Shown piece by piece: positions 1 to 64,000 of a stretch of 64,000 bases of DNA. The DNA lies in assembly GCA_034780895.1 (NCBI GenBank), contig JAUZTB010000069.1:16423866-16487865 (forward strand). The letters run 5' to 3'. A model generated the notes under the pieces. It saw only the letters and a program-made list of their open reading frames with translations. It was not told where the DNA came from and ran no database searches. The first letter of the stretch is position 1; every line of letters starts with the position of its first letter. This stretch comes from Rhynchobatus australiae. Lineage: Eukaryota. The position numbers and the translations under genes were made by a program.

Positions 1-430
1 CACTCCACTGCTCTCTCCTCATAGCCCTGCAAATGTTTCCTTTCGTATCCAGCTCCCTATTGAACACTACAATTGACTCTGCCTCCAGTAATACCCTTTT
101 TTTCCTCCCCAAGTCTCTAATGGTTCTTTTGCCAATCACCTTCATTTCAAGTCCCCAGATCTTCATCCTGTTGCAAAAGGAACAGTTTCTCTTCATCTAT
201 TCTGGCTCAACTAGTTATCTTTGCAATCTCTTCTGGTTCAAGGAGAATAACCCCAGCTTCTTTAGTCTATTTGCATTGCTGAAGTCTCTCATCCTTGGAA
301 TAATTTTGGTAAATCTCTTCTGCATCCCTTCCAAAGTCTTTACATCTTTCCTACTGTGTGCTGCTGAATGTAATATCCCAGTTACAGCTTAACTAGTGTT
401 TTATAAAGCTTCATTATAATTCCATTCCTC
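1..430 (-). mobile_element. Degenerate CR1-clade fragment
   Basis: aaggagaataaccccagcttc..ctgaagtctctcatccttggaataattttggtaaatctcttctgca, similar to the copy at ~60900-61100. Confidence 0.55.
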
Positions 431-515
431 TTTTGTTCTATGCCTTTTTTCATTGATTGAAAGAAGTCTGACCCAGCCAGATCCTGCATGGATCCTACAT
501 TTGCATCCAACTTAC

Positions 516-696
516 CTGCACTGGAGTTCTCCCAGATCTCTGTTCCTAGACTGTTGGATGTGGATTGCACCTTAGAGAAGGAGCTTTCCTCTGTCTGTTC
601 AGTTATTGCATTGGAAATCTGCTGCTTTTTAACAAAACGAGGAGGAATCTTGGATGACGATGTCCAGCTCTTCTCATTCCGACTTTTCCCAGGTGC
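516..696 (-). CDS. PRRC2B: PRRC2B exon 19 (gene continues beyond the window)
   Basis: SKIPPRFVKKQ...NSLGTEIWENSS; phase 0-1; donor G|gtaag. Confidence 0.92.
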
Positions 697-1384
697 CTGG
701 TTTAAAAGGCCAACTATGAAAATGAGAAATTCTAATTCCCCCCCCAGCCAATCTCACTTCAAATGCAAACCATACCCCATCAAAAAAAAAACTACTGGTC
801 ATGTTCCATGTCTAAGCTAAAAGATATTATACTTCCCTCTGCTTCCTACAAAGTGCTGTGTTTAAAAACAACCTACACTTACAATGATCCCTTTGCCATA
901 TGCTAACTCAGACCCTTTCTTCCATCACCATTATGTTTACAGATCCACTTTTCCCATGGTNNNNNNNNNNNNNNNNNNNNNNNNNNNNNNNNNNNNNNNN
1001 NNNNNNNNNNNNNNNNNNNNNNNNNNNNNNNNNNNNNNNNNNNNNNNNNNNNNNNNNNNNNNNNNNNNNNNNNNNNNNNNNNNNNNNNNNNNNNNNNNNN
1101 NNNNNNNNNNNNNNNNNNNNNNNNNNNNNNNNNNNNNNNNNNNNNNNNNNNNNNNNNNNNNNNNNNNNNNNNNNNNNNNNNNNNNNNNNNNNNNNNNNNN
1201 NNNNNNNNNNNNNNNNNNNNNNNNNNNNNNNNNNNNNNNNNNNNNNNNNNNNNNNNNNNNNNNNNNNNNNNNNNNNNNNNNNNNNNNNNNNNNNNNNNNN
1301 NNNNNNNNNNNNNNNNNNNNNNNNNNNNNNNNNNNNNNNNNNNNNNNNNNNNNNNNNNNNNNNNNNNNNNNNNNNNNNNNNNTT

Positions 1385-1552
<168 letters not shown>

Positions 1553-2200
1553 TTAAAGAAAATAAACCATCAGAAAGCCCCCACTGATATACTAATTGAT
1601 GTACAGATGGCAGTGAATAAAGAGAAACTCCTCGTGAATAGCAACAGCAGGCAAATTTCCTTTACTGCACTGAGAGGCATTTGTCACATCACGTTGGGTA
1701 ATATTTTTAGCTCAGTAAGAAATGCCTGCATTAAGGTTCCATATGAGAGAGTAGAGCACAGGATTCAGACTGACATCAGTTGGAGGTACCACCCGTCAGA
1801 CAAGGTACCTATTCAGAGAACAGCAGAGGTGTTGCCCTATCCAATATTTATTCCTCAACTGAACTAATCTGTGTGCCATTGGGGAAATTACCCAAACTGT
1901 AAAAATTGACTCCCAAATTTCTTACAATGTAACTTCAAATTAGCGGGGAAACACTGACATATCCAGATACACTATACAAATGAAGGTCCTTTCTCTCACA
2001 CACTACTTTCAAGCACTTGTAGGAAAACCTATAATGAAAGTATATTGGAAACTTACAGTGAATCAATAGGAACATTGCGTACGTGAGAGCTAACTCTAAT
2101 GATGTACATAAATCTGTACTACAACTGAAGTACAAGAAGCTTGCAACTTTACTTCCATGTTTAGTGCTAAATGCAAGTGCATATAAATATCTGTACTTAC

Positions 2201-2421
2201 TTGCATAATTATTTAAATCAAACTGGGCCAAAGCATCAGTCTTCTCTTTTGGCTTTTTCACACCAGGCTTTACATCTTTTTCCTTCTTTTTATTTGATAC
2301 GTCCTTCACTGCATTTTGTACAGCTGCTGGGTCATTGGGAACCACACGCTCTACACAATACACTGTGTTGACACTCCCTCCATTCACTGCTATCTGATCA
2401 CACAGTTGTTCTTCTACATAC
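2201..2421 (-). CDS. PRRC2B: PRRC2B exon 17
   Basis: VNTVYCVERVVPNDP...KKPKEKTDALAQFDLNNYA; phase 2-1. Confidence 0.94.
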
Positions 2422-3209
2422 CTATTTAAGTCAAAAGGTTAGTGAAACTACAGCACAAAATGTCCATTCCCTAAGCACCAATATGTCACCTGAACTCAAC
2501 TCTCAGACTGACTGGATTACCTCATTTCCTTGCGAGTAATGGCACAACGTAGCAGTTTACTATTTGTTCTCATTTAGTGGTAGAAATAAAAGCTAGCATT
2601 GGGACTACTTTGTTACAGAAGCCAGCATTGATATACAAAGTCACATTTTGGAATCTCTGGTCTTTAAAATGAAGAAGAAACAGGGAAAAAAAATCAACAC
2701 CAGAAATTATATTTTATGGAAAAAAAAGTAAATTCAACATATAAAGGAGCCATTTCCTTCTCTGAATGGTAACTTTTTTTGCTATTTACACTTAAGTGTT
2801 TGAAGAGGGACATGAAAAATTTGCCACAAATATATTTTAAAGTACATTAAAGTATATTTTTAGATCGAAAACTGCCATTCTTAGTCACCTACAGTATATA
2901 TACTGGCAATATACTCAAGCTTTTTAAGAGGAGTTTTTGAGGNNNNNNNNNNNNNNNNNNNNNNNNNNNNNNNNNNNNNNNNNNNNNNNNNNNNNNNNNN
3001 NNNNNNNNNNNNNNNNNNNNNNNNNNNNNNNNNNNNNNNNNNAGCTTTTTAAGAGGAGTTTTTGAGGGGGATGAAATGAAACTAGATAATAACTAGTCAA
3101 TTAATAATCATAGCCATTTGGACTGGATGCTTCCAAGCAAGCAAAGAATTAAGAACAGGAGTAGAATTATGGGTTTCAACCTGCCCTCACAAATTACAAA
3201 TGAACTTAC

Positions 3210-5360
3210 CTTTTGCTTCTTGATGGTTGCCCAGATGCCTTTTCATTTCTGGGACCAGTTCCATTAGTCTTTGGAGATTTTCCTCCATACCCTGGATTTG
3301 CCCTACGGTTTTGCCTATCAATTGGGCGTTGGCTGGAGAAGCTGCGTTTAGCTAGTTCTTTTCTCTGCCCAAGTCCGGCGTCTGCCACATCTACCTCAGG
3401 AGGCAGGCTATTCTGGGATGTTCTGTTCTCTCTATCTCGTCTCTCAGTAAAGTCACTACTTTCAGAAGCCGTTTCCCACTCCTCATTTGCTTGGTCCGAA
3501 GAATTTTGATTGGATAGATCTGGTGACTTATTTCCAGCAACAAGGGAAGCCATTTCCTGATCATCTGTTCTTGTAGTCATGCTAGATATATAATTGTCTA
3601 CAGGAACAGATACATCATTGTTTATCTCAGTGGCTGCATCTCTTTCTTGTTTGAGCCGCCTAAATCGTGGAGGTTTGTCCTGTCGAGGAGGTCTCCTTCT
3701 CCGTGGCGGCATATCCATTGATCGTTCCCTTTTGGGTGGTTGATCTTCTGTGGCTGAGATTCCAGAAAATGAGATCTTGTCTGCCACTCCATTTTCCTCT
3801 CCAGCATTTTCTAGTGCCACTTCCAAAGCCCTGTTGAGCACTTTCGTAGATTCCTTTGGAGGCTGCCTTTTAGGCAACATCAGGGAAGTTGAAACATCCC
3901 CATTTAGTTGATAGCTACCATTTAGCTTGAACATACCCGTTCTGTTTTGCCTTGAGGGCATTCCACGAGGTGCAAAGTTGCGCCCTCTCCCAGAGTTACT
4001 CAAACGAGGAGGTAATGCCCTCTCAAACATTTTTGATGGTCCCCTTTCATCTTCCATTTCACTAATTACAGGCCCATCAGGTATCCTTTTGGATCTTCTT
4101 AAAGGGTCTTTGAACATATTCTTCCCCTCTCTGTCTGAATATGCTGACTCAATTGTGGCATCATTGCCAGCTCCAGATCCCCTGTGCCTCCGCCGTTTTG
4201 GTATATCTTCATATTCAGACCCCTCACTGCGTGTCTCACTGGCATTTCGACGCCTGTTGGAATTCTTTTGGCTATCTTCTAATGAATTACTGTACTCTTT
4301 AGGATTCTGCCGACTTCCTCTGCTGAAGTTGTTATTGTAAGAGCTTCTGATCTCTCCTACTCTGCCAGAGAAATCTCCTCGACCTCTACCCCTTCCTCGC
4401 CCTTGGCCTCGATTGCTGAAATTTTGTTGATCATCATCTTCAATCCAGTTTCCCCTCTGTGGTGGAGGGAAATCAATGTTGTCTTTATTCATAGGTCTCA
4501 CTTCCCATGCTTTATTCTCCTTTCTTTGTGGTTTCTCTATTTCCCAGTCAAATTTAGCTGGAGACACTGGTGAGACAGTCAATTCTTTATGTCTGATGTT
4601 CAAACATGAAATGGAAGTTTGTGATGAGGGTGCAATGCCTCCATTAGTTTTCATCGCCTTACTCTCAGTCTTTATCTGTTCAGCTTTATTCTGAGTGTTT
4701 TTCTGAAGAGATTCTAATTTTACTTTCTCTGTCTCTTCATTCTTTTCAGTCTTAAGGTCTTTAAGGACTGGTTTTTTAATTGGTCCAGATCGTCTACCTA
4801 TCATCTTCCCTACAGTCTCACGACGATCAACATGGTTTCCTTTTAGTGGCTCCCACTGAGATGCAGGTTTAGACTCCATCTTTGACAAATTATCTGTCTG
4901 CCATATTTCCGTCCTAAAACCTTTTTCCTCTCTGGTATCTTCATGTTCATCAACCTTAGGGCTTGGGTGCTCTTTCTGATGCACATAATCCCAGGTATGA
5001 GACACGATCTCTTCAATGTTTTCAGCAGGCTTTGATGCCTCAGTGCTGTCTCTTGAAGACACATTCAGCCCTACCTGCTCAGATTCTGATGAGAAGAGTT
5101 CTTTATGAAGTAACTGAGGATTTGTTTGATGCTGGAAAAGAACATCTCTTCCAAGTACTGCTGACACATTTGGAGCCACTTCAGGTCTTTGATCCTTTAT
5201 TAGCTCTGTCTGTGATTCTAAACGAACTATATTTAGCAATTTGTCTGCTGGTGCAACCCTATACTCTTCAATTTGTTCCTCAAATGGATCTCTCTGTATC
5301 TTCATGGTTTGCTGGGAAATCGGATCAGCTCTCACAGGTGGAGTGGGAAGTCTTTCATTC
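3210..5360 (-). CDS. PRRC2B: PRRC2B large exon 16 (2151 nt; RG-rich and PPRF motifs)
   Basis: Open frame with RRSGPIKKPVLK, RGQGRGRGRGRG, RNASETRSEGSEYE, RRRPPRQDKPPRFRRL, KSPDLSNQNSSDQANEEWETASESSDF and KRSFSSQRP; phase 2-2. Confidence 0.96.
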
Positions 5361-6102
5361 CTACAATAAAGAAGATTTGCTGGGAAGTTAATTAAATTTT
5401 GAGTGAAACAGAACAAAAATCCCAATTGTTCTCATTTCAAAAAATATAACATCATCGATGTACCACAGGTTTATCAAGCCAATTAGACTCTTTAGTTGGT
5501 ATATCAGTGCATGATTTTCTTTGACTACAGTGATAGAAGGGCCAGAAGGATCCACAGAAATATTATTTACACCAATTGTTTCTCCAGACTCAACCCACTT
5601 GTTTGCATTCTCTGTTGTAATATCTTACAGTTTCCCCATTAACTGCCGGAAACTACATCATGGCTTCCAAAGTACAGTACATTACATTTCCCTTTCCAAC
5701 CAAAATTCAATCAGTCCATGGCTCTTTAACTACCTGGAAATAAGTCAAGCACTACCTGTGATAAGAGAAATACAATGGTGCTATTTAACCAAGCATGACT
5801 GGGATAGCAAATGAGAATTTCAAGCTTAAAATTTATTTTTTAAACAGTTCAAACTGATCAAATTTAATTGATCTATTCACATCCTATTTTAAATCTACAT
5901 GAACGATAAAAAGCTAATACAGATTTGTATCAAATTTATTTAATCTTAGATTTAGGATATTACTTTCTTCAGTTATCAGAGCCACATAAAAAATACTGTA
6001 AAAGAAAATTTCTAATCTATTCCACTTAATGTGGGCTTTTAATGCAACAGATCCAATCCTAAAGCGGATGAATTTTAATGCCAGTTAAGTAAGGATGCTC
6101 AC

Positions 6103-6322
6103 CTAGCGCCCCTATCTTCTGCAGCACCATCTTCCTGCGATCTCTGAGAGTTTAACATAAAAGTCCTGTTTTGAGCAGTTGAGTAGTCCTCTTGACTCCA
6201 ACTGAATTGTGGTTCTGTAGGTGTTCTTTTCTCCTGTAACAGCACAGGGGACCTTTCTTGCTGCTCAGATCCTGAAGTAACATTGTCTGAATGATCGGGG
6301 CGCATCACAGGCTTTATCATTC
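6103..6322 (-). CDS. PRRC2B: PRRC2B exon 15
   Basis: GMIKPVM...QEKRTPTEPQFSWSQEDY; phase 1-2; donor AG|gtgag. Confidence 0.88.
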
Positions 6323-6902
6323 CTACAAATAATTTAAAAATAACAGAATATGTAATCAACTGAAAATTAGTTGGACTTTATCTACATCCTCTAACTTAAC
6401 CACTGAACACAAATTAAGCACAGATACAAGATAATTAGTTCTTTTTAAAATTTTTCAGGATTGGCTTAAGGCCTGATGACTTTCCATTAAACCAAAACCA
6501 AATATATCATCACCAGATGAGAGGAATAGATGAATAGTCACTTGCTTCTGTGCACTGCATTTATGGACTAGAGATTGGACAGTAGCTTGCCAACTATCCT
6601 GGTTACAGTAAGTGGAGAGTCCAGAATGGTGTGGTGTGCAAAGGAAGAACAGTCAATATGATCCACATCCTGTCCTCTATTACTTTAACAAATGTTCCTG
6701 ATCAAGTTGGTGATGGACTAATATGACCCTGAATTCCACATTAGTAGTCACATTGCACTATCAAAGATTGCTTAAACATGAAAAACTGATAGGCAACAAC
6801 TAACAAATCCATATGTATTAAGCAAATGATTAACAAGGCTTTGGTGGGAAAGTGCAGATTTTGTTCACTGGGAGAAAATAGCTCGAAAGGAACATTATCC
6901 TA

Positions 6903-7151
<249 letters not shown>

Positions 7152-8236
7152 CTAATTACACACAAGCAGGACAAGGGAAAGACAAATATTACAAATTTAA
7201 GCTTTCCAATTTACATCCTCATTATTTTGCACATCAGAATTTCTCTTTGCAAAGGCTCACAATCCCCTGCACAAAGAATGCAACCCCCACCCAAAAGTCA
7301 TACAGCGCAAAAACAAGCCCTTTGGTCCACCTTGTCCCTAAAGCACCCTGCTCTATTAATCCCATTTAACATCACTTGGTTCAAAGCCTTATGCGCCTTG
7401 GATAATTCCAAGATTTTTTATCGTCTCTCATAATAGGACAATACTCTCATCCCAAGAATTAGCCCACTGTAATTCTTTTCAACTTCCTGCAGTACTATCC
7501 CAGCACCAAGATCTTTGGTTGTATTAGACCAGCAGATTTTCCAGATCACTGGATGCTATTCCTATAACCACCAAACCATACACCTATTTCACTTTTCTTT
7601 TCCATGTTACATAATAGTTATAATTTCCCAGTGAACCCACTGAGTTTAAAGGGTGTGGGAAATATACCAACAATCAAAATATTGGAGAATTTATCCTATG
7701 CAGATTTCTGATCAAATCTTCCTTTTTCTGGGGAGAAGACCAGCTCAGCTTGCTATCTAGCCGAATAGTATGACCAAATTTTACCACTGTGTTCAGAATA
7801 GCACAGAAAGGAAAAGCACTGCAGGTACACGAGCAGCTAACATCACATAGATGTAGTAATTTGTTACCGTAGGTGGTGCTTCTAACTGTGAAAGGAGTTA
7901 GATATGAATTGTACATTTGGACAACAGGTGAAAGGTCACTGATCTTGAAACAATATTTTTGTAAGAACTTTAAATCTTTCTTTTATTAGCTTTTAGAAAA
8001 TAGGAGTGGGCTATTCAGCCCTTTGAGCTGCTCCATCATACAATATCACAGCAATGCCTGTTACTTTAAAAAAAATGAGACTGATAGACTCGTCAACTAG
8101 AGATATAGGTCATAGATCAGCGACAATCTCACTGAATGGCTGAGCGGGCTCAAGGGGCTAAAGCAGCTTATTCTTGATCACATTTCCAACCTGAACTGAT
8201 AGTATCAAGCAGTTGGTCTGTTTTACTGATAGCTAC

Positions 8237-8415
8237 CTGTTGTTGTCGTTGGAACCTAGGCGGCAGGGACTTGTGGAACTTGCTGTAGTTCTGAATTGGC
8301 AGTGTAGGCTCATTTCCCTGCGTGTAGTTCTCATCATCGCTTTCAGCACTGGCTGCAGGAACTTCTTTTTTCACCTTGTCCTCGGCAGGGAGTTCCACAG
8401 GCAGCTCACGTTTTT
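8237..8415 (-). CDS. PRRC2B: PRRC2B exon 13
   Basis: YSKFHKSLPPRFQRQQQ, conserved motif; phase 1-0. Confidence 0.93.
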
Positions 8416-9398
8416 CTGAAATTCATGTCAGAAAAATTAACTATTACTTCAAAAATCCAACATTCTAAATAGAAATGTGATTACTACAAAACCAGCAGAA
8501 ATGAGAACAATATTCTTCACATCACTATTCTGATCTCCTGTATAAATCCCTGCTATCTTTCTACTACTGTGAGAACATTGGGACAGTATTGTAGACGGAT
8601 GTATATTCCACTGCCTCCTTAATTCTCAAAATTAATATCTACAACACGACTCCCCCCCCTTTTAAATTTCTCAAAGGTCTCTCCTTCTAGATCCCTTGAT
8701 ATAGCAGCTAGTCTTTGTTGGGGTTTCAGTATCTTGCTGCTGCTTTGATTTGGACTCTCAAAAAGTTCTCCATCCTCCTTGTTTCTCTATTCTGCTCCCA
8801 GTGGCATAGTTTTTATGCTCCATGGAGTTTTCTCTGAACTTTGCTCAAACTTACCCAACTGACTGTACCCTGGGGCCACCCTCCTTGGTTTCCTGGTTGG
8901 AAGTCTGCTTGCCCTGTAAAGTGCCTTATGTGAAGGTAGCTGTAAATCTGGATGAAAACATCTGAGGTTTGACTATAATGTTATGCATAAAATAATCATC
9001 CTGTGATGGCAAGTTTTGAAACTCTTTGGAACACTGGACAATGAAGTTGGTATGAATTGATGTGGGGTATTTTTCATGCACGTCGTGTACTTTTCTCTAG
9101 GCTATTGCATTGTTGATTGGTTCACACCAACTGCAACTGCAGTAAATAACACACTCCTGTTTAATTTAAAGTGACACTTTTACCATATACCTAATTTAAT
9201 TTCATAAAAATACTTGATGCAAGTACAGGAAAAAATAATACAATGCAGGATTCATTGATCCTAATTCAACGTATGCAATCATACCATGTTTAATCAACTA
9301 GTACCAGAATGAACATGGTTGCAGATTTCCCACAACTAGTCATATTTCCTTAAAAGTTATGGTTTCAGTACAAGAAATTCCTTTAATCCAATTCCTTA

Positions 9399-9851
<453 letters not shown>

Positions 9852-9919
9852 CTACTCCAAAACTCAAGGCAACCTGAAACAAACCCACAAATATGTAAAT
9901 CTTGAACAAACCTTCAAAT

Positions 9920-10480
9920 TGTTACAAAGGGATGGGGTATAAAAGTAGGGAGGTCTTTCTACAAATGTAAAGGACACAAGTCAGACCACACCTAGACAAC
10001 TGCATACAATCCCACTCAACTTATTTAAGGAGGGATATGCTTGCATTAGAAGCAGCTCAGAGAAGTTTCATTGAGTTGAATGCAGGGATGAAGGGCTGTC
10101 TTATAACAACATACAAATAAGCAGGAATAGGCCACTGCAGGAATAGGCCACTTGGCCCCTCAGGCTTGCTCCGCCATTTAATATGATTATGGCTAAACTG
10201 ACTGTAACCTCAACACTCTATTCCCATCTACCCACAGTAACTTTTCACCTCCCTGCTTATCAAGTATCTAGCTACCTCTGCCTTGAAAACATTCAAAGAC
10301 TCAACTCCACTGCCTTTGAGTAAGAGTTTTCAAATAATCATGACCTTCTAGGAGAAAGGTTGATCAGCTTCAGAAATAGAGGGGGCCTTATTGAAACATT
10401 TGGAAGATTCTTCTGCCAGGATCTTAATGCTTCCCGTCATGGAGCCGGGGGCATAGTTTCAGAATAAAGACATTTGAGCA
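9920..10480. mobile_element. Nested CR1-clade fragments in PRRC2B intron 11
   Basis: gtcagaccacacctag...gcagctcagagaagtttca on + with an antisense tail gcaggaataggccact..ggcccctcaggcttgctccgccatt. Confidence 0.55.
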
Positions 10481-11766
10481 AGAATTTGTTCCGAGAGTCT
10501 CACCTCAACAGCAATCCAGCTAAGTCCCACTCTTCTGCCCTATCCTCACAGAGTAATTTACTTCCTTTCACATACCTATCCAATTCCCATTTGATTGCTA
10601 AAATTGAAAATTGCCTTCACTCGTACACCTGGCTGTACCTTTCAGACCCTAAATACTCAATAGATAAAAATAAATTTTCCTGTTACTTGAGGTAGTTTTA
10701 ATTATAAATGCTCATTAGGAAGAATGTTGTGCCCTAACAAGTATGATTTTGATGGAGTGACTAAAAATTAATAAATCACCAGCTGAATCTCAACGAGAGC
10801 ATTGTGACCCATTCTGGGCACCACACCATGGAATGAAGGTCACGGCTTTATAGAGGGCATAAAATGACACCAGGCTTGACATTTTTCAGTAATGTGAAAA
10901 TTATAGAGACCTGGTGTAAAGGGAACTAGAGGACAGAGACTGGGAAAAAAGAATGCAAATTAGATTTAAACAATTTTTTAAATAGCAATTAATGATGACC
11001 TGGAACACTGCCTGACAGTAATATAGAAACAAATTTATTGGTAACTTTGAAAGATGAAATTGATTTACACAGTAAAGAGAAGTTTGTAGGTGAGGAAAGA
11101 GCAAGTCTAATCAAGTAGCTTCCTTTGAAAAATCACCAGAGAACCAATACAACAAATGGTGCATGGGAAAATCGCAACACACACAAGTTGAAAGTTAACT
11201 GATTGATAAACTGACAATCAGGGAAGAGTCCACTTTGTATTCTCGCTCATATAGCCAGCCTGCCAAAAAAAGAATTTACAATACAACTTCAACCATAACT
11301 CTAAAAGCACCTTCCTGCTCTTCCTTGCCTCAGAATCAAAAAGAGAGTTTAGTTATGCCTCTGCAATTTACATTAGTTCACTTCTGTCAGACTTCACAGC
11401 AGTAAAAAAAACCTTACTGGCAAATGTAGCAAAGGAGCTTTTGCCATGAGCTGTCAATCTGAATATTTGTTTTCAATCACATTACACAAGGAGGAGAAAA
11501 TGGGTAAATATATCCAGGGGAAATTGTGCTTTCTGTAGTTACCATTTGCATTCTTAATCCTTGTGCTCATGATCAATTCTACTGTTCACGAATAAATAAC
11601 GTAACATTGACAGTATTAAAAATCTGTACCATTTTGAATGAAATTCCTACAGTAATAATAATAGAGCACAAATGGAGATGTTGCAGGAATCAGCTGTAAA
11701 TTGGCCCTTTCAGCTAGAAATTCAGTCTATATGAATAAACAGAAACTGGTGGTTAACTGAAAATAC

Positions 11767-11941
11767 CCTCGTCTCAGCAGAGTTTAAGCTCCAACGTGGC
11801 TCAGCATCTTGAAGGCCATGGCTTGGCTGGCTGGAAGGTAATCCGTTACCCCAAATGGATTCAGCACAAATGGAAGGTTCCACCTTTGCTTCAAGCTTAG
11901 CATTTAAAGAGCGTTGGCGTACCATTTTCATATCCCTTTCC
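11767..11941 (-). CDS. PRRC2B: PRRC2B exon 11
   Basis: WERDMKMVRQRSL...SAETR; phase 2-0 fits both neighbours; donor AGG|gtattt. Confidence 0.8.
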
Positions 11942-12631
11942 CTAGATGGTATAAAGTATTTGAGTGTTAGTCTAATGCTTAAATGTCTATGTATATTCTG
12001 TAAATAACACAGCTCAAGCATAACTACCCCATTACAACAAGTGGTCCCTGATCACCATGAAAGATGCATTAATACAAATACCTGAAAAACAATTTAAAAT
12101 TTGTAAAGCACAATGGGAAAGTAACAGATGCAGAGCTAAAGAGGATGTGTATAAGGATGTAATTGGTGACATTATCCAGAGTTATTTCTGCATTGTGGGA
12201 AAGGGTAGAAGCTCAAGGTGATAAGCTTAAATGGGAATTAGGGTAGCAATCACCACAGTCCTGGGATGCAAAAATTATTAAAAATTTCAAGAGAAATGGA
12301 AGCTTTGGAGAAGGCATTATAATTTGAGGGGTAGTATTGATGTGGATTTAAAGGAAGGGGACAACTTCTGTGGAGAGGGGACAAGTGCATCATGAGGGTT
12401 GTGGTGGGGCCGTGGTGGTGGGGGTTGGGTGGATGGCAGTTTAGTACAGAAGGGGATAAGGTTGTATCTCATTTAATATTAAGTGTTCTGGGGTGTCCTG
12501 AGCTCACAAAGGCATCTACAGAAATGAAAACTAGACGAGCTAATGATCCAAGAACATTTATATTCACTGAGTTGTGAAGTTCACAAATAATCAAGGTTTC
12601 TGGTTGCACTAACTATTCAAGGGATACGCAC

Positions 12632-12719
12632 CATTTTTCTTTTCTCTCTCTTGAGATCTCTTCATCATCGTCATCACTGAATTTAAGTTTTTCTGAATAA
12701 TCCACTTCCTCGTGTTCAC
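12632..12719 (-). CDS. PRRC2B: PRRC2B exon 10
   Basis: EHEEVDYSEKLKFSDDDDEE, conserved PRRC2 motif; phase 1-2. Confidence 0.95.
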
Positions 12720-13230
12720 CTGATCAAAATTAAGCATTATTGGATAATGGATCAGAATCCTACTTCTCAGGAACTAGAAATCCAAATTCAAATATGCACA
12801 ACAAAACAAGGCAACAAAGAGAAGCTTGAACAATGTATATGAAGCACATTGCAGGAAAGGGCAGGAATTGTAGATATATTCAGAGACATCCCCAACAACT
12901 CATCAACAAATTTCAAATTGATAGTTAGCCATTAACCTTACAGTTGATTCAACAGAAAATAACATCTTAAGAATATAGCAAGACAATGGCTCTATATTTC
13001 TGAACAACCATGATGTTTTTACGAGAGTGAAGGAAAACTTTGACTGATAAAACAACTAAATTACCATCAGTATTTGGGACTTCTATCAACTCAAAGTCTG
13101 TTATCTACCTTGTCAATTATAATTTTTGTAATGACCAATATGGATTGCATTCAGTTTAATTAATAGATTTCTTTGTATTTTTGAACTAATCTGCCTTGAA
13201 ACAAATGGTTTAATTGTGCTACATTCCCAC

Positions 13231-13376
13231 CTGCCCATCCATCTTCTGTTTCAATGTCCAGCTGATCCAGTTCTTTCAGGTCATCAGGATTAATGATGGC
13301 AGGTCGATCAGTAGGCTCACCTGGTCGCCGAGCAGGCCTAACTGGGCGTGTAGAACGAGAAACTCCACGGGGATAT
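13231..13376 (-). CDS. PRRC2B: PRRC2B exon 9
   Basis: RPAIINPDDLKELDQLDIETEDGWAG, conserved PRRC2 motif; phase 2-1. Confidence 0.93.
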
Positions 13377-14567
13377 CTGCAGATAACCACAATCAGAATT
13401 AAAGGATGGGCCACATATACATCTTGGCTCCTGCTTCTTTACTACTTAGAGACAATAAGAATCTACAATCTGCAGTATAGGGAGAGCAGACTTTAAGGAA
13501 GCAGAAGTATCCAAGCAAGATCAGCACCTCACCACAGTGATCGATATTACTAAGAACAGAGCTGAGATTGAATGAACTATACTGTTTGGACAACTGCCCT
13601 TAAGTTTATGACTGTGCAGGTGTGCAGCTCAATTTAACATTTTATTTACGAATTTTCACTGTAATGCAATTGACTCTTTTTAGTACTCCCTCAAGTTACA
13701 AGGCTGTTTCACTGTAATGAACCATGCTTAATGATACAAATAAACTTCAAATTGGTGTCCCAAGCACCTGAAATCCCATTTCAGCGAATAGCAATCTTTG
13801 TTGACACATTTGCCTGAGAGGGGGTCAAGAATATGGAGGAAGAAGCAAGGAGGAGAAGGTGGAAGAGGAAGGGTGGGGCTGGGGCCAAGGCAGAGGGAAT
13901 GTGACGAGGGTGTGGGGAAATAGAGTGGGAAGCTGAGATTCACAGTTGGGGAAATGTGGCCAACAAGAGCTGAGGTTGTGGTGGGGGACAGAAGGATCAG
14001 AGATGGGACCTGACAAAAGGGATAGGAGACTAACAAGAGTGTGGTTTTTGAGAGGGGTGGGGGAGAGAAAGAACCAGTGAGAGCCTGGGGAAAGAGAAAG
14101 AGCTGGCAGAAATGGGTGGGGGTGAGAGGGGAGGAGGAAGTGCAGCCAAATCTGGTGGTGGGAGAAACAACCAGCAATACCACTTGATTATAAGATTAAC
14201 CTATTAACAAAAAGTCTTTTATTTTGGATATGTTTGTTGATTTTTTTTGGTTAAGGTGTTTTTGATCAAAATTCTTGAGTTCTAGATCACAGAGTTTTTC
14301 TCTGTTTAATGGAAAAAGTTTTTATTTTCACCTCATGCAATTATCTTCCAATAACATAACCCCTGCAGAAATTGAGGGAAGGCAATACAAATTTCATCAC
14401 AGAATATACTTTTGTATAACAAGTATATTTATATGGTTTAAGGGATAATCTAATTTTCCCAGTTGGAAATAGTTTAGAAAACCACAGATTACATTCCACA
14501 AAGTATTAAATGTATATAATAAATACAAACACACAAAATATACTGCAGAGATTGCACATTTCCTTAC

Positions 14568-14659
14568 TTAATTGGCTCAGGTGGCTGGAATGGATACTGT
14601 AAAGATCCCTGTGGACCAAGGACAGGGGTAGGTTGAGGTTGTGATGGTGGTGGGCACAT
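14568..14659 (-). CDS. PRRC2B: PRRC2B exon 8
   Basis: MCPPPSQPQPTPVLGPQGSLQYPFQPPEPI; ctacag acceptor, AA|gtaag donor; phase 0-2 links exons 7 and 9. Confidence 0.85.
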
Positions 14660-16385
14660 CTGTAGGAGAAAAGAATCTAATTTAGATACTGACAAGGGAA
14701 TTAATAGAGGGAAGTATCACTTAAGAACAAACAGCTATCACCATAACTCCACAACACCAAGTCATTCAACCATCTCCTCAATGAGTGGGAAGATAATCAT
14801 AGCATCCACCCACCCTGTGAGTAACACTACCTGCCCTCCTCAACCAACAATTGAACACCACCTAACCACCACAACCATCAAGAGTAACCCCATCCCGAGG
14901 AACCACCTCAATCCTTGTCAGGAAAACCCACCCGACTCTTCCAACTTGCCTGCCCCACAAGAGGGTACATGACCATGACACCTATCAAGAGTGACCATAA
15001 CTTTAAATCCAAAATAAAAACACTACTGGCTTGTCAGGAGAACGTAACCATGAGCATAAACATTATTCCCCTAACCAGCTGAGGAGGAACATCATCCTAA
15101 CCCCATGAGGGAGAATATATTCCTGACTCCACACGAAGGAACAAACTTAAGGTCAAAGATGAACAGAGCTCTAAATTCAAAAGAGAAAACACAGCAGTGA
15201 CTCACCAGAAAACCATACCTTGAATCACATGAACCCTACCTACTGAGAATATAACCCCATTCCCAATGGTTGAAACACCACGATTCTTCTCCCACCCTAC
15301 TCTAAGAGTGAACATCCAACCGCATTAATCTCCACAACACATCATGTAAGGAACTAGCACATTGATTGAAAGTAAGTATGTGGTACACCAAACCAAAGAG
15401 AAAAATAATAAATCATAAACTCACAGGGCAAAAGAATCTTAACAAATTATGAAATAAATGCAGAGAAAGAAGTTCTTGAAACATTGCAACTTGTGTTTGT
15501 AAGAAAATTGATTAATTAAAGCTTTAAGACTATTAAAGAAAACATAGGGCTCGTTTACCGGGGGTACTAAGTTCAAGACAAGGACAGTAACGAAAAGACT
15601 AAAGGTTAACAGTACTATCCCACCCCAAAGGTAAAAATTGAGAACTGAGTCATGACCAGATTTAAAAGACTATAAGTTGAATCTGAGAATAAATCATCAT
15701 TTCAGAAATTGGGTAGTCAGAATTAAACCATCAAGAGCAAGTGGGACCCAGCAGCCTTTTCCTAATTCCCAAAAATATTTAAAGAATCCCTAAAAATAAC
15801 TCATGCTCTGTAATTGAAGAGTAACTGTAATGTATCATCCATCTGAAGTGATAATAAGCATCAGGTGGAAAGACATTTATTTTAAAACTGTTATCATTGT
15901 TTCTGGGATTCCCTAACATAAGCAACAGGAATGGAATAGGAAACCTCTGCTCGTGATGCCCCAGCCATCATGAACTCGATGGGGCAGCTGGTATTTTCTT
16001 GCCCATCACTTATTTTGCTTATATCTGTAGATTTTATAAATCCTGTCCACTCACTTTTATTTGTTTACTCACTTGTCAAAAAAATCAAAATAGTGTTTTA
16101 CGTAAACACTTTTCATTCGATTACATTGTGCCAACTATCATAATTTAGCNNNNNNNNNNNNNNNNNNNNNNNNNNNNNNNNNNNNNNNNNNNNNNNNNNN
16201 NNNNNNNNNNNNNNNNNNNNNNNNNNNNNNNNNNNNNNNNNNNNNNNNNCAACTATCATAATTTAGCCACAGCCCTAGACAACTTGTTGCAAGTTTCTGA
16301 ATTTTTTCCAGCTCCATTGCAATCTTACATACATTAACACAAGTTGTTCGTCATTGGTAACTTAGAAGATCTGCAATCAACTTAC

Positions 16386-16633
16386 AAATGTAGGCAGCAT
16401 GTCACGGTAAGTGGATGGGAACTGGTGAGACCCAGTCTGCAGCAACATTCCTGATCCTCTCCTCAGTGGAGTAGCAGGCCTTAGGGAAGGTTCCTTTTGC
16501 TCATTTGATGACACTGGTACATTTACTGGATCATCTTGGCCTGAGCTTTTGACTTCCACTTCTGGTGGTGACGTAGTTGATGTTGCTGTGGGATTTAGGT
16601 TTCGACCACCACCCTCCCTCCAAATGGCGACAT
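16386..16633 (-). CDS. PRRC2B: PRRC2B exon 7
   Basis: NVAIWREGGGRNL...EPSLRPA...TYRDMLPTF; phase 1-0; donor TTT|gtaag. Confidence 0.93.
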
Positions 16634-17846
16634 CTGCAAGAGAAAAGATAACAAAACTGCTGAGTATGGATTTCAAGCCTAAAATGTACTCAATAAAATA
16701 AAGAGTTCCCAAACAGGATGGCAATTAAGCCATACTACTGTGATTATATTTTGAGGTCACAGGACAAGCCAATTACTTTACAAACGAATTACGTTCATTT
16801 TACCTATGCAGGCTAGCTTTCCGTAAAAGAATCACTTAGGATAGCCTAGATGTTTTCATTTTACTTGTTAAGATGAGAAATACTGACCTCAAAGTAACTA
16901 GATATGACAATGTCTTCACAATTTAAATATTCAATTCTAGATTTCTATATCTATAATTCTAAAACTGATTTTGCATTAATGAAATAGAAATGTATCACAG
17001 GTGAATATTTCTCACCTATTCAAGCTGCATTTTACACATCAACAGCAAAATACAGCTTCACTAGAAAGTAATTCCATATTTGCACATTAGTTTCATGTAC
17101 CCAGCATCAACCAACTTTATTCAGATTTATTTAAAACAACTGGACCTAATTTCCAACTGAGGGATCAGATTTGTTTGTTCTATAAGGAACTAGATCTGTG
17201 GCTAAATAAACTACACCATTCAAGAAGGGAATAACAACAGGGTTAAATTTTGTTCAACCTATATAAAATGTGCATCTTTTAGAATATTTTATGAATTAAA
17301 GCAAATTTGATGATCTTTAGTGGAGGGGTCAAACTTTTGAATTCTAATTATTCTGAAATTCCAGGCTTTAAAAAAAAAATCAAAATTGGCACTAGACACT
17401 CATCTCTATATAAACAAAACAGCAAAATCCTGCTGCAACTGTGGTTTAAGTCAGTAAAACTACCATACCATCATGTAGGCAGCACAGTGGCACACCTAGT
17501 ATAGCTGTTGCCTGACAGCTCCAGTGATACACATTCAATCCTGCACCCTGGTGTTGAGTTTGCACNNNNNNNNNNNNNNNNNNNNNNNNNNNNNNNNNNN
17601 NNNNNNNNNNNNNNNNNNNNNNNNNNNNNNNNNNNNNNNNNNNNNNNNNNNNNNNNNNNNNNNNNGGTGTTGAGTTTGCACATTTTCCCTGTATATTTTA
17701 GAAATTGAAGGTAATATTCTTCTTCTCTGTGGAATCTGAAGAACCCCACCCACCCCCATACTCAGCACTTTTTCAAGCTATGCAGACCACAAAACTTTTC
17801 CAGTACATGTCTGTATGCACACAAGCAGTTTCAGTTTCTCCATTTA

Positions 17847-18035
<189 letters not shown>

Positions 18036-21000
18036 TCAGACCACAGGCATGTTTCTTACACTTTTCAAATTTGTGCCCGCTTTTCAGTTTGTCAGGTTTC
18101 TGCTAAGCAAAGGTGTTTACCAATAGCTATAGAATTGGGGAAAATAGGGAAACTGGGGAAAATTATTAAAAAATTGTTTTACAATGCAGCAAGGTGGTGA
18201 AAGCCTGCAGTGGCTGAGTAAGAGGGCATGAAAGGGAATACAAGTGTGAAGGTGGCTGCTGAGATCAGATGGGGTAAAGAAAGAAGAATATTTACACAAG
18301 GGCATAGGGAATCAGGTAATTGCCCAGGTCAGCCATGGGTTTGATGAGTGAGATTTAGCAAAGGCAGGAAAAAGTGCACAGCTGAGTTGAGAGTTTATGG
18401 AGCATTAGTGGATATTTCAACATAGGCCAAGTCATTTTGCCCTTTGCCTTAAGATACTGGCTCTCCTTCACAGCTTTTGAACAGAAACCAATTTCTCTGA
18501 TTTTTTTTCCTCAAACCCCTTATTGGTATCAGGAATGACTGCCAAAAGATCTAGAGAAGGTTCCAGTTAGCCATAAGACTGGCTCAGTATTCTAAAATCT
18601 AGAAACTTTAAGAGCATGCTCATATGTGAAGACTGAGAGAAGATAATGCCTACATAAAGATAAATAATGGGCTTCATTAGCCTTTGGAGCAGTAATTTCA
18701 GCATTCAGTATTTATTATGAAAACCTGCCTGCTACCATTTCTTCCATTACAAGTCAGATGTATTAGGACATGATCTGGGAACTAATTATATGCCAAAAGG
18801 ACGGAGGCTTATGTGCCAAATACAATGACTATAATCAATGCTTACAAAAGCACAGTTCAGTAATGTTGATTAAGTTCAGTAAAGTAGCAGTTATGTTACT
18901 GAAATAATAATCCACAGATTTGGACTGATGATCCAAAGACACAAGTTCAAATCTCACCATCGTTGCTGGGGCATTTGAATTTGATTTATGAACCACAATT
19001 GGAACAAAAAGAGCTAGTCAGAGTAATGATGATCATGAAACTACTGAACCTACTTCAAGCTTTAATAAAAGCTATTTTATCAAACCATCATGCACACAGA
19101 TAATAAAATCAATTGTATCATCCAGAATTAACTTAACACGCACAACAACTGCAATGCCTCCCATCCTCTGGGATCTGAGCCAAAATTAGGAGAGCTTTAC
19201 TACAAACTTGTAATGCAACAACTGGACTATGATATTCACAGAATCTTTTATGTCAGATAACACCGCAGCTTCTTAAATCATCATCGAGTATGGTGCTACT
19301 GGTCCCACTTGGGTATGTTCTGAGAGAGTCACCAGAGGTTGCAGCAGACTGGTGTACAATAAGGACAGAGCTGTCTGGGGGTCCTTGACAATGATCCCAG
19401 ATGTCATGAAGCATCATGGTCTCACATCAAGCACGAACAAAAAAAAATGTCGACTATACGACTGTAGAATATCTACAGCCCTTAATCAGCTAATGAATCA
19501 GTATTATGCCATATCGCAAACCACTGGAAGAAACAGAGTAGCCAAATTACAGAATGTACCCTGGATGCAGGGCTTCAGTATCCATCACCAAGAAGTAGCA
19601 CTAATTCTGACTGGGCTGGCAAGGTCTCGAAGTGCATAGCTGCCAGACTGGGCCTGCAAAATGCAGTGATAAAACCAACACAAGAGAAAAAACCTACTTG
19701 AACTTTTCCCCTTTAAATGCATTAATCCATATCAGCATATAAATATCCACCATGTAATCCTTAAAGAGATGAAGTCCCTCCTTCACTCTGAAAATAACTC
19801 CATCACATTGTGTGGCACTACTATTACACTAAATGATATAAGACATAGATCAGATCTCGCTCAAAACTAATTATTCCTGTGTTAATATGGACTATCAACA
19901 GCAACAGGACTTAATTTGCCCATCATTTGTTAACTCAGGGCACGGCATGTCATGTTTTACTATTTACTATTACCATCAAGCCAGGCACCCAAACATGGTT
20001 CAGTAAGTACTATAGAAAGAAAAAAACAACAGGAGTAACCAACCTATCAAAAAAAAGCATGCTTTAACATATAGCATTGCTAGTATTCCCATAACCAACA
20101 AAGAAATTCATAGCTCTGCACTTCCAATTGTGATTGACAGCAGGAAATTAAACAACTAATGGAAAAAGGTGGCTCCATGAAGATCTCTATGTTTAATTGT
20201 GATGGACTAAACCACGTTAGTGCTACAAACAAGGCTGAAGCATCAACAACCATTTTCAACCAGAAGTGCTGTTGAAATAATCCAATTCAGCCCACTTCAG
20301 TTCTCCACCATCACAGAAGTTAGTGTTTGGTCAACTGATACACTTCATCTGAAACCAGTGGATATGGCAGTGGATAAGTTTCTGACTTTGACAATTAACA
20401 CGGCTTAAGATCCAGAATAGGGCCCTCTTCTCATGTTGTTCCAGTACTAATATAGTACTAACAAAAAGTAGAAAACTGCCCAAATAAGACCCATTTAATT
20501 CATGTTGTAGAGGCAGGAAATCTGTCATGCATAAACAATCGGGTCCGTGTGTGACTACAGATTCATCACATTTGGCTGACGCTGAAATGTTAAAAAATGT
20601 GGACCAGAGGTTATAATCAGATCAGCCATGGTTTTATCAAGTGGTGGAGACAACTTGAGAAGACTGTTCCAAAATTTAGCATGTCTGCTGCTTGTATCAT
20701 CTGTAAGAAAACCTTGCTAAGACACCTCATAAATGCCTGATCTCTAACACCGAAAAAGAAGAGCAGCAGCAGATACATAGGAACACCATCACCTAGGCAT
20801 ACTCCCTCCAACTTGCATACCTTCCACTTGGAAAAATATCCCTATTCCCTCATCATCACCCGGTCAAAATCTTGAGGCTCCCAAACTAACAGCACTGGGA
20901 TGTCATCACCACGTGGAATGCAACAGTTCAAGAATGCAGCTCACACCTGCTTCTTGAGGACATTTAGCTGCTAAAAACAAATACTTGCCTTGACACTGAC

Positions 21001-21103
21001 ACATAGATCCCAAAAATTAATAAAGGATCAATATTACAAAACAAATCATCTTGATTCACAACGGTTGAATGCATCAGAATATCTTGAAGGGCAATTAACT
21101 CAC

Positions 21104-21182
21104 CAGCTCCTGGCCCTGGTCCTACTGGCTTTGCTTTTAATTGTGCCCATGACTTTACTCCACCTTGTGTTGAATTTGTGCT
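21104..21182 (-). CDS. PRRC2B: PRRC2B exon 5
   Basis: STNSTQGGVKSWAQLKAKPVGPGPGA with conserved GGxKSWAQ; phase 0-1; donor G|gtgag. Confidence 0.92.
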
Positions 21183-21325
21183 CTGTTTTTAATTGAGGAA
21201 AATGGGTTACATTCAATCAACCAATAGTTCAAATATCAAAAGAGAAACTATACTGACGGAAACAGAATTTTGATATTGATTGCTTTCTCACTTCATTCCA
21301 TAAGTTTGCCAAATATTCATCTTAC

Positions 21326-21422
21326 CTCTTGGACTGGAGCTGCTTTTGCCACACTGGAGGCAGACGTCTGTGAAACCGGCTGCGACAGCGACTCCGGCTG
21401 CTGTGCTGCTGATACACTGGTA
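21326..21422 (-). CDS. PRRC2B: PRRC2B exon 4
   Basis: TSVSAAQQPESLSQPVSQTSASSVAKAAPVQE; ttttgtag acceptor, GAG|gtaag donor, phase 2-0. Confidence 0.92.
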
Positions 21423-22399
21423 CTACAAAACACAACATTGTCAAGGTCAGAAACCTCATCAGATGAAACACCTGCAGAATGCTTCAAAGTTTAAACAATG
21501 ACACAGAAATGCCCTTCCCTCAAAACACCACATGTAACAGAGGAGCAACGGATTCTATTCAACGACTAGGCAAGTCAGAGTAAACATGAACATTTGAGCA
21601 CCCAATTGAGAACTGCACCAGAAAATGTAGTGGTTACGTTACTGGATCAGCAGCCAAAGGTCCTGGGCCATTGATCCAGACATGTACTCCTCAATATGAC
21701 AACAGGAAAGTTAAATTCAAGTAATAAAATAAAACTCATTTGGTTCCTTAATGTTCTTAAAGGAAAGAAATCTGTCATCTTTAATTAGTCTGCTCTATAT
21801 ACTACTCCACACCTACCAATGTGTTTAACTCTGATTAGCAATGGACAAAAAAATATCAGCAATGCCATCAATATCCACATCCAAGAATGAGTTTTTAAAA
21901 AAAGCTGCCAATAATTTCTGTTAAGCATCATCTATTTTTCAAAACTTTCAGACTGTCTATTACAAAATCCTCCCAACTAGCCTCTTGCTCTTCACCCTCA
22001 TGGTGTACAATTTGAGCAATGTGTTGTCATAAATGCCATGTTTCAGATGAAGCTTTATATTAAGGCTAATAAAAATCAAGAATATTGGTTGGTGTGGCAC
22101 CCTACATTTCCTTTGGAGTAGCTGCACAGTAAAGAAAACATCTATTTTGCCTTTAGGTCAATGAAATCCACACGTGATTCACAGAGCAGCTCTGCCACTG
22201 CAAGGAGGCTGCTGAGGACCCTGGTGGCCGAGAGGAGAAAAAAACCCTATTATTATCACAGTTCCAGGGTCCCGTGGCACATCCTCCCATTCCCAAATGT
22301 GGACGATGACAGTGTGGATTTGAGATTGAAGTGTCAAGTTTTAGACTTCAGCAGATATACCATCTCTTCCCAAATCCTTGTAATTTTTCAGTGACTACA

Positions 22400-23700
22400 T
22401 GGCCTTTTCAACTTCTTCTCAGCCAGGAGTGTCTGCAAGGCAGGAGCAAATAAATTGCAGTGGAAGCAGTCAAGGATGCTCATTGTTCAAAGAGCTTCTT
22501 CCCATGGAGGTTGACAGCATGAATGTTGACCTCTATTCTTGGCTCTCAATGGGATGAAATCTTAGATGTTTGTCACATGGACAGTCCGACAGTGCAGAAG
22601 AACTTGCACATGATGGCTGTCAGCGAGTTGCTAGGCCTCTTGCACTCTTCCATTCCCCACCTGCTTTTTTTTTTGTCAGTTGTGCGTTTCCTGTTTAGGT
22701 GCCTTTTGAGCCGTTTCTTTTCCTTTGAGGCATGGTGNNNNNNNNNNNNNNNNNNNNNNNNNNNNNNNNNNNNNNNNNNNNNNNNNNNNNNNNNNNNNNN
22801 NNNNNNNNNNNNNNNNNNNNNNNNNNNNNNNNNNNNNCATGGTGGCACTTCTAATCCAGGAATGCCTTGTGTCTGTCATTAATTAGCTCCTGGACCTGCT
22901 TGTTATTCTCAAACCAGTCCCATTTCTTCTTGTTAGAGAAGCCAAGTGTCCCTTCACAATTGCTAATTGTGGTGGACTTCAGGTCAGTCCATACACTGTG
23001 GATATTCTGCAGCTCCACTGGTGGCTAGAAGTTGACAGGTTGTCCAAGAGGCATTATCTAAAAAGAGCTATTTTTGCTGTGTTCAGAGCTTTGGCACTGA
23101 TATTCTTGCAGGATTGTTTCTGTTGATGCTGGTGTTTTGGGGCTGGGTCGATGTAGACAATAGAGCAGATACAGCAGCGATCAGTCCAACAGTTATGGGT
23201 ACTCAAAACAGTGCACTGGATGAGTAGAATCTTATAGTCTCTTGCTCAGACAATGGCATAATCCAACAGGTGCAATGCCTGGACTTGGGATGATGTAATG
23301 GAATCTTGTGTTTGTATCTCTTGACAAAGCAGGGTGCTGGTTAAGACAAGACCATGCTCCAAACCTTATCCAAGAGGATGACCCCATTGGAATTAATCTA
23401 CCATACTTCCTTCTTGCAGGTCACACCTTACCAGAGAGAGGTGTCCTTTCCCAATCTGACATTGAAATCACCCAGGAAAATTAGTCCATCTCCCTCTGGG
23501 ATGTGGACCAGAGCTATTTCCAAGGTCGGAGTGGAAGTCCTCCTTGGCCTCAAGATTTTAGCGCATGGGCTGATTACTGTAGCACATTGGTTCCATATCA
23601 CTTGGAAATACCCTCTTCAAATTCAGCTACCTGAAAAATTTATTCCCACCTTATGTTTGCTTTGAGACGGCATGCAGGCCATGAGCCTATCCAACAGAGC
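22400..23700 (-). mobile_element. Degenerate RTE-like LINE, endonuclease region
   Basis: DGLIFLGDFNVRLGKD (APE GDFN motif) on the minus strand at ~23443-23490; frame broken elsewhere; limits approximate. Confidence 0.7.
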
Positions 23701-24059
23701 TGATGTCAGCGCAGAGCTGTGACAAGGAAGACTGCACTATTGCCCCAATGCTATTTTCAGTCCTGCACACCCTACTTCTAACAAGTTCCCTAATGAAGTG
23801 GAACTAATGGGAAACTGTTCAATCTACACCACTTCCACACCCAAGTCAAGATTACCCCAACCTTAACAGGCAAACAGCAGTAAATGAAGGCAGCAGTAAA
23901 TGGATGATACTCAACTTATTTTAGAAAGGTGAGCTGCGAATCATCTCTAGGTTAAATGTAGGGCCAAGCCTTCCACTCAACATCCTCAACTAAAGTGGCC
24001 TACTGCTGCAAGGTACCAATCTCCAACACTAAAGGTTTGTTGCTATAACTCAGAAAATA

Positions 24060-24360
24060 TGGCACAGTAGTGTAGCGGTTAGCATGGCACTATTACAGTG
24101 CCAGCAACCCGGGTTCAATTCCCGCCGCTGTCTGTAAGGAGTTTCTACGTTCTCCCCATGTTTGTGTGCGTTTCCTCTGGGTGCTCCAGTTTCCTTCCAC
24201 ATCCCAAAGGTGTACAGGAAGGTGTACAGGTTAGAAGCTGTGGGCAGGCTATGTTGGCGCCGGAAGAGTGGTGACACTGGAGGCACCCAGCACATTCTTA
24301 AGTAACACAAGAAGACCCATTTCACTGTGTGTTTCGACGTACATGTGACTAATATCATCA
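24060..24360 (+). mobile_element. tRNA-derived V-SINE (HE1-like)
   Basis: A/B-box head (tagtgtagcggttag...gggttcaattccc) followed by V-domain-like gagttt..gttctcccc..tgcgtttcctctgggtgctccagtttcc. Confidence 0.8.
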
Positions 24361-24369
24361 TCGTCTCAT

Positions 24370-25010
24370 CTTAGGAGCCACCTCTCAGCAAAGGCAAACA
24401 CATATGGAATTTATCAGCGCCTTTGATGCACTGGTACAGCCTCTGGCCAATTGAGGAAAAGTGCGTTTGAAGATCAAGACCTCAAACAAGGCATAGAATT
24501 CAGTCTACCAGGCACGCTTATGTCCCTCTGAGACTTGGACTACTAGTAGAAGACACTGGAAAAATACTACAAATGCTGTCTCCATAACATCTGTCAAATC
24601 TATTGGAAAGATGAACAAACTGATATGCACTCCCAGGCCAATAACCCCAGCACTGAGGGCCCAAATATGCTTAAGTCAGCACTGTTGATCAGGCTACATC
24701 ACTCATTTCCCAACAATAGACTCCTGGTGCAGACCCTTCATTCTGAGCCCAGCTGTAAAGGAAGGAAAAACTGCAAACTTCCTGCCCTTGACTGCTCAAA
24801 GTAGAACGGCATGAGAATCTCCAGTATATGCGTCGAGACCACATGAAAGCCCAATGTAAACAGTGGAAAAAGCTTACAATCTACCCATGCCCTGTCCCAT
24901 TGGGCACTTCCTACCCCACCTGTGGAACTCTAAGATCCACCATTGGCCTCGTCAGACATCTCAGAAATGGAGTGGGTGCGTTGTCCTCAATCCTGACAAA
25001 TCTCCTTTGA
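24370..25010 (+). mobile_element. Degenerate RTE-like LINE 3' portion
   Basis: Remnant SETWT...CLHNICQIYWKD and RTE-type tail ggagtgg..tcctcaatcc, shared with other copies in the window. Confidence 0.6.
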
Positions 25011-26118
25011 AGTAAATTGAGATCCTATCTGCCCTCTCAGGTGAATGCAGAAATCTAATGGCATAATTTTGGAGAACATCCTGCCCAACATTTGACCCTA
25101 TTTATGCCTCATTCAACATTACTAAATGCAGATTATCCAGCCACTATCACATTGTTATCTGTGGAAGCTTGCCATGCACAAATTAGTCATCTAGTTGCTC
25201 ACTGGTCTCCAGCAACTCTTCCTGACCCTGGTCTCTGTAACCTCATTCAGTCCTATAATTTTCCAGGAGCTACACTGCTTCAACTCCAAGACATGTATCC
25301 TTCATCCCATCATAAGCAGTAACATCTCCAGCCATCCAGACCCTAAACTCTAGAAAACACCCTTCCTAAATCTTCTTAACCCCTTCCCCTCTTTAAAACC
25401 AACCTCTTACTAAACTAATACTACTTTTGTTGGTCCAGTGTTGCTTAATAACAGTAAAGGCTCTAAATAAATGCTATTATAGACATTCATTACCATGCCA
25501 TTAAAGTATTGTTTACAAATTTATAGAGGTCCTGTGAGTCCAGAGACAAAATGGGACACTGCGAGTTTATGGACAGCATGAAGGCTCTGTGGGCTTCAAA
25601 TACACGACTGGAGGCAAGAAGCTCCATGGGTTTAGGGTCATTGTACATGCCAAGTGATGATGGCAGCTGGGATAGGTGCTCCCAATACACAAGATGAATC
25701 TGATTCCATTGGCAAAGAAATCGCTTGGTGGAACCCACCAATCTGCCCACAGAAGTGATAAAGACAGATTTATGGGGAATAAAATGCTCCCCAAAGGAGT
25801 TTCTCAACACAAAACAATCTGAGCGACTAGCAGATGATGAAGCTGAAGGAGTGGGCAAGCCAAGGCCTACCACCTCCAATACACTGCCCTAGGGTACACC
25901 ACTCAGTCCTCAATCCTGGTATTCCAAAATTAATCAGCTACTTAACCTTCCATTCCCATTATCAGAGGCAGAGAAGTTGCCTGCCTTCCCTGTAGGGATG
26001 TCAACTCATGCAGAAGGAAGGCTTAATAGTGTTTCCCCATTTCACACTGAAACCATAATGAGCAATATAAGGTACTTTTTTTAAAATTGCAAATTAAATA
26101 AGCAATGAAGCATTCTTA

Positions 26119-26316
<198 letters not shown>

Positions 26317-27160
26317 TTAGGGACAGACTGGAGAACACAGGATGTGGACAAACTGGTACTCAATATCAGAAGGAAAAATATTCCAACCAGAAAATGTATA
26401 ATGAATGACACAGGAAGCTATTACGCTACAATTGCATTAAAATTCTGTTGACTTATTTCTAGAAAAAAAGCTTATATCAGTAATAATGATGATGAAAGAA
26501 CTGGATTAGTGCAAAAACCCAAATAGTTTGCTAGTGCTTTCTAGGGAAAAAAAAATCTGCTGCCTTTACCCACTCAGGGCTTTTTGGGGCACTAATGACA
26601 GCAATGTAGTTAGTTCTGAAATAGCTTAGCAAAGCAGCAGTCAGGTCAAGTGTAGAGATGGCACATCTCCCATCACTGAATAAAAAAAGTATCAACATCA
26701 GAAATTTTTAGTAAAGTATAACATCATCCTCCTGCCTCAGAAATGGCTTACTTCCTCATTAATCTCCCCCATGTGCAANNNNNNNNNNNNNNNNNNNNNN
26801 NNNNNNNNNNNNNNNNNNNNNNNNNNNNNNNNNNNNNNNNNNNNNNNNNNNNNNNNNNNNNNNNNNNNNNNNNNNNNNTTAATCTCCCCCATGTGCAATT
26901 AGATAAAACTCCTGCGATACTACTACTTTAGAATTCAGGGAGACACACACAGGACAAGTGGTAACAGAATCATCCTTGACAATGACAGCTGTTACATTGG
27001 ACATTAGAGAATAGTCACCAATAGTACCATAACCCAGCAAGGCACATCCCCACCAGGGAACAAAATTGGGATTCAGAAAAAGAAATTTGATATATTTCTC
27101 AAAATACAAAAATCATAAACTCTAGAAAACTCTGTACCTGATAAAATTTCTTCTTTGTTA

Positions 27161-27295
<135 letters not shown>

Positions 27296-27915
27296 TCATC
27301 GAGTACACTGGTTGTTTTCAGCACCGCTGAGAACGTGCCGCTCACTGAGGGGGGTGCAGGGGGAGAGAAAAATAGAAATGTTGTTCAGAAATGTATTCTT
27401 CACTCATGGTTTCAAAACATAAAACCTCCTAAATTGCACACAAATAAAATATTGCTCTTTCAAAAGGGGAATTAAGCAGTATCCAATAAGTGCTCACAAA
27501 TAGTAAAAATATATCGATAACAAAAAGCCATGTTTTAAGGTGAAGCTATTGCCTTTTATGGATGTGTATTGGTCCCGATTGAGAGTTACAGTTAGAATAT
27601 ATCACAACAAACTAATGACCAATGTACCAGTAGGGCTGTCCCCATCACTTCAGAGGAAACAGAGCACTCCACACTGATAGTCTTCCTCTCCTAGTATAAA
27701 TTGCTACTCTCCAATGAGGCCAGCTCCCAGCAAAACTAAAAAGAACACTGCATTATTCCTCCTAAACAGTAGTGAGGAATTGCACAAAGGAAAATAGAAT
27801 TAGGAAGCCAATGGATACCAACTCCACAATTCAATGGGAATTTAAAGGACGTCTCTCCTTCCACATTAACTGAAAAGGAAGCTATCACAGGTTAGGGGAA
27901 ACATCAGGAATGATT

Positions 27916-28524
27916 GCCTTTGCTACATTAATTGCCAAGCGATCCATTTTGCTTACATGGAAGGATCCAATACCCCCTACTACCTTTCAATGGTTCTCTC
28001 AAACTATATCATGTTTAAACTTGGAAAAAGTTAGGAGTGGTACTGTTGATCCTTCGCTTAAATTTGAAGATATTTGGAGTCCATTTATTCAATATTTTCA
28101 TATGATANNNNNNNNNNNNNNNNNNNNNNNNNNNNNNNNNNNNNNNNNNNNNNNNNNNNNNNNNNNNNNNNNNNNNNNNNNNNNNNNNNNNNNNNNNNNN
28201 NNNNNNNAGAAATTTTAGCCCAGTTTTTTTTGTTTGTGTTTTTTTGAAATTTTTCTGTTTAGTTAAGTTTATATCGTTTATAATTTTTCTTATTGATTTT
28301 GTTCTTTTTAAAATTTATATAATAATTTTTTTCTTTCCTTTCTTTTATATTATATTCATTAACTAAGAGATTGTTGGATCTACAGATTTTTTTTCATATC
28401 TTATTGTTCTGTATGGTTATCTATGCCATGAGTGCTATCCTGACCTCTTTGTAATACATGTACAAACATTGATGCTATACATTAATCTGTATTGATTTGA
28501 AAACTAATAAAAAAAGATTGAAAA
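27916..28524 (+). mobile_element. 5'-truncated L1-clade LINE insertion with 17-bp target-site duplication
   Basis: ORF2 C-terminus (IAKRSILLTWKDPIPP...W...LNLEKVR...FEDIWSPFIQY), AT-rich 3' UTR, AATAAA at 28506, A-rich tail; TSD aaacatcaggaatgatt at 27899-27915 and 28525-28541. Confidence 0.85.
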
Positions 28525-30310
28525 AAACATCAGGAATGATTTGAATAATTAATGTCACTCTTTACCCTTATTCTCAATGAGGATGGACATTGGTGCATCT
28601 TGAGATTCTCCCATCAACCGTTTGAAACCTGGCTGAAGCTGCTCCAGGGGATCAGAAGCCATCAAACTTCCTGAATTCTGATCTTTGTGCCCCAGAAAAG
28701 ATAACGTTCAAAACTGCCTACCTTGACCATCTTCCCAGTACCAAGCTTTAATTTGTGTATTATCACCAATGAAAAGTCAAGGATTGCAATGAACCAAATG
28801 ACTTTGCCAACAGTTCGTCAAGTCAAAATGACAAGTAGAGAAGTTTCCAGTCAGGACCTGTGCTGTGCCAATTTTCTCTGCAATGCTCATCTCTGAGAGG
28901 CAGGTGATGATGGAGTGACACCCCAGAGACCAAGTTCAAATCCCTCCAGGGCAAATTGGAAAACTAAATTTAACACAATTGGTAACACGTGGGTTACCAT
29001 TAGAAAATGATAAATGAAACCCAAACTGGCTCATTAAATCTCTGACAGAAGGGAACCTGCCATTGCACCTGGTCTGGTGTAAAGGTGACATCAGTCCTCC
29101 AGTGACCACTTCATGGATGAATTAATACCATCAGGTTAAAAGAGAAGCTACAAAGCTAGAACTGTAAGTTATATGCTCATCAACACTGGATCAATAGTGA
29201 TCAAATCAGACAATTTGGACCATACATGTCATAACAGATTCCCACTAACAATTTAGTTCCTATGTACAACAGTCCAGAATCCCACATAAATTATAAACTG
29301 TGGCCTACACACAAGAATGATTACAGATATCTAGAAACCAAATCACTGGATTTTGCAGCCTTGCATGCAGTTGCCTTGACACAAAACCAAGTTGTACATT
29401 TAAATCTGTTAAAAGAAAATGCTCTCAGTTCTTAAGAAGCAAAGCGTCCTCACTGGGACGCTGGAGGTCCTACCGAGCTCTAGCCCTGGATGCATCAAGC
29501 CAGCAAGAATGGCCTCTGCACTTGTTAAGTACAGGGCTGGGGTAATACATCATGGGATTTTTTTGCAATGAAACCAGGTCAGTAAGAATTAGTCAAATTT
29601 TTTTGAGCACTGGTAAGTGTTGAAATAAAGTGAAAGACAAACTAACCAATGCAAAATGACAATTATTTACATATTCTGGTTACCCATTGAAGATTCTACC
29701 TCAACTCCCAAAGAGCTGTCCTGAAATTAGAAGTAAAATAAAGGCAGATTTGGTTCTTTATGTTGGCCCAGCCATTTGACTGCCATTGCGATGGAGGTAT
29801 AATAAAAAAAGTTCTTAGAACAAGGCACAAGGAAACCCTTGCAACCAGTAAATAACGTGATTGGAGCTCACCTTTTAATGGATTCCTTGAGGGTGGTAGG
29901 GAGATCAGGAAGCTATAAAGATGCCTCATTCAACCACTTATTGCTTTCCCTACTCACCATCATCATGGATACTCCCCCAGTTGTCCTCTCACCTGATCTG
30001 AGCTACAATATCAGAATATACCCTACATGTGAGGCACAGTGCTCAGGCAGCCTCTAATGCCCATTCTACACACAAGACTCTATTCATAATGCTGTCTCTA
30101 TAATAATCAAATGTTGGCACCAATGAGCTTCAAAGCTTAAAAGCTGCAGCATTACAGAAGCTACTTAAATATCCCCCAAAATCAGTGGCACAATTAGACC
30201 CAGAACCACTGATCAATCACAATTTCATCTAAATGGCATTTTTTTTCCATTAAAGGACACTGAGTTCAGGGGCAGTACTCCATACTAAGTGAAGCAACAG
30301 AAATTGTATC

Positions 30311-30515
30311 CGAGCAAAAAACAAACTGCTGGAGAAACTCAGTGGGTCAGGCAGCATCTGCGGAAGAAAATAGACAGTCGACATCTCAGGTCAAGACCCT
30401 TCATCTGAAGGGAACGTCAACTGTCCATTTCCCTCCACAGATGCTGCCTGACTCACTGAGTTCCTCCAGCAACTTGGTTTTTTTGCTCCAGATTCCAGCA
30501 TCTGTAGTCTCATGT
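30311..30515. mobile_element. Palindromic (fold-back) element built from the gctgga..actcag..ggtcaggcagcatctg terminal repeat
   Basis: Arm gagcaaaaaacaaactgctggagaaactcagtgggtcaggcagcatctg pairs with arm cagatgctgcctgactcactgagttcctccagcaacttggttttttgctc. Confidence 0.75.
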
Positions 30516-30849
30516 CTCTAGAAATTGTTCCTGATTTGGTTGGCTAAGCTAAAATCTGCCTTCACTTTGCAAATTACTGTTGACATTTACTTCCCTGTTA
30601 TGTTTGCACAATATTGTCTCAACATTTACAGTTACAGACCTCTTAGTGAAAGCGCAGCCAATTACTTCACTGTTTCTGCTTTCCTGTACTATTCTGAGTC
30701 TCACCTTCACTGCCAATGCACAAAAAAGCGTACCCACCCACAGTTTGGATGGGAATGCTTCAATTCCTTTGGAATCACAATTTAGCAGTTCTGGCATGAG
30801 ACAGAGGTCAATGGAGTTTTACAGTTGGGACTTCAGCACTAGTACTGCA

Positions 30850-32650
30850 GTCTACTTCTCTTTTGTCTTCTTCCGAAGTCCCTCATGGTCAAGGAAGAAT
30901 TGCTTCCACTCCAGTTCTGCGGGAACCAAAACGGTTGTTTGACCAGGCCTTCTCACAGGCAAGGCAGGGGATACATGATCAGTGGGTGGATGGGTAGTTT
31001 GGGAGTCCTTTTCCTTTCACAAGTGGCCTCCACTTGCTCTTGGTGTGGAAAGTCAAGTGTGCTCCTATGGGTTGCTTCTCTATTCTGCAGTCAGGGACCA
31101 GGGATTCCCACGAGCCAGTCAACAAGGAGATGATAAATTTTCCCTTGAAGAATCCTCTGTCCTCTAGGAAATCTCTTTCCTGGTAAAACTGCTCATCTTG
31201 GGAGTGCTGTTGACTATGTGGCCCAACCACTGGACTGGTCGAGCACAACTGAGCCTCAGTAATGGGAATGTTAACCTAGGAGAGGCAATCAATTTGGGGG
31301 ATTTTGCAGAGACAGCATTGACATATTTATCCAGTGTTTTAGTATATGTTACCCAGGACTCCCAAGCATACAGGAGGGCAGGGACAACTGCTGCTCAGCA
31401 AGCCACAAGCTAGGCGCTGAGCTTTATAGCCATGGTCTTCACAAATATCCCTTTCCTCAACTGAGCAGAAAATGCTGTAGTACTCAGGAGTCAACCTTTT
31501 TGGTTAACGGCCTTTCATTAGAATTGGAAAAGTAAGAAAACAAGTGTTTTAAGATGCAGAAAACCAGAGAGTAGAAAACAGAGAGAATGAACAACTTCAA
31601 GTAACCAGTTTCCTGTTTTGTTCCAGATTTCCAATGTTTGCAGATTTTTTGCTCCAACCCTTTCTTCACTGGTCCAAAGGTTTTGCTGACACACACACTG
31701 GTGGTGACTTTTATCAATGGCTGCCTTCCCCAAATAGCAAATCTAGATATATGAATATCCATCAATTATCAAGTTAGTTATAATCTTAGCTATGGAGTCG
31801 AGCTGAAGACAGCTTCTTTTCTTGCCAGCTCTGCAGATTAACTCCACTCCAGCCACAACCAAGTTGGTGGCTAGATCCACTATTTCTACACAATAGAGAA
31901 ATAGATTGAGGCAATGATCATAGTCTGTACTGGGTATGGGTCTGTGGTGGACCCATTGGTTAGGATCTTTGCTCGCATGCAGAACGATAATGAATTTCTA
32001 TGGAAGGTCAAATGTGACAAAGGGTTCACCATAAACCCTGTAATTGGCAGCCTCGAAGGTTTTTGTGAACTTGAAAAAGACCAGGTACAGTGGTTGGTGT
32101 TGATCTCTATACTTTTTTTGGGTTTGTTGCATGGTTAAGATCATGCTCAAGATCATGCTCACTGCAACTCTGGCTGGGCAGAATCCACACAGTGACACTG
32201 AGAGGAGCTCTTTGACCATTGGGAGTAGGCATTTGAGGAGGATCCTTGCAGTGACTTTCCCAGGGCAGAGAGCAGGATTAGAATCTGTAATGACCACAAT
32301 CAAATGTGTCTCTGTTCTTGAAGACATTCATAATTAGTATGTGCGAGATCCACAGCATGCTCTCCTCTACCTAGATGAGGGAGACAAAGTTATGAATTCA
32401 TGCCAGAAGTACTTCCAAGTTTTACTACTAGCAGGGATTTCATCTGATCTCAAGGCCTTGAAGGTTTTCAGCTACTGAAAGGCATTTTCACCGTGTTGCT
32501 TGTCTGGGTAGTGCCAAGAACTTGGAAGTGCTTCTTTCAGGGGAGTCTGATTATATCTCTATTTTTAATAAGCTTTCTTCTGTTCTTGAACATCAGTGGG
32601 GAGCTTTGGGTGTTTGGCCATCACAGTAGAAGCACCGACTGAACGAGGCA
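30850..32650 (-). mobile_element. Degenerate RTE-like LINE (RT region to 3' end)
   Basis: GKVTARILL...SLCGFCP...QKKYRDQHQPLYLVFFKFTKTF resembles RTE RT (GKVLARILL..QCGFRP..QEKCREQ..LY..F.DLTKAF); 3' tail agaactggagtggaagcaa..gagggact..gaagaaga at ~30860-30920. Confidence 0.75.
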
Positions 32651-35539
32651 CTTCACAGACCATGAGCTTTGATTTTTTTTTGTTCTAATTGTGTTCTTTG
32701 TTGTAAAAATTGTGTTTAATTTATGCTTTTCTTTGGAATGCTATGTGCCTGTGATGCTGCTGCAAGTAAGTTTTTCATTGCACCTGTGCATATGACAATA
32801 AACTCAACTTTGACTTTGTCACTGTAAGATTTAGCCTGGTACAGAATACGATCCCTCAAGCAGCAAAGGTCCCTCAATCCCTCGAAGATGTAGTTTTAGG
32901 GGGAAAAAAATCAGAAACAGAGAACTTAACCTTTTCCCAAAAATGTTATCTCATGAAGATGGGAGAAATAGTCCATCTCGTCTTTCCTTATAATGTAGGT
33001 TAAAAGGATGAGACAATAAAAACTTTTCAGAAGAACAATAATTCAATTAAGACTGACACAAACCTTTGGTAGAGGAAGTACTGAACAGAATTAGAGTTGA
33101 GTGCTTCAGGAATAATTTTCTACAGAGCATCTTTTACACTAGAGCACAGAAGGCAGCTGTTTAGTCCACTAAATCCACACCTGCTCTCTGTACAGCAACC
33201 CCCTCAGTCCCAATCCCATACTCTTTCTTTGTAATCATGCAAATCATTTTCCATCATCTTCAATTCTACCTTTAAAGTCCTGATTGACTCAGTTTCTTTC
33301 AAACAGACAGGAAGATCCAGGTCATTAACATTCTCTACACAGGAAGCTTTCTCCCTCCATCCCTCTGTATTCTTTGAATCTATGTTCTCTGGTTCTTGAA
33401 CCACACTGTAAAGGGAAAGGCTTACCCATCTAAATGACATGGTTTCGTGCACTTCTATCAAATTTCCTCTCAACCTTAATTTGCTCGAAGGAGAACCACT
33501 CCAGCTTGTCCAACAGCAGACATCTGGAATATCCCCCCCCTCTCCAAACAAAAAATATTNNNNNNNNNNNNNNNNNNNNNTTCAAATGAGGTTGACATTG
33601 ATATAATTGAGTACAGATACAGTTGATATAGTTGAGCAAGGATATTCAAGAAAAGCAGAGGTTACTACACAGGTCAGCCCTGATCTAATGTGACATCAGA
33701 TGCGTCTTGTTCTGTCCCTATAAAATGGACTGGAATCATCAAATGGGGGAGACGGGACTCCGGTGAATTGCATGATCTGAAGTATGCTTACACCAGACTT
33801 CATGCCTGTAATTGGGTACATGGCACCCAATGCCATGACTGCAAGGACAAACATATTCTTTTTGGGATTGTTTCCCCATATGTCTTATGGATTGTATGGT
33901 TAAAGCATACCGCTGCCATGAAGATCTTTCCCAGCACAGACTTGGCCCTTTGCTGAAACTGTGACACATATCAGGATGAAGGCTTCAGAATAGAGTTCCT
34001 GGAAAAGGCTTACCACAATCAACTGCTGCCACACAATATACAGTTAACTGAATCACCAAGGCAGGAAATGCTGGATGGGACAGCAAGAGAGGCAGGAAAG
34101 TACTTAATCAGTAGCACTTAATGAGAGATCAGAATTCTCTGGATTTTAACCATCATTTGGAGTATCACACTGAATTACTGCCTGCAGCTTCCAACCAGAC
34201 TCTCCAATGCTGCCCAAAACAAGTTCAACAGGCACTTATAACTCATGATGGATTGTGCCTTTCATAATCCCAGGATGCTCAAGATACCGTACAGTCAATG
34301 AAACCATGTACTCAGTATGTAATGTAGTAAACACAGCCGCCAATTTGTACACATCAAGCTCCTTTAGACAACGATGAGATAACGACAAGATAACTTGATC
34401 TTGTTTAGTTACATCAACTAAGGAATAAATATTAATCAGGATACTATGGACAACTCCACTCTACTATAAAATGGTGCCTGGGAATCTTATCTATCTACTT
34501 AGCAGAGCAGGTAGGCTCTTGGTTGAATGTCCAATCAAAAAGATGACATCGCTGACAACACAGCACCTGAAAATAAAAAAAAACAAAGCCTGGAAATCTA
34601 AAATAAAAGCAGAAAATGCTGATAATACTCAGCATGTCAGGCTGCATCTGTAGGAAAAGAAACAGAACTAGCGTTTCAGGTTAAAGACCCCTCATCAGAA
34701 GATATTTGAGCACTCAAGTTTGTGCACAATTCCCTGGACTGGAGCTTTAACTCATATCCCTCTCACTGGTGAAAGTGACAGCTCATGACTGATACAACAT
34801 CAGTTTGAGTGCAAAGGCTATCTTGAAGAAACTAGGAGCATTACTAGCATCCAGCAAGTCTCATCTCCAAGCCAGGGGAATGGAACATCAATCCCTATTC
34901 AAGTCATCAATCAGCACAGATACTGTGAGGTTGCTCCACAGTCAAAGATAATTCATGTAAAACATTAAACCAAGGTCCCATATAGGTACTCCAGCTATTC
35001 TGGGAGCAGTGTGTGATCAAGAGCAGGACAGCACAGAACAGTGGCACTGTTCCAAACACCCAAGTTCAATTCTGACCTCAAATGCTGTCTTGGTGGAGTC
35101 TGCATCATCTCCCAGTAACTACATGGGTTTTCCCAGTGCTCTGTTGCTTCCCACACCCCAAAGTCAAAATGGTTTCTACGTTAAGTGGAGTTTAAGTTCT
35201 GCCTCACAAGGAATCAGAGGTTGGAGAGACTAGTGAGCACATGTGAGGCAATGGGTAAGAGGGAAATGAGGGTGAATGGGATGGCCTCAAGAGCTGGCAC
35301 AGACTTGATGGGCCAAAAGCCCCATATCACCAGAAACCATGGAACAGCTTGTCTTAAACTATCCCCCTTTACTATCAGCAAAAACAGATGAACTGATCAT
35401 GAACATCAGCATTATTCCTATCTTAGGGTGAAAACAATGCAAATTGCAGCGAAAGCCTGATGTATTAGTATAGTAACTGCAGGCAAGGGCTAAAGACCTT
35501 AACTCAAGCAACAGCAAACAGGATACAATAAAAACCTAG

Positions 35540-36800
35540 CAAACAGAAACAAAGACAAGCTATTTGGCACCTGGTGCCTGCTGTTCTTGGCCTCAGTTCC
35601 ACTTTCCTTTCTGTTCTCCTACAGATCAAAAATCTATCCTGGCTTTCAGCATTCTCAGTTGCAGCTCTCTGGAGTGGAGAATTCCAAAGATTCATGAGTC
35701 TTTAGCCTAGGTTGACAGGAGGCAGCAACAACTGTTAAACTCCTGGCCAAAGGTTGTGGGAGTCTAGCTAAAAGAAATTCCTCCTCATCAGTCTGAAATG
35801 GGCAGCCCCTTACTCTGAAACTAAGCTTCCTTGTTTTAGATTCTCCTGTGAGGGAAAATATCTTCTCAGCATCTCTCCTATCAAACCCCCTCAGAATCTT
35901 TTATGCTACAATAAGATTGCTTCCATTCTCCTAAATTCCAATGAGTATAGGTCAAACCTGCTCAATCACTCCTCATAAGATAACCCTTTATTCCAAGTCA
36001 ACCTACTCAAGACTACCCCCAATGTCAGTACATAGCTTCTTAAATAAGGAGAGCAAAAACATATGGCATGCTCCAAGTATGGCCTCACCAAACCCTGTAA
36101 AGTTTTATCAAGATCTTCCTACTTTTATACTCCATCCCCTTTATAATAAAGGCCAACTTTCTTAATTACTTGCTCAATTTGTATGCTATCCTTGTTGTAC
36201 ATGCAATCAAAGGACACCCTCTATACCACACCACAATTTCTGCATTTCTACTCTTCCTATCAAACGTCAAATTTTTAATTACACTCTACCAAACTTTGGC
36301 ACTCGTGTTTAATTTTATTTTGCTTCACAACCTTCTGATGCTCTCCTCACGAAGTGCTTTTCCACCCAGTTTTATCATCAGCAAATTTGGCTACAATACA
36401 CCCAGTCCTTTCACCCAGATTATAGATAACTGAAGCAGCACTGATCCCTGTGGCACCCCACAAGTTGCAGCCTACCAACCTAAAAATGATCCAATTGCAA
36501 TGACTCTATGTTAATTAGCCTTTCTTATATCCAAGTCAATAACATAATGCTAACCTCATGCAACTCTTACCTTATGCATTTCACGTGGGACACTATTAAG
36601 TGACCTTTGGGAATCTAAATACAATACATCATATGTCCCCCTTATGTTACATTCTCAAAGAAATCTAATAAATTTATCAACTCTAATTTATTTTTCATAA
36701 AATGATGTTCAATTTACTTAGTCCCGTCATGATTTTCTAAATAGCCTGCTACTTTATCCTAATAACGTATTCCAGCAATTTCCAACAACAGGCATCAGGC
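35540..36800 (-). mobile_element. Degenerate CR1-clade LINE fragment
   Basis: Reverse-complement CR1-like blocks (gagaattccaaagattca, agcactgatccctgtggcacccc, tcagcaaatttggctaca); limits approximate. Confidence 0.6.
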
Positions 36801-39180
36801 TAACTACTNNNNNNNNNNGCTTTGTGGTTCTCTCCAAAAGGAGCACTATTCCCATTCCTATGCCAACTAACTACCAGAGAACCAAATAAATACCTTGCTG
36901 AAAGACAGAACTAAACACATTAAATCTTTTATCACAAAATCCTGAACCCACCTCAAAAGGCAAAGCCAACCATCCCCCACAATGGGTTGAAAGTAAACCA
37001 GATGCCACCCATATCCCCCCCCCCCCATACCCCTACTGAGAATGAAGTGGGACACACCCAGGTTGAGGGTAAGTCAGGCAAGCTCTCCTGACAAAGGGGA
37101 AACCAGGCACACCTCTCCTGGGCCAGTGGTAAAAAAGANNNNNNNCACCAAAGTCAAGAATAAATGAGACTGCCACCAGACACCTTCTTTCTCACATAAG
37201 AGGCAAACCAGACCCCTCCTTTCCCACCCCACCCCACCAATCCATAGTCAAGAGTAAACGAGATACCCCCTAACTCAGAATGAGGATAAACCAGATGTCC
37301 TGCTCCCACCAAACTTGTAAATGATAAATCAACAGACCATCTTCCCAGGTTCAAGGGTAAATTGAATGTGCACAGTTTCATGTTATGGATAAACAATGTG
37401 CCCCCAGTCAAGATCGAACCAATGGAGTCAGCTTCAGATTAGGACAAATTAGGGTGGTGGGAAACTAGGCATCTGCATTTGTCCAGGGTTAGGGGCACAC
37501 ATCCTGAAGTCCCACATCCTCCCAGAGTCAGTGGATGCCCAGTGCAAGGATGAATAAGACATCCCTCTGACCCCAGGTTTGAATGTAGACTGGACACACC
37601 TCCCACCCTGAATTTGAGATTTATAAAAAGACACCTTCCCATTGTAAATGCAAGCTAGACTCTCACCAACACTGGGCAATTGCTACTTCCCGTCATCCTA
37701 GGCTAACGGTAAACTAAATTACCCCTACCAGCTAAGGGTAAACCAGATGACCACTTATCCCTGATCAAATGCAAGCTAGAAGTCCACCACTTTACATCAT
37801 GGCTACAAGAGGTGCCCTCCAAACCAGATGCTCCTCCTTGCCCTTGCTCAGAGGTATATGGATGCCCACAATCACTATTGATGGTTGTCAAAATGCTCAG
37901 CAACCCCCACCTCCGCCATGTCAAATTAGATACCCTCCGATCCTGGACTCAAGAGTAAACCCATCGCTGGTCCACAGCACATCACACACTCACCATTTCT
38001 GGCAAAGGGTATACCACACTACCCCCAGTCAAGACTAATGGTACATGAGAATGAACCACCTCACCCCCCCCCCCCGCTGGGTTGCAGACACACCAAAATG
38101 CCCCACCATTGGGTAAAAGTCACCAGGTTAGCCTGTTATGGGTACAGATACATGATGTATCTCAAACTGAGAGTACACTGTACCACCCCAGCATAGGATA
38201 CGCCAAGGCGACCCCCATCTCAGATCCAGGGTACACCAGACGATTCCCATCTCGGAGTGAACATAAATCAGACACCTCCCTCCGGAGTTAATGAAAACAC
38301 TGTTGTAAGATTAACCCTGACGAGTCCAAATCCCCAAGTTCCATGGTCAAGTATAAGGTGAGCACACCTTTCCCTCCCATTCCCATCATACAAAGTGCAC
38401 AAGGTCCTCAATTGGTAAACTAGACACCCCCCTCCTACCAAAATATACAGTAGGTACCTTCTCCTGGATTGAGGGTAAACCAAACCAATTCCCAACCTTG
38501 TTTGATGGTAACACGGCTAACCAACCACACCGGTCACCAAGAGGGAAGCAAACATCACCGCATCCCGGTGCAGATTCAACCAGACACCCGCACTCCAAGG
38601 ATTCACCAGACGGCGCCTAATCTCCCAGTGTAAACAAAACACCGCCTCCCAAACCCCCCCCACCCGGGTCACCATCATTCCCCAGCCCCGTCACCATCAT
38701 CACCCCTATCGCTCCAGAATAAACCAAACACCCCCCTCCCACCCCAGGTCAAAAGACAACCCCCCCCCCGAACGGGAGCTCGCCCCTTCCTCCCTCCCGG
38801 GACGCTCCGACCCCGCAGGGTTGCAGTGGGAGGCAGGGAATGGGAGGTCCCAGGCCCCCAGGAAGGTGAACCCTGGACCGGATCGGGAGGAGGGCCGGGC
38901 TGGGAACCCCCCCCAGGGTTTAAGGTGAACCCCCCGCCGGGTCCGGGATGCACAACCGGTGCCCCGGGCCAGCGACTCGCCTCGGGGTCAGGCCGGCCCG
39001 CAGCGGCCCTGTCCGCCCGGGGGTCCACCGACAGGACCCAGCGGTCGGCCCGGTGTCCACAGCCGCCCTCCGCTCTACCCAGCCCGGGATATCAGGAGGG
39101 AAAGGGGCCGACTGTCCGCTGCCTGGGTCCCGGGACCTCCCCCCGCCCTCGCTGCTCCGTTTTGTGGGGAATCGGAGGCA

Positions 39181-39191
39181 AAGATGGCGGC
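39181..39191 (+). promoter_or_regulatory. YY1 consensus site AAGATGGCGGC at the start of intron 1
   Basis: Exact match to the YY1 consensus about 65 nt downstream of the exon 1 donor. Confidence 0.55.
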
Positions 39192-39255
39192 CGGATGCCG
39201 CCGGGAACAAAGCGGGAGAAAACCTCGGGATCGGAACCACGAAAAGGCCCTTTAC

Positions 39256-39440
39256 CTCAGAAATACCGACCTCGGCTCGTTCCCAGGGCTTCCTCGGCCT
39301 CAACTGCAGCAGGAAACGGGGATCGGTGCCGAACTACAGCCCGATGGAGGCGGATGGAGAAGGATCCGGGGCCTAAGCAAAAGGATTGAAAAGAATCCGA
39401 CTCCGGCCTCGTAAACCGGGCTCAGAGACTGAGCCTCCGC
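39256..39440 (-). other. PRRC2B: PRRC2B non-coding exon 1 (5' UTR); TSS approximate
   Basis: Strong donor TTTCTGAG|GTAAAG on the minus strand (intron begins 39255) inside the CpG island; no ATG seen in the exon; the only CpG island upstream of the ATG exon. Confidence 0.7.
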
Positions 39441-39682
39441 GCCGGGACGGCGCCTGCCGACGGCCCCCGGAACTGCAGGCAGGGAAACGGCGCCGGGGTG
39501 GCACCTGGTGGCAACACAGGGAACTGCACCCAGGGAAACGGCGCCTAGTGGCAACACAAAGAACTGCACCCAGGGAAACGGCGCCGGGGCGGCACCTGGT
39601 GGCAACATAAAGATCTGCAGCTAAGGAATCAACACTGAGGCGGCACCTGGCGGCTGTACAGAGAGTTCTACCTGGGAAACAG
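39440..39682 (-). repeat. Tandem array of ~51-bp GC-rich units (cluster 1) abutting the PRRC2B promoter
   Basis: agggaaacggcgccggggYggcacctggtggcaacacagggaactgcaccc repeated about 5 times with one shortened unit; agggaaac at 39481 and 39532 gives the period. Confidence 0.85.
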
Positions 39683-41344
39683 TAAATGATTTTTTTTAAA
39701 CTGCAGGCAGAAAATCTGAAATAAAAACAGAAAAAGCTCAGCAGGACAGCCAACATCCGAAAAAAGAACATCAGAATTAGCGTGTCAGGTCTGAGGCCTT
39801 TCGTCAGAACTGAAAAACAGAGAAAACGAGTTAGTTTTCAGAAGCAGAGAAGATGGTTACAACAAAGGGAATGTATATGCCCTGCTCTGTATCTCTTGAT
39901 ATATTTCAAAAAGAGAACAAAAATAAAGTATCAGAGTAAACTTACATGGAGTGTAAGAACAGACTGTGAAAGATTCTACAAGTGTGTAAGAAATGTGAAG
40001 AAATTTAGGCCCCTTGGTTTGAAATGAAGCATGAAACCTCTTTGCATCCTCATAACTATTCACGTTCCCACCTGAGTCAGCAGCAGACTCAGAAATGTTA
40101 CATTTCAACCAAATTGAATTCTGAACAGTCAGATCTCTATTCCCAGCTCATCACATGTGGAGATCGCATTTTTCCTAATCTTTGTTTTCTATGTTAACCA
40201 GCATTCAAATCATGCTAGGATGTTACCCCCAAAGCCACGTGCTGTCACTTACTTGAGTAATGGGACCTTATCAATAAACTACTGAAAATCCAAATGCACC
40301 ACATCCACTGGTTCCCATCCACTCCACCTGTACATCCTCAAAGAACTCCAGTACAGTAGCTGAACATTATTTCCCTTTCATTCATCCATATTGACTATGA
40401 TCAATGATCATTTTACTTTCTAAATGTCTGTTTCAGGCTCATTAATTTCTCTATAGTAACACTAATTTCTTTAACTTCCTCATTTGCACTGACATTTTAT
40501 TCTTCAGTACTTCTGAAATTTTTTGTATCATTTTCCATGAAGGCAGATACAATGCATCAGTTTAATTCCTCTGCTGTTTAGTCATTCTCCATTAGAAATT
40601 ATCCCATTTCCATCTTTAAGGATTCTGCATTTGCTCTTGCTGGTCTTTACTTTTATCAATGCCTACAGAAGCTCTTACCAATTTTTTTTGTTGCTAGTTT
40701 ACTCTTTCTTTATCAATTTCTTGATCATCCTTTACTGAATTCCAAAATGCTCCCACTCCACAGGCCTATCACATCCAGAGAAACAGTGCCAGAGCAGCAC
40801 CTGTGGTGGTACATGGAACTGAGCCCAGGGAAACAACAGCAGGTTGACAATTGGCAGAAGTTCAAGGACCTGCAATAAAAAACGAAAGTACTGGAGATCC
40901 TCGGCAGGTCAGGCAGCATCTGTGGAAAGACAACAGAATAAATGTCTCAGATCGATGACTTTTCATCAGAACTGGAAAAATGAGAAAAACAAAAATGTTA
41001 CAAGTTGCCAAGAGCAGAAGAGGTGAAGAAAATAATGAGAATGTGGTAGGGTGGAGATCAAGGTTGTCCAGGTGCAGGAATGCCATTGGCACTCGGCAAG
41101 AGAGTGTGACAAATGCATGTAAATCAATGCTGAGCCGTCTGGAGAAGTGCAAGTAGAGAGAGATGAATGAGGGCAGTGGAAAGAAATGAAATGTTGGAAC
41201 TGTGATGTGCAGAACATGGACCAGTCATCAAACTCTGATTCACTCTGCACTGATGCTGCTTAATCTGCTGAGGATTTCTAACATGTTCTGTTTTTATTTC
41301 CTTTGTTCATTTTCTGTAGAGTATTTTTTTCTTGAATTAGAAAG

Positions 41345-41590
41345 ACCTGCATCCAGGGAAACAGCGCCGGGACAGCACCTGCCGGCGATACAGGGAGCTT
41401 GCACCCAGGGAAACCGGCGAAGGCAGGGATACCTGCACCCGAGGAATCAGCTCAGGGCAGCACCTGCTGGCGGCACCTGCTGGCGGCACAGGGAACTGCA
41501 CCCGAGGAATCAGCGCCGGGGCGGCACCTGCTGACGGCACAGGGAACTGCACCCGGGGAAACAGCGCCGGGGCGGCACCTGGCGGATAAA
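41345..41590 (-). repeat. Tandem array of the same ~51-bp unit (cluster 2)
   Basis: gggaaacagcgccggggcggcacctgctggcggcacagggaactgcaccc-type units about 5 times; one decayed unit at ~40778-40840. Confidence 0.85.
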
Positions 41591-42799
41591 TGGGGAGCTT
41601 CAATATGTGGATTGAGGTAAATCTCACCATTAAAAATCGCTTAACTTCTGACATACTTTCACTAGCGGACCGAAAATTCCTCCAATTAATATTTTCGTTT
41701 GTTTATAATCGTCCCAGATCTCTATTCCTCCGAGAGACGCGTAATTCTGCCCTCATGTGCAATCCCCACCTCCATCCCCCAGCCCCAGGGCTTTGCTGCC
41801 CAGCCCCAGCGTCGGTTAATTCGGTGTCCTCCTCTCCAGCTTCTCAACACCAGTTTCTACCCAGAGCCAAGCTGCATCTATGTAAAACCTTGAACTTCTC
41901 ATAAATGCCTCCAGAACCAAACTGGGCGTTCTTAATTGCTTTATTGGGGCTTACTATAATGTCAAAGCCAAAGTACTACAGATGCGGGAAATAGTTGTCA
42001 AGTCAGGCAACATCTGTGGAGAAATAAACAAAGGTAATGGTTCAGGTATTTGAAGGGCCACCGATCTGAAACAGTGACAGCTCTCTCCAAAGATGCTGTC
42101 TCTCTGTTTCTCTTTTATTTTTGCTTAATTTCCTTGCACTTGTATTTTCCTCTGATAATGAAATCCAGAAACGTGTATTCTTCTATTAATAGAATCATTG
42201 GACGAATCTTACTGGTTGTGGCTGTTCTTCTTTGAACTGCTGATAGTCAACTGTGTCTACACAAGCAAGCCCCAGATTTACATGGGCCCTCTGTAGGTCT
42301 GAGACAAACTCACTGACAGATACCACTGATCCTTCACCGTCAGAGGCGGGAAATGACTGAAGACCCCGCTCATTTCAATGGATATTTTCAACCTGGTGAA
42401 TGGGAGAGGTAGGCAATATCATTTAAAATATTTTATTTCAATCTAATGTTTTTATTGATGTGTAAGTATGTTCACGTGTTTTAATAACTTTAATTTTTCA
42501 TATAGTTTTTATAATTTCTTCAGTTTTCATAGTTTATAAATGTCCTTGAGTATCAGAGATATTTAAAAAGTTTAAAATTGCTTTGAAGGTTTTAGCAGGA
42601 GATGATGTTCCAGTCCAGGTTATTCCTGGGGCAGGTCCTCAGAAATGGCTGCCTCAGGCCTTGCTACCAGTTGGCAAAATCAGCTCTTTGCATCTGGCCC
42701 AGCTTCAGTTTTTTCTGAAATTCCATTGATGATGGTTAAGGATCAGTGTTAACAGTGATGAAATATTCTGTTGTTATTTCCAATTGTTGGCATTTCCTC

Positions 42800-43250
42800 A
42801 GCAGATATTTGCAGTGTCAGTATTCCCAGTGCTGATACTCTCAGTTGTTTGATTTACCAATGCTGATATGCAATATATCATCATTTTTATTCCCAGTATT
42901 AATATTGCCAGTGATAAACTTACCAGTGCTGATATTCCCAGTTAGTGTTTCCAGTGCTAACACTCCCAGTTTCAATGTTTCCGATACTGATATCCCTAGG
43001 TTCACTGTTTCTGGTGCCGACACTCCCAGTGATAGTATTTCCAGTGCTGACATTCCCAGTGTCTGTACCTGCAGTGGTGGCACTCCCAGTGTCAGTGTTT
43101 CCTGTGGTGACACTCCCAGTGTCAGTGTTTCCTGTGGTGACACTCCCAGTGTCAGTGTTTCCAGTGGTGATACTCCCAGTCTCAGTGTCTGCAGTGGTGA
43201 CACTCCCAGTGACAGTGCTTCCAGTGCCGGTACTCTCACTGATGATATTC
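42800..43250. repeat. 30-bp minisatellite with 15-bp sub-period
   Basis: cactcccagtgtcagtgtttcc(t/a)gtggtga repeated about 10 times in register, decaying leftwards. Confidence 0.9.
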
Positions 43251-44429
43251 CCCATGGTCTTTGATCCTCTTTCAATGACTTAGTAATTGATACTTTGCTG
43301 CTTTTGTCCTGTTTGGGTTCCAGAAATCCATGAAAACAAACAGTTTGAATGAATTCAAATCTTGTGCAGGCTGCCTCCCATGATCGTTAAATTATACATG
43401 GGGCAGGTGAGAGGGGTTGGCACCCGGATTGTAATTTCAGCCGCCCCATCCTCCCACCCTCCACTGACCTTTGGTTTAGTATTTCCTCTCTGCCTCTTGT
43501 AAAATCAGTCACATTTAAACTACAACCAACTGTCACGCAGGCTGGGCAAAGATTAAATAAACAGAAAGAATATGAGAGGCTGCTGGAAAGTAAAAGCTAA
43601 TGATACTTGGGAGCCCAGAGGGTTCCACCCCTCCACCGCGCCACAAAATCTACCATGCATCTTGGAATCGGCTGAGCATTCTGCCTGTGTCCACCAGCCT
43701 TTGAAACCTGCCTCAGTGGGAGAGCCCTCAGCCTCTGTCAGCAGCTCCTGCCCACGGCCCAAGGTAGCCAAACCTCCAGTCTGGAGTCTCCAGGGATCGA
43801 AGATTATTTCCCAGGACGCTGCTCTGAGCAATACCTGAGAGAAAAACCATCCTAGAATTAGAACAACCCCATCTTTAAAAAATATATTAGAAATATTAAA
43901 GAGTTCTGAAGATTTTTGTTTATTGGTCATGAAAGTAATGGACGTGGGAAAAGGAAAGGCCTTTTGACGTACAATCAATAATCATCAATTTATGATGCAA
44001 AGAGGCAACTTTCCTTCTAATTGGCCATGGGAGGACAAGCTGTGGTGATGGACGTGTTAGGTGACCAATGACAGGGATATATTGGTGGAGCTGTTGGAGA
44101 CGTGAAACCTTCAAGAATATGTCCAACCAGAGTTGGTAAATATACCCCTCCTGAAAACCCCCTTGGGGTAGTTTGCTTTGCAAGAGGTATTAAATAAATG
44201 TGAGATATTGTTGGAAAGATTCTGGCCTCCAGTCAAAGCAAGTTTGTTCATTGTCTAAACCCTCAGTGTATAAGTTCCCTTTATATAGTGGAGCTCGCTG
44301 TGTCAGCCTTTGATCAGAAGACATTCCAGAGACTTGAGCACACAAACTAGCAAAAGCTTTATGAATATTACTGAAGACGTGTAGCAGTTGCAGTTCATAA
44401 CCAGTGAGGAAATGTCTGCCTTTTCAGCT

Positions 44430-44850
44430 AGATACTAAAGATTCCAAGGTGTATTTTGAAAAAGAGGGAGGTTCTCCTGGTGTCTTGGCCAACATTCATC
44501 CCCATCCCAGAGTCTTGAGCATAAAGATCTCAGCTAACACTGCAGTGGATTACTGAAGGAAGCCTTTACATTTTGAGTCTTTCAAAAGAGATATTAAGCC
44601 AATGCTCCACCATGCCCTCTCAGGTAGAAGCAAAAATAATCCCATGGCACTAATTACAAGAAGAGCAGAAGTGTTATCCTGGGCGTCTAAACCAACAGGG
44701 TTGAAAACAGATCATCTGGTCTTTGTCACACTGCTGTTTATTGGAGCTTGCTGCATGCTTCATACTTTGCACTTGTATCTACATTTAAAAAAAATAATTG
44801 GCTGTGAAGCACTTCAGGGCTATTTGAGGTTGTGAAAACATTGCAAGTCT
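44430..44850 (+). mobile_element. DeuSINE-like (SacSINE1/AmnSINE-type) remnant
   Basis: aatcccatggcacta..aagaagagcag..tcctgg..acagatcatctggtc..tcacactgctgttt..ggagcttgctg..attggctgtgaagcacttcagg..tgaggttgtgaaa; related copies at ~34300-34560, 47860-48190, 51690-51820, 54800-54950, 59690-59890 and 61460-61620. Confidence 0.55.
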
Positions 44851-45739
44851 GTCCTTTTAATGTAGAAACAGTATTCTGAGATTTCAACACATCCTTTCTT
44901 CTGGTTTTAATGCTCAATTTCCACAGTGAGTTGCAATACCGCACAGCAGTTAATTTGCCTAACAAATCGTTTATCTCCTCATGTGTCAAAATTGTGCCTG
45001 AATTCACTCCTGTGAAGGGTTGTGGAATGTTTATCTACATTAGTACTACATTAATGGAGACTTTCTCTTCTGTGATGGATGGCCAGTTGGGAATTGCTTT
45101 TATTTTCCACTTGTTCCTACGACTCTCTGCTTCCCTACAGACACCCCCGCCTTACAAAAGCAAATAACATCCACGTCTATCAACAACAGACTGGATAGAT
45201 CAGCTGATCTCCCTATTGTCTGCTATTGTAGTCTCTTTGTGTACTTATTGTACTCATTTCTAAATGAGAAGCCCATTCAGTTTAATTTGTTAAATATGTT
45301 TCTATCTTAGGGTTGAAAGTTGTTCTACCTCAGCCTGATGAAGTCATTTGTGTAAGTGGTTTGATGCAAGTTCCCTTAAGTTTAATGTAGATGGCATCTC
45401 AGCTCACATCAGTAACTTGCTGTCCCTGCTCCCTGTTTAATGGGCTTGGTTGATTTGTAGGCTGCAATATAATTAACTAATCCAGCAGAGAACTAAAACT
45501 GAAGCTGCCGTTAGTGCGTTCATTTAACAACGTTCACTTAAGAAAAGAGAGAACAATTTATGGATTTAATGGATTGAGTGAGGTTGCAAAGACTGGGCAC
45601 TGGGAGCTACCAAATGTAGAACTGATGCCCAAAAGCGTTCCCCAAGACCTTCATCCAACATAGTTAGTAATTGCACCTTGTTCACAGCTCAGGGAATCAC
45701 AAGGGAACTTTCATGTTTAGATTGAAGTGCTATATGTAT

Positions 45740-46680
45740 GTGACTATTTGCAGAGTGTCCCTAGGAGTATGTTATTATCTACAGAGAGTCACTAGGAGTG
45801 TGTCATTATTTACAAAGGTCCCCAGCAATGTGTGTATCGATAGTAATATACTGGTGTGGACTGAGGATTGGTTAATGTACAGAAAATAGAGAGTAAGTAC
45901 AAACGGATCATTTTCAGGTTGGGGATCTGTGACTGGCGGGATGCTGCAGGGATTGTCATTGGAACCCACTGTCCATAGCCTATATCAATGATTCAGATGA
46001 AGGGCTCAAGTGTTATATGTAGTATAAATTATGAGGATGAAGCAAAGAGGCTTCAAGGGGAACAGAGCGAATGAGTGAGGCTGTGGCAGATGAAACATAA
46101 TGTGGAAAAATGTGGGGTCATACTTTGATGGAAAAAAGAGAAAAGCAGATCTTATTCTAAATGGTGAGAGATTGAAAGGTGTTAGTAATGGGAGGGATGT
46201 GGGTGTCCTTGTACACAAATCACTCAAAGTTAACATGTCAGTGCAACAAGCAATTAGGAAGCAAATGGTATGTTGCAAGAGGTTGTGATTATAAGGGTCA
46301 GGGTGCCTTGGGCAAAGGCCATACTTAAAGGGCCATGGGGAAACTGCACCTGGTATATTGTGGACAGGTCTGGTCTCCTCACCCATGGATGGACGTATTT
46401 CCAATAGAGGGAAGAAAACAAAGGTTCACCTGATTGATTCCTGGGTTGGGAAGGATTGTCCTCTGAACAGAGATTAAGCAGGTTTAGTTTATATTCTGGA
46501 GAGTTTAAAAGAGTGAGAGGTGATCTTGTTGAAATGCACACAATTCTTAAAGGGTTTGATAGGGTAGATGTAGGATATTGTTTCCCCTGGCTGGGGCGTT
46601 AGACCCAGGTGTCTCAACCTCAAAATAAAGCATCAGGACAGAGACATTCCATTCAGAAAGGTCTTTACCTAGGGGTTGGN
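45740..46680 (+). mobile_element. Degenerate CR1-clade LINE fragment
   Basis: CR1 RT-like remnants (gaggattggttaatgtacagaaaa, agggatgtgggtgtccttgtacacaaatcactcaaagtt, gagaggtgatctt); limits approximate. Confidence 0.65.
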
Positions 46681-48494
46681 NNNNNNNNNNNNNNNNNNNN
46701 NNNNNNNNNNNNNNNNNNNNNNNNNNNNNNNNNNNNNNNNNNNNNNNNNNNNNNNNNNNNNNNNNNNNNNNNNNNNNNNNNNNNNNNNNNNNNNNNNNNN
46801 NNNNNNNNNNNNNNNNNNNNNNNNNNNNNNNNNNNNNNNNNNNNNNNNNNNNNNNNNNNNNNNNNNNNNNNNNNNNNNNNNNNNNNNNNNNNNNNNNNNN
46901 NNNNNNNNNNNNNNNNNNNNNNNNNNNNNNNNNNNNNNNNNNNNNNNNNNNNNNNNNNNNNNNNNNNNNNNNNNNNNNNNNNNNNNNNNNNNNNNNNNNN
47001 NNNNNNNNNNNACCTCAGTAATTGTAGCAGGTCTCTAGGATTGTGCTGGAGCGTGTAGGGTTTCCTGGTATACGCAGGCAGTTACACTATTTAACCGTCA
47101 GTGCATTGCACTCATATCCAAGCCTGAAATCAAGACTTCGCACCCCCTCCTCACCACCACCAACCAGTAGGTGGGAGTGAGCAGGAATGAAACTGCTGAT
47201 TAGTTAGCCCAAGGAAACACTGAAGTCAATAACAATTTCTGATACACTTTCTCAGTCACCTCAGCACAGACTTGAGAATCAAGCCACAAGACACAGCTGG
47301 CTGAGTTTTAATTTACAAAAGATATATGGATGACATGTGCCTGTGTTTTCAAATAGACAGGAAAATGAGAACTGTAGTCATCTACAGTGGATGATGTTTT
47401 ATTACGCAGGGAACATCTTCACTGTCCAGATGAATAGCTTCTCACATTAGCATTTATGTTAGCATTTATATGTTAGCATTTGTTATCATGTTAACATTTA
47501 TATATTTAAATTCTTGATCAGTGTGGGGCCTATCAATGTGGAAAACTCCAAGCTCTCTGCGAAATGTTTGAAGACAGTGTGACATTGTGTACGTTCCTCT
47601 CTCTCAGAGAGAGCTCTGGTTCTTTTCAAAGCACAGTCACCCAAAGGCTGGTTTCCTGTTTCCTACCAAACACTTTCCTTTAATAAGTTTTCAAAATATA
47701 AACCTGCTTTATTCCACAATGGAATCCTGGACAATCTCTTCCCTTCACTAATTCCTGGCCCAGAAGGGCTGTTCCTCTCTCACCACCAGATTCTCTCTCA
47801 TCCCATCTTCCGAGTTGGAAGTTCATGGGCTCAGCTCCCAATCCAGACTCTTGATCACAATCCCCAGGCTGAAAATCCAAGTGCAGTACAGAGAGTGTGC
47901 TGCTCTGTTGGAGGTGCCATTTTTCAACCTGCTCTTGACGCGTGAAAGATCCTTCAACATTAAACTGACCAAGAACATGAGAGATCTCCCCATTGTCCAG
48001 AGGTTAATATTTAATCCCTCAACCACATCGACAAAGCAGGTAATCTGCCTGTTAACTTGAGTACAGCCAACTCCCACTGGAGTTAAGTGTCACAAATCTA
48101 TGCTAACAACAGTATTCCAAAAGTACTTCACGGCTGTAAACTGCTTTGGAACATAATGAGATGTGCAAGATATTATGCAAATTAAAATCTGTTGTTATGG
48201 AAGTAACAGTTAATGACTGCATACATTTTCCATTAAATCTTCCTTGTGGCAAATTTTAAAACTCTGCAGTGAAGTAAATGTGCACAGTTTAATTTTTGTA
48301 CAATAACACCTAAGAAGACTTTTCTCTTCCCAGACTATGAAACTCACACCACAAGTTTAAATTTGGAAAATACCTTAGATTGCCAACTAGCTCCCCACAT
48401 TAATTAACACGAGGGGGAAGGAGTGTGAAATTTGACAGATACATTCCTTATTCCACCACACAAAGCAAAATGTCCTGCAGTTCCATAGGTAACT

Positions 48495-48780
48495 GCTGAA
48501 GGACCCTCAGGCAGTCCCTCAGAAACAAGGATAATTTACTTCCATTCCAATTCTGTGGGCTCTAAGGTCAACGTGGGAGCCACAGATTTTGTAACCTGAG
48601 CAGGAGATGCTTGGTGGAGCAGGTGGGCTGTTTAGGAGATGGTGCTGTCCCGCCACTTTTTATGCTAGACTTTTGTGTGCTCCCAACACATGGAGTTGAC
48701 GTCCTGAATGCCACTTGTCTACTTGGTTTGATTGTCCTGCCAATAGATTTAGAGAATTTTGCAGAGACAGCGTTGGTTGT
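48495..48780 (-). mobile_element. RTE-like LINE 3' fragment
   Basis: Tail agaattggaatggaagtaa..tccttg..gagggactgcct matches the tail of the 30.9-kb copy. Confidence 0.55.
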
Positions 48781-49429
48781 ATCTCTGTAGTACTTTGAGA
48801 TGCCTCCTGTGGATAATCTAAGTCTAGTAGGGCAGGGATCACTGCTGATCAGTAGACCATGACTTCTGGACTATGAGGTGATAACCTTCAAACAGTCTTT
48901 TCCTCAGACCACAAAGGTTATGCTGGTGCACTCAAGGTGTTGAAGAACTTTGTTGTTGCTGTTTGCCTTCACCAAGAGATGGTTCCTGAGATATGATAAA
49001 TAATTATTAAAGCACTGTATCAAAATGGTATAGATGTATAGCAAGGACTGTGTGAATTAAGCAATGTAGTTATGAACCATTGCTTAGATGTTGGCTAGAG
49101 CTGTCTACCCATCCTGGCACCACATTTTAGGAAGGGTTGTAAGGCATGAGGGAGTCTGAAGAGAAGATTTATGGGAATGATACCACAGCTGAGAAATCTT
49201 GAGATCAGAGAAGGTTAAAGGAAGATTTAATAGAGACAAATTTATCAGAGACTTTATAAAGAAGTTAGGATTTAGAAACAGGCAGAAAGGTCAGTATCAT
49301 GATGACACAGATTAAATCTTATGGGGAAAAAGGTCCAGAGGAAATTTGTCTTATCTACCCACTGACTTGTTAAGATCTGGAAAGGGCAATGCAGTAGATT
49401 CATTATATCTTTCAATAGAGAAATGGGTT

Positions 49430-49770
49430 GCATGGTAATATAGCAGTCAGCACTGGTACCTCAGAGCTCCAGGGAGCTGGGTTCGATCAGTACCTTGGGT
49501 ACTGTCAGTGTGGAGTTTGCATGTGTTCCATGTGACCTCATAGTTTTCTTCCCATGTCACAAAAGAAGTGCTGGTAGGTTAGTTAGCTACTGTAAATTAC
49601 TCCTTGGTGCAGCTAATTGAAAAAAGAATCAAGTTGATGGGCATGAGTCACAGGGAATATGTTGATGGACTACAAGGAAATACATAGAAAGGCTGTGGAA
49701 TGGATGGGATTGCTCTGCTAGGAGCTGGCATGGACCCGATGGGCTGAACGACCTCCTTCAGTGCTGTAAT
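49430..49770 (+). mobile_element. Degenerate V-SINE
   Basis: cctcagagctccagggagctgggttcgatc..tgtcagtgtggagtttgcatgtgttcc..gagctggcatggacccgatgggctgaacgacctcc; related copies at ~17480-17700 and ~35030-35330. Confidence 0.6.
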
Positions 49771-52765
49771 AAGTGTAAATACTTTTGTAGAACCACAGGG
49801 TAAGAAGAGGAGCACTGGAGATAATTGGACAGCTGTACAAGAACCATACATTCTATGCAGTATGGTTCTTGATGTTATGAATTAAGAGTTATCAATTGGA
49901 GTGGTCCTATGAATAATTGAAGTGTTATTAAAAATTAATTCCCAGGTTGTATGCATCATTGGCAAGGCTGACAGACTTTGGCCATCACTTTTCATTCTTG
50001 AGGTTATGCTGGGCCTTTGTAAGAAAGCCCATGTACATGCCGGATTAGGAGGGTTTTTTAAATTTCTAACACAATTGTGGATTTTTACTATGGCTAGACA
50101 TACTGTGAACCAGAACATGAAGTGTCAGAGAACAACTTAGCTCACTGTAGTGTAGGCTTCTACTGAAAGCTTAACCCATCTGAGCAGAGGTAGTCAGAAA
50201 TTGTGAAGTGAGATGAGCCAGGGACAAATGACGGAGAGCAACATAGTGAACTCAGTGACCAGTTTCATTTTGTGATGATAAACGAGTCAGCATCTGGTGT
50301 TTTGTAGGAACTACCTCATTACAGGGATGCTTTGTACAGGATAACTATATCAGGACATAATGAATCATCTTGGATACTATGTGCATGGCTAGAGACCTAT
50401 AAACATTTTAAGCTTCCCTTCGTGATTTATAGAGATGAATAACAAAAGACTCAATAAGGCTTACAACACCACCGAGACACAAACTACTGTAACTGTACAT
50501 CTATTGCTCAGAGACAATGGATGAATCAACAACTTGTTGAACACAAAAAGTTGCCAATCCTTTTTAGTTGTGCGGTTGGAATTCTCTTCTGCCTTATTCA
50601 GGAATGCTGCGATCAGTGTGCTGAAGAAACAAATGCAGTTGTGTTAGAGAGGGAATTCCAGGATTTTGACCCAATGACAATTGGTCAATGCATATCCAAA
50701 TAGGAATCATGTGTAAGTTGGGGGAAACCAGAGTGGAGGTGATGGTGTTGGTACATCAGCCTTTGTACAAAGCCTTTGTACTTTTTAAGTGAAGGAAATC
50801 TTTGGTGTGGTTTGAGAGAGGTTAGTTTACACTGAAATTGCTTTACTTTCAAAACTGCTCCACGGTCTTGGGTGACCTCCAACTAGCCAGCTTGGTGATA
50901 CTTGCATCGGTACAGCCACCACACAGATTTGCATGAATGACAGAGGGGTTGTGATGTGCTGGATCCATGGCAGGAGCCATCAGCTGACCAAGGTAACATT
51001 AGTGTTCAGCTCCTAACAGAATGGCCTGAGGGTCCAGAGGAGCAAGAACATCTTCNNNNNNNCCCCCCCCCCCCCCAAGCCTCACTAATCCTGGCCTCCT
51101 GCACAGCAGGTCTTACTAGGACCCCCTGTAAAGCCTTCTTCCCACATATCCTGCCCACAGATGCTCCTGCCAGTTGCCATGTTCCTGCTCTCAGCTTCCA
51201 GTCAGGCAGGCAGAGGACCAGCCAAGAATTCTTCAAACAAGGTCCTGATGTCATAATGATAGGAGACCTCCAGCTTCCCTGTTCCCTTCTTACTTCCCTG
51301 TTAACATCAGGGCCAATGAAAGTGGGACACCAAAGACAGGCAATGTAGTTTCAGCCTGCTGGCTCTGTCTAGTAAACAGTAAGTAAATCGTCAACCACAA
51401 TCTTCTGGGATGTGTACTTAATAACCTTTCTGATGAAGAACAATGGCAGGAGGGAGAAAGTTGGCTGAAATGGACCTTTTATCAAATTTACAATTCAAGT
51501 CACACTCAGTCACTGTCTGTACAAGTGGTGACTTCTCAACATCACCCACCAGTCAGAAGGAGGAGAAAGATGGTCATGGCTGTAAACTATTCATGCAGTC
51601 ATCCACCACCATTAAAGATTTAGAAGACAGCATGTGTGTGTTCTGAAAAAATCCTCTGCTCAAAATAAATCTCGGCATCTTAAAAAAAGACTCACATGTA
51701 TATGTGACCTCAGAATGTCCCAAAGCACTTTACAGTCAGTGAAGTACTTTTTTGAAATGTGGTCACCTTTGTAACGTAGGAAAGGTAGTAGCCAATATTT
51801 GCACAGCAAGCTCCCACTAACAATAATGTCAAAACTCCTCAGCATAGAAGGAGAGAACAAAGATAACAGATCAGTGAAGATTTTGGTGTGTTTGAGTCTC
51901 TCCCACACCTACCTTAGGAAGGGAGCTGCCAATGTTGGAGCTGACCAATGGAAGACACTGCACTCCTGGGCTGATGGCTCTTCTGGCCTGCCTGCCCTCG
52001 CTGTGGGGAAATGCTTTACCCTGCTCCAGGCCTATGCTGAGGCAATTGAAATCAACCAGTAACCATGTGGATGACTTGGTAACTCTGTCTGGATGATTTG
52101 TGAGAGCTTTTGTTACATGACTTCCTGCTCCAGCCATTGGTCAGCTGACACGTCCATTCTCATAAAGTACCAGTCAGAAAGTGACCAGAACTGTTATCTG
52201 ATGATTCTTGAGTCAATTTATTCTCTTCAATGTATTTCTCATTATTACTTTGTCTGATTTAACTGTCAGAGGAAACTCCAGGCCAACCTTGACAGTTAAC
52301 AACCTTACCAAAGGTGCAGCAAACCCAGGTCTTTGTTGTGCCCTGATGGGGCCTCCACGTGCTGCCCAGAGGTCCCTCAAACTTAACATGTTCTTTGATT
52401 ATCTGAGGCATGAGTTGGAGCAAGTTGGAGCTGCAGATTTGGGGCTGAGGACAGAGCTTCCTTTGCAGTTCTTTTTCTTCAGTAATGCGGTGGTTGGTAA
52501 TTTCACTCTTTGTAGGTTAAGTAAACGTGACAGGAATCCATTTTGCATCTACAAATTTCCAAAAATTGTTCAGCAGTTTGATGAAAGCAATATAATGAGA
52601 GTGTTTGTCACTTTTCTCAAATTCTGAAACAACAGAGACCTCAACCGCTCAGCCTTGCATTGTATATTATGTCTTTGGAGAATTCAGATAGACAAGCATG
52701 CTCGGAATCTGGAAGAACCCAACATCTGAACTGAATTGCAGTTTAAATTGTGAGAGGTTAGTCTT

Positions 52766-53095
52766 AGAATCATAGAAAGTACAGCACAGTACAGGCCCTT
52801 CGGCCCACAATGTGCCTACCTTTAAACCTCGCCTAAGACTATCTAACCCCTTCCCCCCAACATATCCCTCTATTTTAAATTCCTCTATATGCCTATCTAG
52901 CAATCTCTTGAATTTGATCAATGTACCTGCCTCCACCACCACCCCAGGCAGTGCACTCCATGCCCCAACCACTCTCTGGGAACAAAACCTCCCTCTGATA
53001 TCTCCCTTGAACTTCCCACCCATTACTTTAAAGCCATGCCCTCTTGTATTGAGCATTGGTTCCCTGGGAGAGAGGCACTGGCTGTCCACTCTGTC
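52766..53095 (-). mobile_element. CR1-clade LINE 3' end, relatively intact
   Basis: NTRGHGFKVMGGKFKGDIRGRFCSQRVVGAWSALPGVVVEAGTLIKFKRLLDRH is the typical CR1 ORF2 C-terminus, followed by the gggccgaagggcctgtactgtgctgtac tail. Confidence 0.85.
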
Positions 53096-53509
53096 TGTGG
53101 GAGTGGGTGGAGGGGAGGCTTGTGCTCATTAAATCAATGCGTAAAACTCACTGAAGAAGGTGGATGAGGTTATAATGCAGAGCTGCTTCGAACACTGTAC
53201 ACAATTGTAATCCACCAGGAACTTCCCTAGTTCTGCAGTGCAAGCCATGTATTCAGGACAGGCCTGCAAAGGGTCTCACTGTAATACACGAAGGAAAATG
53301 AGAATGTGCGAAGTCCATGCAGATGGCACCCAAGCTCAGATTGAACCTGGGTCTCTGGTGCTGTGAGGAAGTGGCATCACCAGCTGTGTCACTGGGCTGT
53401 CCCAAGAGGAGGGCTTGTAAAGGGGGCAGTATCCCATCCTGAAAAATATGGTCACATGATTATAGAAAGCCACATCTGAAGGAGAATCTTACAGCACAGG
53501 AGCTGGACC

Positions 53510-53726
53510 ATCACCAGTTGATCCTGGTTGCATCACCGCCTGGTATGGAGGCTCCAATGTGCAGGATCAAAGATGCTGCAAAGCGTTGTAGACTCATCCA
53601 GCTCCATCACGGACATCTTCAAGAGGCAGTGCCTCAGGAAGGCAGGATCCATCGTTTAAGAACCCTCACTACCTGGGACATGCCCTCTTTGCATTACTAC
53701 CATTGGGGAGGAGGTACAGGAGCCTG
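53510..53726 (+). mobile_element. Rex1/Babar-like LINE fragment
   Basis: Remnants GCITAWYG...LRKAGSI...GHAL..LLPLGRRYRSL, typical of the Rex1/Babar C-terminus. Confidence 0.55.
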
Positions 53727-55206
53727 ATTTTAAGAAGGAATTTTGAGGAGAGAGTTGAAAGTGGAGAGATTTAGGGAGGGAATTTCATGACTCAGCTGAG
53801 GCATGGCTGCCAGTGGTGGGATGAGAAAAGTCAGGGATGTGCAAGAATCCAGAATTGGAAGAGTGCAGAGATCTTAAAGGATCGGGCAAGTTTACAGATA
53901 CAGGGAAGGCCAAATGCTGGAAGGTTTTGAGCAGGTGAATAAGAACCCAAAGCATTCCCAGTCCAGTGGGAACATAGGTCTGTATCTGCAGGATTGGCAG
54001 TAAACTCGTCTTGATCAGATTAAGGGCAGCAGAGTTTCAGAGTAGCTCATGTTTGTGGTGAGTGGGAAGTGCTTGAAGATAATTTTAGCAGCACTTTAAC
54101 TGACCGTTGGGCTGCTTTGTGGAGTGTTTCCACCAGGCACTGGCTGATATGCCTGTTTTATTTTTTTTATCCAGTGTTTTGTTTTGATCACATTGTACAA
54201 CTATAACGGTAATCAATGCAAGCTGTAATTTACTGTTAGGACAAGGGAGGCAATTATGTTCCATAATAAACTGTTTCAAAAATAGTTTGAGATCTTTTAT
54301 TTTGTAAACCATCTTGGTGCAAAGGCAGCCTTAGACTTTTCCAACGCTTGTACAATAAACTCTTGTGCAGATTGCTTGAACCTTGATTAGCAGACTGAAT
54401 ATTCTGAGGTGAAATGGTTTCCATACAAAAAGCTCTGAAACTGAAGCCTCAGTTTGTGAGATTCAGCATTTATTATCCTGAGGCATGGCAGTAAGCCATT
54501 TTCTTGCCCTGCTGTGGCTGTGTGGTGAAAGCAGCTCCGTGATGCTGCTGGGCAGGGACTACTAGGACTCTGATCCATTGGCAGTGAATGAATAGTGATG
54601 TATTTCCAAGTTGGGATGGTGTGTGGCTTGTGGAGAATCCTAGAAGTGACGGTATTCCCATGCAGCTGAATGTAGAGAATGGCAGGGGACTGGTTTTACT
54701 TAATTGGGTGAAAGATCGAACATAGCTCCATCTGAAATCTGAGGTCACTATTTTGAACGACTGCAGTGAGTTATTCCCTAAAAACAATTTCTGTATTGCA
54801 GTTTGTGGGAATTTGCTGTGGAGAAATGGCTGCTGCGTTCCCTACATTGCCCTGGTGAATCCACTTCAGAAATTACCTGTTCTGTGAAGTGCCCCAGGCC
54901 ACGCTGAGGTGGGGGACAGTGCTTCAGAAATGCAAGTTCGTTCTTTCTTTAGAAGCAGGAAGTTCTCCTTGTGTCCTTACCTTAACCACCAACACCATCA
55001 GAGGCAGACCAACTTGTGATTCAGATTACTGCTAGTGGACTCAGCTCGGACAGTGGCAGTAACTGTTCTTAAAGGCAATTCCTTGGCACGCACTTGAGAA
55101 CTTTCTGAGGCACATAATAAGTTGTGGTACAACTGCATAAACTAGAATGCAACCAAAGCTTTATATGAAAATAATCAACCCAATATCATTACAGAATACA
55201 AATGCA

Positions 55207-55212
55207 TTTAAT
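55207..55212 (-). terminator. Candidate PLPP7 polyadenylation signal ATTAAA
   Basis: ATTAAA about 0.9 kb after the coding exon, followed by T/GT-rich sequence on the minus strand; an AATAAA near 55545 is an alternative. Confidence 0.4.
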
Positions 55213-56098
55213 ACATTAAGATTATAAACAAAACCAATCATGCTTATTCCAAGGAGTTACATCATTCCAGTCCTTTCACAAATCCCAGTCACACTTGTGC
55301 CACTGAAGTACATCCCCCCTGCCCCATTCAGTAAGGTTAAGTGGCAGCGAACAGCATTAATACATCTCATTCACACCATTTTATGGCTTTTGGATCACAG
55401 CTGGCTTGTGACGGTCATTGGGCTGGATCCAGCTGTCTTGGTGTGGCCACTGGTTTGGGAGCAGTTGTTCTATGGGAAGCCAACATCAATACTTTGAACT
55501 CAAGCCCAAGTACTACATATGATTTTAAATCCATGATGATTATTTATTTATTCATTTACTTGCAAGTTACTGGGCGATAACATACCATGTTGACAGTAAG
55601 AGATGGCAAGAACAGCTAGTTTTTGAAGTCAGTGGGAAATGATAGCATCCTTCCCACATTTCTACTAGTTGAATGTTCCATCATTTCTTATTAAACAGAC
55701 TCTGACATCCTTCATTGGTATTAGAAGTCTCATTCATTGTCTATTGATAAGTTGAAGGTTATGTGATATTGGCAGCCAATGCAAAGCCCCCACCACCCAC
55801 CCACCCCCACAACCCAGCTAACCTTCATAACAAGCAAATCTTTTGAAATTTCAAATGCAATTTTCAAAAGTTCTATCTTCTAAAGAATCTAAAAGGCAGA
55901 AACGTCTTTCACATTTCCAAAAATGAATTAACGACGGGCTGTATGAGGCACATTCTAGTTCCACCATTTCACCAATGGGGGTACCTGTGTCCTCCCCACC
56001 CTGCATCCCACTTCCACCGCCCCCATACCCGTCTCTTATCTGCTTCATCCTTGCAGCTCCAATGTTTGTCATATCGGAATCACTGATGCCAGTAACTG

Positions 56099-56455
<357 letters not shown>

Positions 56456-56816
56456 TCACAGGGTCAACAACTTAATCAAACACTTTGTCAAAACACATGA
56501 AAGGAAACAATTTACCCAGATATTAAATACATCGTTATGTAGACACATTAGCATAATGATAGACCGAAGACAGGAGATCTGCACGAGAACCTGTAAACTG
56601 TAAAATTTTATCTCTTTCTTTCTATGTATATTATGTAAATATATGTATTAGCTAAAATATCTGTCTTTATTAAGGAAGTTTTCCTTATGTTACAGACTAG
56701 GACTATTAGTGAGGTTCCTTTAAGTTGGTGTGAGTGTGTGTGGCGTGCTTACGTCAACAGAAGATAAAGAATGTCATGACGTTGTTGTTGAAACAACCTG
56801 TGAGAGTCAGTCTGAA

Positions 56817-56856
56817 GGAGAGAGAGAGACAGAAGAATGAGAGAGAGAGAGAGAGA
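56817..56856. repeat. Imperfect (GA)n microsatellite
   Basis: gagagagagagac...gagagagagagagagagac. Confidence 0.8.
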
Positions 56857-59800
56857 CACCAGCCTGCTTGTTTTCTCTGTCGATGGATGAGAAACAATAA
56901 CTGTGACTGTCACTGNNNNNNNNNNNNNNNNNNNNNNNNNNNNNNNNNNNNNNNNNNNNNNNNNNNNNNNNNNNNNNNNNNNNNNNNNNNNNNNNNNNNN
57001 NNNNNNNNNNNNNNNCATTTTTACTTTTATTTTACTTATTATCATAAGTAGTTATTAATAAAGTAGTTTTTAACACTTATACATGTCTCGGTTTGTTTCT
57101 GTTGTTGCTGGTACGTAACAAATTTTTTTTTCTTTTTTTTAAATGTTTTTTTTATGATAAAAAAGCTTATGTCGGTGATCTGGAAGCTAATCTTTAACTG
57201 TTGGAGGCTCCAGGATAATCCTGGAGTGTTGGGAAGCCCGATTCGTGGAACTGTTTCAGCATCATTCATAGAAACACAAGTTTCCAGTAAAAGTAACTGA
57301 TGATTTAGATGGATTGAAGAGATAACTGATGAGGAAATGAATAAAGCAGTATGTCATTAGGGAGCTATGAGATAAACAGAGTGGATGTGGTGTATTTAAC
57401 TGACCTGTTTCTGCCCTATAAACTCAGTTTATATAAAGATGGAAGATGGAGAATCTACACTTTGCCACTGTCAATTGCACAGGCCCAAAATAGATAGCTC
57501 TTCCTTTCAAAATCTGATATGACTTGGCCCAGAGTTTAACTAGCAACAGACAGGATGATGGTGGATATTGCTGAAGTTTCTGAAGGTTACAGCTTAAACA
57601 CTGTTCCATTACCAAATGCTGGACAGAAAGTTGAGGTTTTGAAAAATATTCAGTTACCTCACACCTAATGTCACTGGCTTTGTCAGATCAGATTCTGGTG
57701 AACTGACATTTTAACATCTCTGGGTCTTGCTATTACTTGCAGAAAGCACATAAGCTATTTTCAGATAACTACTGCTATATATCCTTAGAAGGATGTATCG
57801 GGGGTTGTTTTATGACACATTAACTTTCCAGCAATTGTATTTACCTATTTTTGATTTGCTCAGACAGCTTTGTGCCAAACCAGATAACCCCACAACAATA
57901 TAGAATTAGTCAAGAAGACATTTGAATCAGCTTTGGGGTGACTTACACCCAGAGAGAAGTGCTAAATATGACCTGCACAGTCTCCAACAGGACCACACTC
58001 AATGTAGCTGACTGCGGAGAAGGGAGCATCTTCCCCAGGGCAGCAGCTTGTTTATGGCTGCCATGGAGAAATGAGAGGGGGCAGAGGAAAGAGAGACAGC
58101 TCCAGGACTTTTGGAAAGGACATTGAGATAAATAACCATCAGCAAAATCCTGTGTGCTGGGGTTGGGGTGGGGACAAGTGGGCAACAGTCCCAATTGGAC
58201 AAACAAGAAGAGCTGGGCAGGAGTGACTGGAATGGTCTCCTCCAGGAGGGAGAATCCCCAGACAAAATATTTCTTGTTCTCACTAAATATGTCAAAGTGA
58301 ACCACACAAGAACACTGTTTACTTATGCATGTGCCCATACACACACTACACACACACGTCCTCTGTCCACAGCCCCACACATCCCACTTAGCCCCTCCAC
58401 CCCACACAAATATATGATAATGAAATAGTTTAAGCAGCACCTTCCATTCTGCCCAACCACTTGGTCCATGAAGCACCATATGCTTCACCTGTATGTGGAT
58501 CCCACATTGGCCTGTTGAACTCACAGAACTAGATTGGAAGTAAGTCACCCTTAACTTCAACTCACTAGCTGGTTGCAGTCTGGCACCAGATGTGGGGAAT
58601 TTGCTGAAGGGGCTTGCTGGTGAGGGCTATGGCGGCCATGCACCATACTGTCCAAGGACTCAAATGATCCACTTATTTAAGTGGATAGAATGAGGAAGGT
58701 AGGATTGTTCCCCTTGGGAAAGAGGAGGTTGCAAGGAGATATGATAAAGATATTTAAAGTCACAACGGCTATACACAGAGTATAGAGAGAGAACAATTGT
58801 TCCTATCAGCAGGGGTCACAAACTAGGGGATATAGAATGAAGGTGATTGGCAAAAGAACCAATAGCAACATGAGGAAGTTTATATATTTTTATTTATCCA
58901 GTCTAGGAGCACTACTGGGACAGAAGTAGGGGCAGATTCACTTGTACTGAGCCTGAAAGGAAACAAATTACTGTGGGGAGAGGATGGGAGGGTGGAGTGG
59001 AACTAACTGGATGTGGACTAATTATTAGCAGAGCTGATGTCACAGGGCATCCTACTCCCCTCTAAAAAGTGGTGATGCAATAATAGTTAATTCAGGATGG
59101 ACAACATTCCTTGGACAAAAGCTCCCTTATGCTGCCCCTACTGTGCATTCAGCCTCCCAATGTCCCAGTGAAAGCTATCATTAGGAAAGAGCAACCTCGA
59201 TAGGATGGTCTGAATTTCAAATGTTGAGATTGAGAATGCCAGTTATCTTCTGATTCATTTCAGTTGTACGTGACTGCAATTTTGTTTAATTCTGTTAAGT
59301 GTTGGCCACACTCAAGGACTTCACATTATGTTTTAGGATCCCCAACCCAACAGCTCAGAAACCCACCTGGATGGTGTACAATGGAATTCCATGGTCTCAC
59401 CATTCTCTGAGTAAATATGTTTAAGCCAGACCAGTGTTTCAAATTGTTTTCAGTACTGCAGCCTTCCAGTTTACCAATTCATTGTTGAGGGGTATAAAGC
59501 AATGCCAAACTCCAATAAACAATCTGAGTCTTCTACTCTATAGCTACTCTACACTCTGTTTAGTTTCTGTGTAAGGTGGTAGCACCCAGGCCCCAGTGTC
59601 ACCAAATCATATGTTCATGTCCCACTCCTGAGACTAACACATACAAACTGCACTGGGCCTCCTGCCTGGGATTATTTTGAAAAAGAATAAAGGGGTTCTC
59701 CCCAGTGTACCAGCCAATATTTATTCACTATCAAGCCAAATTATCCTGTTGTGGGATCTAGCTATATGCAAATCACTGACCACATTTCCTTCAACAGTGA

Positions 59801-62119
59801 TGACACTTCATAAATATATCATTGGCTGTGAAGCATTTCTGGAAGTGCTGAGCTTTGAAAGGTCACATGAAAACATATACTTCTTCTCTGTTCATGTTGC
59901 TACTTTAGGACTGCAGTTGCCCAAAAGTGTCTTTTTGCAGCATTTTCTCTTCTCTCCCCTCAGTTATGATTTTTGTTTCTCCATTTCCATTCAGGTTCTT
60001 GGATACCAAGGAACATGAGGTAAGTGCAGGAAGGTAGGGTTTAGCTAGAAGATCAGATAGGATCTGTTTGGATGGTACGGGGTAGGGCAGAACAGGTTTG
60101 AAGGACTTAAGAGGCTCCTCCTGATTCTATTTCTTATGATCTTATGCTCCTATTTATACTGGCACCGAGTTCCAGGCACAATCTCTGACATCATTTTGAT
60201 CTTCTTTCCAGTCTTTCATATTTTTCTCACTAATGCTGTGCTGAACTTTGTTTAAAAAAAACAAACGTCAGCAAGCTGGTCAGTTCTTATGCTTACTAAA
60301 TGAACAAGGAATAAAGATAGATCCAGATTAGATTTACAGTCGATCACATCCATTGTGCTATTTCTACCCTGGTGCCAGCATCTGCATTGGACATGAATGG
60401 TTGTCAACACAAAAAAAGAGTCAACAGTTAATAATGTGAGACATGTAAATGAACATTGCCAAATATTTCATTAATTAGTTTATTGAGTTTCATAGTAATA
60501 AATAACTTACAAAATCTGTAGAATAAATCCTTTTACAATTTAAATGTATTGATATTTGAGCAATTGGTAAAACAGATTTTGAATTCAACTTTCTGGTAGA
60601 CTAGCACATTTCCATGGAGCCATCAGCATGGCTGGATGTCATTCTTGTTGTTCTTTCTGTGCTGGCTCTTTGAGAGATCTAAATAATGTCCTACCCCGCG
60701 TCCCCCCATCAAAGTTCTGCAAATCTTTCCTTTCCAAGTAATATCCAATCCAAAAGTTATTATTTCATCTGCTTTCCCACCCTTTCAATGCAATCCACAT
60801 CAGAACTTACATAAAAATATACTAATTTTTCCTCTTGTTCTTTTACCAAATTTTATAAATTTGTATCCTCTGACTACTGATTCTCTTGCCAATGGAGAAC
60901 TTTGAATACCTCTATTAAATCTCACCTTAACCTTCTTTGCTTGAAGGAGAATAACACCAGCATCTCCAGACAACTTAAGTGCCTCATCCCAGGTACAACT
61001 CTAATAAATCTCCTCTGCATCAAGCCTAAGGCCTTGACAATTCTTCCTGAAGTGTAATGGCCAAATTGGGACACAGTCCTCCTGTAGTGGCTGAACTAAT
61101 GGTTTAGCATGATTTATACGGTGTCAACAAGGCATGTGGAAATTTACTTTCGGCTGGCTTTGGATACCAGGAATATGTTCCAAAAAAATGACTGGTAATT
61201 TTCACAGAACATACATTCCTTAGCTCAGACCTTGGCAGAAACATTAACCACTCTTTCCCTTTCAGGCGCAGCAAATTTCCGGTATTTATTCAAGATATTC
61301 TGATTGGTAACAGGCTGGAATCATTTCACTGACTGAATTGAAACTATTTGACAAAAGGATCATTACCAATGCATCTCCCTCCTACTAAAGTCATTTTTTT
61401 ACTTGTCCTTTCCCTCAGCATAATTTTAAAATTGAAATTCTTATAGCTGTATGCCCAATTAGCTTTCACAATCTCAGGGTATCTCAAAGTGCTTTTACAG
61501 CCAATTAAATATTTCTGAAGTATTGCAGCATAAGGAAACATTGCAGCCAATTTGTACAGAACAATATCTCCCATACAGCAGTGAGGTAAGTGACCAGATA
61601 ATCCATTTCGGTGATGTTATGTGAGACGGAAAAGTTTGGCTGATCACCAAATAACAAACCAATACTAAGTGAAAGGTGAGATTTGCTGGCTATTAAGCTA
61701 TATTGTGTTTTTAATCATAAGCCTAAAATTGCTGCTGATTCATTGAGGTCTAATGATTAATGTTTAATACATAGAGACATTTAGTTTCTAACATTTATTT
61801 TCACCACAGANNNNNNNNNNNNNNNNNGAAGTATGTTCATGAGGAATAGATAACAATGAACATATGGTTCCCAAATTCCTCCACTACTGGAGATTACTTA
61901 TCTCATACCTGGGTCTGTTGTAGAATAACTTGGTGAGATTGATTGGAAGATAAATCAAAAACTCCGTTGTCATTTGTTCATCTGACCACCACATTGCTGG
62001 GAGGTGGAGCTTGATCATTTTTTGACTCACAAATCCTTAAAATCTATTTTGTTTAAAAAAATAATTAAACAATTGTCTACTGCCCATTCTCAGTTTTTCT
62101 TCAAGAAGTGAAAATCAAA

Positions 62120-64000
62120 AAGAACCTGCAGATGCAGGAAATCTGAAATAAAACAGAAACTGCAGTCAGCAGGTCAGGCAGCATCTGTGGAAAGAGAAAC
62201 AGTTAATGTTTTAAGTGAAAGGCCCTTCATCAGAACTGGGAAAAAGAGATTATAAAGTTTTAAGTTCGAGATGGTGGCAGTAAGGATAGATAGAACAAAG
62301 GGAATTTTTGTGATGAGGTGAGGTAGGGTTACCATGGGAACGAGTTGTCTGATAGCTTCTTTGTCTGTGTATTGTGCTTACAGCAGGGCTATGGGATATG
62401 CCCAGCTGATCAGGTTATACTAATGGAGAGAGAAAAACTGAGCCAATATCATAGATGGATGATTACCAGCAGAAATGGCTAGTGCTAATATAGACAGAAA
62501 AATCAAGTTATCTAAAATTCATTATTGAGTCTGGAAGGCTGCAAGTGCCCAAATATAAGATGAGGCATCATTCCACAGACATGTGCTGGGCCTCATAACA
62601 GTGCAGGAGGCTGTGGGCAGACAGGTCAGAGAGGGAGTGGGATGGAAAGTTCAAGTAGCAGGAAGCTCAGTGTCACTCCAGTGGATTGAATGTAGGTGCT
62701 TCACAATGTGATCACCCAATCTATGTTTGGTTCCTCCAGTGTGGAGAGACCACACTGTGAACACCTAATGCAGTACACTATATACTGCTTCAGTTTGAAA
62801 GATTGTTTGGGTCCCTGGATGGTGGGAAGAGACAAGGTAAAAGAACAGGTGCTACAACTACTGCAGTTACAAGCGAAAGTGCGATAAGATGGAGAATGGT
62901 TGGTGGGAATGAAAGAGCATACCAGGGAGGCACAAACAAATAGTCTCTTTGGAAGTCTGAAAGGGGAGAGGTATGTGTGTTCAATGGTAGAATCTTGTTG
63001 GAGCTGGCAGAAATTGTGAAGGATGATCTGATGATTGCAGGGCAGTAAGTATGGATCTCAGGATGTGATGAGAACAGTGCCTCAAGAAACACTGGATAGT
63101 TTGAACATACCTGTCACCCTGGGTGGGTCCAAATTGTGAAGGCTAGTATTTGAGCTGAAATCCAAGTGGGATAAGTTGGAACCAAAACTTTGATAAGGAA
63201 AGAGATTTGGCCATAGAAGCGAGTTTTGATTATGATCTGATTGAAGACTAGAAGGGAAACAAACCATTGAAAGTGAACAAGGCAAAAGAGGAAATCCCAT
63301 CAGGGAATGTTGGAGAGCTTCATCAAGCTTGGCATTCTTGGAAGAGAAGTGGCAGTGAATTCAACAGTAAATGAAAAAGAAGAAAACTGCAGATGCTGGA
63401 GATCAGAAATAAAAACAAAAAATGCTGGAAAGACTCAGCAGGTCAGGCAGCGTCTGTGGAGAAAGGAACAGTGTTAATATTTCAAGTTGAAGATCCTACA
63501 GTGGAAATGGGAAAGAGAGATAAAAGAGTAGTTTTAAATTGCAGAGAAGGTGATAGGAGGGATGAATAGGTCAAAGAGAACACCTGTGATAAGGTGAGGC
63601 CAGGATTGCCATGGGGATAAATCATTCGGTCAAAAGGGGTAATGGAGGCAGATGGTATTTATGCTTCTTTTGTCAGTGTTATGTGTTGTTAATAGCAGGG
63701 CTGTGGGACGTGCCCAGCAGGCCAGGCTATGCTAATGGAGAGAGGCAACCTCAGCTATTATCACAGATGGATGACCTACAGCAGAAATGGCCAGTTCTGA
63801 TACACGCAAAGAAAATAAATTACCTAAAGTTGAAGTTTTTGATATTAAGTTTGGAAGGCTGCAACATACCCAGCTGGAAGATGAAATGTCATTCCACATG
63901 TTTTCAGTGGGTCTTGCTGTGACAGTGCAGGAGGCCACAGACACATAGGTTAGGACGATTCCTTCCCTCCCTCAGATGCTGCTCGACCTGCTGAGTTCCT
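62120..64000 (-). mobile_element. Degenerate Penelope-like element(s) with GIY-YIG remnant
   Basis: Minus strand ~62790-62690 reads VYCIRCSQCGLS/HTGGTKHRLGDHIVKHL across a frameshift, like PLE VYCIRC..CGLLYIGETKRRLGDRF.EHL; terminal repeats at ~62140 and ~63385. Confidence 0.65.

Follow-up and report, generated by a model that had tools for sequence, protein, structure and literature searches.

Nonsense variants are common in individual human genomes and occur disproportionately at coding sequences' 3′ termini, according to Jagannathan and Bradley (10.1101/038687). The gene studied here, PLPP7 (Net39) of the ray Rhynchobatus australiae, resembles the natural C-terminal variants of that report in that its stop lies in the last exon with only a few percent of the CDS left to follow, in that the rest is intact, and in readthrough as a possible partial rescue; it differs in that one sequenced ray individual is concerned and that the removed residues are deeply conserved. 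The Ir75a pseudo-pseudogene of Drosophila sechellia, as described in PMC7244557, likewise has a lineage-specific premature stop in a gene that is intact in relatives, within a permissive context older than the stop. Full-length protein was demonstrated there, whereas ray PLPP7 is known from sequence alone and its stop lies just 10 codons from the end. The six bases past the ray UGA fit the CARYYA (TMV-type) readthrough motif (PMC4132726), but here they are inherited Gln-Leu codons, with no conserved UGA and no new extension, and readthrough would restore the ancestral end only. Vertebrate selenoproteins (PMC3316567, PMC13134290) share with this locus an in-frame UGA aligned to the Cys of homologues, and a SECIS is stated to be required in every eukaryotic selenoprotein gene (PMC3316567). 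In contrast, the ray UGA occurs in no relative that was read and is accompanied by neither a credible SECIS nor a redox site, and the PLPP family is absent from the text of a 2026 survey of 19 vertebrate selenoprotein families (PMC13134290). Compared with PLPP7/Net39 as described in PMC7846557, the ray gene is the same in its two exons, its inactive PAP2 motifs and its position adjoining PRRC2B, and different in its predicted product of 260 aa instead of 270 aa.

The window, i.e. the whole stretch of 64,000 nucleotides that was analysed, includes the last exon of PLPP7 and, as its neighbour, PRRC2B. The gene holding the in-frame UGA has a Pfam PAP2 match, and its top named matches are ray PLPP7 proteins (89-96%). 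The nearest named protein is PLPP7 of sawfish (Pristis), with 8 differences over 270 positions. Sequence, inactive PAP2 motifs, the two-exon structure and synteny with PRRC2B all identify it as a PLPP7 orthologue, and contig records of both genes agree in 8/8 species with such data. A PLPP6-like paralogue on another contig (C76) retains the catalytic motifs RP and PSGH. The parts of the gene are the following.

56069-56439, minus strand: second and last exon of PLPP7, with its coding part as far as the ancestral stop, placed by the AG acceptor at 56441-56440, the PAP2 match and contigs of relatives
G000:C69:16506520-16506981, minus strand: PLPP7 exon 1, beyond the window, ~26 kb upstream, open, with 94% identity to sawfish
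55154-56068, minus strand: 3′ UTR (minimum extent), from a spliced contig of run X17 that covers 55154-56440, with AATAAA at 55552 and ATTAAA at 55212

The exon 1-2 junction is seen in contigs of runs X11 and X17, which depart from the window at 56440 into exon-1 sequence. Both spliced contigs of these relatives, followed from this junction through the 3′ UTR, are free of any exon joint after the TGA. Apart from this TGA the reading frame is intact, with exon 1, an ATG start codon, a GT donor and an AG acceptor, and without a frameshift. The exon is present as a single copy in the genome assembly (G000), in which a second or haplotype PLPP7 copy with TGC was looked for and none was found.

An earlier reading of this DNA, made from its letters only (the sequence-only reading), gave the minus strand across the site as TGG CTA CCA TCT GGT ACC TGA CAG TTA CTG GCA TCA GTG ATT CCG ATA TGA, and this is confirmed. 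Continued in frame, the translation is WLPSGT, stop, QLLASVIPI, stop, QTLELQG, stop, SR, stop, the last stop being TAA. The premature TGA lies ten codons, or 30 nt, ahead of the normal stop.

56099-56101, minus strand: premature TGA, codon 261 (Cys, TGC, in relatives), with TGA in the window and run X1 and TGC in X2, X3, X11, X16 and X17
56072-56098, minus strand: nine codons QLLASVIPI, lost along with the Cys, with the same residues closing PLPP7 of Narcine, Hypanus and Hemitrygon
56069-56071, minus strand: ancestral stop codon (TGA), at which 9/9 aligned batoid proteins finish, all 270 aa

The sequence-only reading had described two further in-frame UGA codons followed by UAA. The frame is as it stated, but the second UGA marks the end of the batoid orthologues and does not count as a further stop for readthrough. 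Since ray orthologues finish there, the conservation downstream of the premature UGA, which had been offered as a signature of recoding, represents inherited coding sequence, namely the normal end of the protein in relatives.

The alignment of the UGA with a conserved Cys, also proposed earlier, is borne out. The protein set comprised 171 sequences (the best 120 of 233 matches listed, cluster members and 34 short proteins), and 166 of these have Cys aligned to the TGA, one (P0137) merely by chance alignment of an unrelated tail. The remaining five are two PLPP6 paralogues, with Leu at the position of Cys261, and three shark models that end or diverge earlier, at WIPS(G). Cys261 and Gln262 are invariant in an alignment of 103 sequences. 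No ray protein fragment ending at the premature TGA occurs among the 34 short-protein matches, and when the exon-2 peptide was queried in three versions for exact matches in the protein collection, 0/3 were present. Because a selenocysteine could appear as Cys in protein databases, DNA is the decisive part of the evidence. As a separate observation, the models P0133, P0134, P0137 and P0139 (zebra shark, epaulette shark and one shark-like) lack the Cys-Gln tail, three of them ending or diverging at WIPS(G) and one at GFFIG; these models could reflect an alternative last-exon donor of carpet sharks or an annotation artefact.

Eight of the 20 sequencing runs listed were compared with the window as contigs, and six of them cover codon 261. 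Run X1 (organism A) has TGA at a contig depth of 6.8 and shows no difference from the window in 3 contigs and 968 bases; matching letter for letter, it places the base in the reads but is probably the source of the assembly and thus not an independent individual. TGC is found in 5/5 related organisms with coverage, in runs X2 (organism B), X3 (C), X11 (D), X16 (E) and X17 (F), although the TGC of X16 is called at depth 2.3 and that of X2 lies 26 bases from a contig end. Organism E differs from the window at 3 of 303 bases compared (depth 2.3-2.8), and the presence of TGC in this ~99% identical relative marks the change to TGA as recent. Codon 261 lies outside the coverage of X14 (second organism-A sample, depth 3.3) and X20 (organism G). 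The TGA is therefore private to this organism or individual, and the headline of the sequence-only reading, selenocysteine recoding or programmed readthrough, is not upheld; that reading had itself named relatives keeping Cys as the outcome that speaks against it, and this is what the DNA comparison found. Two minor features of the contigs were also recorded. The X3 contig (organism C) carries two 1-nt deletions in the PLPP7 exon-2 CDS, at window positions 56360 and 56385, in or beside base runs, while the near-identical contig of organism D has just one gap across 55824-56395, placed in the UTR by depth; the two deletions are probably homopolymer errors. Run X20 shows zero differences from the 3′ UTR of the window over 217 nt (55374-55590).

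Taken at this locus, the pattern is most probably that of a real, young TGC>TGA nonsense allele (C261 to stop), with a protein 10 residues short and some accidental readthrough. A recent TGC/TGT>TGA truncation had been the third option of the sequence-only reading, and with TGC in 5/5 relatives it is the best fit. A stop derived from a sense codon, the lack of a downstream junction (as seen in contigs of relatives) and an intact ORF are what is expected of a last-exon nonsense allele, and each is found here. As a mechanism, one base change would have turned Cys codon 261 in the last exon from TGC to TGA, and most protein would end ten residues early. By the exon-junction rule of NMD a stop in the last exon, here 30 nt before the normal stop, should escape; with no junction left downstream of it, the PLPP7 mRNA would be expected to evade NMD. 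Near-cognate tRNAs (Trp, Cys, Arg) may give ~1-15% full-length protein, as a by-product and not as selected recoding, because the inherited CAG-UUA context is leaky. Against this interpretation it counts that CARYYA follows just 7 of 1,486 ray codons, making the context a rare coincidence. Read in this way, the locus adds a single natural case to a familiar type of nonsense allele and matters little, except as a caution that in a single genome a fresh nonsense mutation looks exactly like a UGA opposite Cys with downstream conservation.

The lost segment lies outside the recognizable domain. The PAP2 match finishes at residue 249, ahead of codon 261, and the YodM/PgpB structure, its only relative in the PDB, spans positions 174-253 and leaves the tail out. 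In the structure predicted for the sawfish orthologue, which is of low confidence (mean pLDDT 49, tail ~65), residues 258-267 form a helix that follows the last long hydrophobic one. The truncated product is predicted to keep the whole PAP2-like membrane core and to lose a 10-residue putative C-terminal helix. Homozygous Net39 knockout mice are reported to die as juveniles while heterozygotes are normal (PMC7846557), which favours a heterozygous carrier. Given the invariance of Cys261 and Gln262 and the lethality of Net39 loss, a fixed truncation is unexpected unless the tail is dispensable or the stop is read through. We estimate it somewhat more probable than not that the allele is heterozygous in this individual; contigs drop alleles, and run X1, available as contigs only, is for that reason silent on zygosity. 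Should the allele turn out to be fixed and homozygous, the ray would offer a natural experiment on the need for the invariant C-terminal Cys-Gln helix of Net39 or, alternatively, a naturally occurring example of accidental readthrough rescuing a vertebrate gene.

Spread of the allele in a lineage with loosened constraint on PLPP7 is possible, at a little under an even chance. Since the split from sawfish, PLPP7 has accumulated 7 changes on the branch of the window (N6T, H33Q, Q50P, G158V, K166R, V179M and the stop) versus 1 on the sawfish branch, while in the neighbouring PRRC2B exon (717 sites compared) there are 5 on the window branch versus 12 on that of sawfish, and 2 ambiguous ones. The branch split differs between PLPP7 and PRRC2B (Fisher p = 0.011; 0.023 without the stop), although this weak excess of amino-acid changes in PLPP7, being post hoc and set against one control exon, is no more than a hint. 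Two of the lineage-specific changes are located in exon 2.

56408-56410, minus strand: G158V, with Gly in organisms B-F and in 117/132 proteins; X14 (depth 3.3) has the same residue as the window
56345-56347, minus strand: V179M, with Val in organisms B and C; X14 has the same residue as the window

A nucleotide test for relaxed selection in exon 2, based on a list of differences lacking one row, points in this direction too: the window branch carries 3 non-synonymous changes and 1 synonymous change, compared with 1 and 10 private to organism B or C (p = 0.033). Without the stop it weakened to p = 0.093, and with K166R counted on the other side to 0.063 and, again without the stop, 0.15, so that the trend is not significant. 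Wholesale pseudogenisation of PLPP7 was considered and rejected: there is no frameshift, the splice sites are intact, and strict private substitutions number 2, compared with 1-12 in 19 other chondrichthyan proteins.

The context of the stop and its potential for readthrough were then weighed. The leaky UGA-C context pointed out in the sequence-only reading holds and is stronger than stated there, comprising a full CARYYA hexamer. The 8-bp stem that it described also exists, beginning one base after the UGA and including two G-U pairs, but is within chance expectation.

56093-56098, minus strand: CAG TTA hexamer, encoding Gln-Leu and fitting the CARYYA readthrough motif as given in PMC4132726
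56078-56097, minus strand: weak 8-bp hairpin, -6.7 kcal/mol, z = -1.06

Organism B has no difference listed at 56098-56074, and C, D and F have CAA for CAG, which is still CARYYA. Being present in relatives that encode Cys, the hexamer is inherited and was not built for readthrough. The 7 occurrences of CARYYA among 1,486 ray codons examined include that after codon 261. As an element promoting readthrough or selenocysteine redefinition the hairpin was rejected, since 21/200 shuffles fold as well and it is not kept in a 102-nt fold. In three windows of 3′ RNA structure z was -1.06, -1.54 and +0.72 (the last for the 102-nt fold), so that no stimulatory structure is indicated. Of the features that define programmed readthrough, a leaky context is found here, but a conserved stop and a constrained extension are not, the downstream codons being ordinary CDS in relatives. 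With conservation of the UGA failing, PLPP7 belongs to neither the selenoprotein nor the programmed-readthrough class.

Published reporters give a range for such contexts: placed in the OPRL1 context, UGA-CAAUUA was read through at ~15% (PMC4132726), and in COS-7 cells UGA-CAG at 1.49% (PMC5829715). Residues inserted at UGA readthrough are given as Trp, Cys or Arg (PMC4615788), so part of the readthrough product would be wild type. Accidental readthrough yielding ~1-15% full-length protein is a reasonable inference, a few percent being plausible.

Unlike the young nonsense allele outlined above, a pseudo-pseudogene would have the TGA fixed in the species and tolerated because the inherited UGA-CAG-UUA, perhaps with the hairpin, keeps PLPP7 working by readthrough. 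We regard this as improbable. The exact match to CARYYA with the ~15% value for UGA-CAAUUA (PMC4132726), the rarity of the context (7/1,486 codons), the possible insertion of Cys (PMC4615788) and the loss of highly conserved residues from a gene that is essential in mouse (PMC7846557) would all agree with it. However, the context is older than the stop, leaving no sign of adaptation, and the motif tested was CAA and not CAG; UGACAG alone gives the 1.49% quoted and is an ordinary human terminator, with which 183 of 19,549 human genes naturally end where 144 are expected (PMC5829715). Fixation of the allele would furthermore have to be presumed, and the weak excess of changes in the upstream protein fits relaxed constraint better than rescue. 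If true, it would be a vertebrate pseudo-pseudogene in which the invariant Cys261 of Net39, a muscle-essential protein in mouse, was replaced and rescued by a pre-existing CARYYA.

It is equally doubtful that the TGA is a sequencing or assembly artefact, the animal having TGC and the A stemming from library damage or a low-depth miscall. The assembly is fragmented (81,522 contigs, k-mer depth ~7), the codon has no independent sample, and the change C>A belongs to the class produced by oxidative damage. Nevertheless, TGA is read both in the assembly and in the Logan contig of X1, which was built separately, and the two agree throughout the 968 bases compared, which makes the base-call error once listed among the options unlikely. 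In addition, the PRRC2B exon of the window stays open over 741 codons, and a neighbouring G>T change (G158V) is common to the second sample of organism A.

Bypass at the RNA level, through a cryptic donor a few bases upstream (PSG|GT) leading to another end or through A-to-I editing of UGA to UGG, is very unlikely. Three carpet-shark models (P0133, P0134 and P0139) do end or diverge at WIPS(G), but two spliced ray contigs show no joint or loose end at the site, and the cryptic donor matches the consensus poorly. As for editing, the short fold leaves the UGA's A without a pairing partner, and nothing stable forms over the 102-nt region. A mini-intron spanning the TGA was rejected, as its 11 nt would be too short and would shift the frame.

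A SECIS, which is marked by a GA/GA quartet, an apical AA and a stable stem, was searched for in several ways. Rfam models run over 48000-56200 with E up to 10 gave 8 matches, none of them a SECIS; in the control, one was found behind 1/3 deiodinase loci of the same genome, below the gathering score, indicating partial sensitivity. This control SECIS_1 (GUGA type; L011 1127-1193, plus strand, G000:C1 near 118511130; 28.5 bits, E 0.087) follows a deiodinase gene of one exon that contains one in-frame TGA. A genome-wide search with RF00031 returned no match anywhere, deiodinase controls included, and is hence uninformative. Our own pattern scan disclosed one strict candidate in the 3′ UTR.

55247-55292, minus strand: sole SECIS-like pattern in the 3′ UTR, rejected

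Its stem (at 55292) has -2.8 kcal/mol compared with -13.3 in the deiodinase control and is absent from the minimum-energy fold, and an equal or better match occurs in 45/200 shuffles of the UTR. The scanner also yields weak or uncharacterised matches in control loci, so that weight is given solely to the difference in energy from the real control. A literature search for PLPP7 with selenocysteine or with readthrough found no paper, and none on this allele either.

That this lineage converted PLPP7 into a selenoprotein, exchanging Cys for Sec and using a SECIS of the 3′ UTR, is extremely improbable: its UGA sits opposite an invariant Cys in a genome carrying deiodinases with in-frame TGA and a SECIS, and the survey cited above concedes that lineage-specific fish selenoproteins may have been missed (PMC13134290), but the UGA is not conserved in relatives (TGC in 5/5, one ~99% identical), no SECIS is found among the 8 Rfam matches (48000-56200) or beyond a chance-level pattern in the 3′ UTR, the protein is catalytically inactive and its Cys is not within the PAP2 domain, and PLPP goes unnamed in the text of the 19-family survey (PMC13134290).

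Several other features were observed in the same genome. Loci L007 and L008 (G000:C1:118510103-118510807 and 138611157-138611909) are deiodinase genes on one contig, each with an uninterrupted frame holding one TGA and each matching nearly the whole Pfam deiodinase domain. One of the two presumably corresponds to DIO2, by how it reads; DIO2 is a two-exon gene. Within the window, PRRC2B exons lie at 385-16724 on the minus strand, where other ORFs were assigned by eye only, and its open 741-codon exon at 5431-3209 (minus strand) has 97% identity to sawfish PRRC2B. Low-complexity, tandem-like repeats at 42840-43390 and 41340-41700 give long repetitive ORFs on both strands. The GC-rich segment at 38500-39800, with long ORFs in several frames, is likely a CpG-island promoter, probably that of PRRC2B.
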